Source of the DNA: an uncultured bacterium
GTDB taxonomy: Bacteria > SAR324 > NAC60-12
Reading direction: 5' to 3'
DNA: 64,000 bases
Assembly (NCBI GenBank): GCA_965662845.1
Contig: CBFIJD010000005.1
Span: forward strand, 1-64,000
The stretch's first letter is position 1; each line of letters starts with the position of its first letter. The notes under the pieces were generated by a model that was not told the origin of the DNA, made no database searches, and saw only the letters and a list, made by a program, of their open reading frames with translations. Positions 1-64,000 of this stretch are shown here, piece after piece. Position numbers and translations under genes: made by a program.

Positions 1-623
1 GCCGGGGCCTTGGAGCGAGTAGAGCCCGACGACGCAGCAACACAGAATCCCAAAGACGATCTTTTCGTAGGTGCCTCCGGTTTGAAAGCGATATTCGGGG
101 ATCAAACTCACAAATCTCGCTTGGACTTGGGGCTTGCTGCCGGCGCTCCTAAGAGCACGGGCGCTCAACTGACGAACGCATCAAGAGAAGAAATATTTTC
201 ATGACAAACAAAGACGGGAATTTGCCGTAACGCTGTGCCTGAGGCGGGAGGTTGCGTTTGGGGCGAGAGAGGATGAACGGGGAGGGCGGAGGCGGTAGGC
301 AGCTGACTGGTTGAAGATTGCTCGCCGCAACCAGTCTATCTCAAAGAATCAACTGAACTTACGAGATAGCAACTTGCGGCAGATCGGCTTATCGCCACTT
401 TGGCAGCAATCAATGAGGCAAAAGCAAAATGAGGCGAAGAGGATTCCAAGTCCCGCAACTATCATTTCCATGTCTATCTCCTGTGATAATTTTTCTACGT
501 AGATTAACCTAAGTATTCTCACTTAGAAAGTATGAGAACTAACAGAGTTGGCGGATTTGGTCAAACTTTTTTCTGTTTTTTGTGAGACATTTTTTGATTT
601 TCGTCGGACATGGGCGAAAGCCG

Positions 624-2468
624 CTAGCCACGCACCTGTTGCATCGCTTGCAGAACATCTTCCTGCGTGAGCGGCGCCATCTTTTTTTGGTCGCCATGCA
701 CCGCGCGCCGCACGGCTAACAACGCGGCTCGATTGCACGCCGCGGAAAGCTCCGCGCCGCTCCAACCTTCCGTGAGACTCGCCAGATATATGGGGTCCAC
801 CTCTGGGCTGACCGGCTTGTTCCGCAGATGAATCCGCAAGATCGCGGCTCGATCGGCTTGCTTTGGGGACGTGAACTGCACGATCTCGTCGAAGCGGCCC
901 GGGCGCAAGATCGCTTCGTCGAGCCGATCAACGCGGTTGGTCGCGCCGAGCACCAGCACGCCCTTCAACTCTTCAATGCCGTCCATCTCTACGAGGAACT
1001 GCGCCAGCACGCGCTCTGTGACCGCTGAGTCTGGAGACACTTGTGTTCGCCCCGGCAGCAGCGTGTCTAGCTCGTCAAAGAACAGAATGCAGGGCGCCGC
1101 TTGTCGGGCTCTGCGGAAGACATCCCGCAGTCGCTGCTCCGATTCCCCGATGTACTTTGAGAGCAAGTCCGCGCCTTTGATCGCCAAGAAGTTGGCTTGG
1201 CTCTCCGTTGCCAACGCCTTTGCGAGGAGCGTCTTTCCGCACCCGGGAGGGCCGACGAGCAAGATGCCTCGCGACGGCCGCAAGCCGGCTTGCGCGAACA
1301 GATGCCCGTGCCGCAACGGCCACTCGACGGCTTCTACGAGCTTGTCTTTGACGTCGCCCAAGCCACCCACGTCCTCCCACTTCACGTTGGGAACCTCGAC
1401 AATCATCTCACGCAACGCCGAGGGCTCGACCTCCTGAAAGGCTGCCGCGAAGTCTTCCCACTCGATCTTGAGCTGCGCCGGATCCAAGTCCTCGACCGCT
1501 TGGGACTGCAAGCTTCTGCGCAGACACTGCAACGCCGCTTCTTGACACAGCGCCTGCAAATCCGCGCCGACAAAGCCGTGCGTGCGATCCGCGAGCTGCT
1601 CCAGCTGCGACTCATCTTGAAGCGGCATGGTGCGCGTGTGAATCGCCAAAATTTGGCGCCTCCCCTCTCGATCTGGGACCGGAATCTCAATCTCGCGGTC
1701 GAAGCGCCCGGGGCGTCGCAGCGCTGGGTCGAGCGCATTGGGGCGGTTCGTCGCGCCAATGAGGATGATCTCGCCGCGTGTGTCCAAGCCGTCGAGCACG
1801 GTCAGGAGCTGTGCGACCACGCGCTTCTCAAGCTCGCCATAGACTTGATCGCGTTTGGGAGCGAGCGCGTCGATCTCGTCGATAAACACGAGCGCAGGGG
1901 CGTCTCGTCGGGCTTGCTCGAACAGCTGACGCAAGCGGGCTTCGCTCTCGCCGTAGTATTTGTTCAAAATTTCCGGACCGCTGACCGCGAAGAACTTGAC
2001 GCCGGCTTGTTTCGCTAGCGTGCGCGCGATGAGCGTCTTGCCACAACCGGGCGGCCCATGCAGCAACACTCCTTTGGGGGGCGTGATGCCGAGTTGGCGA
2101 AACAGCTCCGGGCGTCGCAGCGGCAGCTCGACCATCTCGCGGATGCGCCCGAGCTGGCTCCCAAGTCCGCCGACGAGCTGGCTCCAGTCCGCGTCGTTGT
2201 CGTCGTCGTCGTCGGACGTTTGGTCTTCGGGGCCGCTGGTTGGCTGTGGTCGGCGCGAGGTGTCTTGGCTACGAAAGTCGTCGTCGGTAAAGCGGACTTT
2301 GCCGTCGGGGTTGATGTTTCTCACCGTGAAGCCGCGCTCCACGCGTTGGTCGGCTTCGTCGCTGAGGTCGGCGAGGTGCTCGACCAGCTCAGTGAAACCA
2401 ACCAGTAGCTCTTTAAACGGATCATCCGTCGGGCGATCTCCTCGGCTCATACGCGGCTCCTTGGGCAA
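624..2468 (-). CDS. CDC48/VCP-like AAA+ ATPase with two AAA domains
   Basis: Two Walker A motifs GPPGCGKT (D1 and D2), Walker B 'FIDEIDAL' and 'LFFDELDTL', and SRH-like regions; ~100-aa N-domain with an acidic poly-Asp linker; 614 aa. Confidence 0.85.
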   Translation of the reverse strand: MPKEPRMSRGDRPTDDPFKELLVGFTELVEHLADLSDEADQRVERGFTVRNINPDGKVRFTDDDFRSQDTSRRPQPTSGPEDQTSDDDDDNDADWSQLVGGLGSQLGRIREMVELPLRRPELFRQLGITPPKGVLLHGPPGCGKTLIARTLAKQAGVKFFAVSGPEILNKYYGESEARLRQLFEQARRDAPALVFIDEIDALAPKRDQVYGELEKRVVAQLLTVLDGLDTRGEIILIGATNRPNALDPALRRPGRFDREIEIPVPDREGRRQILAIHTRTMPLQDESQLEQLADRTHGFVGADLQALCQEAALQCLRRSLQSQAVEDLDPAQLKIEWEDFAAAFQEVEPSALREMIVEVPNVKWEDVGGLGDVKDKLVEAVEWPLRHGHLFAQAGLRPSRGILLVGPPGCGKTLLAKALATESQANFLAIKGADLLSKYIGESEQRLRDVFRRARQAAPCILFFDELDTLLPGRTQVSPDSAVTERVLAQFLVEMDGIEELKGVLVLGATNRVDRLDEAILRPGRFDEIVQFTSPKQADRAAILRIHLRNKPVSPEVDPIYLASLTEGWSGAELSAACNRAALLAVRRAVHGDQKKMAPLTQEDVLQAMQQVRG

Positions 2469-2670
2469 AGAATTGAGAAATTGTGCGAATTTCGCTGACC
2501 GTATGGCGCCTTCTGGCGGTTGTCAACGTGGAAGGATCGCAAAGTTGTGAGCACTTGTATCCGCGTTTTCCGGTTGTTCAACTGTGAGAACGGCTCTACC
2601 CTTGTTTTTTTATCTCACTCAGCGCGCTTGCGCTTTGGCAACGGGCGACGCTCTTTTTTTGGGGAACTAC

Positions 2671-3426
2671 ATGGACGATTTTCAATTATTGGTCGACCTC
2701 CACCGCTCGGCTTCGCGCCAAGGCCCAGGGAGTGACGCCGCGACGATGAAAGCGCTGAATCTCGCAGGACTCGATCGCTCACGAACGCTCAACATTGCAG
2801 ACATTGGCTGTGGAACCGGGGCTTCTGCGTTTGTCTTGGCGAAAGCCTTAGACGCTGAGATCACTGCGGTGGACTTTCTGCCAGAGTTTTTAGAAGAGCT
2901 GCAATTTCGCGCAGAAGACCACGACCTAGCCCAACGAATCACGCCTCTTCAAGCCTCAATGACGGCGCTCCCGTTTGCGGAAGAAGAGTTCGACGTGATC
3001 TGGTCGGAGGGCGCAATTTACAACATGGGATTTGAGGCGGGGGTCTCAGCGTGGCAACGCTTTCTGAAGCCGAACGGAGTGCTGGTGGTCTCTGAGATCA
3101 CTTGGCTCAGCGCGACGCGTCCCTCAGCGCTGCAAAACTATTGGCAGCAGGAATATCCTGAGATTGACATGGCCTCTGCGAAGCTCGCGGTGCTGGAACG
3201 CCACGGATTCAGTCCTCATGCGTATTTTGTGTTGCCCGCGGCGTGCTGGCTTGACCACTACTATCGCCCTCTTGAGTCGCGGTTTGACGCGTTCTTAGCG
3301 CGACATCACGGCAGCCCAGAGGCCAAAGCTGTGATTGAAGCAGAGCAGCAAGAGATCGCGCTCTATGAGCAGTTTCAGGGGTTCTATAGCTACGGCGTAT
3401 ACGTCGCGAAAAAGAGCAGCGACTGA
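2671..3426 (+). CDS. class I SAM-dependent methyltransferase
   Basis: Motif I 'IADIGCGTGASAFVLAK' (GxGxG); ORF 2584-3426, with the start placed at MDDFQLL (2671) by family N-terminus. Confidence 0.7.
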   Translation: MDDFQLLVDLHRSASRQGPGSDAATMKALNLAGLDRSRTLNIADIGCGTGASAFVLAKALDAEITAVDFLPEFLEELQFRAEDHDLAQRITPLQASMTALPFAEEEFDVIWSEGAIYNMGFEAGVSAWQRFLKPNGVLVVSEITWLSATRPSALQNYWQQEYPEIDMASAKLAVLERHGFSPHAYFVLPAACWLDHYYRPLESRFDAFLARHHGSPEAKAVIEAEQQEIALYEQFQGFYSYGVYVAKKSSD

Positions 3427-3463
3427 AGAGAGACCAAAGAGGTTGCCCACCGCATCAGCTCGT

Positions 3464-3513
3464 TTCCCCGCTGTCCTCACCCGGTACGAGTCGTGAGGCG
3501 AGCGCAGCGGGGG
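3464..3513 (+). repeat. long imperfect inverted repeat / hairpin downstream of the methyltransferase
   Basis: tCCCCGCTGtCCTCAC...GTGAGGcgagcgCAGCGGGG; GC-rich stem with no clear U-tract. Confidence 0.3.
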
Positions 3514-3652
3514 GACAGGGGTCATTCTGCACTTGTACGTAAAATTACTTAAATCAGCACTTTACTATTCGCGAGCAAGTCTCCATCATTTGTTTCTTGG
3601 CATCCTCGCATGCTGAGCTTGTCTCTCTTCTTTCATCTCTGGAGGCCCTCCC

Positions 3653-5242
3653 ATGAATATCCGCACTCGCATTTGGGGCACTGTCGCTCTGAGCTTTCTG
3701 AGCTTACTCATCGTTGGTTGGAGTGGTTCTTATTTCAATGATCGCATCGTCACCACTTCTGAGGTGCTCGTGAACGAGAACACCCTGCCGCTGTTCGACA
3801 TTGAGAGTACGCAGCGAGAGTTCCAGCGCTACTTGCTTTTGGTCATCACGCACATTGGGGCCGAAGATCCTGCGATGATGGAAGATCTCAACGCGCAAAT
3901 CGTGGAGGCGAACGAGCGCATCAACGCCCGCATTGCGACGTTGCCCGACAATCAAGCCCTGCGCGCGCAATGGCAAGACTACACGGAGGTGAGCCAGCAA
4001 GTGCTAGAGTTGAGCGCAATGTATGACAAAGGAGGGGCGTTCCAGCTCGCGATGGCAGAAGGCCAGCAGAGCTATCAGGCGGCGCTGGAGCTTTTCAATG
4101 AGCGCTTAGTGAGATATCGAGAACAAATCGCCACCTTGTCCGAAGAAGCAGACGGTCTGCGGGACACGTCTTTCATGATCATGCTGGCCCTCGTGATCGT
4201 GATCGGTGGGATGGGTGTTTTGTTCAATCTACTGCTAGCGCGCAACATCGAGCAGGTGATGCAGAATTTACTGGCGGGCCTGGGGCAGACCGCGAATTCT
4301 CTACGCGAAGACTCCAAGGCGCTCATGGAGACCTCACAAGATCTGGTAGATGGCTCGAGTCGCCAAGCCACCAGCATTGAAGAGACCTCTGCCGCGACGA
4401 ATCAAATCGAAGGACAGTCCCGTGAAAATGCCGACAACGCCACCGAAGTCACGAAGGCTGCGCAAGAGATGTACACCGTCATTGATGCGTCCACGAGCCA
4501 AGCCAAGCAATCGACGGAGCTAGCCCAACAAGCCGCCAACTCTGCGCAAGAAGGCGCCAACTCCATCAGCGAACTGACGGTCTCGATGAAAGAGATCTAC
4601 ACGAGCAGCGAGAAGATCTTGAATATCATCGAAGTGATCAACGAGATTACGCATCAAACCAAAATGCTGGCGACCAACGCTGCGATTGAAGCCGCACGCG
4701 CAGGAGAACAAGGGAAGGGGTTCGCGGTGGTCGCCGACGAAGTCAGTAAGTTGGCCGAAAACTCCAAACAGGCCGCCAAAGAGATCTCAGAGCTGATCAA
4801 TCAAAGTGTGCAGAAAATTCAGCGTGGACACCAACTCGCTGAGCGTAATGAGCAGGTGTTCAGCCACATTCTGTCACAATCGACAGAAGCGAGCACTCTT
4901 GTGATGCAGTTGGCCGATAACTCAGAGCATCAAGCCGAGCACGCGCGTAGCATCACGCAGCTGGTGGAAAACATCAGCAATTCCTCCCGAGAACAGCTCA
5001 CCGGCATCTCGGAAATTAGCAAAGCACTCGCCGAAATTGACAGCGTGACACAAGTGAACGCCGAACAAATGCAGCAGGCTTCTGACATGGCAGATCAACT
5101 CGCCAGCTATTCTGGCCAGTTACAAACCATGATTCAGCAGGTGGCGACTCAAGTGGGGACGTCTCTGTCTCCGACAATGGCGCCATCTGCTTCCGTTGAG
5201 GGGCGCTTGTTGCCTCCTCAACAATCTTTACCCCCTATCTAA
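3653..5242 (+). CDS. methyl-accepting chemotaxis protein (MCP)
   Basis: N-terminal TM, periplasmic region, second TM, then a highly conserved MA signalling domain ('[30 protein letters not shown]'). Confidence 0.9.
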
Positions 5243-5252
5243 GGAGATGTTC

Positions 5253-5828
5253 ATGCGCGCGATTTCGTTACTTAGTGCGTTGCTTTTATGGGCTGGAGTC
5301 ACGGTTGCGGCCGGACCCCAGCTGACGGATGCGATGAAGGCCGAGCTGCAGAAAGAAATCAAAACCATTGAACAGTGGGTGGCCCAACCCGAATTCATCA
5401 ACACGGTTAAGCAGCACAACGCTCAAAACCTCTCTTTGAATGACATCAAGGCGCGCGATGGCGAGTGGATCGCAGCGAGCAAAGCGAAGAAAAAACACCC
5501 GCTGATTGATGAGGTCACTTCGCACACACTCTCAGACTGGTTGCGCAAGAAGAACCAAGAGAACCGCGGCCGCTACCCGGAAGCCTTCCTGACGGGCATC
5601 CAAGGTGAAAACATCGCCTCGATGAAGCCCACGTCAGACTACTGGCAAGGAGACGAATCCAAATTCACCGAGTCGTATGTGGGCGGCAAAGGCGCGAATT
5701 TCATTGGAGAACCTGAGTTTGACCAAAGCGCGAACGCGATGCAGGTGCAGGTGTCTGTGCCGGTCAAAGACGCAGGTCAAGCCATCGGCGTGCTGATTGT
5801 GGGGGTGAAGTTTAGTTCTCTGCGCTAA
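5253..5828 (+). CDS. secreted/periplasmic hypothetical protein, co-transcribed with the MCP
   Basis: AAGGAG RBS 6 nt before ATG at 5253; signal peptide 'MRAISLLSALLLWAGVTVAAG'; ends just before hairpin 5838-5867. Confidence 0.55.
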   Translation: MRAISLLSALLLWAGVTVAAGPQLTDAMKAELQKEIKTIEQWVAQPEFINTVKQHNAQNLSLNDIKARDGEWIAASKAKKKHPLIDEVTSHTLSDWLRKKNQENRGRYPEAFLTGIQGENIASMKPTSDYWQGDESKFTESYVGGKGANFIGEPEFDQSANAMQVQVSVPVKDAGQAIGVLIVGVKFSSLR

Positions 5829-5837
5829 GCGCGCTGT

Positions 5838-5867
5838 GGAGTTCACTTTTGCCTGAGAGTGAACTCC
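5838..5867 (+). terminator. putative intrinsic terminator hairpin after the MCP operon
   Basis: Perfect 10-bp inverted repeat GGAGTTCACT-N10-AGTGAACTCC immediately after the stop at 5828; followed by a C/T-rich tract rather than a pure T-run. Confidence 0.45.
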
Positions 5868-6183
5868 CTCTCTCCCTCGTTTCCTACCCGACCTCCTCTC
5901 GCTTTTCTGTCTCCTCTCTCCCCTTCCAATCCTCACTCTCTGCTTGGTTTTTCTGCTGGGGAGCCTCGCGTCCTGCCACCTGTTTGGAAGCGTGGTTCAC
6001 TCCAGCAAATCGCTGCGTGATCACGGTGGTCTGCAGGCTTTGCATCCCTTCAGGGTGCGCCGCAGTTTTTTCTCCTTGATGAATGAAAATGGGCAGGCTG
6101 GGATGTTAGCTCATCGTTGACAGTAGTCAGCACATTTTTGTCACGCTGTCCCCTGAGCGGCGACGGAATCGGAGAGACACAAA

Positions 6184-7134
6184 ATGCGAGAAGTGGTTTT
6201 GCTGGACGGAGGATTGGGGCAGGAGCTGGTGCGACGTTCGCGGCAGCCGGCGCATCCGCTGTGGTCGCTGCAAGTAATGCTCAACGAGCCGGCGCTGGTG
6301 GAGCAAGTGCACGTGGAGTTTTTGCATGCAGGCGCACGAGTGTTGACGCTGAACACCTATGCGGCGACCCCAGAGCGCTTGGGGAGACAGAGCATGGAGG
6401 ATCAGTTTGTCGCGATCCAACAGCGCGCGATCGAGATTGCGCTGCGGGCGCGGGAGCGAGCGGCACAACCAGAGAAGATCCGGATTTCAGGTTGCCTACC
6501 GCCGCTTGTCGCGAGCTATCACCCAGAGCTGACGCCTTCCTTTGCGCAATGTCTGGAAGAGTATCGGCGCATCGTGGCCGTTGAGTGGGAGGCGGTGGAT
6601 TTGTTTCTGTGCGAGACGATGGCGTGTCAGGTAGAAGCGCAAGCGGCGGCACAAGCAGCGAGCGAGTCCGGCAAGCCCGCCTGGGTCGCGCTGACAGTAG
6701 AAGATGAATACCCGACAGAGACCCCACGTCTGCGTTCGGGAGAATTGCTAGAAGAGGTAGTGGACTCGCTGGGCGCCTTTGCCGTAGACGCGATCTTGCT
6801 CAACTGCTCCAAACCGGAAGCTCTCTCGCCTGCGTTGTCGATCTTAGCGAAACAGCCCCGACCGTTCGGAGCGTATGCCAACGGCTTCACCTCGGTGAGA
6901 GGGTTGCAGGTGGATGGGACGGTGGATGCGCTGCAAGCCCGTCAAGATTTGGGGCCGGAAGCCTACGCACACATCGCGCGGGCATGGGTGGAGCGAGGCG
7001 CGCGTCTCGTTGGAGGGTGCTGTGAAGTGGGGCCGTCTCACATCGCCGAGCTACACCGCCAGCTGCTTGAGCAAAATGTGCAGATCGCGTCAGACCTGAC
7101 GCAACGGCCTTTGCCGGCCAGCTCTGCGGCATAG
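6184..7134 (+). CDS. homocysteine S-methyltransferase family protein (MmuM-like)
   Basis: 'LLDGGLGQEL', 'LNTYAATPERLG' and C-terminal 'GGCCEVGPSHI' are typical of the Hcy-binding S-methyltransferase domain. Confidence 0.8.
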   Translation: MREVVLLDGGLGQELVRRSRQPAHPLWSLQVMLNEPALVEQVHVEFLHAGARVLTLNTYAATPERLGRQSMEDQFVAIQQRAIEIALRARERAAQPEKIRISGCLPPLVASYHPELTPSFAQCLEEYRRIVAVEWEAVDLFLCETMACQVEAQAAAQAASESGKPAWVALTVEDEYPTETPRLRSGELLEEVVDSLGAFAVDAILLNCSKPEALSPALSILAKQPRPFGAYANGFTSVRGLQVDGTVDALQARQDLGPEAYAHIARAWVERGARLVGGCCEVGPSHIAELHRQLLEQNVQIASDLTQRPLPASSAA

Positions 7135-7252
7135 TGTCGTGGGTTCTTCGCGCGGTGTGGTTCCCAAAGCAGCCACGACGGGGCGTTTTTGGGGTTGCAG
7201 GCCACAGCCGCGCGCTGTGTGACAGCGTTGCTCCGCAATCTCCCCCCTCGGC

Positions 7253-7960
7253 TCACTCCAAACGCTTGATCCACTCCAAGAGGTGCTGCGTAAAGGTCTC
7301 GCCAGCCTCAAGCGGACTGAGATGCCCGCAATTTTCATACAGATGCAACGTGGCGTGGGGAAGGCGTTCCGCCATCTCTTGGTGTAAGTGCGGAGGGGTG
7401 AGCGGATCGTGCTGGCCACCAATCACTAGCGCTGGGCACTGTATGTGAGGGAGAGTCTCCAGATGATCGTTGCGCCCTAAGATGGCTGTTTGCTGCTGGA
7501 GATATGTCGCAGCGGGGGTGCGCTCCAGCATGTCCATGAGCTGCTGGGCGGCGGCGGGATCGTTCAGATACTCAGACGTGACGAGAGATGCGCGAAATAA
7601 GCGCAAGACCTGTGAATAGCCGCCACGCCGCACGAGCTCCATAGTTTGTTGTCGGGCCGTTCGCTTCTCAGGAGCATCTGCGCGGTGACTTGTGTTGCAC
7701 AGGAGCAGTCCCTGCACGCGCTCCGGAGCTTGTCGCCAGACCTCCAACGCGACGTAGCCGCCCATCGAGAGCCCGCCCAACACAAAGCTCCCTTCTATTT
7801 GCGACAACACGTGCTGGGCCATCTCCGCGATGGTTGGTTGTTGGAGCTGCGGCAAGAGTACGCGGTGTCCTGCCGCTCGGAGTCCTGCCGCAGGCATGTG
7901 CCAGAGGTAGTCATCACAGGCGAGGCCGTGCAAGAGCACAACGTGGGAGCTTGGACTCAT
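7253..7960 (-). CDS. alpha/beta hydrolase
   Basis: '[10 protein letters not shown]' (HG oxyanion motif) and nucleophile elbow 'GLSMGG'; 4-nt overlap with upstream msrB. Confidence 0.75.
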
Positions 7961-8361
7961 TCGCTTTCCCCCTGAGGCTGAAGCTGGAGCGAGATGGAGT
8001 TGATGCAGTAGCGCAGGCCGGTTGGCGCAGGGCCGTCATGAAAGACGTGGCCGAGGTGAGCGTCGCAGCGGCTGCAGAGGACTTCGGTGCGCACCATGAA
8101 CAAGCTGCGGTCTTCTTCTGAAGACACTGCGTCGGCAGCGATGGGCTCCCAGAAGCTCGGCCAGCCGGTTCCAGAATCAAATTTGGTCTCGGAGGAGAAC
8201 AAGGGCTGTTCACAACAAGCGCACACATAGGTGCCAGGGGTCTTCGTGTTGTGATATGCGCCGGTGAACGCGCGTTCGGTGCCTTTTTGGCGACACACTT
8301 GGTACTGCTGCGGAGTGAGCTGCTGCTGCCATTCGGCGTCCGTTTTGGTGATCTTTTGCAT
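7957..8361 (-). CDS. msrB: peptide-methionine (R)-S-oxide reductase MsrB
   Basis: Two CxxC Zn motifs ('CACCEQPLF', '[12 protein letters not shown]') and the SelR signature 'GWPSF'. Confidence 0.9.
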
Positions 8362-8568
8362 AGCAATTGTTTGAGTTGGAGGGGAATGAGAGAGTCATGC
8401 GTGAGCACGGCGACAAAAACAGATCAAGTCAGTTTAACATGTTGTTTGGGGCGAGAAACCAGCACAAAGTGTCGTCTCTCCCAAAAAATGGATTTGTTCT
8501 TTCGGGACGCTTTTTGCTAGGTTCTCAACCTTTTGCATTTTCTCAGCCCTCTTTTGTCTGGTCTCTGG

Positions 8569-9555
8569 ATGCCCGCACTTCCTTCGCTTGCCGCGTGGAA
8601 CCTACAGTCGTTACGGCCTTCGCAACTTCGTCTGGAACCTGCCCAATTCTGTTGGAGTACTCCCCCCAAACAATCGAGCCTCGCGACGTCGCTGCGCCGC
8701 TATGGTGTGCTGACACCACTGTTGGTTCAAATGACTGGATCGGAGTATCGCCTGATTGATGGCTATCGGCGTCACGGGCACTTAGAACCAGGGGCCGCCG
8801 TTCCGTGTTTGGTGCTCCCTGAAGCAACCCCCACAGCAGACTTGTTGCGGCTGCGCTTAGAGACGCTAGGCTTCCGCCCGCTCACAGGCATCGAGCAGTG
8901 CCAGATTGTCAAGCGTCTTCAAGCAGGGGGCCTCGACCGAGAGGATCTCGTGCAGCAAGTGTTGCCTCGCTTGGGAGAGAGAGCCTCTCCGCGACGATGC
9001 ACAGAGATGTTGCAGCTGGCAGAGTGCTTTGGCAGCACCGAGTTCCCGGATGTGTTGCGCGAAGCCAGCTTAGAGGACTGGCTGCCGCTGTTGCGCTTTT
9101 CAAGCAACGACGTGCCGCGTCTGTTGGAAGTGGGTCGACAGCTGAACTGCGGTGGGCGCAAATGGCGGGCGTTGCTGCAAGTGCTGGACGAGCTGCGGCG
9201 CATTGAAGAAACCGAGGCGACCAAAATTTTAGCGCGACCAGAGATTGAAGAGATTTTGCAGAGCGCCCACCTTCAGGCTCCGGTGCGCTATCGCCAGTGC
9301 AAGCAGCAGCTGGACGCGTGGCGCTTTCCGACGTTGGCTCAGATGCGCGCAGATTTTGAGGAGTGTTGCAAACAGTTGCATTTGCCACGCAGTGTGGAGC
9401 TTCGGCCCGATCCTTTCTTAGAGCGTGATGAGCTGGAGATTGGGTTGCGAGTCCGCTCGATTCCCCAGCTTCAACAGGCTGCGCAAGCGCTCCAGCCAGA
9501 CGCGAGCGCAGCAGTGTGGGCTCAGATTTTCGCAATCGTTCATGGTGAGATCTGA
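8569..9555 (+). CDS. ParB/Srx-fold N-terminal domain protein (function unknown)
   Basis: 'LTPLLVQMTGSEYRLIDGYRRHG' resembles the ParB N-terminal box; start uncertain (ORF 8533-9555); stop is 3 nt before the next gene. Confidence 0.5.
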   Translation: MPALPSLAAWNLQSLRPSQLRLEPAQFCWSTPPKQSSLATSLRRYGVLTPLLVQMTGSEYRLIDGYRRHGHLEPGAAVPCLVLPEATPTADLLRLRLETLGFRPLTGIEQCQIVKRLQAGGLDREDLVQQVLPRLGERASPRRCTEMLQLAECFGSTEFPDVLREASLEDWLPLLRFSSNDVPRLLEVGRQLNCGGRKWRALLQVLDELRRIEETEATKILARPEIEEILQSAHLQAPVRYRQCKQQLDAWRFPTLAQMRADFEECCKQLHLPRSVELRPDPFLERDELEIGLRVRSIPQLQQAAQALQPDASAAVWAQIFAIVHGEI

Positions 9556-9558
9556 CGC

Positions 9559-10731
9559 ATGGCAGTAATTGGAGTGGGCAGCTCCCGTGAGATGGACTCC
9601 GATCTCGCGGTTCAAGAGGCGCTGCGGGAAGCCAAAGCACAGATGCCAGAGCAAGTAGACTGGGGGCTGATCTTTTTCTCTGCGACGCACATCGACCAGG
9701 CGGAGCGCATCCGCCAAATCCTCATCGACCAGACGAGCTGTCCACAGTGGGCCGGATGTAGCGCGGCGGGGGTTCTCACGCACGCCGCAGAAATTTATGG
9801 CGAGGCCGGGCTTGTGATTATGCTTGGGCACACTCCTGAGCTTGAGGCGCGCTCCTTTGTCACCTGCCAACGACTGGAGCACTCACCGAGTGTACCCTCC
9901 CAGCTGCGTGAATTTCTGGAGGGGCTCCGCGTGGAAGAGCCGCTGTTCCTCTTCTTTCCCGATGCCTTCACGAACACGCCCTACAACTTCATCAACACCT
10001 TTCAATATACCAAGAATCGCCCCCAAGTTTTTGGGGCGGGCGCCTGTGATGACGGCGCTTGGAACCGAGCCGCTCAGCTGGGCACAGACGAGACGCTTAA
10101 GCAGGGCGTTGCCGGCTTGAGCTTGGTGGGACAGCGGCGCACCCAGGTGGGGGTCACTCAGTCCGCGCTGGTGCTGGGAGAGCCGATGTTTGTGACGAAG
10201 GCCTCCGATAGTCAGATTGTCGAGCTGGATGGACAGTCGGCTTTGCAGGCGTATGTTGATGCTGCGGTTGAGCTTGGGTTCCCAGATATTGAGACCGCTG
10301 CGCAGCAGCTGATGTTGAGCTTTCCACTCAATCCAGAGGAGCCGCAGTTTGTGGGGGAAGCGACGATTGCGAGGCACCTGACGGGCATTGACGTGGTGAC
10401 CCAAGCTCTGCAAGTACCCCAGCTCGTCAGAGAGGGGGATGTGCTCTCCTTCGCGTTGCGGAACCGAATTGCTGCGGAGGAAGATCTAGAGAACATGCTC
10501 GCGCGGTTGTGGGAAGCCGAGCCGCGTACGCCGGACTTCGGGTTTTACTTCAATTGTGCCGCTCGCGGGATCGCGTTGTATGGAGAGCACGACGTGGATT
10601 TGAAGCACATCCAGAGCGTGCTCGGTGAGTTCCCGTTGATTGGTTTCTTTGGCGCTTTCGAGCTTGCGCAGGTGCCGCTAGGTTTGCAGCTCTACTCTTA
10701 CACTGGGGTGTTAGTGTTAGTGTATCTGTAA
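9559..10731 (+). CDS. FIST-domain signal-transduction sensor protein (putative)
   Basis: 390 aa soluble protein with FIST_N/FIST_C-like organisation; recalled from family features, not a motif-level certainty. Confidence 0.45.
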   Translation: MAVIGVGSSREMDSDLAVQEALREAKAQMPEQVDWGLIFFSATHIDQAERIRQILIDQTSCPQWAGCSAAGVLTHAAEIYGEAGLVIMLGHTPELEARSFVTCQRLEHSPSVPSQLREFLEGLRVEEPLFLFFPDAFTNTPYNFINTFQYTKNRPQVFGAGACDDGAWNRAAQLGTDETLKQGVAGLSLVGQRRTQVGVTQSALVLGEPMFVTKASDSQIVELDGQSALQAYVDAAVELGFPDIETAAQQLMLSFPLNPEEPQFVGEATIARHLTGIDVVTQALQVPQLVREGDVLSFALRNRIAAEEDLENMLARLWEAEPRTPDFGFYFNCAARGIALYGEHDVDLKHIQSVLGEFPLIGFFGAFELAQVPLGLQLYSYTGVLVLVYL

Positions 10732-10949
10732 CTGTAAGTTAGCAGCCTTTGAGCGCGACCAACGGACAGGTGAATCTCCTCCGTGCGCATGTATGCGAAC
10801 TCTGCCACCTCGTGAACGACAGCCAGCCCTTGAGACCAAAACTGCTCCCCAGACGCTCCCCAGCTTATTCCCTCCCAAAACTCCTGACGCTCGGTGAAGC
10901 GTTTCGTGAAAGGCTCCGGGGCGTACGTGCTGCTCGGCGCGGGCTTCAT
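10698..10949 (-). CDS. small hypothetical protein downstream of cbbY (uncertain)
   Basis: ORF 10698-11063 with an internal start MKPAPSS at 10949; high GC3 in the first half; sits in the 300-bp convergent gap. Confidence 0.2.
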   Translation of the reverse strand: MKPAPSSTYAPEPFTKRFTERQEFWEGISWGASGEQFWSQGLAVVHEVAEFAYMRTEEIHLSVGRAQRLLTYSYRYTNTNTPV

Positions 10950-11034
10950 GGTGCCTTGGGTGAAGCGTGTTGAGTCGAGGGCGGTGAGCCTGTGGCAGCG
11001 CGAAGCGGGGTCGCGCCACAAGTTGAGGCGCCGA

Positions 11035-11802
11035 TTAGCGGCTGTTGGAATCACAAAGCTCACGGAGCAAGTCGAGGGTCACCCAACGCTGCGCTGGGAG
11101 TTTCCCCGCTACAATTTGCATGGGTGTCTCAGGCTCTCCCAGGTGATCAGTGACCAGCCGAGCCCCTGTGAAATCGTCTGTGCGAGTGTAGGCTGTTTGG
11201 GTGACAAGGGTCGGGATGTCAGCTCCCAGCGCAGAACGCAGGCCGTTCTCCGAGTCTTCCAACGCGATGCAAGTGTCAGGTGACAGTTGCATTTGCTGTA
11301 ACGTGTAATGGTAAATGTCAGGTGACGGCTTTTTCGCGGGGACGACATCTCCTGCAGCGATGCACTCAAACCACGAGATGGAGGCCGGGCCGAGCGTATG
11401 CGTCAAGAGCGTAGTGACATTCTCTGGGGTCGTGGTCGTAACAATCGCCAGTCGAACCTCGGCGGCAAGCAGCTCCCGCAAGAGCCGCTCCACTCCAGGA
11501 CGCAGGGGAATGGCTCCTTCAGCGAGCAACGCCAGATAATGCTTGGTCTTGGCTTTGTGTAGCTTCGGAATCCACGCGTCCCACGGTTCTGGCGGTGGGT
11601 GAGAGCAATGTTGTTCAAAGAAAAAGCGCAACCGCTCTTTGCCTCCGCTGACTTGAAGCAAAGTCCCATATAACTCTTCCCCCCAGTTCCAAGCAAATCC
11701 TGCTTCGGCAAAGGCTCGGTTGAAAGCGACGCGGTGTCCGTCACGTTCGGTGTCGGCAAGCGTCCCATCTACGTCCCACAACACTGCTTGAAGTTTGCTC
11801 AT
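11035..11802 (-). CDS. cbbY: CbbY-family HAD hydrolase (xylulose-1,5-bisphosphate phosphatase)
   Basis: N-terminus 'VLWDVDGTLADTERDGHRVAFNRAFAEAG...LYGTLLQVSGGKERL' is near-identical to the characterised CbbY N-terminus; 255 aa. Confidence 0.85.
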   Translation of the reverse strand: MSKLQAVLWDVDGTLADTERDGHRVAFNRAFAEAGFAWNWGEELYGTLLQVSGGKERLRFFFEQHCSHPPPEPWDAWIPKLHKAKTKHYLALLAEGAIPLRPGVERLLRELLAAEVRLAIVTTTTPENVTTLLTHTLGPASISWFECIAAGDVVPAKKPSPDIYHYTLQQMQLSPDTCIALEDSENGLRSALGADIPTLVTQTAYTRTDDFTGARLVTDHLGEPETPMQIVAGKLPAQRWVTLDLLRELCDSNSR

Positions 11803-11906
11803 GAAAGGTTCCTCTCGATTTGGGTTTTGTGCGGAAAGCTCTGATGCTCGGGAAGCAAAGAAGCGTCGAACAGTAGCAAAGTTTCTGTTGACGAGAAAGT
11901 CTACAA

Positions 11907-12791
11907 ATGCCTGATCGTGTCCGTGGTTTGCTGTTGGTCAGTTGGGGGGTGCTGTTTTTGTCTCCGGACTCGCTGCTGGTGCGGCTGGGCGAGCAGCCTC
12001 CGGAGGTGACGCTGTTTTGGCGGGGCCTGTTGCAGGGGCTCGGGCTCTTGTTGATTACAGGCTGGCGCTTCGGCGTGGGGTGGTGGGAGCAGGTGAAGCA
12101 GACAGGCAGCGCGGGCGTGGTGTGTGTCTTCGGTTTTGTCGGAAGCTCTGTGTTTTTCGTGCTCGCCGTGCAGAACGCTATCGTGGGGCATGTGCTGGTG
12201 CTCTTGAACACGGCGCCAATGATGGCTGGGCTGCTGAGTTGGTGGATCTTAAAAGAGATTCCGAGCCGCTTGACGTGGGGGCTGATTGCCGTGAGCATCG
12301 TAGGTGCGACCTTGATTGTGCTGGATCATGGCGGGGACGTAAGCGTGGGGACGTCGAGTACGTTTGGTCTGCTGATGGCGTTGTGCACTGCGCTGGCGTC
12401 AGCGATCAATTTTTTGGGCGCTCGGGCGAAGGCCCCTTTGGATGTTACGCCGGTCTTGGTCTTTGGATGCTTTGGTTTGTCGTTAGGAGCGGCTCTGTTG
12501 GGGGGCGCGGTGATTCCCCCATGGGAGTCGTTTCGTTGGCTGGTTTTGCTGGGTGGCTTCTTTTTGCCGTTGGCATACGCCGGCATTCAGCTGGGCCCAC
12601 GGTATTTGAGCGCGCCAGAGACCAGTTTGATCTTATTGTTAGAGACGGTGATTGGTTCGCTGTTGGTCTGGTTCTTTTTGAACGAAGTGCCAGGCCCACG
12701 AGGCGTTCTCGGTGGCAGCTTGATTGTGGGAAGTTTGATGGCCAAAGGCTGGTGGGAGTGGCGCCAGCAAGCGCAACGCAAACGAGTGTAA
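11907..12791 (+). CDS. EamA/DMT-family transporter
   Basis: 10-TM hydrophobic protein with two EamA-like halves. Confidence 0.7.
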   Translation: MPDRVRGLLLVSWGVLFLSPDSLLVRLGEQPPEVTLFWRGLLQGLGLLLITGWRFGVGWWEQVKQTGSAGVVCVFGFVGSSVFFVLAVQNAIVGHVLVLLNTAPMMAGLLSWWILKEIPSRLTWGLIAVSIVGATLIVLDHGGDVSVGTSSTFGLLMALCTALASAINFLGARAKAPLDVTPVLVFGCFGLSLGAALLGGAVIPPWESFRWLVLLGGFFLPLAYAGIQLGPRYLSAPETSLILLLETVIGSLLVWFFLNEVPGPRGVLGGSLIVGSLMAKGWWEWRQQAQRKRV

Positions 12792-12853
12792 GTTGCATGT
12801 TACAAAAAGAGAAAGCAAATCTCTGATATTTCAAACGATTTCTGGAGAATCTG

Positions 12854-13555
12854 ATGATTGATTTCTACTATTTTCCGACTCCCAACGGTCACAAGATTAC
12901 CATTTTTTTGGAAGAGGCTAGGCTGCGTTATCGCATCCATGTGGTGGACATTTTGGAAGGTGATCAGTTCAAAGAAGATTTTTTGAAAATCTCTCCGAAC
13001 AACAAGATGCCAGCGATCGTCGATCACGCACCTGAAGACGGAGAAGGGCCGCTAGCGCTCTTTGAATCGGGGGCCATTCTGCGCTATCTCGCCCAGAAGA
13101 CAGAGAAGTATTACCCCGAAGATTTCCGCAAAGCGTGGGAAGCCGAGCAGTGGTTGATGTGGCAAATGGCGGGTTTTGGTCCAATGCTGGGACAGAATCA
13201 TCACTTCAACACCTATGCGCCGGAGCGGATTCCTTACGCGCAAGAGCGATATACGAAGGAGACGGAGCGGCTGTATAAGGTGCTCAATGAGCGTCTGCGC
13301 CATCGTGAGTTTGTGATCGACGACTACTCCATTGTGGACATGGCGATCTATCCTTGGGCGCGAGGGTGGGAACGTCAGAAGGTCAACATCCAGCAGCTGC
13401 CGTATGTCGCGGACTATTTGAACATGGTCGGGAGTCGACCCGCCGTTGTGCGTGCTTATGAAATTGCAGAGGAATATCGCAAGGTTGACCCTAACAACAT
13501 CAGCCCAGCAGAGTGGAAGAGGCTCTTTGGAAATGACGGCAAACCGAATGCATGA
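12854..13555 (+). CDS. glutathione S-transferase, YfcG/YghU-like
   Basis: N-terminus '[21 protein letters not shown]...[13 protein letters not shown]' matches the Nu-class GST YfcG. Confidence 0.85.
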
Positions 13556-13886
13556 GATCCACTGGGAAGACTTCGCGAAAGTTGACCTCCGTGTGGGCAC
13601 AATTGTCCGTGTGGAAGCGTTTCCAGCGGCGCGACGTCCTGCATGGAAGCTGTGGATCGACTTTGGAGAGGAGATTGGCGTGAAACCATCCAGCGCACAA
13701 ATCACGGATCTGTATGATCGAGAGAGCCTGCAGGGGCGGCAGGTAGTGGCTGTGGTGAATGTTCCACCGAAGCAAATCGGTCCTTTTCGTTCAGAGTGCC
13801 TGGTCACGGGGTTCGCGCGGGCTGATGGCGCCGTCGTGCTGACTGTTCCAGATCAGGAAATCCCCAATGGAACCCGCTTATTTTGA
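13548..13886 (+). CDS. csaA: tRNA-binding protein CsaA (EMAP/Myf domain)
   Basis: '[20 protein letters not shown]' matches the CsaA N-terminus; ATGCATGA overlap with the GST stop. Confidence 0.8.
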
Positions 13887-14238
13887 GAGTGCTGTGTCGC
13901 CGTATGCTCTACTGTCGATCGCGATTGTTTTGGAAGTGTTTGCCACGAGCGCGCTGAGAGCCACAGAAGGGTTCACACGCCTTGGGCCGAGTGTTGGCGT
14001 CTTGCTTGGATATGGGATTTCGTTTTATTGCCTGAGTATTGTGACCCAACACATCGCTGTGGGCGTGACCTACGCGGTGTGGTCTGGGATGGGAATTGTG
14101 CTGGTTTCAGGGATTGGTTGGGTGTGGTATCAGCAGCCCCTTGATTGGGCGGCGCGCATCGGGATGCTGCTGATTATCGCGGGCGTGTTGGTGCTGTTTT
14201 TGTTGTCTGACTCCACGCATGGGAAGTCACAGCCGTAG
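13867..14238 (+). CDS. SMR-family (EmrE/SugE-like) small multidrug efflux protein
   Basis: 4-TM ~110-aa protein; '[20 protein letters not shown]...[11 protein letters not shown]' matches the EmrE family; start may be the GTG at 13894. Confidence 0.8.
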
Positions 14239-15273
14239 CATCTGCCCATGCTGGAGCGTGATGAAGTTCTCTGGCGAAAGCTCGGCGCGCAACAGCTCAG
14301 AACGCAACAGCGCAGGCGGCTCGCGCAAGGGTTCATCGGTGAGATTGAGGAAGGTGCCCCAGTGCATACCGACGGAGAAGCGGCTGCTGACGTCTTGGTG
14401 AATGCGCACTGCCTCAGCGGGATTCACGTGCATGTCTTTCATGAACCAGCGAGGAGCATACGCGCCAATGGGCAACAGCGAGATGTCCATGTATTCAAAG
14501 CGCTCGCCAATGTCGGCAAAGTCCTTCGAATAGCCGGTGTCTCCAGCGAAGAAGAGCCGTTTGTTGGGAGCCTCGAGCACCCAGCCGGCCCAAAGAGTTT
14601 TGTTGGTGTCGAGCAGCGTGCGCTTGCTCCAGTGTTGCACGGGCACCGCGTGCATCTCCCAGTCTCCTACCGAATGACTCTCCCACCAGTCTAGTTCGAC
14701 GACGTTGCGGTCGATGCCGATGTCTGCGAACCACGCTCTCAGCCCCAAAGGAACTAGGAACAGCGGTGGATTGTCTGGCTGCCGCTCAAAGATTGCTTTG
14801 ACGCTGGGCCGATCCAGATGATCGTAGTGATTGTGAGAGATGACGACGACGTCGAGCGGCGGTAAATCGTCCAGGCTCATGGTGAGCTCGACCAGTCGAT
14901 CAGGGCCCGCGAAGGTTACGGGAGAGGCGTAGCGCGTTAAATGCGGATCGGTGATTACGTTCAAGCCGCGATGTTGCCAGAGAAAGGTGGAGTGGCCGAT
15001 CCATGTCAGCGTGGAGTCCTCGCGGTTGTTCTTCAGATATTCCACGTCGGGGCGCACCGTTTCAAAAGCGACGGGTTCTTGGGAAGTTCGCTCCCAACGC
15101 CACCGCATCAGTTTGTCAAAGCCCTTAGTCATGCGTTCCGGTGGCAGGTAGTTATTCTGGAAGGTGCCCGCTTGGGTGTGATGTGCCGGGCGAGTTCCGT
15201 CTTGGCGGGTGGGGCGAGGTTCCGTACACGACATGAGCAATAGTCCAAGCAAAAGGAGCAAAACGAAGGGCAT
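14227..15273 (-). CDS. MBL-fold metallo-hydrolase (NAPE-PLD-like), secreted
   Basis: Signal peptide; 'VVISHNHYDHLD' HxHxDH motif; beta-lactamase fold. Confidence 0.75.
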   Translation of the reverse strand: MPFVLLLLLGLLLMSCTEPRPTRQDGTRPAHHTQAGTFQNNYLPPERMTKGFDKLMRWRWERTSQEPVAFETVRPDVEYLKNNREDSTLTWIGHSTFLWQHRGLNVITDPHLTRYASPVTFAGPDRLVELTMSLDDLPPLDVVVISHNHYDHLDRPSVKAIFERQPDNPPLFLVPLGLRAWFADIGIDRNVVELDWWESHSVGDWEMHAVPVQHWSKRTLLDTNKTLWAGWVLEAPNKRLFFAGDTGYSKDFADIGERFEYMDISLLPIGAYAPRWFMKDMHVNPAEAVRIHQDVSSRFSVGMHWGTFLNLTDEPLREPPALLRSELLRAELSPENFITLQHGQMLRL

Positions 15274-15296
15274 GGGATCTCCGATGGCGTGTTGAA

Positions 15297-16304
15297 TTAG
15301 CGCACAATATTAGGGAAGGCATCCATGCGCAGAGAGTCAAACCGTTGGGCGGCATAACGATAAGAGCCGAGGCAAGCGACCATGGCTGCGTTGTCAGTGC
15401 AGAGCCGTGGAGGGGGATACCACAGCTCAATGTCACGTTTCGCGGCTTCTTGGGTGAAAGATTCGCGTAAGAAGCGGCTCGCGGCGAGTCCTCCTGAAAC
15501 GGAGAGGCGCTGTAATTTGTGGGCTTTGAGCGCTTGGAAGGTCTTGTGCTGGAGCACGCGCGCGATACTGCGGAAGAAGCAGGCGAGGACTTCGGGCTCT
15601 TCCTGTTGAGCGGCTTGGGGTTCTCTCTCACGAAAGCGTAACATCGCCGTTTTGAGGCCACTAAACGAGAAGTCATAGTCTGGCTCATGCAGGCGAGGGC
15701 TGGGAAACTCGTAGCGTTCTCCAGCATTTTCGACAGCGTAGCGATCCACAATGGGGCCGCCGGGCATGGGATGTCCGAACATCTTCGCGACTTTGTCGAC
15801 GCACTCGCCGGCGGCGTCATCCACGCTGCGTCCGATGATGTCATAGTCAAAGTGATCCCGTGCGTGCATCAGCAAGGTGTGGCCTCCAGCGACGACGAGG
15901 TGCAAGATGGGGAACGTGAACGCGCGATCCGCGAGCACATTCGCATAGGGATGGGACTCCACATGATTCAAGCCGATCAAAGGAATGCGCAGCGAATAGG
16001 CGAGGGTCTTGGCGACCATGACCCCGACCAGCAGCGCTCCCAGCAAGCCGGGCAAGTTCGAGACGGCGATGTAATCTAGCTCGTGGAGCTCGACCTCGGC
16101 CTTGCGGCAGGCCTCTTCGATCAAGGCGTGGATGACCTCCAGGTGTTTGCGGGCTGCGCGTTCGGGCACAACGCCGCCAAATTCCGCGTGGTCTTTATAT
16201 TGAGAGAGGGTGAGGTTGGCCAAAATCTCATGGTGGCCGCGCACAATGGCGATCGAGGTGTCGTCGAAGGTCGTGTCAATGCCCAGACCGAGCGGTGCTT
16301 TCAT
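15297..16304 (-). CDS. tsaD: tRNA N6-adenosine threonylcarbamoyltransferase TsaD
   Basis: Full-length similarity to Kae1/TsaD ('GIDTTFDDTSIAIV', 'GGVVPERAARKH', 'CTDNAAMVA'). Confidence 0.9.
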   Translation of the reverse strand: MKAPLGLGIDTTFDDTSIAIVRGHHEILANLTLSQYKDHAEFGGVVPERAARKHLEVIHALIEEACRKAEVELHELDYIAVSNLPGLLGALLVGVMVAKTLAYSLRIPLIGLNHVESHPYANVLADRAFTFPILHLVVAGGHTLLMHARDHFDYDIIGRSVDDAAGECVDKVAKMFGHPMPGGPIVDRYAVENAGERYEFPSPRLHEPDYDFSFSGLKTAMLRFREREPQAAQQEEPEVLACFFRSIARVLQHKTFQALKAHKLQRLSVSGGLAASRFLRESFTQEAAKRDIELWYPPPRLCTDNAAMVACLGSYRYAAQRFDSLRMDAFPNIVR

Positions 16305-16375
16305 GGAGCGTGATGATCAGGAGATGCGAAGAAGAGAGCGCCTGTGTAAGGTGTCACTTGTGGTGTGCATGTAAC

Positions 16376-17071
16376 TTACAGCAGGACGTGAATGTCATAG
16401 AAGGCGTGGGTGTAGGCGGTGACCGCAAAGCCTCTCACAAAGTAAAGCACAGTGAACACGAGTCCGGCAACCCAGCGGAACATAAAGCTGTCGAGTTCAA
16501 AGGGCTCGCCCATGTTGCCAACATAGTGAGCGAGAGCAAAAAAGAAAGAGGCGCTGCTGATGGCGACTACGGCGGTCACGACAGTGCTGCGCAACACGGG
16601 AAGCAGCGCCGCAAAGAGCAGGTTCAAGAGCACCACGCGGAACACAAACTCTTCAAACAAACCGGCTCCAATCGACAGCGCGAGCTTTTGCAAGGTTCCC
16701 TGTCCGGCAAGGGCAGAGAGCCAAACATATTGCAGCAGCAGGTTCACCAGCATGCCAAGTACGAGGCTGTAAGCGAAGGACTCGAGCAAGATGAATACGC
16801 CGTGCATTGGCCGAAAGTGCGCTTCTGGATTGCGGGTCTTGATCCACACGAGGGCGCCGATCACGAGACCAATCATCACAAAGGTGACGTGCTGTGAGTT
16901 GATCTCAAACGCACGCAAAATGTAACGTAACCACACGTCCGCGGCGTTGCGCACTTGCCAGTAGGATGTGCTCGTCATCGCGAGCAGAATCTCGTAGCTG
17001 ATGAGCAGGGGGAGCGCCATGACCACAGAAACGAAAGGCGTGCGTGACGCTTCCCAATAGGATGTGTTCAT
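16376..17071 (-). CDS. CPBP-family intramembrane metalloprotease (CAAX protease/Abi)
   Basis: Multi-TM protein with motif 1 'EEFVFR' and the conserved H in 'HYVGN'. Confidence 0.75.
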   Translation of the reverse strand: MNTSYWEASRTPFVSVVMALPLLISYEILLAMTSTSYWQVRNAADVWLRYILRAFEINSQHVTFVMIGLVIGALVWIKTRNPEAHFRPMHGVFILLESFAYSLVLGMLVNLLLQYVWLSALAGQGTLQKLALSIGAGLFEEFVFRVVLLNLLFAALLPVLRSTVVTAVVAISSASFFFALAHYVGNMGEPFELDSFMFRWVAGLVFTVLYFVRGFAVTAYTHAFYDIHVLL

Positions 17072-17076
17072 GGGGC

Positions 17077-17766
17077 TTAGATGCGGGTGATCTGGATGGA
17101 ATCAACGAAGTTGAGGTTGCGCAGCTGGAAGGCGCGGTCTTCGGCTTGCTCTTTGGAAGCTTTGCCTACGCGCACTCGATACAACACGCTGTTGTCAGGG
17201 TTGATGTGGGTGTGGATGTAAGCGTCTGGAAAGCCGCGATCGCGCAACATATTCAGCATATCTTCCGCGTTTTTGCGCAGTTTGGAAGAGAACACTTGAA
17301 CCGTGTAATTCGTCGAAGGCTCTTGCGCTGGACGCGCCATGTTCTCGGCAGGTTCGGATGTGACATACGTTCCCTCGGTAGCTGACGCGGCGTCCTCCGC
17401 AGCTTCTTCTTCTTCGGCCTCGCGCGTGTACACATCGGATGGGCGCGGCTCGGCAGCGCTACTTGCCGCGGATTGCAGCTGTGAGGTGCGCTCTTTTAAG
17501 CGCTCAAAGCCGGGCAGCCGAATCTCGACTTCCTCAGGGCCGTCTTCTGACATGCTGAAGAACTCCAACTCTTCTTTAGTCAAGTCTGGGGCCTGAGGGA
17601 CATCGGCACGTGGGGGCGGGGTTTGCGAGAAGTCCACCTGCCGCATGCTCTGGCCTGTAATCATTCCCATGTAAAAGCTCACAAGCAGGCTGACCCCGCC
17701 CAAGATGGTGAGAGCGAGAGCTGCGGGGATAGAAAGTTGAACGCGATAGGCTTTTCGAGAAGACAT
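17077..17766 (-). CDS. SPOR-domain protein (septal peptidoglycan binding)
   Basis: N-terminal TM, low-complexity acidic linker, C-terminal SPOR-like domain ('YTVQVFSSKLRKNAEDML...YRVRVGK'). Confidence 0.7.
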   Translation of the reverse strand: MSSRKAYRVQLSIPAALALTILGGVSLLVSFYMGMITGQSMRQVDFSQTPPPRADVPQAPDLTKEELEFFSMSEDGPEEVEIRLPGFERLKERTSQLQSAASSAAEPRPSDVYTREAEEEEAAEDAASATEGTYVTSEPAENMARPAQEPSTNYTVQVFSSKLRKNAEDMLNMLRDRGFPDAYIHTHINPDNSVLYRVRVGKASKEQAEDRAFQLRNLNFVDSIQITRI

Positions 17767-17776
17767 GACGGTTCCA

Positions 17777-18457
17777 TTATGAGGGCATCCAGCGTCCTCT
17801 GAGGGTCGGATGGGAAAGTTCTTGATGGAGCATTTGCAGAAAATCCTCTCGCGACATCTCTTCAGCTCCCATGCTCAAGAGATGCGGAGTGGTCACTTGA
17901 CAGTCAATAAAGCGAATTCCGTTTTCTGCGGCAAAGCGGCAGAGCGCGACGAGCGCCACCTTGGAGGCGTCATTTTGTTTGCTAAACATCGACTCGCCGA
18001 AGAAGCAGTGGCCTAATGACACGCCATAGAGTCCGCCCACTAGCTCCCCGTTAGACCACGCTTCGACAGAGTGTGCATACCCCTCGGCGTGGAGATCGGT
18101 GTAAGCCCGCCGCATCTGAGAAGTGATCCACGTCCCGTCTTGAAAGCGAGTGGCGCCGCATTGATAGATGACCTCTTCAAAGTTAGAGTCAAAGCGGATT
18201 TCAAACAACTCTTTCTTGATGACTTTGCTCAAGCTCCGCCGGACGTTCACTTTCTCTGGAAACAAGACCAAGCGCGGGTCTGGACTCCACCACAGGATGG
18301 GTTGCCCGTCCTCATACCAAGGAAAGATTCCCATGCTATATGCAGCCAACAGCCGTTCATTCGACAAGTCTCCCCCAATGGCGAGCAGGCCGCTGCGGTC
18401 AGCTTCTGCGGGGGAGGGAAAGGCAAGCGAACGAGGGTGCAGATGAAAGATGGGCAT
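17777..18457 (-). CDS. aat: leucyl/phenylalanyl-tRNA--protein transferase
   Basis: 'SLAFPSP...GLLAIGGDLS..RLL.AYSMGIFPWYEDGQPILWWSPDPR' matches E. coli Aat; start set at MPIFHL by homology. Confidence 0.9.
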   Translation of the reverse strand: MPIFHLHPRSLAFPSPAEADRSGLLAIGGDLSNERLLAAYSMGIFPWYEDGQPILWWSPDPRLVLFPEKVNVRRSLSKVIKKELFEIRFDSNFEEVIYQCGATRFQDGTWITSQMRRAYTDLHAEGYAHSVEAWSNGELVGGLYGVSLGHCFFGESMFSKQNDASKVALVALCRFAAENGIRFIDCQVTTPHLLSMGAEEMSREDFLQMLHQELSHPTLRGRWMPS

Positions 18458-18523
18458 AGTTCTCTGCAGGCGCAAAAAGCGTGGCAAACATCAAAGGGCG
18501 TCGAAGCTCCCTGCTGGGGAATA

Positions 18524-19447
18524 TTGGGCGCAGGCGCCATGGGGTGGCTGTGGACGCTGTTTCTGAAACGATCCGGGACACAAACCCTGCTGTTGCACCG
18601 AGGATCCGAGACTCAACGAAGCTGTCAACTGGAGCAGGGAAAAAGTACAACTATATGCAACACTCCTTCCGCAAAGGCAAGCGAAGCAACTCTCCCTCCC
18701 CTGCAGGCTCTGCTGGTCACCACGAAAGCCTTCGCCGTGAAGACGGCCTTATTGCCGTTGCGCGAACAGTTACAATCCCAGCGATGCCCCATCATTTTAG
18801 CACAGAACGGCATGGGCCTTTTTGAAGAAGTGCGAGAGTGCTTCCCCGATCAACCGCTCTTGCTGCTCTCTACCAGCAACGGCGCCTATCGCGTGGCGCC
18901 TGAGCGAGTGCGGCACACAGGGACTGGAAACAGCTACCTTGGCTGCTTGGATGACTCGGTCTCGGCAGAAGCCCGCGTGCAACTCGTGGAGACGTTGCAA
19001 CGCACGGAAGCGCCTGTGATTTGGGAGCCCAAAATGGCGAGACGTCTATGGGAGAAGCTGGTGGTCAACTGTGCGATCAACTCCCTGACCGCTCTGTGGA
19101 ATTGCCGGAATGGCGACCTGTTGCAGCTGCCCCCAGCCGAGCGCTTGATGAACGCGATTGCGACGGAGGCGACGGAGGTCATGGCAGCGGCGCTCGCAGA
19201 GACCGTCTCTCTTCCGGAGCTGCTCCAGCGCACACGGGATGTCGCGGAAAAAACCAGTGCGAATTACTCGTCGATGTGCGAGGATCGCCACTTTGGCAAA
19301 CCTACAGAAGTTGAATATATTCAGGGGTTTGTTGCGCGACAGGCCGCTCAATATGGCATACCCACACCGACTCTTTCTACCATTGTCGAGCTGTTGCGTG
19401 TTCCTCATTTTCATAGACCCACAACACAAGCAAAGGAGGAGTCATGA
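18524..19447 (+). CDS. panE: 2-dehydropantoate 2-reductase (PanE/ApbA family)
   Basis: 'ILGAGAMGWLW' Rossmann motif and ApbA C-domain; in-frame ORF 18071-19447 overlaps divergent aat, so the real start is probably TTG 18524 or ATG 18539. Confidence 0.7.
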   Translation: MGAGAMGWLWTLFLKRSGTQTLLLHRGSETQRSCQLEQGKSTTICNTPSAKASEATLPPLQALLVTTKAFAVKTALLPLREQLQSQRCPIILAQNGMGLFEEVRECFPDQPLLLLSTSNGAYRVAPERVRHTGTGNSYLGCLDDSVSAEARVQLVETLQRTEAPVIWEPKMARRLWEKLVVNCAINSLTALWNCRNGDLLQLPPAERLMNAIATEATEVMAAALAETVSLPELLQRTRDVAEKTSANYSSMCEDRHFGKPTEVEYIQGFVARQAAQYGIPTPTLSTIVELLRVPHFHRPTTQAKEES

Positions 19448-20385
19448 GCACCGGTTATTACACCGATCCGATTTACCTTCAACACGACACGGGTGAACAC
19501 CCAGAGCGCGCCGCCCGCCTTGAAGCGATTGATCGACATTTGAGCTACAGCGGCTTGATGCACTCTTTGGAAGTGAAGTCTGCCCGCCGCGCCGAGATTC
19601 GCGAAATTGAAGCGCTGCACACCGCAGAGCATGTTCGTCACCTAGAAGAAGTCTCCAAATCGGGGCAGACCATGCTCGATACGCCGGACTGTGTGGTGTC
19701 AGCCCAAACCTATGACGCGGCCTTGTGCGCCGTTGGCGCCGTGTTAGACAGCGTTGTAGAAGTCGCCGAGCGCCGGCTAGACAACGCATTCTGCGCCGTA
19801 CGACCTCCCGGTCATCATGCAGAACGCAACCGAGCGATGGGCTTCTGCTTCTTCAATAATGTTGCGCTCGGCGCAGAGTTCTTACGGAAAAATTTTGGCT
19901 ACCAACGCATCCTGATTTTTGACTTTGACGTGCATCACGGCAATGGAACCCAGCACTTGTTTGAAGAGAGCAATGAGGTGCTCTACGCCAGCACGCACCA
20001 AGACCCCCGCACGTGCTATCCAGGCACCGGCCTTGCCGACGAAACCGGCTTGGGCCAAGGACGAGGCTACACTTTAAATGTGCCGCTGGACCCGGGCACG
20101 AATGACGAGACGTATCTGATCCATTTTCGCGAGAAAGTGCTCCCTCAATTTGAAGAGTTTCAACCCGACTTTGTCCTCCTCTCCGCAGGCTTTGATGCCC
20201 ACATCCGCGACCCGCTTGCGTCCTTGCGTTTGACAGAGACCGCATACCGAGAGATCACCAGAGCCATGCGAGAGCTGGCAGAAAAGCATGCGGGAGGGCG
20301 CTTGGTGAGCCTATTGGAAGGGGGCTATGATTTAGACGCTTTAGCCTCAAGCGTCGAAGCGCATATTGAGGAGCTGCGCAACTGA
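19444..20385 (+). CDS. histone deacetylase-family amidohydrolase (AcuC/AphA-like)
   Basis: HDAC core motifs ('RPPGHHA', 'FDFDVHHGNGTQ', 'GGYDL'); ATGA overlap with the panE stop. Confidence 0.85.
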   Translation: MSTGYYTDPIYLQHDTGEHPERAARLEAIDRHLSYSGLMHSLEVKSARRAEIREIEALHTAEHVRHLEEVSKSGQTMLDTPDCVVSAQTYDAALCAVGAVLDSVVEVAERRLDNAFCAVRPPGHHAERNRAMGFCFFNNVALGAEFLRKNFGYQRILIFDFDVHHGNGTQHLFEESNEVLYASTHQDPRTCYPGTGLADETGLGQGRGYTLNVPLDPGTNDETYLIHFREKVLPQFEEFQPDFVLLSAGFDAHIRDPLASLRLTETAYREITRAMRELAEKHAGGRLVSLLEGGYDLDALASSVEAHIEELRN

Positions 20386-21443
20386 TGGATCTCTCAGACT
20401 TTGACAAACTCAACATCAACTGGTTTCCGGGCCACATGCTCAAGGCGCGGAAGCAAGTCGCAGCTCAGATCCGCCGAGTGGACGTCGTCTTGGAGCTGCG
20501 CGACGCGCGGCTGCCTCGCACCTCGCTCAACCGCGATTTGAATACGATGCTCCAAAATAAGCCAAGCGTTGTGCTCTTTAACAAAGCGGGGCTCGCTGAC
20601 GATGAGAGTGTCCGAGCGTGGCAGCAGCACCTCAAGGAGCAGATGCGGGAGCCGTTTTTGTTCATTGACGTCAAGCAAAAGCGCAATTTGCAGCGCATCC
20701 TGCCCTTGGCGCGAGAGCTGGTGAAGGCGAAGTGGGAGGGATATCGCAAGCGAGGCATTCGCCCTCCGGCCCTGCGCTTGATGATTGTCGGCGTCCCGAA
20801 TGTGGGCAAATCCAGTTTGATCAATGCGATGGTGAAGCGAAGCGCCGCACGCACCGGCCCAACTCCGGGAGTCACGCGCCATCAAGAGTGGATTTTGTTG
20901 GGCAATAACGCCGAGCTGTTAGACACTCCGGGAATTCTTTTCCCGAAAATTGACACGACTGCTGCGGGCATGAACCTGACGCTGATTGGCGCAATTAAAG
21001 ATGATGTCGTCGGCGTGGAACATCTCAGTCGTTATTTGATGTTGCTGGGGCAAAAGCACTTCTCCCAAGCGCTCACCGCGCAATACAAACTTGAAGACGC
21101 AGAGAGTCTTTCTCCGGAGAGTTTGTTAGCCGCCATCGCGACACGGCGGGGCCTATTGCGAACAGGCGGGTTGATCGATTGGCGTCGTGTGGGAGAGCTC
21201 GTGTTGCGCGACTTTCGGGAGGGAAAATTTGGCGCCATCATGTTGGATAGCCCCCCGCTCAGTCTATCAAAGGCATCACGCCGTTCGGCTTCAACACCTG
21301 CCGCTGAAACCAATTTGTCGTCTGCTCTGCTTGAAGATGCAGTGTCCCCGTCAAATCAGGAGACTGCGCACAAACCAGACTCCCCTTCCAATACACCTGA
21401 GCTATCTGCCACTGCAGGCAATCAGGCCCCTCCGCCAAAATAA
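20385..21443 (+). CDS. rbgA: ribosome biogenesis GTPase A (RbgA/YlqF) with a disordered C-terminal tail
   Basis: Circularly permuted GTPase motifs ('NKAGLAD', 'VGVPNVGKSSLINA', 'TGPTPGVTRHQ'); TGATG overlap with the HDAC stop; ~60-aa S/P-rich tail overlaps a convergent ORF. Confidence 0.8.
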   Translation: MDLSDFDKLNINWFPGHMLKARKQVAAQIRRVDVVLELRDARLPRTSLNRDLNTMLQNKPSVVLFNKAGLADDESVRAWQQHLKEQMREPFLFIDVKQKRNLQRILPLARELVKAKWEGYRKRGIRPPALRLMIVGVPNVGKSSLINAMVKRSAARTGPTPGVTRHQEWILLGNNAELLDTPGILFPKIDTTAAGMNLTLIGAIKDDVVGVEHLSRYLMLLGQKHFSQALTAQYKLEDAESLSPESLLAAIATRRGLLRTGGLIDWRRVGELVLRDFREGKFGAIMLDSPPLSLSKASRRSASTPAAETNLSSALLEDAVSPSNQETAHKPDSPSNTPELSATAGNQAPPPK

Positions 21444-22194
21444 AGCCACTGAAACCCACGGAAGTGTCCCCCGTTTGAGACTGCAACGTCAGGCGACCCG
21501 TCGTCCGGAGATGTAACGAGACCGCCGCGGTAGGAAATGCGGAGGCCGTAGGCAAATGAAGCCGGAGGTCGCCGTTGACTCGCAGCGCTACTGGAGCCGC
21601 GAGAGAGATGTTGTCGGCTGCGGTTTGTAGCAAATTGGGGTTCCAAATCATGGTCTGCGAGCCGTCGAGTTCCACTGTGTATGTTGGTTCTTGAATAGCG
21701 TCGTCGAGCCAGATCCAGCGCTCTAAGCTCGCCTCGACCAGTTGCTGCTCGGCCAAGTTGGCCCAATGAAGACTGGGGAACCGCGCAGGGAGACCGGCCG
21801 TCAGATGAAAGGCTAGAGAAGTCAGCGGACGAGATTCATGGCGCAGCAAAACTTCAAAAGGCAGATTGGTCGAGCCGTCGGGTTGATAATGCAGGCGCAA
21901 TTGCAACCAGCCCTCGGAGTGAGGCTGCGTATGAACCGCCCAATTGGGAAAGTCAGCGGCCGGAGGCAAGGAAAGCTCGGCGCTGTGGAGAGTCGCCCAC
22001 GTTTGCCCACGTAGTTGTTGCAGAGAGACAACGGCGATGGCTTGCAGCTCGGAATAGAGAGTGAGGCGTTCGAGCAGAAGGTTGGTGTGGGACGAAGTCC
22101 GTAAACTTTGTACGAACCAGCGCGCAGCGAGCGCAGACAAGAAGACCGTCAGAAGCAACGTGAGCAACAGCACGAAGCCTGATCGACTGCGCAT
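21259..22194 (-). CDS. secreted hypothetical protein with a GspK/pseudopilin-like N-terminus
   Basis: 'MRSRSGFVLLLTLLLTVFLSALA' N-terminal hydrophobic segment; rest unrecognised; 3' end overlaps rbgA by ~185 nt, so the ends are uncertain. Confidence 0.45.
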   Translation of the reverse strand: MRSRSGFVLLLTLLLTVFLSALAARWFVQSLRTSSHTNLLLERLTLYSELQAIAVVSLQQLRGQTWATLHSAELSLPPAADFPNWAVHTQPHSEGWLQLRLHYQPDGSTNLPFEVLLRHESRPLTSLAFHLTAGLPARFPSLHWANLAEQQLVEASLERWIWLDDAIQEPTYTVELDGSQTMIWNPNLLQTAADNISLAAPVALRVNGDLRLHLPTASAFPTAAVSLHLRTTGRLTLQSQTGDTSVGFSGFILAEGPDCLQWQIAQVYWKGSLVCAQSPDLTGTLHLQAEQTTNWFQRQVLKPNGVMPLID

Positions 22195-22200
22195 AGAAGG

Positions 22201-22518
22201 TCAGCGGGTTTCAGCGAAGAGATCGATTTGTGTTCCATGCTCATCTTCATGGAACGGCAAAAGTAACTGCTCTAAGGAAGGGCGAGACAAGCGCTCAAAA
22301 CCACGGGCGAGGAACTGACGATGCAGCTGGTCAATTTGCGAGTGGAGGGTCTGTGTGCAGTCAAACCAATGTTCTTGTTGTTGGGGGGAGCCTCCCATGT
22401 GTCCCTTTTGAATGCGCAAGCGCCACTGTTCACAGCCCTCTCGAACCCACTGTCCCCAAGCGACGCGGCAGTAGCGCCGTTTGCCAGAGCTGGAGCGTTG
22501 TTCGTAGTAAAGAAACAT
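22201..22518 (-). CDS. hypothetical protein
   Basis: ORF 22201-22572; internal start chosen to reduce overlap with msrQ. Confidence 0.35.
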   Translation of the reverse strand: MFLYYEQRSSSGKRRYCRVAWGQWVREGCEQWRLRIQKGHMGGSPQQQEHWFDCTQTLHSQIDQLHRQFLARGFERLSRPSLEQLLLPFHEDEHGTQIDLFAETR

Positions 22519-22535
22519 ACGGCTGAGAGAAGAGG

Positions 22536-23135
22536 TTAGTGAGCAGCGCGCCATTTTTGAGAGCGCAGCCAAAGAAAAAGGCGGATAAGTTCAGCACATA
22601 ACAAGGGAACAAACAAAAATAATGCCTGAAGCGAGTCGGATTTCTCGTTGAGAAACAGGTGAACGGCCACAAATAGCGCGGCGACATAAGCGACGCGGTG
22701 CAGCTTCTTCCACCGCTTGCCTCCCAAACGCCGCATCGCCGCGTTGTTGCTTGTCAACGCCAACAGGAGCAGCAGCAGAAACGCAATGAACCCAGTGAGT
22801 AGATACGTCCTTTGGAGGTCTTTTAGCAGGATTTCCGCGTCAAGATTGTCAAGGATGTGCACGGTGAAGTGCAAAAAAGCGTAGAAAAAGACGGCGATGC
22901 CTAGACCGCGACGATATTTAGGGAGTCTTTTCAGCCACTGCAAACCACGAAGATCTCCAAACCACTGTCGCAAAGGCGTAATCCACAGCGTAAGCACCAA
23001 GCCATAAGCAGCCCAATCACCAGTTTGATGGTAAAGATACTCGACAGGATTCGCCGTCGCCGTGACCTGCGTCGCGATCCAAATCAGAGGTAAGGAATAG
23101 AGCAACCAAGGTAAAATTCGCTGCAAGAGGAGCAT
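22536..23135 (-). CDS. msrQ: MsrQ (YedZ), heme-binding membrane subunit of the MsrPQ methionine sulfoxide reductase system
   Basis: Alignable to E. coli MsrQ ('NPVEYLYHQTGDWA', 'RRLGGKRWKKLHRVAYVAALFVAVH'), 6 TM; no msrP adjacent. Confidence 0.8.
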   Translation of the reverse strand: MLLLQRILPWLLYSLPLIWIATQVTATANPVEYLYHQTGDWAAYGLVLTLWITPLRQWFGDLRGLQWLKRLPKYRRGLGIAVFFYAFLHFTVHILDNLDAEILLKDLQRTYLLTGFIAFLLLLLLALTSNNAAMRRLGGKRWKKLHRVAYVAALFVAVHLFLNEKSDSLQALFLFVPLLCAELIRLFLWLRSQKWRAAH

Positions 23136-23192
23136 AAAATTGTTTAGTTACGAATTTAAAGGCGTCTAACAAAAATGCCTTGCGAAATTTTT

Positions 23193-23209
23193 CGGAGAAT
23201 CTTGTCAAA
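23193..23209. promoter_or_regulatory. inverted-repeat operator-like site TGTCAA-N5-TTGACA, ~60 bp upstream of msrQ
   Basis: Perfect 6-bp arms separated by 5 nt in the msrQ/cbbL divergent intergenic region. Confidence 0.35.
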
Positions 23210-23285
23210 CTGCTTGACACGGGCTGTACCACTCGCTACTTTTCTGTGCACGTAACAACTATACAGTTGCACTAGGGAGGAGTGA

Positions 23286-23423
23286 ATGGCCCAAAACGCA
23301 ATCAAGCGCAGCGGGCCATACATGTTTAGGAGCGGCGACGAGCATTTCTCCGCACCACCCCGGATCAAAGCTTCCCTCCCGCACACGCCCCAGACTCATC
23401 CAATCCCCTCCGACGACGCCTAG
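23286..23423 (+). CDS. candidate 45-aa leader ORF with a strong RBS in the cbbL upstream region
   Basis: GGGAGG (23275-23280) 5 nt before ATG at 23286; encodes MAQNAIKRSGPYMFRSGDEHFSAPPRIKASLPHTPQTHPIPSDDA; immediately preceded by the AGTTGCACTAG repeat. Confidence 0.3.
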   Translation: MAQNAIKRSGPYMFRSGDEHFSAPPRIKASLPHTPQTHPIPSDDA

Positions 23424-23842
23424 ACTCTCCCCGAAAATCGTCTCTCCGGCGCCCCCTCCCTCTCCAAACCATGCTAGCGTCCTCTCCGAAAAGTTGCACT
23501 AGCTGTGCTGCGAGCAGAGCCAACATGAGGAGCACCTCGTCTCCCCAACGCGTGTCTTCAGAACAGGAGCCTTTCAAGTAAAAAGTGACGATACGTTTGT
23601 GAAGCTTCCTCACCGGTTCACGCAGAGAGTCGACGGATTTTTTCAATCTAAATTTGACAGCACACGAGCCCGCTGATTCTCGCAGATTTCACGGCACAAT
23701 AAAGATCAATGTGGCAAATTTAAGATGGATTTTTTTGTTCTGAATTTTCAGGAAAATGGTAGAAAATAAAGCTGAATTTGTCAGGTTTATTATTGGATTT
23801 TCTTCTTTGAAAATCATCAGTAAACTCCATTGACTAAAGTTC

Positions 23843-23871
23843 TTGACAACTAGGTCTGTAATCAGGATACT
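23843..23871 (+). promoter_or_regulatory. putative sigma70-type promoter for cbbL-cbbS-cso operon
   Basis: TTGACA (23843-48), 17-nt spacer, GATACT (23866-71), ~100 nt upstream of the cbbL ATG; a TTGACTAAAG motif lies just upstream (23830-39). Confidence 0.35.
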
Positions 23872-23974
23872 CCCGCATCATTCATGGAACAATAGGTGAT
23901 CAGATGTCGGCTGATTCGGCACTTCGCCGCGAATCCTAAACAACGGGCCAACAGGGCACAAACAGGAGTGGAAC

Positions 23975-25390
23975 ATGGCAAAACAAACTTACGATGCAGG
24001 CGTAAAAGAGTACCGCGACATGTACTGGACGCCGGACTACGTCCCACTAGACACGGATCTGCTCGCTTGTTTCAAGTGTACGGGGCAGGCCGGCGTGCCC
24101 CGAGAAGAAGTCGCTGCCGCTGTGGCCGCAGAGTCCTCCACAGGCACATGGAGCACAGTCTGGTCAGAGCTGCTGACAGATCTCGAATACTACAAAGGTC
24201 GGGCTTATCGTATTGAAGATGTTCCCGGAGATAACGAGTCGTTTTACGCATTCGTAGCATACCCCATTGATCTCTTCGAAGAGGGCTCGGTTGTGAACGT
24301 GCTCACCTCTTTAGTTGGGAACGTGTTTGGATTTAAAGCGCTGCGTCATTTGCGTTTAGAAGATATTCGTTTTCCCATCGCCTACATCAAAACTTGTGGG
24401 GGCCCACCGGCGGGTATTCAACTCGAGAGAGACCGCTTGAATAAGTATGGGCGCCCCATGCTCGGCGCGACGATTAAACCCAAGCTGGGGCTCTCGGCAA
24501 AGAATTATGGCCGTGCGGTTTATGAGTGTCTCCGCGGCGGCTTAGATATGACAAAGGACGATGAAAACGTGAACTCGCAGCCGTTTATGCGCTGGAGAGA
24601 TCGCTTTGAATTTGTGGGAGAAGCCATCCAAAAAGCGCAACAAGAAACGGGTGAGCGCAAAGGTCATTACCTGAACGTGACGGCGGCAACTCCTGAGGAG
24701 ATGTATAAGCGCGCGGAGTTCGCGAAAGAGGTGGGCTCGCCCATCATCATGCACGACTTCCTCACGGGGGGCTTCACGGCCAACACAGGTCTGGCGAACT
24801 GGTGTCGAGAGAACAGCATGCTCCTGCACATCCATCGCGCGATGCACGCTGTGATTGACCGCCATCCCAAGCATGGGATTCACTTCCGCGTGCTGGCCAA
24901 ATGTCTGCGCCTCTCCGGTGGCGACCACCTCCACACCGGCACCGTGGTTGGGAAGTTGGAAGGCGACCGTCAATCTACCCTTGGTTATGTAGATCAGCTG
25001 CGTGAATCATTTGTCCCAGAAGATCGCTCCCGCGGTGTCTTCTTTGACCAAGATTGGGGTTCGCTGCCAGGGGTGTTTGCGGTGGCCTCTGGTGGAATCC
25101 ACGTGTGGCACATGCCGGCTCTGGTCACCATTTTTGGGGACGATTCCATGTTGCAGTTTGGCGGCGGAACCCAAGGGCACCCTTGGGGGAACGCAGCTGG
25201 GGCAGCCGCGAATCGCGTCGCTCTGGAAGCTAGCGTGAAAGCACGCAACGAGGGGCGTGAAATTGAGAAAGAAGCTCGCGACATCTTGACAGAAGCTGCC
25301 CGCCATAGCCCCGAACTCGCCATCGCAATGGAGGTGTGGAAAGAAATTAAGTTTGAATTTGATACTGTGGACAAGCTGGACGTCTCTTAA
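23975..25390 (+). CDS. cbbL: RuBisCO large subunit, form IA
   Basis: Full-length 471-aa RbcL with catalytic motifs ('[24 protein letters not shown]' region, 'KPKLGLS'); AGGAG RBS upstream. Confidence 0.98.
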
Positions 25391-25438
25391 TTCGTAGCCG
25401 TTCAACATCACCAACCATCCTGTAAAGAGGACACTGCT

Positions 25439-25783
25439 ATGTCGATGAGTCACCAAATGGGCGATTTCCAAACCGCCCAAACGCTAGAGACCTTTGGTTT
25501 TCTGCCCAAATTCACGCAAGAAGAAATCTACGACCAGATCGCCTATCTCATCTCACAAGGCTGGACTCCAGCGATTGAACACGAGCACCCGGCGCGTTCC
25601 ACTAACCACTATTGGACGATGTGGAAGCTGCCGTTTTTCGGTGAGCAGAATCTCGACAATGTCATGAATGAGCTAGAAGCCTGCCGACGAGCATACCCTG
25701 ATCACCATGTGCGCTTGCTGGGCTACGATAACTATACCCAAAGCCAAGGGCTGGCTTTTGTCGTCTTTGAAGGCCGGGTGTAA
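25439..25783 (+). CDS. cbbS: RuBisCO small subunit, form IA
   Basis: 114-aa RbcS ('[11 protein letters not shown]', '[15 protein letters not shown]'). Confidence 0.95.
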
Positions 25784-25848
25784 GAGCAGGTCAGGATGTT
25801 GAAACAGGGCTTTTGTGTGAGGATTTTCAAAGATAATGGGGAGTTCTA

Positions 25849-28329
25849 ATGAGACAAAGCGATAGCGCAATGAGCGGTCGAACGTTGGCAAGGCAGAGAC
25901 GCAGAGCCTTGTCGGCTTCAGGCAAAACCTCAGCGATGACCCAAGCGAGTGGCGCTGCAGCCACGGCTTCCGTTCCAGCAGTCAAACGCTCGGCGGAGAG
26001 GAAGGCGCAGTCTGGTCGTGAGGCCTCATTAGCCCGCAGGAGAGCTTTGTCTAGCCACGGTAAAGTTGCGGAGACAAGCGGTGATCAGAGTCGCGCCGCG
26101 GCACGTCAACAAGCCGACGCAGCTGAACAGAACGCGGCCTCGGCTGACACATCCCCATCGTATGAAAGTTCAAGGGCCGCGCCTCGTGCCCGTCGTCCTC
26201 AGCACACACACACGAGCGCCGATTATGCGACGGCAGCGCGCCGCGCCTCTCGGGAGCGCCGCAGAGCTCTCTCTAGCAAAGGGAAGGTGGCAGACCGCAG
26301 CACAGACCGAACGAAAGCCAGCTCCGGAAAGTCTGCGCCCTCTGCTCCCATCGGCGGCTCGACCCACCCGCCCGAAACACCGGAATGTAGCTGCCAAAAA
26401 GACAACACACGGTCGGCGCCTCAACAGGCAGAGGTTGTGTCAACTTCGCGTGCCAACACCTCGACACGCCCACGGAGCAAAGCCCGACCCAAAAATGTGC
26501 ACACCGCGAGCTCAGGCCGGTCAGTCGCATTGGCTCGCCGAAGAGCCCAGTCCACTCGCGGAAAAGCCGGAATCAGCGCTTCAGGAATGTCAACGGCCCA
26601 GACCGCAAGAGCGCAAAACCCGCAGTTGACGAGCCGCGAATTAGCGAAAGCCATACGGGAACAAAACAGCCGCCGCGGCAAGGCCGGCCAAAAGAAATCC
26701 GAGCCAGCAGGACGCCAGCGCAGCGCAAAGCAACGGAACGCCGCCGCGAGTGACGCCAGCTGGAAAGTCGGCGCCAGCGAAACCGCGCGAGGTCAAACGT
26801 TAACGGGCACGATGATAGACCGGACGAACGCCACAACCGGTAATGACCAAAGCACCTGTCGCCACATCACGGGAACAGAGTACATGGGCGCAGAAATCTT
26901 TCGGGACTTTTGCCAGACCGAGCCTCCGATGACTCCAATGAGAGGGACCACGACTACAACAAGCCGTGGAAACAGCGTGTCAGGAAACCGAGTCGGAAGA
27001 AGCCAAAAGTTGACGGGCAACGAAGCTGGAACCTGCAAGAAGGTCACAGGGTCGGAGTACCTCTCTGCTGAAGAACACCAAGAATATTGCGGCACGAAAG
27101 GTTCGGCAACTCCCGCCAAGGTCACCTCCAGCCACACGGCGAAAGGCGAGAGGGTGACGGGCAACCCAGAAGCTCGCTCTCAACGAGCTACAGGAGCCGA
27201 AGTCGGCAGCAACCGCTTGCTCACAGGCACGCAATACATGTCTGCTAGCGAACCGGAGTCAAGAGCCCCCGCCAAGGTCGGCAGCAGCCAGACGCTGAGA
27301 GGCGGAAATGTGACCGGCTCCATGGTGGGGCGGTCTGCCAAAATGACGGGCGACGAACAAGGTGGGTGCCAGCGAGTTACTGGGGACGACTACCTCGGCC
27401 AAGAGCACTTCCAAGTCTTTTGCAAGACTCAGCTTGAGGCCAATGACCAGAAAGTTGGAGCGTCCCAAACCTTCAATGACCGGCAAGTGACCGGCACCAT
27501 GACGGGCCGTGGTGCTCAAGTGACCGGGGACGAACCAGGGACTTGTAAAACGGTTACAGGCACGCCCTACGCTGGGGTTGAGCAATACGATAACTTCTGC
27601 TCCCCGATGGAAAAGCAACTTCAGACGCAGCGCACCCAAGCCCCAAGAACACCTAGTGAGGCCGCGCCTTCAACAGCTGCTCAAATCGCCCCTGCTCGCA
27701 AGAGGATCGGCGCTGACCAAGACGCTTTGGAGGCCGTGAGCGGGACTTCATCTCCGCGCGACGAACAGCAGAAACTAGCGTGCGCCGCAGAGCCTGCCAC
27801 ACCAGAGAGCCCAGATTTTCCGCAAATGTTGAACTCACGTCCGCCATTGGAAGGAGCACCCACAGCCAACAGCAGTGACCGTGTCCCCACGGCAATGGTG
27901 ACGGGTTCCAGCTATGGACAGGGAAAGATCACGGGGCCTTTTGGCATGGCTACAGACAAAGTGACTGGGACTGATGAAGCGAGATTTGGCCACCAGAACA
28001 CCACTTCCCCTGCCAGCGCAGCTCCTACCGAAAGAGAAAGCTCGTCTGGCACAACCTCGGCTCCCAAAATCACAGGGGAGGGCATGGCTGCAGGCGGCAG
28101 AATCACAGGAGATGACTGGGAACGCGGAGAGCGCGTGACGGGTACGGAAGGCCGCTCCGTGCTCAGCCGAAATCCCACACGGCGTGGAGGGCCAATGTCG
28201 GCAATGGCGCCAACGCAGATGAGCAATCGTAACGCTGAAATTGAGCAACCCGTGAGCAAGGTGACGGGCAGCAGTGGCAACACCGCGAAAGGTGCCTTGG
28301 TCACTTACTCCGGCGGCGCTCGCGGCTAA
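25849..28329 (+). CDS. csoS2: carboxysome scaffold protein CsoS2
   Basis: 826-aa disordered protein: five N-repeats of the RuBisCO-binding motif (R..RRRALS..GK); M-repeats with VTG and paired Cys; C-terminal repeats ending '...KVTGSSGNTAKGALVTYSGGARG'. Confidence 0.95.
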   Translation: MRQSDSAMSGRTLARQRRRALSASGKTSAMTQASGAAATASVPAVKRSAERKAQSGREASLARRRALSSHGKVAETSGDQSRAAARQQADAAEQNAASADTSPSYESSRAAPRARRPQHTHTSADYATAARRASRERRRALSSKGKVADRSTDRTKASSGKSAPSAPIGGSTHPPETPECSCQKDNTRSAPQQAEVVSTSRANTSTRPRSKARPKNVHTASSGRSVALARRRAQSTRGKAGISASGMSTAQTARAQNPQLTSRELAKAIREQNSRRGKAGQKKSEPAGRQRSAKQRNAAASDASWKVGASETARGQTLTGTMIDRTNATTGNDQSTCRHITGTEYMGAEIFRDFCQTEPPMTPMRGTTTTTSRGNSVSGNRVGRSQKLTGNEAGTCKKVTGSEYLSAEEHQEYCGTKGSATPAKVTSSHTAKGERVTGNPEARSQRATGAEVGSNRLLTGTQYMSASEPESRAPAKVGSSQTLRGGNVTGSMVGRSAKMTGDEQGGCQRVTGDDYLGQEHFQVFCKTQLEANDQKVGASQTFNDRQVTGTMTGRGAQVTGDEPGTCKTVTGTPYAGVEQYDNFCSPMEKQLQTQRTQAPRTPSEAAPSTAAQIAPARKRIGADQDALEAVSGTSSPRDEQQKLACAAEPATPESPDFPQMLNSRPPLEGAPTANSSDRVPTAMVTGSSYGQGKITGPFGMATDKVTGTDEARFGHQNTTSPASAAPTERESSSGTTSAPKITGEGMAAGGRITGDDWERGERVTGTEGRSVLSRNPTRRGGPMSAMAPTQMSNRNAEIEQPVSKVTGSSGNTAKGALVTYSGGARG
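25873..26690 (+). repeat. CsoS2 N-repeat region (five R/K-rich RuBisCO-binding repeats)
   Basis: SGRTLARQRRRALSASGK / SGREASLARRRALSSHGK / ASRERRRALSSKGK / SGRSVALARRRAQSTRGK / SRELAKAIREQNSRRGK. Confidence 0.8.
26761..27650 (+). repeat. CsoS2 M-repeat region (VTG/Cys-pair repeats)
   Basis: Five ~40-aa repeats with ..TG..C(R/K).(V/I)TG..Y....(E/Q).(F/Y)C; the third repeat lacks the Cys pair. Confidence 0.75.
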
Positions 28330-28360
28330 TTTTTGAGTCTATGGCAAAAGAGATATCTCC

Positions 28361-29884
28361 TTGAATCGTAAATCTCGTCACAAGCGACTCGTTCCTCAGC
28401 AGCAAGTGAACGTGAGTCCTGCGCCGTTACGTCGACCAGGAGTGGTTCTAGCGGAAGCAAACCCTGCGCACGATTTGGCGTCAGCCCGAAACCACGCGCT
28501 GGTGGATCTTGAGGCGAATCGCCGGTTGTTCGCTTACGAAGAGAAAGTGAAGAGCGCGTTTGACAACGTGATTCCTGCGCTGAAGAAGATCTCTGTCATT
28601 CGTCATGATGGCGATTTTGAAAGGCAGGCCCAACGGATTGCCGAAGCAGAGCTGGGGTTTCGGCTCCCAGATTGGATTCTGGAAAACGTGTGGGTGAGTA
28701 AGCTAGATATGCAGCAGCTGTTCGCGTGGTCTATTTTTGAGACTTATCACCACTTTGCGAACCAATTTTATCGGGAGCAGCCATTGCAGGCCGCTGACGA
28801 TCATGAGTTCGAAGAGTTTGTGAGATTCTGCGGATTTCATGCGGTTGACATCACTCCTTGTGCAGACGGTCGCTTAGCTCATCTCATCAGTTATGTTTTG
28901 CGGTTACCGGATCAGTATGTGCGACGTAAGTCTTACGCTGGCGCTTTGTTTGACATTGAAAAAAATACGCAAAAGTGGGTGGAGGTTGAAATGTTGCGTC
29001 TCCGCAAAGCGCAACAAGATCCTACGCCAGAATCAACTAGATACTTAAAAGGGATCGCGTACCACTTCAGTTCCCGTGACCCCGAACATGAAGGTTGTGC
29101 TGCGCACGGTTCAGACACTTTAAAAGCAGCGCAAGCAGGGCTCAATCGTTTGCTTAGTTTTCAAGAAGCTGTGGAGAACAGCTTTGGCCGAGGCGCCTCG
29201 ATTGACTTGCTGTTGATGGGGCTAGATACCGACACAGACGCGATTCGGATTCATTTACCTGACGCCCAAGGTGACTTGTCGTTGCAACGCTTTGTGGACT
29301 GTATGGAACTATACGAAGCCACACAGGAGCTGTCGTTTCATCAAGCAGAACATCACCTGAAAAATGTGATTCTCGAAGTTTCACCAGAAATCGGGGATGG
29401 GATGCTCCGTTTCGTAAGTTACTTGATATTTAATAATTTTGATCAGATTGACTATGTAAGATCGTATCATGGTCATTATTACTCCGATATTGGTCACGCG
29501 GAGCGCTTCATTGGCGCGGGGGTTGGATTCAAAGAAATTCAGCTGCGGAACCTAATGTACTTTTCATATTTGAGTACGGTAGAAGAGGCGGCACAAGACT
29601 TAGATGTTGGGATTAAGATTTTCACTCATCTCAATCTCTCCAAGAGTTTACCGATCCCTGTGGTAGTGCGCTTTGACTATCATGGCCATGTGCCTGGGGC
29701 GAGAGACCGTGCAGTGGAGAAATGTCAACGAGTGGTTGCCGCAATCAATAGTCGTTATGCCGAACTCGCTCATACAGGGAAGCTACATACGCTCGAGGTC
29801 GTTAGAGATTGTCGGAGTAATGCGCCGCTAGAGATCCTGAATTGCAGTATCCGAGGTGGTGTCGAAGTAGGGAATTACGAATGA
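28361..29884 (+). CDS. csoS3: carboxysome shell carbonic anhydrase CsoSCA (CsoS3)
   Basis: 507 aa; beta-CA-like active-site motifs 'CADGRLAH' (CxDxR) and 'EGCAAHGSD' (HxxC); position after csoS2. Confidence 0.9.
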   Translation: MNRKSRHKRLVPQQQVNVSPAPLRRPGVVLAEANPAHDLASARNHALVDLEANRRLFAYEEKVKSAFDNVIPALKKISVIRHDGDFERQAQRIAEAELGFRLPDWILENVWVSKLDMQQLFAWSIFETYHHFANQFYREQPLQAADDHEFEEFVRFCGFHAVDITPCADGRLAHLISYVLRLPDQYVRRKSYAGALFDIEKNTQKWVEVEMLRLRKAQQDPTPESTRYLKGIAYHFSSRDPEHEGCAAHGSDTLKAAQAGLNRLLSFQEAVENSFGRGASIDLLLMGLDTDTDAIRIHLPDAQGDLSLQRFVDCMELYEATQELSFHQAEHHLKNVILEVSPEIGDGMLRFVSYLIFNNFDQIDYVRSYHGHYYSDIGHAERFIGAGVGFKEIQLRNLMYFSYLSTVEEAAQDLDVGIKIFTHLNLSKSLPIPVVVRFDYHGHVPGARDRAVEKCQRVVAAINSRYAELAHTGKLHTLEVVRDCRSNAPLEILNCSIRGGVEVGNYE

Positions 29885-30150
29885 AAATCTGCCAAGTTGA
29901 GAAACAGTTAGTATCGACCAATCGCATCGCTAGTTTTGAGCACAAACATCTCCTAGTTGTCAGAGATGGATCGACCCAACTTGTCGCTGTAGACGCAGTT
30001 GGGTGTAGAGTAGGAGATTGGGTGATTTGTGTGGGGAGCTCAGCGGCGAGAGAGGCGGCTGGTAGCAAAGAATATCCAAGTGATTTAACGATCGTCGGTA
30101 TTATCGATCACTGGCCTCCTGAAGAGGAAAAGAGCGAACCAACGGGTTAA
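29881..30150 (+). CDS. csoS4A: carboxysome vertex (pentamer) protein CsoS4A (EutN/CcmL family)
   Basis: 'MKICQVEKQLVSTNRI...AVDAVG...GSSAAREA' is typical of CcmL/EutN; ATGA overlap with the csoSCA stop. Confidence 0.9.
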   Translation: MKICQVEKQLVSTNRIASFEHKHLLVVRDGSTQLVAVDAVGCRVGDWVICVGSSAAREAAGSKEYPSDLTIVGIIDHWPPEEEKSEPTG

Positions 30151-30152
30151 TT

Positions 30153-30398
30153 ATGGAAATCTTTCAAGTGGAGAGATCACTCTTTTGTACCTGTCGCATT
30201 GACGGCCTGAAACAGATCAGCTTGCGTGTCCTTCGAGATAGCCGAGGACGGCGACAAGTCGCTGTGGATCCTGTGGGGGTCCGTCAGGGGAATTGGGTCT
30301 TTACTGTCAATGGTTCCGCAGCGCGTTATGCCGCAGGAGATTTCAAAATTTTAACCGACTTAACTATCGGTGGTATTATCGATAATTGGGAAACCTGA
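30153..30398 (+). CDS. csoS4B: carboxysome vertex protein CsoS4B (EutN/CcmL family)
   Basis: 81-aa EutN/CcmL-family protein directly after csoS4A. Confidence 0.9.
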   Translation: MEIFQVERSLFCTCRIDGLKQISLRVLRDSRGRRQVAVDPVGVRQGNWVFTVNGSAARYAAGDFKILTDLTIGGIIDNWET

Positions 30399-30456
30399 GA
30401 ATCTTGTTCAGGTAGTTGATTTTAATATTACTCATTGTGTTAATCAGGAGGTTTGA

Positions 30457-30747
30457 ATGGCAACAGAAAGCTATGGAATTGCGTTAGGGATGATCGAGAC
30501 GCGCGGACTTGTGCCGGCAATTGAAGCCGCAGATGCAATGACAAAAGCCGCCGAGGTGCGTTTGATTGGTCGTGAATTTGTCGGTGGGGGGTATGTGACT
30601 GTCCTCGTTCGCGGGGAAACCGGCGCTGTAAACGCTGCTGTGCGCGCAGGAGCAGACGCTTGTGAACGAGTGGGAGATGGGTTGGTCGCGGCTCATATTA
30701 TCGCTCGCCCACACCGCGAAGTGGAGCCCGTCCTTGGCAATAAGTAA
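30457..30747 (+). CDS. csoS1: carboxysome shell hexamer protein CsoS1 (BMC-H), copy 1
   Basis: '[29 protein letters not shown]...[12 protein letters not shown]' is a canonical BMC domain. Confidence 0.95.
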   Translation: MATESYGIALGMIETRGLVPAIEAADAMTKAAEVRLIGREFVGGGYVTVLVRGETGAVNAAVRAGADACERVGDGLVAAHIIARPHREVEPVLGNK

Positions 30748-30805
30748 TTCTTACTTGTGACGCTGACGAACTGAATTTTATCAATTTCGAAAAAGAGAGA
30801 ATACC

Positions 30806-31117
30806 ATGTCGAATGAATACGGAATCGCGCTGGGAATGATTGAGACACGCGGATTAGTCCCCGCAATTGAAGCCGCAGATGCGATGACAAAAGCTGCCGA
30901 GGTACGCTTGATTGGTCGTGAGTTTGTCGGTGGGGGATATGTGACCGTTCTAGTCCGTGGGGAAACCGGCGCCGTAAACGCCGCTGTGCGCGCAGGGGCA
31001 GACGCTTGTGAGCGGGTTGGAGATGGTTTAGTAGCCGCGCACATTATCGCCCGCCCACACCGTGAAGTAGAACCTGTCTTGCCGACAAGTGAAATCAGTT
31101 CCTCTAAGGTCTCTTGA
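30806..31117 (+). CDS. csoS1: carboxysome shell hexamer protein CsoS1 (BMC-H), copy 2, with a short C-terminal extension
   Basis: Protein identical to copy 1 over the BMC core while the DNA differs at many synonymous sites; C-terminal tail '[11 protein letters not shown]'. Confidence 0.95.
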
Positions 31118-31147
31118 TTTGTTTCTGAACGGTAGAGTGAGGTTAGA

Positions 31148-31636
31148 GTGATGATTTCTGCTCATACAGATGCCCTTGTTTTAGGGTATCTAGGCCGAGC
31201 CTTAAGTCTGGCATTCTCTGCCGTTCAGTTATACACCACTCATGCTCAATTAGTCGCATACTGGGGGTTTCGCAAAGAAGCGGACGACTTCTCCACCATC
31301 GTGCAAACTGAGATCAAGCACACCGAGCGCATTACTGCTCGGATGATCTCTCTGGGGGTGGCGCCAAACGCATCACAATTGCGGACGGTTCCATTAGGAG
31401 AAAGTCTTACAGCGCTGATGAAGCTTGGCATACAACTTCAACAAGAACAGGTGGGCTTCTATGCGGAAGCAGAGAGTTATTGTCACAAACAAAACTTTGA
31501 AAATGACAGAATTTTCTTTGCTCAAATTTTGGAAGAAAAACAGCGTGATCTCCAAGAGTTGGAGACCTGGTTTCACTCACTGCGTCCTGTAAAGTCCAAG
31601 CAACAGACTGGAAAGTCTCGCCGAAGTTTCGAGTGA
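31148..31636 (+). CDS. bacterioferritin-like (ferritin-like domain) protein of alpha-carboxysome loci
   Basis: 162-aa four-helix ferritin-like protein; conserved position after csoS1 genes, as in proteobacterial cso operons. Confidence 0.75.
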   Translation: MMISAHTDALVLGYLGRALSLAFSAVQLYTTHAQLVAYWGFRKEADDFSTIVQTEIKHTERITARMISLGVAPNASQLRTVPLGESLTALMKLGIQLQQEQVGFYAEAESYCHKQNFENDRIFFAQILEEKQRDLQELETWFHSLRPVKSKQQTGKSRRSFE

Positions 31637-31660
31637 TTTTTCGCCACACTACGAGGATTT

Positions 31661-31915
31661 GTGATGAATTCTTGGAAGGAACGTAAGCGGCCAAACCGAT
31701 TGGAAGGACGCTACGAATTTTCAAACTATGAGAGCTTACGAGACTTCTTAGACCGAGCTGCTGAAATCTCAGAGGCAGAGGGCTTTTACCCAGATCTTGG
31801 ATTTGGAAAAGACTATGTGAATGTGACCATTCACGCCGAACAACCCGACTCAGAATTGAACGAACAGCAACGAGAATTTGCGAACAAGCTAGACCAATTA
31901 TTTGCCGCAAACTAG
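31661..31915 (+). CDS. pterin-4a-carbinolamine dehydratase-like protein (alpha-carboxysome RuBisCO assembly factor, acRAF)
   Basis: 84-aa PCD/DCoH-like fold ('YEFSNYESLRDFLDRAAEISEAEGFYPDLGFGKDYVNVTI'); conserved position in cso operons. Confidence 0.8.
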   Translation: MMNSWKERKRPNRLEGRYEFSNYESLRDFLDRAAEISEAEGFYPDLGFGKDYVNVTIHAEQPDSELNEQQREFANKLDQLFAAN

Positions 31916-31959
31916 ACGTACATTCCGTTGAATAATTTCCTTGTAAAGATGGGCGCCCG

Positions 31960-32181
31960 ATGAATACGCAAGAGAAAGCCACGCCAGAAGAATCACCGGT
32001 TGAAAATCAGAAAACCGCCGCGACTACTGCGTTAAAGTCTTCTGCTACCGAAGCAAGAGCGACAGACTCCGGTGTAGGAACTGTGGTCTCAACTAGCCAG
32101 CCCGCGACAGGAGAGGGTGAGCCAGCAAAGAAGACGCTGACAGGCGCTTTTCCGCGTCGTCCTCGTGTATGGCCAGATTAA
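31960..32181 (+). CDS. small intrinsically disordered protein (possible McdB-like), uncertain
   Basis: 73-aa low-complexity T/A/S/E/K-rich ORF ending '...RRPRVWPD' (Trp near the C-terminus); weak RBS; sits where mcdA-mcdB lie in proteobacterial cso loci. Confidence 0.3.
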   Translation: MNTQEKATPEESPVENQKTAATTALKSSATEARATDSGVGTVVSTSQPATGEGEPAKKTLTGAFPRRPRVWPD

Positions 32182-32300
32182 AGTAAACTACAAAAGACTG
32201 CGAAAGTAACGCCCCCAGCCTGCTAACAGAAGCCAGATTTTGGCTGCCCTCCATAAAACTTGGATTGCCTCGATCCACTTGTTTCGATGATGTCGTCTCG

Positions 32301-32891
32301 CTAGAGTGTCGCGCCTGTGTAGTCCTCATATCGAGGGGCACGTACTTGTAGTTTTCGGGTTTTCTCCAGCATTCGATAAGTAGAGCGGTTGTTGTTGAAT
32401 CGCAAAGTTTGATGAAGCGGAACCCAGATAACTTGATGCGACTCGTCATTGCCGGGTACAGGCAAACTCGGATCAATTTCCACCAAAAATCGAATATCAA
32501 AATGCTCATGACGCGCATCGTCGGGGGTGGGTTCGATGGTGTGAATGTCCACATCAAATAAGGCGTCACTTATGAGGCGAATGGAGTCTTGTGGCAGCCC
32601 GGTCTCTTCCGAAGTTTCTTTCAAAGCGACCTTCACAATGTCGGCATCTCCATCGGCGTGACCTCCAGGCTGGAACCATTGACCTAGCTTTTTATGGTGC
32701 AACAAAAGCACATGCTGTCGATCTGGGCTGACAACCCAAGCAGAGCCCGTGACATGACCGATGTGAAGCTCTCGATCAAAACAATCTTCATGCTGCTGGA
32801 CAAAAGCGAGTGCCCGCGCCACATACGCAGCCTCGTCCATAAAGCGAGTGTGATAGTCGCTGAGTAAGCTTAATAATTGAAGCCGATGCAT
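32301..32891 (-). CDS. NUDIX hydrolase
   Basis: Nudix box 'GGHADGDADIVKVALKETSEETGL'; last gene of the sulP-csoS1D-nudix operon (5-nt gap to csoS1D). Confidence 0.8.
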   Translation of the reverse strand: MHRLQLLSLLSDYHTRFMDEAAYVARALAFVQQHEDCFDRELHIGHVTGSAWVVSPDRQHVLLLHHKKLGQWFQPGGHADGDADIVKVALKETSEETGLPQDSIRLISDALFDVDIHTIEPTPDDARHEHFDIRFLVEIDPSLPVPGNDESHQVIWVPLHQTLRFNNNRSTYRMLEKTRKLQVRAPRYEDYTGATL

Positions 32892-32896
32892 AGCGA

Positions 32897-33511
32897 TTAA
32901 GTCCCTGATGGATTGTTGACTGCTACAGTTGCTGCTTGCGCGGCCTCATCAATAGCACCTTCTCTCCCTGCTAAAATAAGTCGTCCAAAGGCTCCTACCG
33001 CTCTGACGTCAATCAAAGAAATATCAGCTGCTTTTTCCGCTTGGTTTGCCGCATATACAATATATCCAGCAGGCTCTGTTTCTAAAATAAACATGCTCTG
33101 GCCGGGTAAGATCATATTTCCCCGTCGATCTTGACGATTAATGAGCACAGTATGATCTGGGGTCATACCTCGGATCGTTTCTTTCCATGCAATCTTGCAC
33201 GCCTGACGATCGGACTGTGTGGCTCCCATCGCAGAAAGAATGGCTCGCCCTGCCTCCACGACATCGCTTTGATCTCGCTGATGAATCACCATGGAGCCAT
33301 AAGCGCGCTCTACAACCTGCTGCGCCAAGTGAACACGAGTGGCTTTGAGCGCGCGGTCGGTGAGTCGATGAACTGCCATCCCCGGAGAAACTTCAACCCA
33401 AAGACAAGCATCACCAGGCACGGGAAGAAAGCCCTGAGAAGCTGTTGAGATGTAAGCGGCTAGTTGGGGTTGAAGCGCGTCAATGTAAACATAAGTACGC
33501 AAGCGGATCAT
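32897..33511 (-). CDS. csoS1D: tandem permuted-BMC-domain shell protein CsoS1D (CcmP-like pseudohexamer)
   Basis: '[55 protein letters not shown]' closely parallels the CcmP/CsoS1D N-terminus; 204 aa with two permuted BMC domains. Confidence 0.8.
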
Positions 33512-33519
33512 ACAGTGCT

Positions 33520-35163
33520 CTATGATAAAATAATGTTGGCTCTTTCCAGCGCTTCTTGTCGGGTTGTGAGAATATTTTGTTCGCCAACTTGCTGCAAAAT
33601 TCCCATCTTCTCTAAACGCTGACGAACACTGGGCTGCAATCCGACGACAAAGACAGGGCGTGATTTCTCTAAATCTTCTAAGATCATTTGTTCAATTGCA
33701 AGAGATGAGGAGACTCCTAGCAAGGGCACTTCTGTAAAGTCTACAATGAGGACTTGATGATCCGTTAAGATAGCATACTGTCTCGATATCGCTTTAGCGA
33801 CTCCAAATATTAGAGGGCCTCCCAACGCAAAGACTAATACTTTCCCTTGCGCCTGCTCCATCAAAACTTGTTCATCTTTCGTCAGCCGATGTGAGCTGTT
33901 GTGATCTCGGATCGCTTCTAACGATTGAGACTGTATCTCGACCATCCGCTCTATGGTCAACAAATTCGCGATAAATACTCCAATGGCAACGGCTGTGATT
34001 AAATCAACAAACACGGTCAGTAAGATCACACCATACATCATCAGCGCTGCACGAGTCGAGACGTGATGTGCTCGCTTGAGAAACGACCAGTCGATGATGT
34101 CCATCCCGACCTTAATCGCGATTCCTGCGAGTACTGCGAGTGGTATATGCGCGGTTAGCTTAGCCGCCCAGAGCAGCACAATTAAAAGAATGAGTGCTCG
34201 CGTAATACCAGAGAGCGCGGAGCGTGCGCCAGCTTGGATGTTGACAACGGTTCCCATCGTTGCGCCAGCTCCGGGAATGCCTCCAAATAAGCCTGCGAAT
34301 AGATTACCGATGCCCTGCCCAAGCAGCTCTTTATCCGAGTTGCTTTGTCGTTGTGTCAGGTTTTCAGCGATGACAGAGGTCAATAATGCGTCAATACTAC
34401 CCAGCACCGCTAGCATGATTGCATCCACAACCATGCTTTGCCATTGGTCTAAGGAAAAGTACGGCAGTTGTAATTCTGGTAATCCCATTGGGATGGGGCC
34501 GATTTGACGAATGCTTTGCCCTTGTAAAAACCAAACGGCGACTAACGTCGCCACAACGAGCGCGACTAATTGAGGAGGTAAGTATCGTCCCCATGTCTTC
34601 GGAAAAAAGATGATGAGGCTAAAAGTTAAGACAGCGAGGGCGGTCTCTGCAGGATTGATCGCGGCGATGAGATCGGGTAAGGAGCTGATCGTTCCAATGA
34701 CACCTCCCGGAGGGGGGGCTTGTCCTAAGATGGGGCCTAGTTGCAGGATGATTAAAATCACGCCAATCCCCGTCATAAATCCAGAGATGACGGTGTAAGG
34801 CATCATCGTGACATAGCGGCCTAGCTTGAGCGCGCCGAAGATCATTTGGAATACTCCGGCGAGCATGACGACCGTGAAGGCCATCGCCATGCCCTGCTCA
34901 GGATCTGCCGCGATTAAACTGGCAATCACGGCCGTGATGATGACCGTCATCGGGCCGGTCGGTTCGGATATTAAGGTGGGAGTGCTGCCAAACAAAGTCG
35001 CAAACAGCCCCACGAGGACAGCCCCGTAAAGACCAGCCGCTGGGCCTGCTCCTGACGCGACCCCAAACGCTAATGCCATTGGAAGGGCAATGATTGCTGC
35101 GGTGACTCCGCCAAAAATGTCTCCCCGAAGATTGTCAAACCGGATCTCATTCAACAGCTGCAT
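33520..35163 (-). CDS. SulP-family anion transporter with C-terminal STAS domain (BicA-like candidate bicarbonate transporter)
   Basis: 547 aa; sulfate-transporter TM core plus STAS ('[19 protein letters not shown]...'); 8 nt upstream of csoS1D; GAGGGGGA RBS. Confidence 0.85.
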
Positions 35164-35349
35164 TTCATGTCCCCCTCTTCGACGTTTAGATGCTCTTTTT
35201 TTATTATTTCTGTGTTCTATATCGCCGCTATTAAATATTTCTGCAACGATAGATTTCGGATTTTAATGCTCAAATACAGACGTTTGATCGATTTACCAAC
35301 TTAAATTTGAACCAAGGCACGGTCTTTAGATTTCGTTAAAAACATTGCG

Positions 35350-35359
35350 TTGACTAAAG
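35350..35359 (+). promoter_or_regulatory. TTGACTAAAG motif in the sulP upstream region (shared with the cbbL upstream region)
   Basis: Identical 10-mer at 23830-23839; AAATTTGAC and GATTTTCAGG elements also recur in both AT-rich leaders. Confidence 0.3.
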
Positions 35360-35570
35360 CGGTATCAAGGCAATTTTAGCATGAAATTTGACGCCGCTCA
35401 TCGCAGCAAGATTTCAGTAGATTTTCAGGGGCGACGGAGGGGGATAGTTTGTTGTCCTTGCGGACGAGCGCCGAGCCGCGGGAACGGTTCGACGCTTTTT
35501 CGGGGGTGGGCTCTAATCTCGCAGCGATCTCGACGCGTGCGGCCTTTGAGGTCGCCGGATTTTGCGTGTT

Positions 35571-36452
35571 TCAGGAGGCCGCTTGCCGCCAATCGTCGAT
35601 GTCCTCCCGCAGCCCTTCAAGGGTGCTGGCTTTGAGCGGTTCTGAGAGAGAGAGCCTTAGGAACTCTTCTTCGCGGTTCCATTGATCGACCTCGCCAGTG
35701 TGGGCAAACACGACCAACTCATCGGTGTCTACTACGCCCACGCTGATTCCCTGCTCTCCCGGTTGAGTCCAGAGCAGCGTGTCTTCTACTTTCTGAATGC
35801 GTTGGGTGACTTCCTCAATCAGTTGCAAGACCTGCATCAAAAGCTGGTCTCGAGGCGCGTTGTTGATGCCTGCTAGCGCCTGCTGGAGCTCGGTGCGTGC
35901 CTGCTCTTCGTTGACGTCTTCACTGAGGGCGCAGCTCCAAACTTCATGGGCCCCCCCTGCAGAAGCATACCGAACGGTCAACCAGGCGCGTTCCAGTCCG
36001 CCCATGCTCCGAATGTCTTCAAACTGCACCAACACATCGAGCACGCGTTCGATCCCGAAGGGGCCTTCGGGCAGCTCATGCCGCCACACTCCTTGCCGCT
36101 CTGTGGCCGCAAAAGGAAATTGTTCATAGAGGACACGGAAGAGCACTTCGAAGTGCTCGCGCGCGCGCTGTCGCAGACCATATTGATAGGTCTCCCCGTG
36201 GTGCAAGCGCTGTAAGTGGGTACGGACGGCCTCATGTTCTTCTGCTGGCAAATGCGGAGCACAGTGCTCCCAGTGGACTTCGGGGGCGTAGTGCTGCTCC
36301 ATGTATTCTGGAACCGAGATACGAAAGAGCGGGGCAGCATCGGCGTCATTGCCAGAGAGCACAATCCACTCTTGGTGCATTAGCATTTCCAGTAGCGCGC
36401 GTTCTGCGACGTGTTGCTGTTGGGGAGTCAAATCAAAAAAAGAGACAGGCAT
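35571..36452 (-). CDS. hypothetical protein
   Basis: Long ORF with coding-like composition; no recognisable domain; start set at MPVSFFD. Confidence 0.45.
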   Translation of the reverse strand: MPVSFFDLTPQQQHVAERALLEMLMHQEWIVLSGNDADAAPLFRISVPEYMEQHYAPEVHWEHCAPHLPAEEHEAVRTHLQRLHHGETYQYGLRQRAREHFEVLFRVLYEQFPFAATERQGVWRHELPEGPFGIERVLDVLVQFEDIRSMGGLERAWLTVRYASAGGAHEVWSCALSEDVNEEQARTELQQALAGINNAPRDQLLMQVLQLIEEVTQRIQKVEDTLLWTQPGEQGISVGVVDTDELVVFAHTGEVDQWNREEEFLRLSLSEPLKASTLEGLREDIDDWRQAAS

Positions 36453-36489
36453 GAGAATCGATTGCAAAAGACGGTTGGAAAGAAGGCCT

Positions 36490-37053
36490 TTACTTGACGG
36501 AGGGAGTGACAGGCTGATGATAGACGGCATGAGAGCGCAACTGAGAGAGATACATTTGGTCGATGACTTGTAAGTGCCGACGTTCTTGCTGCAGGGCTGC
36601 TCCTGTGCCCTCGAAGCGAACCAGCGCTCTCTGAAACGCCGCTAGATGTTGCACGCCGCGCAGGCGTTGCCACCAGCGGGCGTTTTGCTGAACGCGATAC
36701 ATTGTCTTCCAGAGTTGCTCGTGCTCCTGACGCAGCCGCAAGAACTTCTGTTGGTCATTTTGCCAACGATGCCGCAACTGATTTTCCCAGCGCAGCAGCT
36801 GTTCTTCGTGTTGCTCCAGCGCGGCTCGTTGCGCTTCGTCAATGTGGGCGCCTTGCGCTTGCAAGTGATCCAGCAGCTCGTTGACTTGGCGCAACGCTTG
36901 GGATTCTGGCACGGACTCCTGTGGAAAAATCGCGAGCGGATCTCGGCTGAACAGCCAACGCAGGAACCACACCGCTAACACCACAGCGGCGATCAACAGG
37001 AGAATGAAGCCGTAAATAGAGACACGAAAGGCGACGTCGACCCATGCTTCCAT
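36490..37053 (-). CDS. membrane-anchored coiled-coil hypothetical protein
   Basis: N-terminal TM ('IYGFILLLIAAVVLAVWFL') followed by Q/R/E-rich heptad-like sequence. Confidence 0.45.
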   Translation of the reverse strand: MEAWVDVAFRVSIYGFILLLIAAVVLAVWFLRWLFSRDPLAIFPQESVPESQALRQVNELLDHLQAQGAHIDEAQRAALEQHEEQLLRWENQLRHRWQNDQQKFLRLRQEHEQLWKTMYRVQQNARWWQRLRGVQHLAAFQRALVRFEGTGAALQQERRHLQVIDQMYLSQLRSHAVYHQPVTPSVK

Positions 37054-37065
37054 GCGGGGTTTTTC

Positions 37066-38967
37066 TTAGAGGCGGTTGCTCATCGCCAGCGGCGCTTCTT
37101 CTGGGACAGGCGACAGCAAAGGAATCAGAGGTGGCAATGTGAGCGATTGCTGTATCGCAATCGGGTCATTTTGAAGCTGAAACTGACGCAGCGTCCGCTG
37201 ATATGCTGTTTGGTCATTCAATTGGCGATAGACGGTGACCAGTCGATCCAAGAAGAGAGTTTGAAAGGCCGACTCGTTCCGCAGCGCGTTCTCCAGCAAA
37301 ACCCGAGCTTTCTCAAATTGACGCGTGACTAAATACGATGAACTCAAAGCCTCCGTCAAATATTCTTGTCGTGGGTGCCGCTCTAAGCCGCGCACCAAGA
37401 CTTCTTGGGCGGGCTGTTCTTGTCCTCGGTAACGATAAATGTCGGCGACTAAGCGATGCGCGAGACCTTGGGATTCTTGCCGCGCTAAGAATGCTTCGGC
37501 GAGCACGAGGGCTTCTTCTGGGCGGTCTAACTGCAACAGGGTCATCGCGTGCAGATATGTGCTCTCCCAGTGGAAGGGAAAATCTTGTGTGAGCTCAGAG
37601 CTGAAGACAGCGGCCTTGGCGTACTGTCGTTGCAGATACAGTACCCTCGCCAGAGAGAACCGGAGCGCAAAAGTCTCTTGCACCACGAGCGCCTGCCGCA
37701 GCAAATTCTCAGCTTGGCCATAGCGTCGCTGTGAAACGAGCACATCGGCCCGCAAGGTCAGCAGATCTACGTTGGTAGGATCCTCCGACTGCAAATCAGC
37801 AACCGCAGCCTCCACGCGCTGGAACTCTCCGCGCATTAACTGACGCCGAGCCTGCAACAAACGATAAGGCAGTGGACGATCATCCAGCTCGAGTGCTTGT
37901 CGTAACGCGAGATCTCCTTGCAAAAAGTCTCGACGCTGAAACAACAAGGAAGCTTGCAGAAAAAACAGGTCGGCGCGGCGGTTATCCAGCTCCAAGCCTT
38001 GCTCTACATACCGCAGCGCTTGGGCGTAATCTCCTCCTTGCAAGCTCAGTTGTGCGAGACCAAGCAGCGCTTCGACGTTGGCGGGCTCACGACGCAGCAG
38101 CTCTTCCAGCACTTGCCGCGCGGCGTTGTTTTGTCCCCGGCCGCTGAGCAACAGCGCATAGATCATCTGATCTTCCGGTTCGAGCCGTCCCATGCGCGCT
38201 AGCTCTTTGATCCGCCCAAGGGCCTCGTCTTCTTGCTGTTGTAAGTAGAAGATTCGGAGCTGCTCTCGCAGTACCTCAACCCACTTGGGGTCTTGCTCTA
38301 AAAGCTGCTGCGCCAAAATTGAGGCTGGATAAAAATTGCTCTGCGCGATGTAGACGCGCAATTTCAGCAGCTGTCCTTCTCGGTTAGACGGCTCGAGCAG
38401 CAAGAGCCTCTCGACCGCCTGTAGCGCGTTTGGATAGTCCTGCTGTTTGAGATGCACACGCGCCAGTTGGAAGTATGCTTCGCTGTAGCGCTCATCTCTT
38501 TGCAGCACATCTTCTAAAGCGACTAGCGCCCGCTCATACTCGCGGATCTGTTCATAGGCTAGCGCGAGTTTGAGATAGAGCGAGATTCGGTCTGCGTCGA
38601 CTTGTAGGGCGGCGTTCCATTCTTTGATGGACTCTGCATAGCGGCCCTGGGCGTAGAGCACGCTGCCTAACAATTCCAAGTATTCAGGGTTGAGCGGCGT
38701 CTCTTGGACCGCGGTGCGCGCCCAGTGTTCGGCGTCGGTGTGCTCTTGCTGGTAGTGCAGCGCTCGCGCGAGTTCAAACGCGGCGTCGGCGTCGCGTTGA
38801 TCTTCGCTCAGGCGCTCCCGCTGCTGTTCTTGAAACTCCACTACATTCGCCCGGTTGAGGGGTTGACGTGGGATTGGGAGTGGAGCGCTGGTGCAGCCGT
38901 GCCAAACCAGACTCAAGCCGAGCAGGGGCGCGGCCCAACGGAGGTTAGGGGACATGTGTGACCACAT
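37066..38967 (-). CDS. TPR-repeat protein (secreted/lipoprotein-like)
   Basis: Signal peptide, then >10 tandem TPR motifs (W-LG-Y-A---A-P patterns throughout). Confidence 0.7.
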   Translation of the reverse strand: MWSHMSPNLRWAAPLLGLSLVWHGCTSAPLPIPRQPLNRANVVEFQEQQRERLSEDQRDADAAFELARALHYQQEHTDAEHWARTAVQETPLNPEYLELLGSVLYAQGRYAESIKEWNAALQVDADRISLYLKLALAYEQIREYERALVALEDVLQRDERYSEAYFQLARVHLKQQDYPNALQAVERLLLLEPSNREGQLLKLRVYIAQSNFYPASILAQQLLEQDPKWVEVLREQLRIFYLQQQEDEALGRIKELARMGRLEPEDQMIYALLLSGRGQNNAARQVLEELLRREPANVEALLGLAQLSLQGGDYAQALRYVEQGLELDNRRADLFFLQASLLFQRRDFLQGDLALRQALELDDRPLPYRLLQARRQLMRGEFQRVEAAVADLQSEDPTNVDLLTLRADVLVSQRRYGQAENLLRQALVVQETFALRFSLARVLYLQRQYAKAAVFSSELTQDFPFHWESTYLHAMTLLQLDRPEEALVLAEAFLARQESQGLAHRLVADIYRYRGQEQPAQEVLVRGLERHPRQEYLTEALSSSYLVTRQFEKARVLLENALRNESAFQTLFLDRLVTVYRQLNDQTAYQRTLRQFQLQNDPIAIQQSLTLPPLIPLLSPVPEEAPLAMSNRL

Positions 38968-39877
38968 TGGAAGGTGGACTCTCGTTACCCTGCTGATCTA
39001 CCCAACGGATGCGATAGTGCGCAGGTTGCGTGCGAGAGTCTGGAAGCAAAACGAAAGTGTTGTTCAATGGTTGGGCAATCAATGGGGTCTCAGGCCAAGT
39101 CTTTCCGTCGGAGCTGCGATAAATGAAGACGCGATACCACTGCTGGTTGTGCTCTAGAAATTGCTCGTTCTGCCAACGAAAAGAGACCTTCTCCGCGACG
39201 GGTTCCCAGCGCAGGCGCAGCAACCGGAGGTCAGAAAAATCCAGAGAGCGCATCCCCTGCGGTAGCACCACAAATGAGGTGGAAGACATCGCTTCAGAGA
39301 GCGTCTCCGTTTGAGCGACTTCGAGACGCAGCTGCGGAGTTTGGGCAAAGCGAACGCGGGGTCCCGCAGGCAAGAGGTCAGAGCGCGAGGGCTCGCCTTG
39401 CGCGGCGTTGACGTGTCGAATGCGATAGAGCCGCACACGCAAGTCGTTCTCCAAGGGGGCGGGCGGATAGAAATACGCCTGATTCCCTTCGATTGTGATG
39501 CGTGGCGAGGGCAGGGGAAGCGTCAGCTCTCTCTCCAGAGTGGCTTTGCACCCTATGCAGACTTCAGGCTGCGTCCACTCTTCAATCACAAAACTCTGCG
39601 CCAGCGGACGGTTCAGCTCGGCTGCCTCTTCGCTGGGAGCCTGCGACGGCGTCGCGTTGTCGGACGGCTCTGGCACTTCGCCGAGGGCTGCTTGCAGTAG
39701 ACTGGCGTCTTTTAGGCGCCACGACAAACGGATGCGGTTGCCAAAATGTTGAGCGCGTGGATTGTCGAAAGTGATGAGCTCCGGTTGTTGGGGCTTCGGA
39801 CTCGGCGCCGTGCGGAACCCACAGCCCACAAGCAGCACCGAACCAAGCAAGGCCCAGACCAGCCAACGACTATTCAT
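38945..39877 (-). CDS. putative lipoprotein, hypothetical
   Basis: 'MNSRWLVWALLGSVLLVGCGF' lipobox-like signal; beta-rich sequence; overlaps the TPR start by 23 nt. Confidence 0.5.
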   Translation of the reverse strand: MNSRWLVWALLGSVLLVGCGFRTAPSPKPQQPELITFDNPRAQHFGNRIRLSWRLKDASLLQAALGEVPEPSDNATPSQAPSEEAAELNRPLAQSFVIEEWTQPEVCIGCKATLERELTLPLPSPRITIEGNQAYFYPPAPLENDLRVRLYRIRHVNAAQGEPSRSDLLPAGPRVRFAQTPQLRLEVAQTETLSEAMSSTSFVVLPQGMRSLDFSDLRLLRLRWEPVAEKVSFRWQNEQFLEHNQQWYRVFIYRSSDGKTWPETPLIAQPLNNTFVLLPDSRTQPAHYRIRWVDQQGNESPPSNVVTHVP

Positions 39878-41054
39878 CAGGGACCGTGTAGCGACGGCGC
39901 ACTGGGGGAATCAAACCCTGCGGACGAAACACCATCATCACGACCATGATTCCGCCAAATGCCAGCATTCGATAGTCAGAGAAGGCGCGCAAATATTCTG
40001 GAACCAACACGATCACAAGCGCCGCTAAAATGACTCCTTGCACTGACCCCATGCCTCCCATCACGACAACGCAGAGAATGATCGCCGACTGCAAAAACGT
40101 AAAGCTGGCAGGGTTGACAAAACTATTCTTGGCCGCAAAAAACACTCCCACAAAGCCGGCCCAGCAGGCGCCTAGCGCAAACGCTTTCAATTTGGTGCGT
40201 GTGGTGTCAATGCCCATCGCTTGGCATGCCAGCTCATCTTCTCGGAGCGCGACCCAAGAGCGCCCTAAACGAGAGTGGTCTAAGCGCCGCACAACAAAGA
40301 CCGTCACCACCGTGAAAGCCAGCATCAAAAAGTAGAGAAAGTTTTGCATCGCGCCAAACTCTAGCTCGACCGGGAGCTGAGGCTTAGGAAGATTCGGAAT
40401 CCCGCGCGGCCCTTCCGTGACAGAGCTCCAGTTCTCCATGACCAACCGGATGATCTCACCGAACCCAAGCGTGACAATCGCGAGATAGTCCCCGCGCAAG
40501 CGTAAGACTGGGATGCCGAGCATAATGCCGAACAGCCCAGCCAAGACGCCCGCAATCGGCAACACCGCCCAGAAACCTAAGCCAAAGTGCAAGTTCAGCA
40601 GCGCATAGCTATAGGCTCCCACCGCGTAGAAGGCGACATATCCTAAGTCCAGCAAGCCAGCGAGCCCCACGACAATGTTGAGCCCTAAGCCCAGCATCAC
40701 GTACATCAGGGCTGTCGTCAAAATCGAGGTCTGATACGGCGACATGACGAAGGGGAACACGCAGAGAGCCACGCCTAGCAACACGAACAGATTGCGGGTC
40801 TGTGCCGGGTTGTTTTGTAACTCCAGCAGCTTGCGTTGCAGGAAGCCCGCTTCAGAGCGAGACGTCTTGCGCTGCTGGAAGTAGTCCCAGAGGAGGGTCC
40901 CTAAGAAGGCGAGCCCGCCGATCCACACCAAGTTGTCCCAGCGCATTTCCAGCACGTCATCTAATGGGTCGACACGGATCACAACAAGCGGAAAGGCGAG
41001 CAACATGAACCAAATGGAAGACGTGACCGCGCGTTGTAGAGCCTCTCGCCACAT
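39870..41054 (-). CDS. livM: branched-chain amino acid ABC transporter permease LivM
   Basis: Typical LivM permease core; overlaps the livH stop. Confidence 0.85.
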   Translation of the reverse strand: MWREALQRAVTSSIWFMLLAFPLVVIRVDPLDDVLEMRWDNLVWIGGLAFLGTLLWDYFQQRKTSRSEAGFLQRKLLELQNNPAQTRNLFVLLGVALCVFPFVMSPYQTSILTTALMYVMLGLGLNIVVGLAGLLDLGYVAFYAVGAYSYALLNLHFGLGFWAVLPIAGVLAGLFGIMLGIPVLRLRGDYLAIVTLGFGEIIRLVMENWSSVTEGPRGIPNLPKPQLPVELEFGAMQNFLYFLMLAFTVVTVFVVRRLDHSRLGRSWVALREDELACQAMGIDTTRTKLKAFALGACWAGFVGVFFAAKNSFVNPASFTFLQSAIILCVVVMGGMGSVQGVILAALVIVLVPEYLRAFSDYRMLAFGGIMVVMMVFRPQGLIPPVRRRYTVPDE

Positions 41055-41965
41055 CAGACTTTCTCCGCGACAGACTTCCCAAGGATGCCCTCAGGTTTGA
41101 AAATGAGAATCAAAACCAGCAGCGCGAACGCGCACACGTCCTCATAGTCGCTGGAGAGATAACCCGCTGCGAAACTCTCTGTGCATCCCAGAATGAAACC
41201 TCCGAGAGCCGCGCCTGGGACGCTGCCGATGCCGCCCAAGACAGCCGCCGTGAAAGCCTTGATGCCGGCGACAAACCCAATGTAGAAGTTGATTTGTCCC
41301 ATGTGCGAAGCAATCAAAACGCCTCCCACAGCGGCGAAGGCCGAACCAATGACAAAGGTCGCAGAGATGGTGCGGTTCACGTTGACGCCGAGCAGCAGCG
41401 CCATCTTCTGGTCTTGCGCGATAGCCCGCATCGCTTTGCCCACCTTCGTGAACTGAATCACGCCAAACAGAATCAGCATGGACAAGACGGCCGCGATCAG
41501 GATCACGAACTCGGAAGTGCGGAGGATGTAATAGTATGGATCAAGGAACTCTAGGTCGCGCACCAGCTGGGGATAGGCCACAAACTCCGAGCCTTGGGAG
41601 AGCAAAACAAAATTCTGCAGGAAGATCGACATGCCAATCGCGCTAATCAAGACCGACAAGCGCGGTGACCCACGCAAAGGGGTGTAGGCGATTTTTTCAA
41701 GCGTGAAACCATACGCGCTGGCATACACGACGGCGCCGGCTAAGGTGCAAAAGAGAATCGCGACCTCGGAGAGTCCCGTCAGCATGGTGAGGACTCCAGA
41801 GATGATGAGGCCCATAAAAGCCCCGATCATGTAGATCTCGCCATGTGCAAAGTTGATGAGGCCGATAACGCCATACACCATCGTGTACCCCAGCGCGATC
41901 AGCGCGTAGATGCTGCCACGCGTCAACCCGCCAAAGAACAGCTCCAGTATGTATTCAAAGTCCAT
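41054..41965 (-). CDS. livH: branched-chain amino acid ABC transporter permease LivH
   Basis: 303-aa LivH-family permease. Confidence 0.85.
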   Translation of the reverse strand: MDFEYILELFFGGLTRGSIYALIALGYTMVYGVIGLINFAHGEIYMIGAFMGLIISGVLTMLTGLSEVAILFCTLAGAVVYASAYGFTLEKIAYTPLRGSPRLSVLISAIGMSIFLQNFVLLSQGSEFVAYPQLVRDLEFLDPYYYILRTSEFVILIAAVLSMLILFGVIQFTKVGKAMRAIAQDQKMALLLGVNVNRTISATFVIGSAFAAVGGVLIASHMGQINFYIGFVAGIKAFTAAVLGGIGSVPGAALGGFILGCTESFAAGYLSSDYEDVCAFALLVLILIFKPEGILGKSVAEKV

Positions 41966-42065
41966 GAAATTTCTTGGGGGGAGTGACCAAAGAAGGTGGG
42001 GGTGTGTGGAATCGCAAACAAGTTCCTGTGCCCGCTAAATGAGGAGCACAGGAGTCAAGGAGGGC

Positions 42066-43214
42066 TCAGTACGCCGGCACGAAGTTGATGCCGTTGGGAG
42101 TCGGACGTACTTGGAACATCGCGAAGCCTGCGCCGACGACGTCGCCGTTCTCATCAAAACCAATTTGCCCCAGAGAGCTTTCAATCTGCACTTGCTTCAT
42201 CGCCGCCGCCACCTGATTGAAGTCGGTGCCGCCAGCTTGCTTGATCGCTTCGGCCAGCGCTTGCACCGCTGCGTAAGCTTGCAGACTGAAGGTGCCGGGA
42301 TCGTTCCCGTAAAGCTCACGATAGTCTGCCGTCACAGACTGCGCCTTGGGCACCTTCGAGACGTCAACGGGAGCAGAGACATAAAACTCTAGCGCGTACT
42401 TGTCAGCGATCTTCAAGAAAGAAGGATCCTTCACGCCGTCACCAGAGATGAAGTACGCATTGTTGCGCCCTTTGCGCGCTTCAGTGACGATTTTGGAAGC
42501 CTCTGGGTGATAACCACCGAAGAAGACCGCCGTCCCGTCGGCGCTGTTGATGTCTTCGCGTCGCAGCTTGCTCACCAACGCGGAGTAGCTCACGGCGCCG
42601 GGAGTGACTCCTTCAAACAGCGCGACTTGGACATCGTTGGCTTCTAACCCAGCTTTGACCAACTCGGCGAGTCCTTTGCCATAAGTGCCCTTGTCATGGA
42701 TCACGGCGGCGCGCTTGATCTCCAGAGCTTTCACAGCGAAGTCCACTTGCAGTGTCGCTTGAGCAGCGTCGTGGGCAATCGTGCGGAAGAAGTTTGGATA
42801 TTTGCTGTCTAAGGTCAAAGTCGGGTTGGTCGAAGCCGCAGAGATCACAGGGATCTGAGCGTTCAGGTAGGTCGGGAGCGCCGCCTCGGTCGCGCCGCTG
42901 CAGAGGTGCCCGATCACGCCGACAACACCCTCAGAGACCATCTTCTGAGCGACGTTGGCTGCGGTGTTAGGCTCACAGACGTCATCCTCAGCGACTGCTT
43001 CGAGCTGCATCCCCATCACGCCACCGGCGGCGTTGATGTCTCGGATCGCAAGCTCTGCTCCGTTGCGAGCGGGGATTCCGTAAGACGCGAGGTCTCCGCT
43101 GAACGGAGCTGCGATGCCAATCTTAATGGTATCCGCCCAGCTTGTGCTTGCCGCTGCTAACAAAAGTCCCACGGACAACAACACACCAGCCAGACGACGA
43201 ATTGTGAATTTCAT
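42066..43214 (-). CDS. livJ: branched-chain amino acid ABC transporter substrate-binding protein (LivJ/K family)
   Basis: Signal peptide plus type-I periplasmic binding fold ('IKIGIAAPFSGDLASYG'). Confidence 0.85.
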   Translation of the reverse strand: MKFTIRRLAGVLLSVGLLLAAASTSWADTIKIGIAAPFSGDLASYGIPARNGAELAIRDINAAGGVMGMQLEAVAEDDVCEPNTAANVAQKMVSEGVVGVIGHLCSGATEAALPTYLNAQIPVISAASTNPTLTLDSKYPNFFRTIAHDAAQATLQVDFAVKALEIKRAAVIHDKGTYGKGLAELVKAGLEANDVQVALFEGVTPGAVSYSALVSKLRREDINSADGTAVFFGGYHPEASKIVTEARKGRNNAYFISGDGVKDPSFLKIADKYALEFYVSAPVDVSKVPKAQSVTADYRELYGNDPGTFSLQAYAAVQALAEAIKQAGGTDFNQVAAAMKQVQIESSLGQIGFDENGDVVGAGFAMFQVRPTPNGINFVPAY

Positions 43215-43374
43215 TCTTCCTCCTGAGCATTATGAGAGGGCGTAGGGGCTACACCGCATGAGATTGCATCGTTGAGCACTTTTTGTGTGCCCCGCTGCGA
43301 AAAGAAAAAGCCTCCCTAATTGATCCCTAAAATACAAGGCAAAGTTAGGCTTTAGTTAGCCTTGTGACCGTGAA

Positions 43375-44352
43375 TCAGTCATATCGTTGCATTTGGTAAT
43401 AATCACTGCGCGCGGCCGTTTGGATGCTGATCTCGCGCAGTTCATGACCTTGCAACACGGTCAGCGGGATGATGACGCCAGCGTCGCCCTGTCGCCACAT
43501 AGTGCGGAAGAGGGATTCTAAGTCCACGACGGGTTCATCATTAACGCGCAAAATGAGGTCTCCAGCATTCAGCCCCGCCGCTTCAGCTGGGCTCGGAGAG
43601 CTGACACGCTCAATCAGAACGCGGCCAAATTGTTCCATGACCGTGACGCCGATCCATGGCTTGGCGGGGCGCTGCATTTGCCCCTGCTTTAGCTCGGCTA
43701 AGATCGGCAGCAAGGCTTGTGCGGGAACAAACATATTGGCCGGCACATTCAAATCGCGCACGCGCTGGCGCACAAACAAGGAACCAATTCCCAGCAGCTC
43801 GTCTTGCTCGTTGAACAACCCCGCTCCAGCAAACCCTGAGACGGGCGGCGTAGTGAAGATCGCGTCTTCCAGCAAATACTCCCAGTAGCCCGCGAAGGTG
43901 CCCCGCGAGAGCACGACGACTTCTTGCTGAATCGAGTCCTCCTCACGGGTCACAACTTGGAGGCGGTCGCGCCGCTGGACCTCTTCGGAATCCCCGAACG
44001 CCACCGGCTCTGCGACGAGCGGAGTGAGCGCCTGCAACAGGCCAAACCCCGTCTCGCTGTCATAGCCCACAAAGGTTGCGGGGACGGCGTTGCCGTTTAC
44101 GTCAATGATGGAAGCAGACTGGGCCTCTAAAATCAGGTAGCCGATCGTGAGGACGTGACCTTCGTTGTCAATCACGACCCCGGCCCCTTCACGGCTAGCC
44201 CCCAGCGAATCGGCGGTGCGCGCGTTGGGAGCAATCTGAGATTCGATGCGCACAATGGCGTTAAGTGGCGTCGCTGAGAGGGGGGCAGAACCGAAAAACC
44301 AGACAGCCAGCAGAATGAACCCGAAGCGAACTACACATTTAGAAGAAAGCAT
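43375..44352 (-). CDS. S1C-family trypsin-like serine protease with PDZ domain (HtrA/DegP-like)
   Basis: Signal/TM, trypsin fold ('GAGLFNEQDELLGIGS' Ser region) and C-terminal PDZ ('GLNAGDLILRVNDEPV'); start at MLSSKC. Confidence 0.75.
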   Translation of the reverse strand: MLSSKCVVRFGFILLAVWFFGSAPLSATPLNAIVRIESQIAPNARTADSLGASREGAGVVIDNEGHVLTIGYLILEAQSASIIDVNGNAVPATFVGYDSETGFGLLQALTPLVAEPVAFGDSEEVQRRDRLQVVTREEDSIQQEVVVLSRGTFAGYWEYLLEDAIFTTPPVSGFAGAGLFNEQDELLGIGSLFVRQRVRDLNVPANMFVPAQALLPILAELKQGQMQRPAKPWIGVTVMEQFGRVLIERVSSPSPAEAAGLNAGDLILRVNDEPVVDLESLFRTMWRQGDAGVIIPLTVLQGHELREISIQTAARSDYYQMQRYD

Positions 44353-44895
44353 GAGGTCTCCTAAGAGAAGAAGGATGCGCGTTGAAATTGCTGGAGGGCA
44401 ACAGTGGGAGCGAGCACAACATTCTGTGTGAAAAACGCGTGGAGAACAAGCATCACGAGGCGACAAGGCAGAGGCGCCGTACAACAAGTGTTTGACAGAG
44501 CACGAGGTTCGCGAGAGGCTTCTGCCCTCATCTATCTGTGATGGGACACTGACCGCGTGAGGTCTTTCAGCAGAACACCTGTCGTCAGGGACGCGACTTC
44601 AGAAGGTCGTGCTGGAATCGTGCGGCTCGTCCCGCAAATCTGTTCGTCTCAAAACCAACCTTTCTGCGGAGTCCCTTCTGGGAAGGCAGACTCTCCTACT
44701 CGATGCGTGGGCTTGTTCAAAATAAAGCGCGAGGGGGCGCTTCTGGGGACGAGGCCGCACCACGAGGATGGTGACAAAAACGTGAAAATTCCACCCAATC
44801 GTTTACAGTGCGAGATCCAGCAAACGCGGGTTCTCACAACAAGTGGGGCGGGACACGAACCCAATCTGCTGACCAAACTGTAAGGAATTCAGAAA

Positions 44896-45645
44896 ATGAG
44901 GAAAACAACACTGATCGCTCTCCTGTTGCTAGGGCTGCCCTTGCTGACGGTAGCCCAAAGCCTCCCACCGCTGGCGGTTGCGGTCATTGAAGTCGGCAAA
45001 CCCAGTGGTTACCGTGAAAATGGCCAGCCTATGGGAATGTATTATGACCTCTCTCAGCTAATTTTTGATGAGCTGGGAGAACCGTACCAACTGGACATGG
45101 TCCCCTACCGGCGCATGATTTTGGGGCTCGACAACGGCGAGTTCAGCTGCGCGATGTTCTTTACGTCTCCTCAACGCAAGCAGCTCTATACGCAAGTGGG
45201 AAAAATCATGACCAAAGAGACGATCCTTGTCCCACGCAAAGGTCTGGCCGTCCCTAACGTAGAGGCGCTTGAGGGAAAGACCGTGGGCTACATTCGCGGC
45301 AGCAATGTCGGAGCCTTGTTCGGTTCGTTAGAGAGCAACGAAAACGTCCGCAAATTTAGTATGGATAGCTATGAGATGGGTACGCGCATGCTCCAAGCAG
45401 GTCGCCTAGACGGTGTCGTCGGGGGGCGTGAGACCATCGAAAAATATTACGATCACGGCGGCAATTTTCTGCGACTCTCGGCGAAAGAAACGTGGTTGCA
45501 GTGCTCCAAGCAATCAGCCGCGTTGACGGCAGAGCGGCTCCACAAACTGAAGCAAACGCTAGCGCGCTTGCACGACCCCGTGCCCGAACAAGATCCGAAG
45601 GTGCAAGTCATCCAGCAGTACATGCCGAACTATCAGCGCTATTGA
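44896..45645 (+). CDS. periplasmic substrate-binding protein, family 3 (amino-acid-binding type), partner of the downstream sensor kinase
   Basis: Signal peptide and SBP_bac_3-like sequence. Confidence 0.7.
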   Translation: MRKTTLIALLLLGLPLLTVAQSLPPLAVAVIEVGKPSGYRENGQPMGMYYDLSQLIFDELGEPYQLDMVPYRRMILGLDNGEFSCAMFFTSPQRKQLYTQVGKIMTKETILVPRKGLAVPNVEALEGKTVGYIRGSNVGALFGSLESNENVRKFSMDSYEMGTRMLQAGRLDGVVGGRETIEKYYDHGGNFLRLSAKETWLQCSKQSAALTAERLHKLKQTLARLHDPVPEQDPKVQVIQQYMPNYQRY

Positions 45646-45668
45646 AGATTGCTGCGATCAGGCGCCAA

Positions 45669-46358
45669 ATGTCACGCACTACCCAGACCTCTCACCCCTC
45701 TTCCAAGACGCTAAACTCTGTCGGTGGATTGCTGCTGCGCACCATTCTGCTGGCCTACGCTCTCTTTGCGCTCCTGCTGACCTCGCTTCAACTCTATGAC
45801 GGGTATGAGACGTTGCGGGAGAGCGCTGCAGCGGAGCTGCGTCGTGTGGAAGTCACGTTCTATCCGGGCCTGCAAAACGCGATCTGGCAGCTGGATCCGG
45901 AGCAGATTGTGGCGAGCGTTGAGGGAATGTTGCGGTTTCCCTCGGTGGTGGGAGTGGCCGTGCAGGCCCCAGGCGGAGAAGCCTTGATTCGTCGAGGCGT
46001 CATCAACGCTGCGCTTGCGCAGAGCCCACTGAGCAGCATTTTGGGGAACGTCGCGCAGACGACAGCTCAGTTTCAGCAGGAGATGACCGTTCATCAGTTC
46101 ACGCTCACAGACTTGTATGACCCAGAGCGCGCGATCGCTGAAGTCTATTTGTTCACGTCTCACGATGTCGTGATGGAGGCGTTTCAGCGTGATCTCGCCG
46201 GAACCTTGCTGGTGGCGATCGTGCAAACCTTAATTTTGAGCGCGCTGTTTGCTTTTTTCATCCGTCGTTTGTTGGTGAAACCACTCCACCAGCTGCATCA
46301 ACGAGCAGAGTTCCTCAGTCGCTGCTCGTCTCAGGAACTCTCTAGCGTGGGCCCCTAG
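45669..46358 (+). pseudogene. sensor histidine kinase, N-terminal sensor/TM portion (frame-interrupted relative to the kinase core)
   Basis: Two TM segments flanking a periplasmic domain; stops 8 nt before the kinase-core ORF, which is in a different frame. Confidence 0.5.
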
Positions 46359-46366
46359 CGCAACAG

Positions 46367-47251
46367 GTGGCCTGTGACTCTCGGGAGCTCTGCGCGCTGC
46401 GCGATTCGCTAGATGAACTGCGTCAAGCACGCCTTGCTGACGAGCGCCAAAAAAGCGAGCTGCAGTCCACCAACACCGAGCTGCGCCAGACCCAGCAGCA
46501 GCTGGTGCAGTCCACCAAAATGGCCGCGATGGGCGAAATGCTCGCGATGATTGCCCACCAGTGGCGCCAGCCGTTGGGGACCATCGCGGCGATTGTCGGT
46601 AACCTGTCCATCAAGACGAAGCTCAAAACAACTGACGCCGATCACACCTTGGCAGAGCTGCAAAAGATCACAACCCAGACCACCTTCTTGTCGACCACCA
46701 TCAGCGACTTTCGCGACTTTTTTCAGCCGGATAAAGAACGCTCGGTCGTGCAATTGACAGACTTGTGGCGGCAAACGTCTCGGCTCACAGAGAACTCGCT
46801 GCGCTCGCACGGCGTCACCGTAATCGAAGAGTTAGAGGACGTACCGCCTCTCGCACTCTATGCCAATGAACTGCAACAAGTGCTGCTGAATTTGATCAAG
46901 AATGCGCAGGACGCGTTGGATGAGCGCGCCATTGCCAACAAACAGGTCCTGATTCGCGTGAGCGCGACTTCCGCCGCCCAGCGCATCTCTGTGCAAGACA
47001 ACGCCGGTGGTATCCCCGAAGACATCCTGAGCCGCATCTTTGAACCGTATTTCTCGACCAAAGGGAAACTTAACGGGACCGGACTCGGGCTTTACATGAG
47101 CAAGATGATTGTGGAAGAACATTTGGAGGGGACCTTGTCGGTACAAAATCTGCGCGAGGGAGCCTGCTTTACCATTGAACTCCCCTGCGCTGAAGTGGAG
47201 GCCGCCCCCCGAACGGAGACCTCGGAACGCAGAGCTGTGAAACCAACCTAA
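46367..47251 (+). CDS. histidine kinase core (HisKA + HATPase_c), probably the C-terminal part of a frameshifted/split sensor kinase
   Basis: H-box 'MIAHQWRQPLGTI', N/G1/G2 boxes ('LIKNAQDAL', 'DNAGGIPED', 'GTGLGLYMS'); GTG start. Confidence 0.8.
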   Translation: MACDSRELCALRDSLDELRQARLADERQKSELQSTNTELRQTQQQLVQSTKMAAMGEMLAMIAHQWRQPLGTIAAIVGNLSIKTKLKTTDADHTLAELQKITTQTTFLSTTISDFRDFFQPDKERSVVQLTDLWRQTSRLTENSLRSHGVTVIEELEDVPPLALYANELQQVLLNLIKNAQDALDERAIANKQVLIRVSATSAAQRISVQDNAGGIPEDILSRIFEPYFSTKGKLNGTGLGLYMSKMIVEEHLEGTLSVQNLREGACFTIELPCAEVEAAPRTETSERRAVKPT

Positions 47252-47271
47252 ACGACAAAAGAGAGAGCAAC

Positions 47272-47640
47272 ATGACGGCACGCAACGTACTGGGCGATAA
47301 ACTGCAAACCTGTAGCCTAGAACCGCTCACAGGCTTCTACCGCAACGGCTGCTGCGAAACCGGAGAAGACGACCGCGGGCGACACGTCGTCTGCGCCAAA
47401 ATGACAGACGAATTTCTGGAGTTCACCCGCTCGCGCGGCAATGACTTGAGCTCGCCCAACCCAATGTTTGGCTTCCCCGGGCTCCAAGCCGGCGATGGCT
47501 GGTGCTTGTGTGCGTTGCGCTGGAAAGAAGCGCTGGAGGCCGGCGTGGCGCCACCCGTCAATTTGAGAGCTACCCACGAAGCCGTGCTGAAATACGTCAC
47601 CTTAGACGATTTGGAACAACACGCCGTACCCGATGCCTAA
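47272..47640 (+). CDS. DUF2237-family protein
   Basis: 122 aa, 'FYRNGCCETGEDDRGRHVVCA...GDGWCLCALRW' is characteristic of DUF2237. Confidence 0.7.
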   Translation: MTARNVLGDKLQTCSLEPLTGFYRNGCCETGEDDRGRHVVCAKMTDEFLEFTRSRGNDLSSPNPMFGFPGLQAGDGWCLCALRWKEALEAGVAPPVNLRATHEAVLKYVTLDDLEQHAVPDA

Positions 47641-47956
47641 CCAAGCAATCCCGTTCCGCGAGCGTGTGTTCGAGATTGTTCGACAGATCCCCGCAGGACA
47701 GGTCACGACCTACGGGCGCATCGCGCGGTTGTTAGGAGCGGGGACAGCGCGGATGGTCGGCATGGCGCTCGCGTCGCTGCCGCCTAACACACAGGTCCCT
47801 TGGCACCGCGTCATCAACGCACAAGGGCGCATCAGCCCACGAGGGATCGGCAATGACAGCGCTGAACAGCGCCGACTATTGGAGCAAGAGCAGGTGCGCT
47901 TTGACGCTAACGGGCGCACCGATTTGACAACCTATTTGTGGAGAGAAAGCGCATGA
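47633..47956 (+). CDS. alkyltransferase-like protein (ATL; MGMT DNA-binding domain without catalytic Cys)
   Basis: 'TYGRIARLLG' helix and 'PWHRVI' in place of the catalytic PCHRV motif. Confidence 0.8.
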   Translation: MPNQAIPFRERVFEIVRQIPAGQVTTYGRIARLLGAGTARMVGMALASLPPNTQVPWHRVINAQGRISPRGIGNDSAEQRRLLEQEQVRFDANGRTDLTTYLWRESA

Positions 47957-48585
47957 TGCCGCTGGGTTTGCTGGGGTGGAGCGAGTTGACCCCTGTTTTG
48001 GGCGAAGGCTGGCTGCAGGCTGGTCACGCCTTACACTGTAGCGCTCACGAAGAAGACGCCGCAGCGCTCCAAGCGTGGCGCAGCGAACGCTCAGAGATTT
48101 GCGTGGGCACCCACGCTGAGGTTGTCGCTCAAGCCGATGTCCTCGCCCTGTGCGCGCCGTGGAAGCAAGTCCAGAAGCTGCTGCGGAGCGTCGAGACGTG
48201 GCAAGGCAAACTGCTGATTGATGCCACCAATCCCCTGATAGAGAATTTGCGTTTAGAGGTGGGACACTCTCTCTCAGGATCAGAAGTTGTGGCAGAATTT
48301 GCCCGCGGGGCGACCGTGATCAAAGCGTTCAACGCGCTGGGAACAGAGGCGCTGCAGCGTCCAGACTTTGGCGACTTCCTAGCGGAGACTTACGTCTGTG
48401 GCGACCATGAGCAGGGCAAAGCCGTCGCCATGGACTTAGCGCGCGAGCTGGGACTCGCTGCGATTGACTGCGGAGGGCTCCAACGCGCCCGGTTGCTCGA
48501 ACCGCTAGCGCTGCTGCGTCACGAGCTGGCACACACCGACGGCTATGGCGCCGACTTAGTCTTTCGCCTGATGAAGCGAGCGTGA
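47938..48585 (+). CDS. NADP oxidoreductase, coenzyme F420-dependent family / Rossmann-fold NAD(P)-binding protein
   Basis: Fold-level recognition only (NADP_oxidored F420-dependent family). The N-terminus is not a clean Gly-rich motif. Confidence 0.55.
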   Translation: MERKRMMPLGLLGWSELTPVLGEGWLQAGHALHCSAHEEDAAALQAWRSERSEICVGTHAEVVAQADVLALCAPWKQVQKLLRSVETWQGKLLIDATNPLIENLRLEVGHSLSGSEVVAEFARGATVIKAFNALGTEALQRPDFGDFLAETYVCGDHEQGKAVAMDLARELGLAAIDCGGLQRARLLEPLALLRHELAHTDGYGADLVFRLMKRA

Positions 48586-48707
48586 AGCGTGTCGGCGTTG
48601 AATGTGGATGTGCTGCGCAGAGCCACCGCCGCTTCAGAGAGAGTCGTGTTGCAGCGGCAGATCAAGGTTGAGCCGGCCGCGCTCATCGCCGCTGAGGAGA
48701 GCTGCGC

Positions 48708-49670
48708 GTGAGTCAAAATCAAGGAAGGAGCGTGCGGCTGTTTCTGGTGGATGGAAACCCGGCAGGGCTGCTCACCGCCGAGATTATGAACTGGACGGGG
48801 CACGTGCTCGCGGGGCCTCGCTCGGAGCTGCCGAAGCTGCTGGCGCGGCCAGAGATGGAGCGCACCGGCGTCTATCTGCTCTATGGCGCCGACATCGAAG
48901 ACCCCGACCGCTCAATGCTCTACATTGGTGAGAGCGACCAAGTGAAGCAGCGCCTCAAGCAGCACAACCAGTCTGAGAGCAAGCCGTATTGGGAACGCAC
49001 GATCGTGATCACCAGCAAAGACCAGAACATCACGAAGGCCCACGCGCGCTATCTGGAAGCCCGCTTGATCACGCTTGCGCTGCGCGCCGGTCGCGCTCGC
49101 TTGGAGAACGCGATTACTCCAGACACGATCTCGTTGCCCGAAGCCGACCAGTCCGACATGGAGTTCTTCATTGAGCAGATTCAGCTGATCCTGCCTGTGT
49201 TGGGGCTCACGGTGATGCGCCCGTCTCCCACGGCTTCGCCAGAGCTGTACGCAAGCAAGACCAAAGCTGAAGCGCGGATGTCACCAATCTTTGAGCTGCA
49301 TCGCCAAAAAGATGAAATCTACGCGCAAGCCCGTGAGGTCGCAGGCGAATTTGTGGTGCTGAAGCACTCCCGAGCGGTCGCGAACTGGAAGCAAAACACG
49401 GGCGGCGCTCGCAGCTACGCCAAGCTGCACCGGCGCTTACGCGCAGAAAATCAACTCCAAGCCTCCCCAGGAGACGACCTCGCCGTGTTTGTAGAAGACG
49501 TGGTGTTCTCCAGCCCGAGCGCCGCCGCCGCCGTGATTTTGGGGAGAAGCGCCAATGGACTGACCGCGTGGAAGACCCACGGCGGGCAGCTGACGTACGG
49601 CGAATGGCAAGCGCAGCGCACCTTGGATACCGAGATGGTGGAAGAGGTCGATCTGTCGGGGGACGAGTGA
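48708..49670 (+). CDS. GIY-YIG nuclease domain protein with C-terminal DUF4357
   Basis: 'GVYLLYG...MLYIGESDQVKQRLKQH' GIY-YIG motifs; C-terminal 'FSSPSAAAAVILGRSANGLTAWK' is typical of DUF4357. Confidence 0.75.
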   Translation: MSQNQGRSVRLFLVDGNPAGLLTAEIMNWTGHVLAGPRSELPKLLARPEMERTGVYLLYGADIEDPDRSMLYIGESDQVKQRLKQHNQSESKPYWERTIVITSKDQNITKAHARYLEARLITLALRAGRARLENAITPDTISLPEADQSDMEFFIEQIQLILPVLGLTVMRPSPTASPELYASKTKAEARMSPIFELHRQKDEIYAQAREVAGEFVVLKHSRAVANWKQNTGGARSYAKLHRRLRAENQLQASPGDDLAVFVEDVVFSSPSAAAAVILGRSANGLTAWKTHGGQLTYGEWQAQRTLDTEMVEEVDLSGDE

Positions 49671-50005
49671 TGTGGATGGTGGCGCTGCTGTTGATCATGG
49701 GCGGGCTGATCTACGCCTATCGCTATGAGCTAGGCAACTTGCAGCGCGCCCCTCGCTGGCGCTGGAGACAGACGCTGCGGGTGGTTCCTGCCCAACTCGC
49801 TCGCGGTCTGAGGTGGGGAGCGCTGGTAGTCGTGCGGTCGCTGTTGTGGGTTGGTGGCAGTTTGAGCTTCTACTTTGGGACGGCGTTTTTGGCGATCAAC
49901 ATGATTTCCTTGACCATTCAGGCCTACCTGTTGTGTTTTGCCTGCATCTATCTGGGGACGCTACCGCAGTGGGGCGGTTGGCTGCGTTCCCGTGATTCTG
50001 AATAA
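49670..50005 (+). CDS. small 3-TM membrane protein, translationally coupled to the GIY-YIG gene
   Basis: TGATG stop/start overlap; hydrophobic segments 'MWMVALLLIMGGLIYAY', 'GALVVVRSLLWVGGSL', 'LTIQAYLLCFACIYL'. Confidence 0.5.
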   Translation: MWMVALLLIMGGLIYAYRYELGNLQRAPRWRWRQTLRVVPAQLARGLRWGALVVVRSLLWVGGSLSFYFGTAFLAINMISLTIQAYLLCFACIYLGTLPQWGGWLRSRDSE

Positions 50006-50023
50006 CCTTGAGTGAGAAGACCT

Positions 50024-50353
50024 ATGGAACAAGCCCTCGAAGAAGAACTGCTCGGCAAAATGACGGAAGCTCGCCGCTTGCTGGAGCAGGTGCAAATTGT
50101 CGTGAAGAGTTACTTAGAAGATTGGTATGAGCAGGAAGGCAAGCAGGCGGAGATCGAAGACTGGGATTTTGAAGATCGCCTGCTGGAAGTCGAAGATGAT
50201 TTGGCGCAGGCGCTAGCGCAGAACACGATTAGCCCGGAGTGGTTCCACAAGTTTTTGGAAGAGCACGCTTCTACCAAGCGCTATCTCTCTTCGATGGACT
50301 GGGAGGGCAACGCAGGAGACGCGGAGGCTGACACGGCCCCCTCGCACAGCTGA
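50024..50353 (+). CDS. small acidic cytoplasmic protein (hypothetical)
   Basis: ~110 aa, rich in E/D ('EIEDWDFEDRLLEVEDDLAQ'); 18 nt after the membrane protein gene. Confidence 0.45.
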   Translation: MEQALEEELLGKMTEARRLLEQVQIVVKSYLEDWYEQEGKQAEIEDWDFEDRLLEVEDDLAQALAQNTISPEWFHKFLEEHASTKRYLSSMDWEGNAGDAEADTAPSHS

Positions 50354-50354
50354 G

Positions 50355-50660
50355 TCACATCTCGCGCAAACTGCACATGAGCGGGAAGCCTTCTTCTTGC
50401 GCCATCTCGTGGGCTCGATCCACTTTGGTCTCGGCTTCCTGCATGCTGTATGTCCCGATCACCGCCATCCCCTGCTTGTGGGCCTGCCACATGATCTGCG
50501 TGGCGGCCTCTCGCCCCTTGTGAAAAACCTGCTCCAGCACAAACACCACAAACTCACGCGGCGTGAAGTCGTCGTTGTGCAGCAGCACTTGATATTGTTT
50601 GGGATGCTTGAGTTCTTCTTTCTTTTTGGTGGTCGGCTTAATGACCGTGTGCTGACTCAT
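50355..50660 (-). CDS. clpS: ATP-dependent Clp protease adaptor ClpS
   Basis: 'YQVLLHNDDFTPREFVVFVLEQVFHK...ATQIMWQAHKQGMAVIGTY' matches ClpS. Confidence 0.92.
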   Translation of the reverse strand: MSQHTVIKPTTKKKEELKHPKQYQVLLHNDDFTPREFVVFVLEQVFHKGREAATQIMWQAHKQGMAVIGTYSMQEAETKVDRAHEMAQEEGFPLMCSLREM

Positions 50661-51094
50661 ACGCTCTCGTTAGCAAGATGGAGTGAAGGCATGGACACCA
50701 GATTCGTCCCTAGTGTAGCAACCTCTCTGCCGCTGTAAATGCTCGGCTTGTTTCGCAGCGCGGCGACGAGAGCGCAATCGCTTGGGCGTGAAAGCTCAAC
50801 ACACCATGAGCCACAAACACGATCAGGACTCCAAACTCGTCTATTTCTACGGATCACGGGAAGGTGTGCCCGCAGCGCGGTCGACCGATCTCAAGCTGCG
50901 GGTGTCAGCGACAGAGCCAGGTCGTGGGTAGCGGACAGATCGCAGTGGGGCGCTCCACAAAAGGCAGGAGAAGCGCGGGCGCGACCACCCTCTCTCGGAG
51001 AGTGGCCGAAGAACCGCCGTCGTGTGGCCCCCTGAGCTGACGCAAGGACGCGCCATCAGGGGCTTGTGCGCGAGGCGCTCAGGCGGGTGGCAAT

Positions 51095-52411
51095 TTAGAA
51101 CTCAAATTCCATCATACGAAAGATGCGGTCTGCATTCTGGCGCGACAATTCACGGAAGGTGTCCAGATGAGCATAAGCTGATTGATCTATATTGTACGCT
51201 TCTTGTAGCCCCCCCATGTTCTCGATAATTTGGCCAATCTCGCTGCGCATGTACGCGATGTAATCGACCGTGTATTTCTTCACCTCGGCCATATTGGTCG
51301 GCCCGCCGTGCCCTGGAATCACAATCTCCGCTTCTAACGCCTCCAAGTTCTCCCAAGTTTCTAACCAACCTGCGGTGTCGGTGTCTTCAAACACAGGCAG
51401 CAGACGCTCGTGAAACGCGATGTCTCCGGTAATCACCAGCTTTTGCTTCGGCAGCCACAACAAGATGTCACCTGGGCCGTGCGCAGGGCCGATGTATTTG
51501 GCCTCAAAGCGCTCTCCTCCCAAATCAATCGCCCACTCCTCGGAGAAGACGATGTCGGGTTCGGTCAACTCCGTGCCCAAGGCTTTGTCACGTCGTCCGC
51601 GCTGCATGCGCTCCAGGATGTCTTCGCCCTGCTTCTTCATTTTGGCAGCAGCGAGCTCGTGCGCCACGATCTGTGCGCCCTGCTCTTGCCAATAGTGCGA
51701 CCCCAACATGGCGTGCCCTTGTGCGTTCTCCAGCACCACATATTTCACGGGTTGGTCTGTGACTTTGCGGATTTCCTCGTGTAGGGCTCGGGCGAGCAGG
51801 GCGTTGTCGCTCGCGTTCATGACCACGACGCCTTCGCTGGTCACAATAAAAGACAGGTTGTTGTTGTGCCCAGAGTTTTCGTAGCTTGGGGGCGCGGTGG
51901 CGCCGATTGCCGAGTATACGTTGTCAGTGACCTGCTGAGGCAGGCGATACAGGATAGAGTTGGGCGCATGATCTGGAACCTCGACGGGATTCCCCGCGTC
52001 GCGCCACTGAAAAAAGCCATCTTCGTAATTCGCGACATTTGTATAGCCCATGTCCATCAGGGTCTTGGCTGCCAGAGGACTGCGCTGGTTGACGCCACAA
52101 AACACCACGATCGGGTCTTCTTTGCTGCGGACGTTCTCTTCGATACGAAATTCCAACCAACCGCGAGGGATGTTGATGCTCTGGGCCGCGTCGATGGTTC
52201 CGCCAAGCGTGTTGATCTCATCGGCAGAGCGGACATCAATCACATACAAGTTCGGGTTCTCTTGTAAGCGGCGCTTCAGCTCAGCGGTGTTGATGTTCTC
52301 AATTTGCGGGTTGATTTGTTCTAGCAGCTCAGGGCCGCTGGGTTGGGTTTGCGCTTGTGGAGCCGTGACGAGAGTTGCCCACAACAAACTCGCGATGAAA
52401 AGACGTCGCAT
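51095..52411 (-). CDS. secreted rhodanese-domain / MBL-fold fusion protein
   Basis: Signal peptide; rhodanese domain with active-site region 'VVFCGVNQRS'; C-terminal MBL fold with atypical metal motif ('ENAQGHAMLGSH' instead of HxHxDH). Confidence 0.65.
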   Translation of the reverse strand: MRRLFIASLLWATLVTAPQAQTQPSGPELLEQINPQIENINTAELKRRLQENPNLYVIDVRSADEINTLGGTIDAAQSINIPRGWLEFRIEENVRSKEDPIVVFCGVNQRSPLAAKTLMDMGYTNVANYEDGFFQWRDAGNPVEVPDHAPNSILYRLPQQVTDNVYSAIGATAPPSYENSGHNNNLSFIVTSEGVVVMNASDNALLARALHEEIRKVTDQPVKYVVLENAQGHAMLGSHYWQEQGAQIVAHELAAAKMKKQGEDILERMQRGRRDKALGTELTEPDIVFSEEWAIDLGGERFEAKYIGPAHGPGDILLWLPKQKLVITGDIAFHERLLPVFEDTDTAGWLETWENLEALEAEIVIPGHGGPTNMAEVKKYTVDYIAYMRSEIGQIIENMGGLQEAYNIDQSAYAHLDTFRELSRQNADRIFRMMEFEF

Positions 52412-52629
52412 CAGTCCTCCCTAAATATTTGGATACTTGAGTAAATAGAAAAGCAGAGAAGTTGCCGTCGAACGTAAGAAAAGGAAAGAGATTTTTGCAA
52501 AGAGAGGAGGGGTGGCCGCTCGTCGCGACGGGCCAAGGCGCTCTGGGGAGAGCAAGGCGGAAGGAACACTTTTGCGGGTGAACGGGGAGGTGAGCAGGCA
52601 AGCTGGGCCGCCGAAGCGAGCCGGGGAGT

Positions 52630-54108
52630 TTATTTGGCCATTGGCAACGAGACGGTGAAGGTTGTGCCGCACCCCTCTTCGGACTCAAGGTCGATCCGGC
52701 CGTTGTGTTCCTCGACGATCCTGCGCACGATGGACATGCCCAGCCCTGTGCCTTTGCCCCGCTCTTTGGTGGTGAAAAAAGAGTCAAAGATCCGCTTCTT
52801 CACCGCGGGTGGCATCCCTGATCCTGTGTCTTGGACTGAGGCGCACAAGCTGTTTCCTTCCTGCCAAGTACGAATCGTCAGCTGTCGCTTCGGGGCGCCC
52901 TCCATGGCGTCGCGGGCGTTGTTGATCAGATTGGTAAAGACCTGCTCCAGTTGGCCGGGCTGTCCGAGCAAAGGGGGCAGCGCCTCATCAATCTCCGTCT
53001 GCAATTTGACATTGGACTGCTTCAACGTGTGCTGCACCATCAGCAGGGTGCTCTGCAAAATCTCATGGAGGTGGCACTCTTGCTTGGGGGCGCCGGCTTC
53101 GTTGCGGGAAAAGTTCCGAATTTGCTGCAACAGCGTCATGGACTTGTCCACAATGCGCATCATGTCGTTGAGCTTTCGCTTCAGCTGCTCGGGTTGCAGC
53201 GTCTGGATCTCTAGCATTTGCAGCTGCATCTCAATCTTCAAACGCAGCGCGGAGAGAGGCGATTTCATCTCATGCGCTAAGCTTGCCGAGACTTCGCCGA
53301 TGGAAGCCAGCTTAGCCGTGTGCAGCACGGCCTGCTGCGCCTGCTTCAGCTCGCGCAAATCTTCCAGCTGCACGACCACCGCTGACAGCTCACCGTCCTC
53401 GTCAAAGGAAGCGGTGACGCTCTCCCGCAAAGCGATCGGCTCTCTCTCGGAGTTGAGATAGATGCGCTCTTGCTGCAAGCGCTCGAATTTGTGCCGCATG
53501 AGCTGCATCATTTTGCGCTTAGCGTCGTTGCGGTGGGCATCTTCTAGCAACTCAAAGATCAGCACTCCTTCTAGGCTCTGTCGTTCGAGCAGCGTCTCGG
53601 CGGCCTCGTTCGCATAGGTCACGACCCCGTCGGCGTTCAACAAGAGCACGCCGTGATAGGCCTTCTCAATGGCGGCTTGCAGGCGCTGGTGTAGCTTTTG
53701 GTGGGAGTGTCGGGCTTCCAGCTGCGAAGTCACATCTTGGGCGATTCCTTTCACGAGGTGCACTTCTCCGTCTTCGCCGACCACGGGGTCAGCATAGAGC
53801 CGAAGCCAGCAGACGTCGCGCTCAGGGTGCAGCATCTGCACATCGCATTGCTGTAGGGTCATCGTCGCCTGCGCCTGCGTGAGCTGTTGTTGTAAGCGCT
53901 TGCGAAAGTGAGGATGGGTGAGCTGCTGCAAGCGCTCTAGGCTGGGGCTTCCCTCTTCTGCGATCCCCAAAATCGAGAACAACTCTGGGCTCCACTCCAT
54001 CGTTTGTGTGGTAGGGTGCAAGGTCCAAGGGGCGGAACGCGTCAGGCGATAGGTGCGCTGCAACCACTCTTCGGTCGCGAGGGGGGCGTCAGAACGTATG
54101 GAGTCCAT
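52630..54108 (-). CDS. PAS-domain sensor histidine kinase
   Basis: PAS repeats, H-box 'SLAHEMKSPLSAL', HATPase N/G boxes ('NLINNARDAM', 'DTGSGMP', 'GTGLGMSIV'). Confidence 0.9.
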   Translation of the reverse strand: MDSIRSDAPLATEEWLQRTYRLTRSAPWTLHPTTQTMEWSPELFSILGIAEEGSPSLERLQQLTHPHFRKRLQQQLTQAQATMTLQQCDVQMLHPERDVCWLRLYADPVVGEDGEVHLVKGIAQDVTSQLEARHSHQKLHQRLQAAIEKAYHGVLLLNADGVVTYANEAAETLLERQSLEGVLIFELLEDAHRNDAKRKMMQLMRHKFERLQQERIYLNSEREPIALRESVTASFDEDGELSAVVVQLEDLRELKQAQQAVLHTAKLASIGEVSASLAHEMKSPLSALRLKIEMQLQMLEIQTLQPEQLKRKLNDMMRIVDKSMTLLQQIRNFSRNEAGAPKQECHLHEILQSTLLMVQHTLKQSNVKLQTEIDEALPPLLGQPGQLEQVFTNLINNARDAMEGAPKRQLTIRTWQEGNSLCASVQDTGSGMPPAVKKRIFDSFFTTKERGKGTGLGMSIVRRIVEEHNGRIDLESEEGCGTTFTVSLPMAK

Positions 54109-54352
54109 GATTCTTCGAGAGACGATAATTCGGGGGAGTTTGGGTGGGCGGTGTCAGCGTCTGTGGTTCTGACAACCGGCAAATGTGCGCAGACCCTAAC
54201 AGATTCAACTTGCCGCTGTCTGCAAGATTTTCAGCGTTGGAGGAAAAATGCCTTGAACGCGGCCGACGCCAATCCGCTTGTTTGTTTGTGGTGACGTGAT
54301 AGAAAGCTGCATTTTTGTCACAAACTCAACTTCTCCTTGTCGACGATGCCTC

Positions 54353-56941
54353 ATGTCCTCTGCTGCTCCTACTTCTTACTCTTGGCTAGAACACCTGCCT
54401 GAAATCGCATTGATCCTCAATTCAAAGGCGGAGTTAATCGCGGCGAACTCCCGCCTGCACAAGCTGCGATGCACGGGGCAAAACTTTGGGTTTTTGCGGC
54501 CTCCGCACCCGACTCCGGCTGGGTGGCAGCACGTGCACAACGCTGAGGACCCAGCGCAGGCTTGGCGCGTTCGCTGGAAGGAGATGACGCTGCGAGATCA
54601 AACAGAAGGCTGGCTGATTCTGCTGCATCCACAAGAGGAAGCGATCGGCGCTGTGGAAGACGGCTCGCTCAAGCGGTTGCAGCTGGCCCAATCGGTCGCA
54701 GGCATTGGCACGTGGGAGCTTGACCTGCGCACCTATCAATTGAGCTGGGATGAGGTCTGTTTGAGGATTTATGGTCTGGAAGCCGGCGAGGTCTTAACGC
54801 AAGAAGAGTGGGCTCAGATGGTTCATCCTGATGACCTGCCCGAGATTTGGCGTTTGAACGAAGAAGCCATCCGCACACGGCAGCCGTATGCGCAGACTTA
54901 TCGCATCTTTAACAAGCAAGGGGCGCTGCGCTACACCGCAGTGAACGCGACCTATCAGTTTGAGGATCACGAGCCTGTGCGCATGCTCGGCATCTGTCGG
55001 GATGTGACCGAAGAGCTGGAGCAGCGACAAATCCTGCAATCTGCCCTCAAGGCTGCGAAAGCCGGCGTGTTTCAGTTTGACCTCGCGACACAGAAGGTGC
55101 GCTGGTCAGACGAGCTGTATGACATGATGGGCGTGCCGCGCGAGCGCGCAATCGACTTTGAGCTGTTCCAGCAGGTGACGCACCCCGATGATCATCCGGC
55201 CTTGCAGGCTGCCATCGAGAGATCCATACAAACCGGCGAACCCTACGAGATCATTCACCGCAACATTCGCTTGGATGGCAAAGAGATCGTATGCCGAGGA
55301 ACCGGTGTGCCCGTCTATAACGAGCAGGGGCAACCCACAGGACTGCTCGGGGTCGGACAAGAAATCACCCAGCTCGTCGCACAAGAAAAAGAGCTCAGTC
55401 GCCTAAATGCAGAGCTAGAGCAGCAGCTGCAATGGTTCCGATATAGCGCCAACAGCACGCGCCTCAGTCCATACCGCGTCAATGTGCAAACTCACCAAAT
55501 TCACTTCTTGGATATGTCTTATCGAGACATCCTCCCGATGACGTCGGACTATCCCCCAGAGTTGATCAAAGACTTTTGGCCGGTCTATCTCGTTGAGTGG
55601 ATACTCGCTGAAGACCGAGAGCAGTATCTCGCGTTGCTGCAAAACGCCCTCATTCGCGTGGAGTCTTACGACGTCACATACCGCGTTTGGAATGGCACAG
55701 CGCTGCGCTGGGTCCGTGATGTGGGCGCGCCCTATGAGACGGAAAACGGCGAGATTTACATCTTTGGTTCGCTGCAAGACGTGACCGACTTGGTGACCCT
55801 GCGTGAGAGCGTTGCTCAGCAAGAGGCCCGCTTCCGCGCCACGATCGAACAAGCGCCTTACGGCATGCTCTTCCTCCGCCCAGAAGGCCAAATTCTGTAT
55901 GCCAATCCGCCCGTACAACAGTGGCTGGGAGAAGAAGCTCTCCAAGGGCAACGCTTGCAACATCTGGTGCACCCAGCAGACGCCGCACAACTAGAGGAGA
56001 CGTTCCAGAACGTGTTGCGCAGCGATGTGGTGACCACGGAGTGTGAACTGCGGATGAGAGGGAGCGCGGAAGAGTGGCTGCCGCTACGCCTGAGTCTCTC
56101 CTCTGCGCACGACGACACGGGCGCGTTGACGTTCCTCATCGGGAGCCTGCAAGACCTCCGCGAACTCAAACTCACACAAGAAGCCCTGATGCAGTCCGCA
56201 AAGCTAGCCAGCTTGGGCGAAGCCGCTGCGAGCATCGCTCACGAACTCAAATCCCCGCTCGCCGCCATCCGGATGAAAGCCGAGATTCTGGGACAGTTGA
56301 CCTCGCTCCCGACGTTCAAGCCCGAGCACCTGCCTCAAAAGCTAGGAGAGATTGTCACCATCGTAGATCGGTCGCTCTCTGTCTTGCAGCAAATGCGAGA
56401 CTTCTCACGGAAAGAGAGCAGCGCCACGGAGGCAGACGAGCGGCAAGAAGTCTTCACGCTGTCAGAGTTGATGGAAGGGGTCATGTTGATCGCCGGTGGC
56501 ACGCTCCGACAAGCGGGGATTCAAGTGGTGCAGGACTTCCCGAAGGAGCTGTCGCCTCTCATTGGCAACCGAACCAAGCTCGAACAAGTGTTTGTGAACC
56601 TCTGCAACAACGCCCGCGATGCGATGGAAGAGAGCGAACAGCGGCTGTTGAAGCTACAGGCGGTCCAGCACAGGGACATGGTTCAGCTGCAATTGAGCGA
56701 CACCGGGTGCGGGATGCCTCCCGAAGTGCTCGCCAATCTCTTTCGGGCGTTCTTCACCACCAAAGCGCGCGGCAAGGGCACAGGGCTTGGGACTTCCATC
56801 ATCAAACGCATTGTCGAAGAGCACGGCGGACGAATCACGGTCGAGAGTGAGGTCAACGTGGGCACGACCTTCACGCTCACTCTGCCTGGTGTCCCTGAGG
56901 AACCTCAACAGCGCGCGCCTGCTCCGTCTGCTGCCGACTGA
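54353..56941 (+). CDS. multi-PAS sensor histidine kinase
   Basis: Several PAS/PAC modules, then H-box 'SIAHELKSPLAAI' and HATPase ('NLCNNARDAM', 'DTGCGMP', 'GTGLGTSII'); ORF from 54278. Confidence 0.9.
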   Translation: MSSAAPTSYSWLEHLPEIALILNSKAELIAANSRLHKLRCTGQNFGFLRPPHPTPAGWQHVHNAEDPAQAWRVRWKEMTLRDQTEGWLILLHPQEEAIGAVEDGSLKRLQLAQSVAGIGTWELDLRTYQLSWDEVCLRIYGLEAGEVLTQEEWAQMVHPDDLPEIWRLNEEAIRTRQPYAQTYRIFNKQGALRYTAVNATYQFEDHEPVRMLGICRDVTEELEQRQILQSALKAAKAGVFQFDLATQKVRWSDELYDMMGVPRERAIDFELFQQVTHPDDHPALQAAIERSIQTGEPYEIIHRNIRLDGKEIVCRGTGVPVYNEQGQPTGLLGVGQEITQLVAQEKELSRLNAELEQQLQWFRYSANSTRLSPYRVNVQTHQIHFLDMSYRDILPMTSDYPPELIKDFWPVYLVEWILAEDREQYLALLQNALIRVESYDVTYRVWNGTALRWVRDVGAPYETENGEIYIFGSLQDVTDLVTLRESVAQQEARFRATIEQAPYGMLFLRPEGQILYANPPVQQWLGEEALQGQRLQHLVHPADAAQLEETFQNVLRSDVVTTECELRMRGSAEEWLPLRLSLSSAHDDTGALTFLIGSLQDLRELKLTQEALMQSAKLASLGEAAASIAHELKSPLAAIRMKAEILGQLTSLPTFKPEHLPQKLGEIVTIVDRSLSVLQQMRDFSRKESSATEADERQEVFTLSELMEGVMLIAGGTLRQAGIQVVQDFPKELSPLIGNRTKLEQVFVNLCNNARDAMEESEQRLLKLQAVQHRDMVQLQLSDTGCGMPPEVLANLFRAFFTTKARGKGTGLGTSIIKRIVEEHGGRITVESEVNVGTTFTLTLPGVPEEPQQRAPAPSAAD

Positions 56942-57966
56942 AACTCCCACCGCTCTGGCAGCGCAAGCTCGGCTCCTGCCACATATTCTCGAAACGCCGG
57001 CTGGAGCGCATCCCGCACGATCCAGTTCCCGGTGTCTAAGCCGACCGCAGGGCTCTCTTCGACCTCACAGGCGGCGATCAGCGCAATCCATAGCAACCCC
57101 CACCCGCTCTCAAAACAACTGCTCAGCACTGGAGTGACCTGCGCCGCTCGCGCCGCTTGAATCCAATGCCGGGCTGCGGCCCACCCACCGAGCGCAGCGG
57201 GCTTGAGCACAATCGCTCGCACTGCGTGCTTGAGGGAGTCCCACCGCTCTGGTGTGCATTGCAGCGTTTCATCTAGCGCCAACGGCACGCTGACTCGCGA
57301 GGCTAACTCTGCGAGCCGCTCACTGTCTTGCAACGGCTCTTCGCAATACGCGATGTGGCAATCGGCGACCTCAGCTAAGACGCGCAGAGCTTCGCTCCAA
57401 GTCCAGGCACGGTTCGCGTCCAAGCGCAGCTCTGCCTCTGGAAAGCGTTCTCGCACCAGACGCACCCGCGCAATGTCTTCGTCTGACGATAAGCGCCCCA
57501 CTTTGATTTTATAGGCTGGGAAGTGCGGGGCTGTCGTCAAGGCTTGCTCTAACTCCTGAAGCGGAGCAGCCACTAAGCCGTTCAAACGGACTGGGAATTG
57601 GGGCGGCGGGCGCATCCAGCTCTTCAGCGGAGCGGGCTCTCGTAACGCTTGCGCGTGAAACGCACACATTTCAAAGCCGTTCTTCACAGACGGAGGCAGG
57701 GCTTGAAACGCGGGCAGTGCCGAGAGGGCTCGCCAGTCGCACTCCTCGCGGAGCGACGCGACGAGCCAAGGCAGCGACCGTTGAGCGATGTGCTCGGCCG
57801 TCTCTAAGTCTTCTTGATGCAAACCTGCGAGCGGGGCAATCTCTCCGACGGCCAGCCCGTCAGGAGTCTCGACTTGTAAGAAGAGGACTTGCCGCAGCGA
57901 GGCGTGAGGGCCAGAGGTGAGGGGGCGATCAAAGCGCAGCGCGAAGCGTCGGAGCGAGGCGTTCAC
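56905..57966 (-). CDS. enolase-superfamily enzyme (o-succinylbenzoate synthase / dipeptide epimerase-like)
   Basis: MR/MLE-family barrel with metal ligands ('LRLDANRAW', 'EEPL', 'DET'); 353 aa. Confidence 0.7.
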   Translation of the reverse strand: MNASLRRFALRFDRPLTSGPHASLRQVLFLQVETPDGLAVGEIAPLAGLHQEDLETAEHIAQRSLPWLVASLREECDWRALSALPAFQALPPSVKNGFEMCAFHAQALREPAPLKSWMRPPPQFPVRLNGLVAAPLQELEQALTTAPHFPAYKIKVGRLSSDEDIARVRLVRERFPEAELRLDANRAWTWSEALRVLAEVADCHIAYCEEPLQDSERLAELASRVSVPLALDETLQCTPERWDSLKHAVRAIVLKPAALGGWAAARHWIQAARAAQVTPVLSSCFESGWGLLWIALIAACEVEESPAVGLDTGNWIVRDALQPAFREYVAGAELALPERWEFQSAADGAGARC

Positions 57967-58148
57967 GCGGAGCTTTCCGCGCCGGACTTGGGCGTAAAGT
58001 TGAAGCAGGGTTTCCCAGAGACTTGCAGCACATATTGGGAGGGTTCAAGGCGAGTTTTGAAGCCGAGTTTGCGGCAGCCATAAGGCGCGTGGGGGTCCCA
58101 AGTGATCTGGTAAAAGCGGCATTGTCGGCAGCGGACGACGTCAGACAT
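57963..58148 (-). CDS. small Cys-rich (zinc-ribbon-like) hypothetical protein
   Basis: 61 aa 'CRQCRFYQ...HAPYGCRKLGF...KPCFNF'; 4-nt overlap with the downstream gene start. Confidence 0.35.
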   Translation of the reverse strand: MSDVVRCRQCRFYQITWDPHAPYGCRKLGFKTRLEPSQYVLQVSGKPCFNFTPKSGAESSA

Positions 58149-58149
58149 T

Positions 58150-59394
58150 TCAGGCAGAGGAGGATAGTTTTTGCGTGAGTTTCTGGACGACCATTTCGAG
58201 TTCTTGTCCGGTGAAAGTCGCGCCCGCGTTGTTTTCCAGAAATTCGTCGAGCTTGAGCAAAAACTGATGCTTGTGCACGTCTAGTTTGAGGTTCTCATAG
58301 CGATCGACCACCTGAAAGACGGAGATCGGCTCGCTGAAGCCTTCGACGCTGATCTCTGCTTGGCGGGCACAGGCGATGGCGTGACGGATGAGTTCATGCG
58401 TGTATTGCGACACCAAAATTTGGTCGCCGGTCCCGCTCTTGCCCAGCTGTCGCGCGATGCGCAGTTGATAGCCTAAGAGCGTGTAATGCTCGTGATTTTC
58501 TAAGCCGAGGGTGCCGACCAAACAGTGCCCTGTGTTGATGCCGATGCGCATCTCAACCCGCCGCGCGATGCCGTACTTTTCCCAGCTGTGTTGCAGATCA
58601 CGCAGACGCTCGCGCATCTGTAACGCGGCGCTTACACAGGCCAGCGCGTCTTCCTGCGCCCCTTTGCTGCTGGGTGCCCCGAAAAACGCAGTGATGATGT
58701 CACCGCCTAAGCGATCCAGCAGCCCTCCATTTTGGAGCACGACCTCGCCCATCACAGCGTAGTATTCATTGAGCAGCTCCATGATTTGGGAGGCTTCGAG
58801 TCGCTCGGTAATCTCTGAGAAGCCCACGATGTCACAGACCAACACGCTCACACGCATGCGTTTGGCTTCGGTCGGCAGCGGCTGGGATGCCAGCAGCGGG
58901 TGCAAGATCTGTGGTGGCAGGTAGGGCGCCAGCTTTTGCTGCAAATCGGCGGGTACGGCGCCGTTGACCGCTTCATGGGAGGGCGCTGCGAGCTGCCCTT
59001 GGAGCTGTCGCTCGGCCATGATTTTGCCGATGGCCAAACGTAGCGTCACTTCGAGCTGTAGCTGCTTCCAGGGCTTGAGGATAAACCCGAGCGGATTGGT
59101 TCGATCTGCGCGTTGACGGGTGGTCTCGTCAGGGTTCCCTGTGATGAAGATGGTGGGGAGGTCGTTGCCTGCTTCCAGGAGCTTTTTGCGGGTTTCGATC
59201 CCGTCAATTTGTCCGTCGAGCGAAATGTCCATGAGGATCAAATCCGGCGTTGGCGCGTCTTTCAGCAGGTGCAAAGCCTCTTCGCCAGAGGTGACGTTGC
59301 CGACCACTTCGTAGCCAAGAGTGCGGAGATTATCCGCCAAGGAAATCGAGAGAATGACCGAGTCCTCAACGATGAGAATCTTGGGAGTATGCAT
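58150..59394 (-). CDS. response-regulator receiver fused to class III adenylate/guanylate cyclase domain
   Basis: REC ('KILIVEDSVIL...LILMDISLDG') plus CYC domain ('VSVLVCDIVGFSEITERL', 'RIGINTGHCLVGTLG'). Confidence 0.85.
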   Translation of the reverse strand: MHTPKILIVEDSVILSISLADNLRTLGYEVVGNVTSGEEALHLLKDAPTPDLILMDISLDGQIDGIETRKKLLEAGNDLPTIFITGNPDETTRQRADRTNPLGFILKPWKQLQLEVTLRLAIGKIMAERQLQGQLAAPSHEAVNGAVPADLQQKLAPYLPPQILHPLLASQPLPTEAKRMRVSVLVCDIVGFSEITERLEASQIMELLNEYYAVMGEVVLQNGGLLDRLGGDIITAFFGAPSSKGAQEDALACVSAALQMRERLRDLQHSWEKYGIARRVEMRIGINTGHCLVGTLGLENHEHYTLLGYQLRIARQLGKSGTGDQILVSQYTHELIRHAIACARQAEISVEGFSEPISVFQVVDRYENLKLDVHKHQFLLKLDEFLENNAGATFTGQELEMVVQKLTQKLSSSA

Positions 59395-59425
59395 GGAGAG
59401 TCTCGACGGTGGGAGAGTGAACGGT

Positions 59426-59893
59426 TTATTTGTTTTCGTAGAGTGGGGTTGCCACGCGAATGGCGTCGCTGATGCGGTCGCGCTCTTTCATCAGTTTGAG
59501 CGCTTGATCTCCCCAATTCATCACTAACCGAGAAGTCTCTTGATCGAAGCCTAGCTTCTCACAGAGGTATTTGAAGTGCGCATACTCGGAGCGTCGGATG
59601 CTGCCGTCGACAACAGCGATCATCGCGAGGTAAAAGAAAATGTCTGCCAAATACGCGCGGTCACTGGTGAGAAAGGGGACTTCGATTCGCTCACGGCGCT
59701 GTGCTTTGGCGAGCAGCTCGGCCTTTTCGTCTTCATGATCTAGCAGGCTCACAGCGTCTTGGAGCAGCTGAATTTCATTGGGGTCTAGGTCGTTGTCAGT
59801 GAGGACCATGCCAATCATCGCGTAAGCCATCCACTTGCGTCCTTCAGAAGACAAATTTTGCAGAAAAGACGAATCGAGTTTCAGTTCATACAT
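59426..59893 (-). CDS. TerB-like / DjlA-N-terminal-like domain protein (hypothetical)
   Basis: Helical protein with 'IGMVLTDNDLDPNEIQLLQDAVSLL' (TerB-like pattern); start set at MYELKLD. Confidence 0.45.
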   Translation of the reverse strand: MYELKLDSSFLQNLSSEGRKWMAYAMIGMVLTDNDLDPNEIQLLQDAVSLLDHEDEKAELLAKAQRRERIEVPFLTSDRAYLADIFFYLAMIAVVDGSIRRSEYAHFKYLCEKLGFDQETSRLVMNWGDQALKLMKERDRISDAIRVATPLYENK

Positions 59894-60362
59894 TGGGCTT
59901 CTCTTGAGAAGAGTTGGTGAGTAGGCGTTGTCGGGCTTCTGCAGAGAGGAGCTGACAGTGGGTGACGGAACCAAACCAACGCAGGCGATGTTTTGCCACA
60001 AAACGATACAAGCGATCCAGAACCTTCATCGGGATGCGGTGGAGCATCCAAGCCAGCCAGTGCCCGCCAGTGCCCAAGTGTCGCAGCGTTTGCAGCACTG
60101 CGCGACCTTCCCAATAGAGCGCTTGCGCTTCCACGAGGATGACGCTGTCGGGGAGTGGGCTCTCTAGTTGAAAGCTCCGAACTATACGGCCAGCCTCAGG
60201 AGACTGCAAGGAAGCAAAGTGCAGCGTCCTTTTTGTGTCGAACCAGCAGAGGCAGCGGACGGTGCGGTTGCACAACACACAGTCGCCATCAAATAACAAT
60301 AGCGGGGTCTGCTGCGACCAGTCGTGAGGTTGGGGGAGCGCCGCGTTGGGTTCGATGCGCAT
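59886..60362 (-). CDS. DCC-family thiol-disulfide oxidoreductase (DUF393)
   Basis: 'LLLFDGDCVLCNRTVRCL' is the defining CxxC region of the DCC family; start set at MRIEPN. Confidence 0.75.
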   Translation of the reverse strand: MRIEPNAALPQPHDWSQQTPLLLFDGDCVLCNRTVRCLCWFDTKRTLHFASLQSPEAGRIVRSFQLESPLPDSVILVEAQALYWEGRAVLQTLRHLGTGGHWLAWMLHRIPMKVLDRLYRFVAKHRLRWFGSVTHCQLLSAEARQRLLTNSSQEKPNV

Positions 60363-60369
60363 GCTGGAT

Positions 60370-62148
60370 CTAGCGGAGCGGATGACCTTGTTCAGCCATG
60401 AGGTCGGGGTCGGGTAAGATGTCATTTTGTAAGAAGGATCGACGGACGATTTCTTTGAAGACGGGACCGGCGACTTTTCCTCCATAGGGGGATGTTCGTG
60501 GGTGTTCTACCACGACCAAGACCGTGAAAAGCGGTCGCGTGGCGGGGACAAATCCAGCGAAAAAGGCAATGTGTTTGCGGTTGGTGTAGCGCCCAGTTTT
60601 TTCATCAAAGACTTGAGAGGTGCCCGTCTTGCCTCCTACTTCATAACCAGGAATCGCAGCTTCGACGGCAGTTCCACCCGGGTTGGTCACGCTGACCATC
60701 ATGCGCCGAAGCAAGCGCGCCGTCTGTGGAGTGATGAGCTGTTTAGGCTCTCGGGGTCCAAATTTTTGCAGGGTGCGTCCCTCTTCGTCTTGGGCTTCCA
60801 GCAGCATGTCGCCGTCTTCGGTGTATGCATGTTCCACGATGAATGGCGGGACCCATTTTCCATCTGCGGCGAACACATTTAAGGCGCTAATCAACTGTAG
60901 GGGCGAGACTAAGATGCCGTGTCCAAATGACATCGACGCATGGTCGACGCGAGTCCAGCGTTGCAGAGGCAACACGCGACCAATTGCTTCCCCAGAGAGG
61001 CCGGATTCGGGCCGCGAACCAAAGCCAAAGCTTCGAATGTACTCATAGAACTTCTCCGGCGACATCATCGTCCCAATTTTGATCGCGCAGATGTTCGAGG
61101 ACTTCTGAATGATCTGCTCTACGTTCAAAATGTCGTGAGGGGAGGTGTCGTGAAAATCTTCTCCAGCGAAGCGATACGCCCCATTCTCGCAGAAAAATTC
61201 TTGGTCGGGAGTGATGAGTTTCTCTTCTAAAGCGGCAGCGATGGTGAGGATTTTCAGCGTGGAGCCCGGTTCATAGCCCACGGTCACGGCGCGGTTGAGA
61301 TAGCGCTCTCGTGGAAACTCTCGGAAGCGATTGGGATCAAAGGACGGATACGTCGCCATCGACAAAATGGCGCCGGTTTGTGAGTGCATCACAATCGCGA
61401 CGCCACGGTCAGCTTGGGAGGAGTTGACTCCCTTGCGCAAGGCCGCCTCGGTGAAGTGCTGCAGCGTGCTGTCAATCGTGAGTTGCAGGGAGTAGCGCCC
61501 CGCTCGCAGCGCTCCTGGCAGCGTGTGCGGAATGAAACGACGCGTGCCGTCTCGCTCGACGACGAAGACTTCGGGCTCGCCTGCCATCAAACCTTGATAT
61601 TGATATTCCAGACCTTCCAGACCTTGTGAGTCCACTCCTGTGAAGCCCAGCAGCGCTCCTGCGAGCTCGGCGTTGGGGTAATAGCGTCGATATTCTTCAA
61701 TGAAGCCCAGCCCGGGCAAATCCAGCTGTTCAATCTGCGTGGCAACTTGTGGCTGGAGCTGGCGTTTGAGCCAAACGAAGGATCGCCGTGAGCGTAGGTC
61801 TTTGAGGAGTTCAGCGCGAGAAATGCCCAGCAGCGGCGCGAGGCGGACTGCGGCGACATAAGGAGAATCGATGTCGCGAGGGCGGGCATAGAGTGAGCGG
61901 ACAGGGACTGAGACCGCGAGCTTTCGGCCTTGTCGATCTACGATGCTCCCCCGCCGAGGTTCCAGCGTGATTTTGCTTTGCTGCTGGTGTCGAGCCCGTT
62001 CAGCGAAGTAGTCGGCGCGGATGATTTGCAGATAGAACATGCGGCCCAACAGCGCGACAAGGCAAAACGCCACGAGCCCCACCACGGTCAGCACGCGCAC
62101 ATTGTAGGTGTGCAGCGAGAAGTGCGACTTAGGGTTGCGCGGCAACAT
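60370..62148 (-). CDS. ftsI: peptidoglycan D,D-transpeptidase FtsI (PBP3-like class B PBP)
   Basis: N-terminal TM, dimerisation domain and transpeptidase motifs ('STLK' in 'GSTLKILTIAAA', 'SSN' in 'KSSNICAIKIG', 'KTGT' in 'GGKTGTSQ'); ORF extends to 62265. Confidence 0.9.
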   Translation of the reverse strand: MLPRNPKSHFSLHTYNVRVLTVVGLVAFCLVALLGRMFYLQIIRADYFAERARHQQQSKITLEPRRGSIVDRQGRKLAVSVPVRSLYARPRDIDSPYVAAVRLAPLLGISRAELLKDLRSRRSFVWLKRQLQPQVATQIEQLDLPGLGFIEEYRRYYPNAELAGALLGFTGVDSQGLEGLEYQYQGLMAGEPEVFVVERDGTRRFIPHTLPGALRAGRYSLQLTIDSTLQHFTEAALRKGVNSSQADRGVAIVMHSQTGAILSMATYPSFDPNRFREFPRERYLNRAVTVGYEPGSTLKILTIAAALEEKLITPDQEFFCENGAYRFAGEDFHDTSPHDILNVEQIIQKSSNICAIKIGTMMSPEKFYEYIRSFGFGSRPESGLSGEAIGRVLPLQRWTRVDHASMSFGHGILVSPLQLISALNVFAADGKWVPPFIVEHAYTEDGDMLLEAQDEEGRTLQKFGPREPKQLITPQTARLLRRMMVSVTNPGGTAVEAAIPGYEVGGKTGTSQVFDEKTGRYTNRKHIAFFAGFVPATRPLFTVLVVVEHPRTSPYGGKVAGPVFKEIVRRSFLQNDILPDPDLMAEQGHPLR

Positions 62149-62503
62149 GGGCGGCGTATTCTTCAAGTGTGTAAATTTGTGAAGGATGCGGGAGCCCCAT
62201 GAGCATCTGCTCGCGCGCAATCGTTTCGATGCGCTGCGGGCGGCTGAGGTAGTCAATTTCGACACCGAGCATTTCCAGCCGAGTGCTCATCTGCTGATGC
62301 TCTTTTTCCAAATTTTGCACGTCATAGCTGACTTGGAGATAGTTCATCCATTGCCAGAGATAGAGTAGAGAGCCGAGCGTGAGTAGAAGGGCGAGGAGCA
62401 CCATTGTGCGGAAGGACTGGAGCGTGCCGCGCAGCAGCTGCGAAGTGTCACGCCATGGGATTTGTGAGCGTAGAATTCCAGGCTTGCGAGGTATGATTCT
62501 CAT
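62129..62503 (-). CDS. ftsL: cell division protein FtsL
   Basis: Small bitopic protein with a TM ('MVLLALLLTLGSLLYLWQW') and a periplasmic coiled-coil; directly upstream of and overlapping ftsI. Confidence 0.75.
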   Translation of the reverse strand: MRIIPRKPGILRSQIPWRDTSQLLRGTLQSFRTMVLLALLLTLGSLLYLWQWMNYLQVSYDVQNLEKEHQQMSTRLEMLGVEIDYLSRPQRIETIAREQMLMGLPHPSQIYTLEEYAAHVAAQP

Positions 62504-62522
62504 ATCCGATTTGATGCATCTG

Positions 62523-63008
62523 TTACGTCCATGTAGCAGACCGGTAGTCCTCTGACTTGCCTCCGGTTTTCTCTAAAAGATGCACAGATTCAATGACCAT
62601 GCCTTTGGTCACAGACTTACACATGTCATAAAGTGTGAGAGCCGCGATAGACGCTGCTGTGAGGGCTTCCATTTCCACGCCGGTCCGTCCGGTCACTCGG
62701 ACGGTTGCTGTGAAGATCGCGAGGCCGTCGCGCAATTCGGCCTCTACATCCACTCCTGAAATCGGCAAGGGGTGACACATCGGGATCAGATCAGAGGTTT
62801 TTTTCGCGCCTTGGATGCCGGCAAGAATCGCGGTTTGCAGGACGGGCCCTTTCTTGGTGTTGCCGTCTGCTTGCAGTTTGGCGAAGAGCTCGGCTCCCAA
62901 ACGAACGCTAGACTGAGCCGTCGCGGTGCGTGTCGTGATGTCTTTTTGCGAGACATCGACCATGCGGGGTTGGTCTCCTTCGCGGAGGTGGGTGAAGTCA
63001 GAACTCAT
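62523..63008 (-). CDS. moaC: cyclic pyranopterin monophosphate synthase MoaC
   Basis: Alignable to E. coli MoaC ('MVDVSQKDIT', 'DLIPMCHPLPI', 'GVEMEALTAASIAALTLYDMCK'). Confidence 0.92.
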   Translation of the reverse strand: MSSDFTHLREGDQPRMVDVSQKDITTRTATAQSSVRLGAELFAKLQADGNTKKGPVLQTAILAGIQGAKKTSDLIPMCHPLPISGVDVEAELRDGLAIFTATVRVTGRTGVEMEALTAASIAALTLYDMCKSVTKGMVIESVHLLEKTGGKSEDYRSATWT

Positions 63009-63756
63009 GGCGTAGCTCGTCGGTGAGAGGGGTCCACTCTTGGTTCAGATAAATTTCTGTGGGTTGGTAGTCTGCTTTGTAGCTCATCTTCGGGGAGTCT
63101 GGGACCCAATAACCGAGATAGAGCCAAGGTTTCTGCAGTTGATAGGCGTATTCAATTTCATATAGCAACGAGAACACGCCCAAGCGACGTTTGTGCTCTT
63201 GGGGATGGAAGGCGAAATACACAGAGCTCAGCGCGTTTGGGAGCAGATCAATCCAACTGACGCCGACGAGTTGCTGTGCAGAGTCTCGAAAGAGAATCAT
63301 TTCACTGGGCACAGGGCTTAGCAGTAAGAACTCTTCAAATTCGTCGGGAGAGGTTGGGTTTCCGCGTTGATGCCAGCCTTGTTGATAGTCTTTGTAGAGC
63401 GCGAAGACGTCTTCGCGGAACTTTGGCTCGCAATGCTCTGCGGTCAGGTCGGTGTTGCGTCGTTGTGCGCGGCGTTGGGATTTGCTTGGGCGGAACTGGT
63501 CTGTGTTGACGCGCAAGGGGATGCAGCGGTTACAGCTCTGGCAGATGGGGTGATAGACGGACGTGCCGCTGCGACGGAAGCCACGCTCGAGCAGCCTCTC
63601 GTAAGTTTCGGCGGGGAGATGGTCTGCGTAAAAGGTGAGATTGTCCCATTCTCCGACGGGGCGATAGGGGCAGGGGCCGTTGTGCGTGTGATAGACCGGC
63701 CAAGTCACTTCAGGTTGATTGGCCATGTTGGGCCTACTCAGGGAGACCTGTGGCAA
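62998..63756 (-). CDS. bpt: arginyl-tRNA--protein transferase family (Bpt; Asp/Glu leucyltransferase-type)
   Basis: N-terminal Cys-rich region ('CPY...FRRSG...YHPICQSCNRCIPLRV') and ATE_C-like C-domain. Confidence 0.85.
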   Translation of the reverse strand: MPQVSLSRPNMANQPEVTWPVYHTHNGPCPYRPVGEWDNLTFYADHLPAETYERLLERGFRRSGTSVYHPICQSCNRCIPLRVNTDQFRPSKSQRRAQRRNTDLTAEHCEPKFREDVFALYKDYQQGWHQRGNPTSPDEFEEFLLLSPVPSEMILFRDSAQQLVGVSWIDLLPNALSSVYFAFHPQEHKRRLGVFSLLYEIEYAYQLQKPWLYLGYWVPDSPKMSYKADYQPTEIYLNQEWTPLTDELRHEF

Positions 63757-64000
63757 TGACCGTTACCGAAACTTGGTCGTCTTGAGTGTCGGTGAGGTGA
63801 GCGCCCCAGATTAAGTTGACGTCTTCGTGCGCCATTTCTTCGAGCTGACTCATCGCTGCGGTGATCTCTAAGGCACCCGCATCGCGAGGTGCGACGACAT
63901 GGATGAGCACGCCCTTCGCGCCCCGGATGTCGTTGTCTTGCATCAGGGGGCTGTGGATTGCGTTGTCGATGGCGCTGGTCATGCGGTCTTTGCCTTTGGC
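63734..64000 (-). CDS. ftsZ: FtsZ-like GTPase, C-terminal part (partial; gene continues beyond window end)
   Basis: '...DVNLIWGAHLTDTQDDQVSVTVIATGLPE*' matches the end of the FtsZ core domain; the ORF stops immediately after it. Confidence 0.7.
   Translation of the reverse strand, partial: AKGKDRMTSAIDNAIHSPLMQDNDIRGAKGVLIHVVAPRDAGALEITAAMSQLEEMAHEDVNLIWGAHLTDTQDDQVSVTVIATGLPE

Follow-up and report, generated by a model that had tools for sequence, protein, structure and literature searches.

The core carboxysome operon of Halothiobacillus neapolitanus follows the same gene order as the locus described here and is likewise followed by acRAF, presumably with a bfr-like gene between csoS1 and acRAF. 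A second operon directly downstream carries acRAF together with ParA (mcdA), cbbOQ, P-II and DAB1, this organism using DAB pumps (10.1101/476713), and its csoS1D is encoded away from the core operon (PMC12918739; 10.1101/476713). An mcdB gene without mcdA in the operon is an arrangement already published, and in some genomes an orphan mcdB is found in the cso operon while mcdA and another mcdB are located far away from it (PMC8359340). For a closer comparison we used those cso loci of GTDB genomes that are most closely related to this one, 27 in number (L004-L030), which are of the Chromatiales/Thiodiazotropha type and typically display the order acRAF-mcdA-mcdB-lysR, then a convergent nudix-csoS1D-sulP. 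The nearest named relative is Ectothiorhodospiraceae bacterium BW-2 (CP032507.1, cso locus at ~1.872-1.909 Mb). Compared with H. neapolitanus, the locus described here has a BicA-type transporter and is devoid of ParA, cbbOQ and DAB.

In the whole stretch of DNA that was analyzed, 64 kb in length and termed the window, an alpha-carboxysome island of ~23.1-35.6 kb appears to be organized as two convergent transcription units. The first, on the plus strand (~8.2 kb, intergenic gaps of at most 65 bp), reads cbbL-cbbS-csoS2-csoSCA-csoS4A-csoS4B-csoS1-csoS1-bfr-like-acRAF-mcdB(Type 2) and the second, on the minus strand (~2.9 kb, gaps of 8 bp and 5 bp), reads bicA(sulP)-csoS1D-nudix. We conclude that this is a genuine and complete alpha-carboxysome CO2-concentrating cluster, of a kind already well known and here trimmed, with its own predicted bicarbonate importer and without the adjacent regulator and positioning ATPase of almost all relatives. 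The best explanation for the whole, which we consider likely, is a self-contained, trimmed and horizontally gained island whose expression is decoupled from the usual LysR. An HMM scan of the ORFs (Pfam, NCBIfam) confirmed the order and positions of the genes from cbbL to acRAF given in the preliminary description, the convergent sulP-csoS1D-nudix operon, and the completeness of the locus and its proteobacterial gene order. Three corrections were needed: an mcdB-like ORF (31960-32181) had been passed over, msrQ was overcalled and SulP is better read as a BicA-type DIC importer.

The core genes, all on the plus strand, could be assigned individually. The large subunit of a form I RuBisCO, the carboxysomal IA type, is encoded by cbbL (23975-25390; Pfam RuBisCO_large 461 bits and RuBisCO_large_N), being 92-97% identical to its cso-linked counterparts in gammaproteobacterial relatives and 97% to the cso-linked copy of BW-2. 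The small subunit is encoded by cbbS (25439-25783; RuBisCO_small 133.6 bits). The carboxysome scaffold gene csoS2 (25849-28329, 826 aa) matched the entire CsoS2_M model with 473 bits, its product sharing 40-57% identity with most relatives. The shell carbonic anhydrase gene csoSCA (28361-29884, 507 aa, TTG start) carries the CsoSCA_N, CsoSCA_cat and CsoSCA_C domains and has its best relative in BW-2 at 61% identity. Next come the pentameric vertex (BMC-P) genes csoS4A (29881-30150; EutN_CcmL 85 bits; 89 aa as called in other assemblies) and csoS4B (30153-30398; EutN_CcmL 70.8 bits), then two genes for hexameric shell proteins (BMC-H), csoS1 (30457-30747; BMC 92.8 bits) and a paralogue with a short C-terminal tail (30806-31117; BMC 92.5 bits). 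The bacterioferritin-like gene (31148-31636; Pfam Ferritin 42 bits) scored 54 bits against NCBIfam bfr, below the cutoff of 125.55, and occupies the same position after csoS1 in 22 of the 27 relatives at 38-48% identity. The pterin-dehydratase-like RuBisCO assembly factor acRAF (31661-31915; Pterin_4a 29.9 bits) is syntenic in 26/27, with 52-64% identity in all but one. On the left, the low-GC stretch is edged by a gene for a ferric-reductase membrane protein (22536-23135, minus strand; Ferric_reduct 66.7 bits; GC3 0.585) which is MsrQ-like, albeit not a confident MsrQ at 99.6 bits against an NCBIfam cutoff of 130, and which shows similarity to MamZ (NCBIfam) as well, in the C-terminal part of the latter. 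No msrP partner was found among the scanned neighbor ORFs 21259-22194 and 22201-22572, since neither matches any family.

The convergent unit begins with sulP (35163-33520, minus strand), encoding a SulP/STAS transporter (Pfam Sulfate_transp and STAS) with 79% identity to its BW-2 homologue. Like cyanobacterial BicA (Synechocystis, 6KI1/6KI2), the protein consists of a SulP transmembrane domain and a STAS domain; it matched the 6KI1 structure with E=1e-165 over residues 2-392 and the STAS domain with E=3e-25. It also matched the NCBIfam BicA equivalog NF050096 over its full length with 851.5 bits, 28 bits short of the curated cutoff of 880, and is thus a near-equivalog. In contrast to that of cyanobacterial BicA, its gene shares an operon with csoS1D and nudix, within a chemoautotroph-type cso island. 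The near-equivalog score and the 6KI1 match together point to SulP taking the place of DAB: the preliminary description, which saw no DAB DIC pump, was right on that point, but a DIC importer would nonetheless be present because SulP appears to be a bicarbonate transporter of the BicA type. The second gene, csoS1D (33511-32897, minus strand), encodes a tandem-BMC pseudohexamer (BMC-T) shell protein (Pfam BMC; NCBIfam CcmP-like 235 bits; CsoS1D_N, PF27545, precomputed on an identical protein) with 94% identity to BW-2 CsoS1D. The last, nudix (32891-32301, minus strand; Pfam NUDIX 51.5 bits), belongs to an uncharacterized subfamily: the NCBIfam subfamily scan gave no match, and its AF2 model (pLDDT 90) found its best PDB match in the uncharacterized 3FCM. 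More than 2000 homologues exist, the best 120 showing 63-79% identity save for one near-identical copy at 99%. In relatives nudix always lies immediately downstream of csoS1D, which it adjoins in 19 cso-anchored and three Nudix-anchored loci. The csoS1D-nudix pair was found in 19 of the 27 related cso loci, either down- or upstream of the core, as well as in BW-2 and in two further contigs, and a BicA-like SulP in 12 of the 27. The sulP/csoS1D/nudix unit, listed earlier as non-canonical, is a standard companion module. Upstream of sulP, an element conserved in relatives (consensus ATCGAAACTATCRCTTTTCA, then TTATAAAG) is present as a diverged copy (35240-35261, minus strand), 94 bp 5' of the gene as compared with ~72-82 bp in eight relatives and BW-2, and could serve as a promoter or as the site of a regulator.

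The overlooked ORF, on the plus strand, is the only one of 30-200 aa in the window with a [VIL]WP[DE]-stop end. It encodes 73 aa ending in RVWPD and occupies the syntenic spot 3' of acRAF. Its product (GRAVY -0.86) is near-neutral and predicted to be disordered, and V-W-P-D was invariant when it was aligned with 10 homologues. The related loci carry mcdA and a basic Type 1 mcdB after acRAF in 24 of 27 cases; unlike these McdA-linked McdBs, the window protein has neither their DKTxxKLvxSiRKTK N-terminus nor their high pI. Judging from its C-terminal motif and synteny, the ORF fits the published definition of a Type 2 orphan alpha-McdB (MacCready et al. 2021, PMC8359340), which likewise combines predicted disorder and an invariant V-W-P-D C-terminus with the lack of a charged N-terminus; genomes with such an orphan often encode mcdA and another mcdB elsewhere, far from the cso operon. 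A ParA-type mcdA was indeed absent from the window by Pfam/NCBIfam scans and by tblastn with the relatives' McdA. This absence is hardly non-canonical, however, the mcdB-only operon being a published arrangement and the orphan mcdB being in place.

Other companions reported missing were also searched for. Besides mcdA, no LysR (cbbR), cbbQ/cbbO, cbbX or dabAB could be detected in the 64-kb window by Pfam/NCBIfam scans of ~60 ORFs, and the CbbQ, CbbO and LysR of relatives used as tblastn queries found no match there. Beyond the window, 10 kb on its right side and 1.5 kb on its left were read, and none of these genes was present in either. The absence of cbbQ/cbbO is nevertheless normal, because none of the 27 related loci carries them within 10 kb. 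What stands of the proposed non-canonical accessory set is the missing LysR gene, present in 21/27 related loci and in BW-2, the remainder being overstated. An ATAG-N8-CTAT box, exact or nearly so, was seen at -122 to -141 of cbbL in ~17 of 21 relatives, and BW-2 has one at -123; none was found in the 840 bp upstream of cbbL in the window. Its location, its T-N11-A palindrome and its presence alongside the LysR gene make this box the presumptive LysR operator. For the clade, it is atypical to have lost both this box and the LysR gene. In place of the box there seems to stand a near-consensus sigma-70-like promoter, TTGACA-17-GATACT (23843-23871, plus strand, 104 bp 5' of cbbL), which was the top candidate of a regional scan with 10/12 consensus matches. 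Expression is probably constitutive, or else governed by something different from the LysR that the clade usually encodes in cis.

The foremost alternative, to which we assign about an even chance, is that of an ordinary cso operon served in trans from elsewhere in the genome, where a CbbR/LysR, McdA plus a Type 1 McdB, and CbbQO as activase would be encoded. An additional cbbLS-cbbQO operon may reside there as well. The published genomes that separate an orphan mcdB from a distant mcdA and second mcdB (PMC8359340) are consistent with it, as are the lack of cbbQO near all related cso operons and the location of BW-2 cbbQO, which sits with a second cbbLS copy and not with the cso operon. In H. 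neapolitanus, furthermore, high-CO2-requiring phenotypes are associated with a LysR and with a Crp/Fnr regulator, each of them displayed in a genomic context of its own, apart from the carboxysome cluster (10.1101/476713). However, no such gene was found in the 10 kb read on the right or the 1.5 kb on the left, and cbbL is not preceded by the LysR-type palindrome that relatives carry; a trans-acting LysR orthologue would therefore be without its usual site.

The origin of the island was addressed by composition and by host markers. GC3 is 0.41-0.53 in 11 of the 14 island genes as compared with 0.661 +/- 0.054 in the 38 other window genes (z of -2.4 to -4.7), and only ~1 SD off in cbbL, cbbS and csoS2; the low values could partly stem from gene-specific codon bias. 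Host affinity was read from two markers of modest identity: TsaD, whose best named matches (59-66%) bear names starting with 'SAR', 'Deltapro' and 'Magnetoc', with no gammaproteobacterial name among the named matches in the best 120, and a penicillin-binding protein, whose best named match is Candidatus Lambdaproteobacteria (48%), then Desulfuromonadales. Together, the low GC3, the gammaproteobacterial-nearest island proteins and the SAR324/Lambdaproteobacteria-like host markers suggest horizontal acquisition, probably from a gammaproteobacterial donor by a non-gammaproteobacterial host of SAR324/Lambdaproteobacteria-like affinity. It is unlikely that the island is instead native and vertically inherited in a BW-2-related gammaproteobacterium, its low GC reflecting gene-specific codon usage. 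BW-2 is the closest named relative of every island protein, the first three genes deviate little in GC3, and weak magnetosome-like hints lie in and next to the window (a MamZ-like domain, a weak MamE match and a short FtsZ-like gene), BW-2 being magnetotactic. Against this, the named neighbors of both markers are SAR324, Lambdaproteobacteria, Deltaproteobacteria or Desulfuromonadales and none is gammaproteobacterial, eleven island genes fall far below the other 38 in GC3, and the flanking genes have no synteny with BW-2. That the locus is a decaying remnant from which carboxysomes are no longer built is highly improbable: mcdA and lysR, kept by relatives, are gone and the McdB N-terminus has diverged, but none of the 14 ORFs is broken or shortened and their domain matches are full-length too, RuBisCO, carbonic anhydrase, scaffold and shell are all encoded, the operon genes are tightly spaced, and three further metagenome assemblies, obtained independently, contain the intact locus at 97-100% identity.

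Going by the established roles of these families, the island would operate through import of bicarbonate by BicA and its conversion to CO2 by CsoSCA within a shell built from CsoS1 hexamers and CsoS4 pentamers, along with a few CsoS1D pseudohexamers. Form IA RuBisCO would be packed into this shell by CsoS2, its assembly being aided by acRAF, and the orphan McdB would bind the carboxysome via its C-terminal tryptophan motif.

The 27 GTDB loci share with the window the core cbbLS-csoS2-csoSCA-csoS4AB-csoS1-bfr-acRAF; unlike the window, which has neither, 8-9 of them carry dabAB-PII and three sbtA. The resemblance to BW-2 extends to an identical gene order from cbbL through acRAF and to an orphan mcdB (64 aa, ending in KRVWPD) that has no mcdA beside it. 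BW-2 also has a sulP-csoS1D-nudix operon that runs towards a RuBisCO operon, with Nudix at 79% identity. In BW-2, however, the flanking genes are unrelated and ~19 kb separate mcdB from nudix, a stretch comprising LysR, two CitMHS transporters, a two-component system (histidine kinase with sigma-54 response regulator) and a second operon cbbL2-cbbS2-(102 aa)-cbbQ-cbbO. Both ends of the BW-2 arrangement are kept in the window and the whole intervening stretch, including LysR, is absent. A deletion that started from a layout like that of BW-2 is one conceivable history among several. The flanks of the two loci have no synteny in common. The layout of the window would represent a trimmed derivative of that of its closest relatives.

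The carboxysome island of the SAR324 contig consists of two convergent gene units. On the forward strand, cbbL (23975-25390; Pfam RuBisCO_large and RuBisCO_large_N), encoding a form IA RuBisCO large subunit, heads an operon that continues with cbbS (25439-25783; RuBisCO_small), the scaffold gene csoS2 (25849-28329; CsoS2_M at 473 bits over all 425 positions of the model), the shell carbonic anhydrase gene csoSCA (28361-29884; N, catalytic and C domains, all three above their cutoffs), the BMC-P genes csoS4A (29881-30150) and csoS4B (30153-30398), both matching EutN_CcmL, two BMC-H copies of csoS1 (30457-30747 and 30806-31117; BMC), a ferritin/bfr-like gene (31148-31636) and a Pterin_4a-like acRAF gene (31661-31915), the last two likewise identified by Pfam. 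Gene content and order from cbbL to acRAF, as read in the preliminary description, were borne out by the ORF listing and the Pfam scans; a 73-aa mcdB-like ORF lying directly after acRAF (31960-32181) had been overlooked. The reverse strand carries a SulP/STAS transporter gene (33520-35163; Sulfate_transp 324 bits, STAS 41.6 bits), a CcmP-like BMC-T gene, csoS1D (32897-33511; BMC and CsoS1D_N), and a nudix hydrolase gene (32301-32891; Pfam NUDIX 51.5 bits), with gaps of only 8 and 5 bp inside this unit. Of the two elements that had been proposed to bracket the locus, this convergent operon stands and msrQ is not confirmed: the ORF at 22536-23135 encodes a ferric-reductase-type membrane protein that scored 99.6 bits against an MsrQ cutoff of 130, and no msrP partner was found for it, the scanned neighbouring ORFs matching no Pfam or NCBIfam family.

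The island thus encodes the set expected of an alpha-carboxysome, with form IA cbbLS, CsoS2, CsoSCA and shell proteins of the BMC-H, BMC-P and BMC-T types, and its CbbL is 92-97% identical to the cso-linked CbbL of gammaproteobacterial relatives. The cso locus recurs at 97-100% protein identity in three other independent metagenome assemblies and is therefore not an assembly artefact; two source runs, ERR15116882 and ERR15116679, are included in a data paper on metagenomes from coastal France and Chile (PMC12804801). Judged from its sequence, the locus is a real alpha-carboxysome CCM island, complete and of a type already known. Terminator-like hairpins were seen on the forward strand at the ends of cbbS (25740-25758) and csoS4B (30393-30413); they are consensus matches only, and the number of such hairpins in the region is not above shuffled expectation. 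The ratio of RuBisCO to shell transcripts could be set at these two points.

To place the island among known loci, GTDB genomes were scanned with CsoSCA, which yielded 27 related cso loci (best identity 59%; several on truncated contigs), most of them from Gammaproteobacteria (Chromatiaceae, Thiodiazotropha, Sedimenticolaceae, Thioalkalispiraceae and Acidiferrobacterales) and a few from Alphaproteobacteria. ORF clustering and tblastn revealed a typical layout, cbbLS-csoS2-csoSCA-csoS4AB-csoS1(1-2)-bfr-acRAF-mcdA-mcdB-lysR followed by a convergent nudix-csoS1D-(hypothetical)-sulP unit, sometimes with dabB-dabA-PII upstream. McdA was present in 24 of the 27 loci, LysR in 21, the Nudix-CsoS1D pair in 19, a BicA-like SulP (58-74% identical) in 12, DabA in nine and SbtA in three, and none had CbbQ or CbbO within 10 kb. 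These counts make both the sulP/csoS1D/nudix set and the lack of adjacent cbbQO the norm of the clade. The nearest named relative is Ectothiorhodospiraceae bacterium BW-2 (CP032507.1; hereafter BW-2).

The overlooked ORF at 31960-32181 (MNTQEKATPEES...FPRRPRVWPD) was recognized by searching all six frames for ORFs of 30-200 aa with [VIL]WP[DE] directly before the stop. This search returned exactly one ORF per cso locus, always in the syntenic spot after acRAF or mcdA, and 31960-32181 was the sole match in the window, 44 bp downstream of acRAF. Its residues V70, W71, P72 and D73 do not vary across the alignment. In 24 relatives the McdB ORF follows a 208-aa ParA-type gene (AAA_31, MipZ, CbiA and ParA matches), and these McdA-linked McdBs (n=24) are basic (pI 8.1-11.8) with a conserved DKTxxKLvxSiRKTK N-terminus. 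The window protein has a net charge of 0, a pI of 6.2 and no such motif, and there is no McdA match in the window. Its composition (GRAVY -0.86, 64% disorder-promoting residues, two aromatic residues) suggests a disordered protein. Type 2 'orphan' alpha-McdBs have been defined by features that include a V(I)WPD C-terminus with an invariant tryptophan, published layouts comprise operons with mcdB only or with mcdA and a second mcdB at a distant locus, and about 9% of alpha-carboxysome proteobacteria lack McdA entirely (PMC8359340). The predicted product of 31960-32181 matches this Type 2 orphan class.

The Nudix protein belongs, by its homologues, to a large, tightly conserved and uncharacterised subfamily: more than 2000 homologues were found, the best 120 being 63-79% identical besides one near-identical copy (99%). 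In its translation the Nudix box reads G77-x5-A-x7-K-E-T-S-E-E-T-G-L against the consensus GX5EX7REUXEEXGU, so that KETSEE preserves the REUXEE core and another residue takes the place of the first Glu of the box; 40 homologues all share E92, E95, E96 and G98. No NCBIfam subfamily (MutT, ADP-ribose, Ap4A, CoA and others) scored above 21.5 bits. The AlphaFold model (pLDDT 90.3) is closest to 3FCM, an uncharacterised Nudix protein from Clostridium perfringens (TM 0.77); Ap4A hydrolases follow with a TM of only about 0.55 at 17-18% identity. The gene lies directly downstream of csoS1D in every case, that is in 19 cso-anchored loci and in three Nudix-anchored ones (BW-2, a 521-kb JGI contig and a Woeseia MAG; L036, L042 and L043). 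Our literature search returned no paper linking Nudix or MutT proteins with csoS1D or carboxysome loci, and this position is the least-explained conserved feature found here.

The transporter encoded at 33520-35163 combines a SulP transmembrane domain with a C-terminal STAS domain. Its alignment to the NCBIfam BicA equivalog NF050096 is full length (positions 1-542 of 547) and scores 851.5 bits, narrowly under the cutoff of 880, for which reason we label the protein BicA-type rather than BicA; comparison with 6KI1, the BicA structure from Synechocystis, gave E=1e-165. SulP-family members transport various anions, and SulP-family DIC transporters are already known from autotrophic Proteobacteria (PMC10880623). 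The window SulP is a predicted BicA-type bicarbonate transporter and, as such, would provide a DIC importer in the place held elsewhere by DAB. The preliminary description was right that a DAB pump is missing and had passed over this importer. About 72-82 bp upstream of sulP, nine relatives (L007, L012-L014, L016, L018, L021, L029 and BW-2) share a conserved element, ATCGAAACTATCRCTTTTCA followed some 20 nt later by TTATAAAG; the diverged window copy lies at 35240-35261 on the reverse strand, 94 bp upstream of sulP. The element may be a regulator site or a promoter.

Several usual companions of such loci are missing. When about 60 ORFs across all 64 kb were compared with Pfam or NCBIfam, no LysR-type regulator, CbbQ, CbbO, CbbX, ParA-type ATPase, DabA/DabB or SbtA was found among them. 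Similarly, tblastn with the CbbQ, CbbO, LysR and McdA of relatives gave no match in the window, in 10 kb to its right or in about 1.5 kb to its left, and the CbbQ and CbbO of BW-2 used as queries gave none in the window or these extensions. The visible lack of cbbR, cbbQ/cbbO, cbbX, mcdA and DAB noted earlier therefore holds within the window by domain scans, and for LysR, CbbQ, CbbO and McdA by tblastn as well; nor do cbbR, cbbQ/O or mcdA appear just outside it, over 10 kb on the right and about 1.5 kb on the left. The only AAA+ protein met in the search for CbbQ or CbbX near RuBisCO is encoded at 624-2450 on the reverse strand. It is a two-domain protein of the Cdc48/PAN type (713 bits against a TIGR01243 cutoff of 802) whose N-terminus is acidic and disordered. 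It lies 21 kb away and was rejected as an activase for its wrong architecture. Cdc48/PAN-type AAA+ ATPases are uncommon in bacteria; this one has no relation to the carboxysome locus. A HAD hydrolase (11035-11802) was not assigned as CbbY or phosphoglycolate phosphatase, scoring only 57 bits against a cutoff of 180. Since no linked activase is present at the window locus and no CbbQ or CbbO lies within 10 kb of any of the 27 related loci, the question of how RuBisCO is activated is not peculiar to this locus. In Halothiobacillus neapolitanus, CbbQO appears dispensable for carboxysome function (PMC12918739). Absence or distant encoding has clear precedents for both mcdA and cbbQO.

The regulatory region differs from that of the relatives. 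In about 17 of 21 relatives a palindrome, ATAG-N8-CTAT or a near variant, precedes the cbbL start codon at -122 to -141 (-123 in BW-2) and is followed by a conserved ATCGATTGG/ATTTATTKG. With its T-N11-A form the palindrome looks like a typical LysR site. In the window, the 840 bp before cbbL contain no match to the loose pattern ATAG-N8-10-[CT][TG]AT, and the strict ATAG-N8-CTAT occurs nowhere in the 64 kb; no window ORF matches HTH_1 or LysR_substrate, and tblastn with the LysR of one related locus (L004) or of BW-2 was equally empty. With neither gene nor box found, both the LysR gene of the clade and its presumptive operator appear to be gone. A degenerate relic of the box around 23758-23777 is too weak to claim, and a 311-aa ORF divergent from cbbL (21259-22194) was discarded as cbbR, having no Pfam or NCBIfam match and overlapping a GTPase gene. 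The best sigma-70-like match of a 12.7-kb scan, TTGACA-17-GATACT (23843-23871), ends 104 bp before the cbbL ATG. We infer that cso expression would be constitutive or under different control. Loss of LysR-type control would not be trivial, as growth of H. neapolitanus in air needs LysR and Crp/Fnr regulators (10.1101/476713). Scans of the window found no RNA family (Rfam) and no tRNA gene (ARAGORN), hence no riboswitch for regulation and no tRNA integration site for insertion.

The island is compositionally foreign. Both flanks have a GC content of 0.57, compared with 0.45-0.51 over the stretch between csoSCA and sulP and 0.47 for the spacer upstream. GC3 of 11 of the 14 island genes is 0.41-0.53 against 0.661 +/- 0.054 for the 38 other window genes (z -2.4 to -4.7), cbbL, cbbS and csoS2 showing a smaller deviation of about -1 SD. 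All island proteins have gammaproteobacterial nearest relatives. For TsaD (15297-16304), by contrast with this affinity, the best named relatives begin with 'SAR', 'Deltapro' and 'Magnetoc' (59-66%), 'SAR' most likely standing for the SAR324 cluster, and no named gammaproteobacterial match occurs among the best 120. The penicillin-binding protein of the division cluster (60370-62148) has as best named relative a Candidatus Lambdaproteobacteria MAG (48%), followed by Desulfuromonadales. These host markers are at odds with the island's gammaproteobacterial affinity; being two proteins of modest identity to their relatives, they offer a lead on the host, not a placement. Horizontal transfer probably brought the cluster into a host that is not gammaproteobacterial. 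The literature searched included no paper combining a carboxysome with Lambdaproteobacteria; in the five papers naming SAR324 as well as carboxysomes, going by title, abstract and term counts, at least one of the two words is mentioned only in passing, and no paper searched reports carboxysomes as a SAR324/Lambdaproteobacteria-like trait.

Other observations concern the surroundings of the island. Between sulP and a livHM-type ABC transporter sit a 633-aa TPR protein and three conserved hypotheticals of 293-319, 187 and 310 aa without Pfam or NCBIfam match (35571-37053 and 38945-39877, reverse strand); their GC is that of the host, so these genes are probably not part of the island. A GIY-YIG and DUF4357 protein (48708-49670) shares its region with several small unannotated ORFs (50012-51035), and the region 48708-51035 may be a further acquisition. 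A GC3 of 0.461 was measured for one or other of the 38 genes outside the island. Three faint magnetosome-like hints were also recorded: the MsrQ-like protein (22536-23135) also gave a match to the C-terminal region of MamZ, an HtrA-type protease (43375-44487) weakly matches MamE, and a short FtsZ-like gene (324 aa) lies just right of the window (9019-9993 of the adjoining DNA). No magnetosome gene cluster was seen in the window or adjoining DNA. BW-2, which carries the closest relative of the island, is magnetotactic.

A joint reading of these results would be that a gammaproteobacterial island moved into a SAR324/Lambdaproteobacteria-like lineage, where it works as a minimal 14-gene, two-operon module without its usual LysR switch, ParA-type positioning or linked activase and, separately, that the strictly conserved csoS1D-nudix pair marks a nucleotide or diphosphate hydrolase whose association with carboxysomes has so far gone unrecognised, with a possible tie to the gated pore of CsoS1D or to carbon-status nucleotide signalling. 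Taken as a whole we consider this reading tentative and rather unlikely. Should the trimmed layout function in its present form, it would constitute a naturally minimal, transferable alpha-carboxysome CCM in about 12.5 kb, made up of RuBisCO, scaffold, carbonic anhydrase, shell, acRAF, a bfr-like protein, an orphan McdB, a BicA-type importer, CsoS1D and Nudix, and would be relevant to moving carboxysomes into new hosts and to the spread of CCMs between phyla. The locus also highlights two understudied conserved companions, the csoS1D-linked Nudix gene and the Type 2 orphan McdB.

Comparison with BW-2 shows how the island departs from its relatives. Identities to the window are 97% for CbbL, 94% for CsoS1D, 79% for both SulP and Nudix and 61% for CsoSCA. 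The BW-2 locus runs cbbL-cbbS-csoS2-csoSCA-csoS4AB-csoS1x2-bfr-acRAF, an orphan mcdB (64 aa, MTTPEKTDPTEQ...KRVWPD) and lysR, then two CitMHS transporters, a histidine kinase with a sigma-54 response regulator, cbbL2-cbbS2-(102 aa)-cbbQ-cbbO and finally the convergent nudix-csoS1D-sulP. The conserved 102-aa protein between cbbS and cbbQ of this second RuBisCO operon (13811-14119 of the BW-2 locus) has a 59% identical homologue upstream of cbbL in another relative (L009, 1071-1358). In the window both ends are joined directly, only 119 bp separating the mcdB stop from the nudix stop, and the middle part of about 19 kb is absent; outside these ends the two loci have unrelated flanks. The comparison would most simply be read as loss of the middle part from a BW-2-like arrangement. 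What had been called a non-canonical accessory set is, by the 27-locus comparison, mostly the ordinary set of the clade (BicA, CsoS1D, Nudix, bfr, acRAF and orphan McdB) minus three things, mcdA, cbbQO and LysR with its box, and to that extent the claim stands. The distinctive point is that the LysR gene and the box are both missing from a cluster probably acquired horizontally by a non-gammaproteobacterial host; in other respects the locus is typical of a well-described family.

Follow-up and report, generated by a model that had tools for sequence, protein, structure and literature searches.

Conserved pairing of csoS1D with a NUDIX hydrolase gene in a putative accessory operon of the CO2-concentrating mechanism

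Results

The region considered here lies in a 64 000-nucleotide stretch of contig CBFIJD010000005.1 (hereafter, the window), and consists of three closely spaced minus-strand genes that converge on a plus-strand cso operon (Table 1). The cso operon comprises cbbL, cbbS, csoS2, csoSCA, csoS4A, csoS4B, two csoS1 genes, a bfr-like gene and a PCD/acRAF-like gene, the last two showing Pfam matches to Ferritin and Pterin_4a respectively. The identities of the three facing genes and their convergent layout, as proposed in an initial annotation made from the sequence alone, were borne out by the ORFs and by Pfam, NCBIfam and PDB matches.

Table 1. Features of the three-gene unit and of the facing cso operon (positions in the window).
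Feature	Position	Strand	Remarks
BicA-like SulP/STAS anion transporter, 547 aa	33520..35163	-	First gene of the unit
sulP/csoS1D junction, 8 nt, stop TAG to ATG	33512..33519	-	Direct reading of the sequence
csoS1D, tandem-BMC (BMC-T) carboxysome shell protein, 204 aa	32897..33511	-	ORF and homology
csoS1D/NUDIX junction, 5 nt, stop TAA to ATG	32892..32896	-	Direct reading of the sequence
NUDIX hydrolase, 196 aa, Q0TTC5/3FCM-like family	32301..32891	-	Nudix box at residues 77-99
Convergent spacer, 385 nt, end of PCD-like gene to end of NUDIX gene	31916..32300	.	
Proteobacterial-type cso operon	23975..31915	+	ORFs; Pfam on the near-identical contig L004

An AGGGA Shine-Dalgarno-like motif is present within the final codons of csoS1D, ahead of the ATG of the NUDIX gene. 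In the 385-nt spacer, terminator-like hairpins were weak and no more numerous than in shuffled sequence, and a 73-aa ORF (31960-32181, plus strand) was without a family match. The promoter and terminator scan of positions 31600-35800 provided no usable operon boundaries (counts of 4 against 3.7, and of 7 against 5.0, in shuffled sequence), and an Rfam scan of positions 31500-35900 with E values up to 1 returned no RNA family.

The 547-aa protein encoded by the first gene combines a SulP membrane domain (Pfam Sulfate_transp, 324 bits, residues 12-377) with a C-terminal STAS domain (41.6 bits, residues 438-538), which is the architecture of BicA. Its best NCBIfam match was the BicA equivalog, aligned over residues 1-542 of 547 with a score of 851.5 bits, under the cut-off of 880; the rival models scored far lower (sulP 259 bits, DauA 240 bits). 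Likewise, the best PDB match was the BicA membrane domain 6KI1 (555 bits, the next being 139), while the STAS domain matched 6KI2 (92 bits). The protein therefore groups with BicA and not with sulfate or dicarboxylate carriers, which was the point on which the initial annotation had made its reading of the gene depend. In domain architecture, near-equivalog score and closest solved structure it resembles cyanobacterial BicA, a SulP-type, Na+-dependent bicarbonate transporter; it differs in being proteobacterial and in falling just below the equivalog cut-off. Bicarbonate transport by this protein is a prediction.

The product of the second gene (204 aa) showed a BMC domain match in Pfam, and its closest NCBIfam model was CcmP; an identical protein carries precomputed Pfam matches to CsoS1D_N and BMC. 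It aligned over its whole length with the CsoS1D proteins of Halothiobacillus neapolitanus (7DHQ; E 4e-85, 66% identity, residues 2-198) and Prochlorococcus MED4 (3F56; E 1e-79, 62% identity, residues 2-200), and these full-length alignments support two tandem BMC domains. The local Pfam scan detected the C-terminal BMC alone, as expected with a cryptic N-terminal domain. The motif VERAYGS, which contains the pair E68-R69, has VERAFGS as its counterpart in both 3F56 and 7DHQ, and the pair does not vary among the five sequences of alignment A1; by our own count, we take it to be the pore-gating pair E120/R121 of the MED4 numbering. The window gene thus belongs to the same protein family as the satellite BMC-T gene csoS1D of MED4 and H. 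neapolitanus (62-66% identity), but here it stands second in a unit of three genes and is followed by the NUDIX gene. A location of csoS1D apart from the main cso operon is known from other alpha-carboxysome systems (PMC12918739).

The third gene encodes a 196-aa protein whose sole Pfam match was NUDIX (51.5 bits, cut-off 21.1). Its Nudix box (residues 77-99, GHADGDADIVKVALKETSEETGL), compared with the consensus GX5EX7REUXEEXGU, keeps E92, E95, E96 and G98, so that the catalytic glutamates are intact; two positions deviate, the first Glu being replaced by Ala and the Arg by Lys, as they also are in 3FCM. Conservation of the enzyme is strong. An AlphaFold2 model (pLDDT 90.3) displayed an alpha/beta/alpha fold which matches 3FCM over its whole length, with architecture and active-site residues common to both; the next structural neighbours were Ap4A and Ap6A hydrolases. 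The protein of structure 3FCM is Q0TTC5_CLOP1 of Clostridium perfringens, an anaerobic heterotroph without carboxysome context, and is a pyrophosphohydrolase with kcat/Km values of 2.8e6 for 8-oxo-dATP and 1.2e6 M-1 s-1 for 8-oxo-GTP (PMC5158307). Identity between this characterised relative and the window protein is only 24-25%, and a shared specificity is accordingly no stronger than a prediction from homology. NCBIfam contained no equivalog for the protein, giving sub-threshold matches to CoA pyrophosphatase, NadM-Nudix and YtkD.

The NUDIX proteins linked to csoS1D make up a compact clade (292, 248 and 199 bits), below which scores fall to about 165 bits and identities to 40-47% (Ignavibacteria, Melioribacteraceae, Opitutus). 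The one genomic context seen for the 40-50% homologues was that of Ignavibacteria, where the gene sits between truA/msrB and a binding-protein gene. A remodelled active site in the csoS1D-linked clade was considered and rejected: clade-specific positions number only about a dozen and are mostly peripheral, and the active-site residues are identical to those of the heterotroph homologues, with no carboxysome-specific chemistry seen. The N-terminal helical hairpin (residues 1-33) was likewise rejected as an encapsulation peptide, since the same hairpin is present in 3FCM and in heterotroph homologues.

The conservation of the unit was examined by a search seeded with CsoS1D alone, which retrieved at least 540 genome loci, the best 80 of them, from species-level genomes, being kept. 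Downstream sequence was available for 78 of the kept loci, and in 71 of these csoS1D was directly followed, in the same orientation, by an orthologous NUDIX gene. This figure is to be read in the light of the fact that the 80 loci are those most closely related to the query (CsoS1D identities of 78-87%) and are phylogenetically non-independent. The gap between the two genes had a median of about 14 nt and did not exceed 23 nt in 62 of the 71, and a Shine-Dalgarno-like motif was found at the junction in 40 of them. The pair occurred in at least seven distinct neighbourhoods. In Thioalkalivibrio versutus, it stands alone, flanked by genes for a recombinase and an AhpC-redoxin; the triad of strain BW-2 lies immediately beside cbbL-cbbS-cbbQ-cbbO; and 35 loci have no cso gene and no BicA gene within 6 kb. 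Similarly, csoS1D was directly upstream of all six NUDIX homologues with 60-99% identity to the window protein (P0001, P0002, P0009, P0051, P0070 and P0121), in differing settings. Because the arrangement is found again in many other genomes, it is not due to chance. The linkage anticipated by the initial annotation is therefore strongly conserved among related genomes: csoS1D and the NUDIX gene are an almost inseparable pair in many related sulfur bacteria, and the pair was shown to persist across a large gammaproteobacterial clade irrespective of its surroundings.

The transporter gene behaves differently. A BicA-like gene was upstream of csoS1D in only 19 of the 59 loci whose sequence extended far enough for a decision, and is therefore to be considered an optional neighbour; the gap is usually 100-730 nt, and the 8-nt spacing of the window is peculiar to its lineage. 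The 'stoichiometric co-expression' of SulP and CsoS1D suggested earlier was thus an overstatement. The stable core is csoS1D followed by the NUDIX gene, with the BicA-like gene as a variable addition in about one third of the loci. SulP-family bicarbonate transporters of autotrophic Proteobacteria have been described before (PMC10880623). A BicA-like transporter adjoining the locus is an association of an already known kind; the window transporter also differs from BicA and other SulP-family transporters of inorganic carbon in its lineage-specific joining, at 8 nt, to the csoS1D-NUDIX pair.

The seven loci (of 78) without the NUDIX gene look like a single subclade. In addition, csoS1D was without a NUDIX gene in all four loci sampled from the Halothiobacillus/Nitrobacter/Thiobacillus/Thiothrix clade of CsoS1D; in this H. 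neapolitanus-type clade it comes after cbbQ-cbbO or a LysR gene. These four loci indicate that the NUDIX gene is dispensable for alpha-carboxysomes in general, and its absence from this clade may be the reason why the pair has escaped notice. A literature search found nothing linking NUDIX to carboxysomes, csoS1D or microcompartments, nor anything relevant joining csoS1D to pyrophosphatase, MutT or ADP-ribose, and in the Ferrovum genome paper a nudix enzyme is mentioned under DNA repair only. As the initial annotation had supposed for NUDIX partners in carboxysome loci, the csoS1D-NUDIX gene pair is so far undescribed.

A parallel exists in alpha-cyanobacteria, where csoS1D is placed tail-to-tail with the gene of Ham1, a purine-NTP pyrophosphatase, in all of the 65 contigs. 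In freshwater Cyanobium-like contigs the bicarbonate transporter gene sbtA is next, so that the make-up of the trio is similar to that of the window. Ham1 has been noted as always present in these loci, with its function unknown (PMC4207490), and has been reported at low abundance in purified alpha-carboxysomes of Prochlorococcus (PMC12918739). Like the NUDIX protein, Ham1 (ITPase/RdgB family) is a house-cleaning-type NTP pyrophosphatase encoded immediately beside csoS1D; however, fold and family are unrelated (PF01725 versus PF00293), the Ham1p_like domain being present in the cyanobacterial csoS1D-neighbour genes and absent from the window NUDIX protein in Pfam. Moreover, Ham1 is on the opposite strand to csoS1D and tail-to-tail with it, and is therefore not co-transcribed. 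The relation between the two is one of functional analogy, not of family membership. Ham1 may be the housekeeping copy of the cell, and its position could reflect general synteny within a narrow cyanobacterial clade.

Discussion

The reading that we favour, with a probability of roughly 55%, is that the three genes form an accessory operon of the CO2-concentrating mechanism, whose conserved core, csoS1D followed by the NUDIX gene, is held together by selection for co-expression, and to whose front the gene of a BicA-type bicarbonate transporter has been joined in this lineage. The three genes would be co-transcribed, and csoS1D and the NUDIX gene are probably translationally coupled. SulP would import HCO3- into the cytosol, and the shell of the alpha-carboxysome would owe its few large, gated pores to CsoS1D. 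The NUDIX protein is predicted to be a Mg2+-dependent pyrophosphohydrolase with the specificity of its wider family; the one characterised relative cuts oxidised purine NTPs (8-oxo-dATP, 8-oxo-GTP) at the alpha-beta bond. Selection would thus maintain the joint expression of CsoS1D and a nucleotide-cleaning enzyme, with a looser tie of the latter to RuBisCO genes, in parallel with Ham1, and the enzyme would serve a carboxysome or Calvin-cycle function instead of being a random neighbour. A link of the NUDIX family to RuBisCO and Calvin-cycle genes in general is hinted at by a 53%-identical member without csoS1D, whose gene has cbbL on one side and that of a class II FBP aldolase on the other.

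It is conceivable, although we consider it rather unlikely, that the NUDIX gene is a hitch-hiker, i.e. a MutT-like housekeeping sanitiser that settled behind csoS1D in an ancestor of the clade and was retained there by a shared requirement for expression at a low and steady level, with no role in the carboxysome. The occurrence of the wider family in heterotrophs and in unrelated contexts such as truA/msrB, the identity of active-site residues in linked and unlinked groups, the house-cleaning function of Q0TTC5, the lack of the gene from other alpha-carboxysome lineages and its loss in one subclade are all in keeping with such a history. On the other hand, the pair has outlived at least seven rearrangements of its surroundings, even far from the cso operon; no orthologue with more than 55% identity was found outside a csoS1D or RuBisCO context among the sampled cases; the 53% relative again adjoins RuBisCO; and a second, unrelated purine-NTP pyrophosphatase adjoins csoS1D in cyanobacteria. 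The adjacency to RuBisCO genes, both in this divergent homologue and in BW-2, would also fit the idea of the initial annotation that the enzyme repairs RuBisCO metabolism, by destroying a tight-binding sugar-phosphate inhibitor (XuBP or CABP analogues) or by converting ADP-ribose into ribose-5-phosphate for RuBP regeneration. There is a precedent in concept only in CbbY, a damage-control hydrolase encoded in cbb operons and thus genetically tied to RuBisCO genes; however, CbbY is a HAD-family XuBP phosphatase that acts on a sugar bisphosphate, and the window protein is a Nudix pyrophosphohydrolase of a nucleotide-acting family. Inhibitors of the XuBP and CABP type are bisphosphates and possess no pyrophosphate bond, the sole relative of the same architecture prefers 8-oxo-purine NTPs, and no NUDIX substrate among the named structural neighbours is known to be a bisphosphate of this kind, so that the removal of such inhibitors found no direct support. 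As for ADP-ribose, the NadM-Nudix match to an ADP-ribose pyrophosphatase domain speaks in its favour, weak and far under the cut-off as it is; against it, where the ADP-ribose pyrophosphatase subfamily has a proline 16 residues after the Nudix box, the window protein reads FDVDIH, with no proline. The active-site residues are also common to heterotroph homologues. Metabolite repair of RuBisCO is therefore very improbable.

No more credit can be given to a regulatory role, in which the enzyme would degrade a signalling nucleotide, for example Ap4A, (p)ppGpp or one of the adenine nucleotides, and this nucleotide would gate the CsoS1D pore or act on the STAS domain of the transporter, tuning shell permeability or uptake of inorganic carbon to energy status. 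It would agree with the Ap4A and Ap6A hydrolases that follow 3FCM among the structural neighbours, with the fact that the tight coupling is to csoS1D specifically, and with a 2026 review, in which the control of CsoS1D gating and the cargo passing through are stated as unknown and ligand-linked gating is reported for BMC-T proteins of beta-carboxysomes (PMC12918739).

The accessory-operon reading can be taken a step further, in a form that we regard as speculative and rather improbable: non-canonical purine-nucleotide pyrophosphatases, represented by NUDIX proteins in many Gammaproteobacteria and by Ham1 in alpha-cyanobacteria, might be overlooked accessory enzymes of alpha-carboxysomes working with the large CsoS1D pore. 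Possibly docked on CsoS1D or located inside the shell, they might destroy damaged or inhibitory nucleotides which, if left intact, would go through the pore or obstruct it, or else poison the ATP-dependent RuBisCO activase encapsulated in the carboxysome.

Conclusions

Of the shell proteins of the alpha-carboxysome, CsoS1D is understood least, and a conserved, probably co-translated enzyme partner provides a concrete handle on its gating and cargo, as does the Ham1 parallel. Both NUDIX and Ham1 are open to purification, assay, deletion and detection in carboxysome preparations. The pair is also of practical interest: where carboxysome-based CO2-concentrating mechanisms are being rebuilt in E. 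coli and in crops, the minimal gene sets employed come from model organisms that do not possess the NUDIX gene. If the pair were merely a frozen operon, the picture would still be corrected, in that the constant unit is csoS1D-NUDIX and not sulP-csoS1D; if, instead, the accessory-enzyme reading were true, one and the same shell protein would have gained partners from two unrelated enzyme families in independent recruitments.

The triad and the facing cso operon

As read from the window sequence, the three minus-strand genes of the triad are separated by gaps of 8 nt (sulP/csoS1D) and 5 nt (csoS1D/NUDIX), and they converge, across a spacer of 385 nt, on a plus-strand cso operon of proteobacterial gene order. 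The initial annotation had proposed these gene identities, spacings and orientations, and proved accurate, being confirmed in every detail by the ORFs and by Pfam and NCBIfam searches.

Features of the triad and its surroundings in the window
Feature	Position	Strand	Length (aa)	Basis
cso operon: cbbL, cbbS, csoS2, csoSCA, csoS4A, csoS4B, csoS1 (two copies), bacterioferritin-like, PCD/acRAF-like	ends at 31915	+		
csoS1 paralogue	30457-30747	+		
csoS1 paralogue	30806-31117	+		
Antisense ORF overlapping csoS1 region	30781-31044			
ORF in convergent spacer	31960-32181	+	73	
NUDIX hydrolase	32891-32301	-	196	ORF, Pfam and NCBIfam
csoS1D (BMC domain)	33511-32897	-	204	ORF, Pfam and NCBIfam
sulP (SulP/STAS transporter)	35163-33520	-	547	ORF, Pfam and NCBIfam
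ORF 5' of sulP	35571-36530	-	319	
ORF 5' of sulP	36490-37053	-	187	
Multi-TPR protein	37066-38967		633	

The NUDIX assignment scored 51.5 bits against a Pfam cut-off of 21.1, and the BMC-domain protein was closest to CcmP and CsoS1D in Pfam and NCBIfam. The latter protein aligns as a tandem BMC with each of the two solved CsoS1D structures, and the Glu-Arg of its VERAYGS motif, which we take to be the counterpart of the gating residues of MED4 CsoS1D, is invariant among five aligned sequences; on sequence grounds, it is a typical member of the family. For the putative transporter, the top NCBIfam family was the BicA equivalog, at 851.5 bits just short of the 880-bit cut-off; the generic sulP model scored 259 and DauA 240 bits. 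By every available test, and as the initial annotation had supposed, this predicted transporter is BicA-like rather than of the sulphate type. SulP-family bicarbonate transporters have already been described in autotrophic Proteobacteria (PMC10880623), and the transporter association is known, ordinary biology.

A JGI metagenome contig is nearly identical to the window, all ten proteins compared (cso, SulP, CsoS1D and NUDIX) sharing 98–100% identity. The nearest named genome is that of Ectothiorhodospiraceae bacterium BW-2 (identities of 94% for CsoS1D, 79% for SulP, 79% for NUDIX and 81% for CbbL). We regard the source organism as an uncultured autotroph of the Gammaproteobacteria.

The products of the two csoS1 paralogues match exactly over some 90 residues and diverge only at the termini, a pattern suggestive of gene conversion or of duplication in the recent past; the overlapping antisense ORF is almost certainly spurious. 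The two ORFs on the same strand directly 5' of sulP, preceded by the multi-TPR protein, had no match in Pfam or NCBIfam, and both are annotated as genes on the JGI contig. The spacer ORF had no match in a family search; of two metagenome contigs with a window-like triad, one has it annotated as a gene (L005) and the other does not (L004).

Conservation of the csoS1D–NUDIX pair

In a first survey, the genomic positions of NUDIX homologues with 60–99% identity to the window NUDIX were looked up. In every case csoS1D lay directly 5' on the same strand; the surroundings varied. The triad converges on a cso operon in L004 and L005, as in the window, and at the BW-2 locus (L001, 10566-16106) it faces a cbbL-cbbS-(102-aa ORF)-cbbQ-cbbO cluster, not a cso operon. 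Other loci show, in one direction, the cso operon, a gene for a 713–717-aa SulP, a LysR gene and the pair; at another, the pair lies shortly 5' of cbbL and the cso operon, and at others still it converges on P-II and DabA genes.

The reciprocal test, with CsoS1D as sole query and one genome per species, covered the closest 80 (78–87% identity) of at least 540 loci with a CsoS1D relative. These include Chromatiaceae, Thioalkalivibrio, Thiodiazotropha, Sedimenticolaceae, Thiogranum and Ectothiorhodospiraceae, as well as MAGs labelled Burkholderiales, Litorivicinaceae, Piscirickettsiaceae and Thiotrichaceae. An orthologous NUDIX gene (51–71% identity) was found 3' of csoS1D, on the same strand, in 71 of the 78 loci with downstream sequence; these 80 loci are not independent of each other and over-represent relatives of the query, and the figure expresses stability inside one large clade rather than 71 independent events. 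The linkage in related genomes, on which the initial annotation had made its proposal depend, is thereby upheld. The gap between the two genes has a median of about 14 nt across the 71 loci, and is 23 nt or less in 62. The seven loci without NUDIX (Thiohalocapsa, Lamprobacter and relatives) look like one loss, because all carry a slightly longer CsoS1D; in Thiohalocapsa halophila, NUDIX is replaced by a convergent gene judged from its sequence to be rhodanese-like.

Convergent cso genes were present 3' of the pair in 30 of the 57 loci with enough sequence, and at 35 of the 71 pair loci cso and BicA-like genes were both absent within 6 kb. An isolated pair occurs in Thioalkalivibrio versutus, flanked by genes for a recombinase and an AhpC-redoxin and away from all cso genes. 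Because a BicA-like SulP gene precedes the pair on the same strand at only 19 of 59 loci with enough sequence (usually 100–730 nt off, not 8 nt), SulP is frequent but optional, and the pair constant. The stoichiometric co-expression of csoS1D with the putative transporter that the initial annotation suggested is, by these counts, unsupported or overstated.

Within a large clade of Gammaproteobacteria, alpha-carboxysome loci thus have the csoS1D–NUDIX pair as a robust accessory feature, and apparently an undescribed one. Among the papers searched, none contained both CsoS1D and NUDIX, and searches for NUDIX with carboxysome or microcompartment, and for CsoS1D with pyrophosphatase or MutT, found nothing relevant, in agreement with the initial annotation, which was aware of no NUDIX partner in carboxysome loci.

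Four loci without NUDIX in a second clade

The CsoS1D of H. neapolitanus (66% identity to the window CsoS1D; sequence taken from the PDB alignment), used as a second query, reached a different clade than the window query. NUDIX was absent at csoS1D in all four loci sampled from this clade. The gene orders were SbtA, P-II, hypothetical gene, LysR and csoS1D in a Halothiobacillus-like MAG; LysR and csoS1D in Thiothrix nivea; cbbQ, cbbO, csoS1D and a Trypsin_2 gene in Nitrobacter; and cbbQ, cbbO, csoS1D and a convergent SulP gene in a Thiobacillus MAG. Because these four loci lack NUDIX, the association is considered clade-specific, and its absence from the four sampled loci of the clade to which the best-studied chemoautotrophic model, H. 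neapolitanus, belongs plausibly explains the missing mention of the pair.

The Trypsin_2 serine-protease gene lies 5 nt 3' of csoS1D in Nitrobacter (L176, 5639-6466) and also near csoS1D in the Halothiobacillus-like MAG (L174, 1433-2260), and may be another recurrent neighbour in the NUDIX-less clade. In the Thiobacillus MAG (L177, 5637-10630), csoS1D is followed by the convergent 550-aa SulP, an LCIB-like carbonic-anhydrase-type gene (faint match) and a second, longer SulP; SulP genes are therefore grouped with csoS1D outside the window's clade as well.

The NUDIX enzyme

Among 1.84 billion representative proteins, the csoS1D-linked NUDIX proteins fall into very few 50%-identity clusters (292, 248 and 199 bits), beyond which the score drops to about 165 bits (40–47% identity). 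The wider family comprises 174 clusters at E <=1e-30, from taxa including Ignavibacteria, Melioribacteraceae and Opitutus; one of its members has an unrelated gene context.

The Nudix box of the window protein (residues 77–99, GHADGDADIVKVALKETSEETGL) is intact in its catalytic E92, E95 and E96, and departs from the consensus as does that of 3FCM, a PDB structure that matches the protein in fold. When 71 csoS1D-linked sequences (the window and 70 orthologues) were compared with 114 out-group representatives, a conserved His/Asp/Glu constellation was common to both sets, and only about 12 positions, mostly peripheral, were clade-specific. The protein of 3FCM, Q0TTC5 from Clostridium perfringens, preferred 8-oxo-dATP (2.8e6 M-1 s-1), 8-oxo-GTP (1.2e6) and 8-oxo-dGTP (4.3e5) in a 74-compound screen, and cut mainly at the alpha-beta bond (PMC5158307). 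We infer that the window NUDIX is active with the general specificity of its family; extrapolating from this relative at 24–25% identity, its substrates are likely to be oxidised or otherwise non-canonical purine NTPs.

A parallel in cyanobacteria

Enzymes of the Ham1/ITPase family are pyrophosphatases for non-canonical purine NTPs, e.g. ITP and XTP. With MED4 CsoS1D as query on metagenome contigs, a Ham1p_like gene (PF01725) was found tail-to-tail with csoS1D, at a spacing of -1 to 123 nt, in all 65 contigs with at least 400 nt 3' of csoS1D, which represent a narrow, highly syntenic group of cyanobacteria. Therefore, from this geometry and the function of the family, two unrelated enzymes of one functional class adjoin csoS1D in both great alpha-carboxysome lineages. 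It should be noted, however, that Ham1 in alpha-cyanobacteria is convergent with csoS1D, not co-transcribed, and may simply be the cyanobacterial housekeeping copy.

In freshwater Cyanobium-like contigs, sbtA is the next gene after Ham1. In L149, L150, L152, L156, L158, L160, L165, L170 and L171 (~3800-6500), csoS1D and convergent Ham1 are followed by sbtA just 5' of the RuBisCO large-subunit gene. This trio is similar in make-up to the window triad (shell pore, NTP-pyrophosphatase, bicarbonate transporter), although its enzyme and transporter families are unrelated to those of the triad.

Ham1 is present at low abundance in purified alpha-carboxysomes, according to a 2026 review (PMC12918739), in which it is credited with a 'putative histone acetyltransferase domain'. 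In Pfam, however, the cyanobacterial gene falls into Ham1p_like, the family of ITPase/RdgB nucleotide pyrophosphatases, and the wording looks like a confusion of names.

Discussion

In the proposed mechanism, the triad would be co-transcribed, SulP would import bicarbonate, and NUDIX would hydrolyse non-canonical purine NTPs. Translation of csoS1D and NUDIX is probably coupled; an SD-like AGGGA lies within the last csoS1D codons of the window, and an SD-like motif occurs in 40 of the 71 orthologous junctions.

The most divergent member of the NUDIX clade that could be placed, P0122 (53% identity to the window NUDIX), has no csoS1D at its locus (L178, 1-3082); its gene is divergent from cbbL and directly 5' of a class II fructose-bisphosphate aldolase gene, which hints that the NUDIX clade follows RuBisCO genes beyond csoS1D. 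In BW-2, the triad adjoins cbbLS-cbbQO. These two cases, a thin sample, suggest a selective tie to autotrophy based on RuBisCO in a broad sense.

A functional tie of the pair to carboxysome or Calvin-cycle physiology is the reading we favour, with a probability of about 0.55. A frozen operon carrying a housekeeping NUDIX enzyme is the less probable reading. The diversity of neighbourhoods is a stronger argument for the pair than the count of loci that keep it. Action of the enzyme on a RuBisCO inhibitor or ADP-ribose, the idea of the initial annotation, appears very improbable, and so does action on a signalling nucleotide. The csoS1D–NUDIX pair represents a testable lead on the function of CsoS1D.
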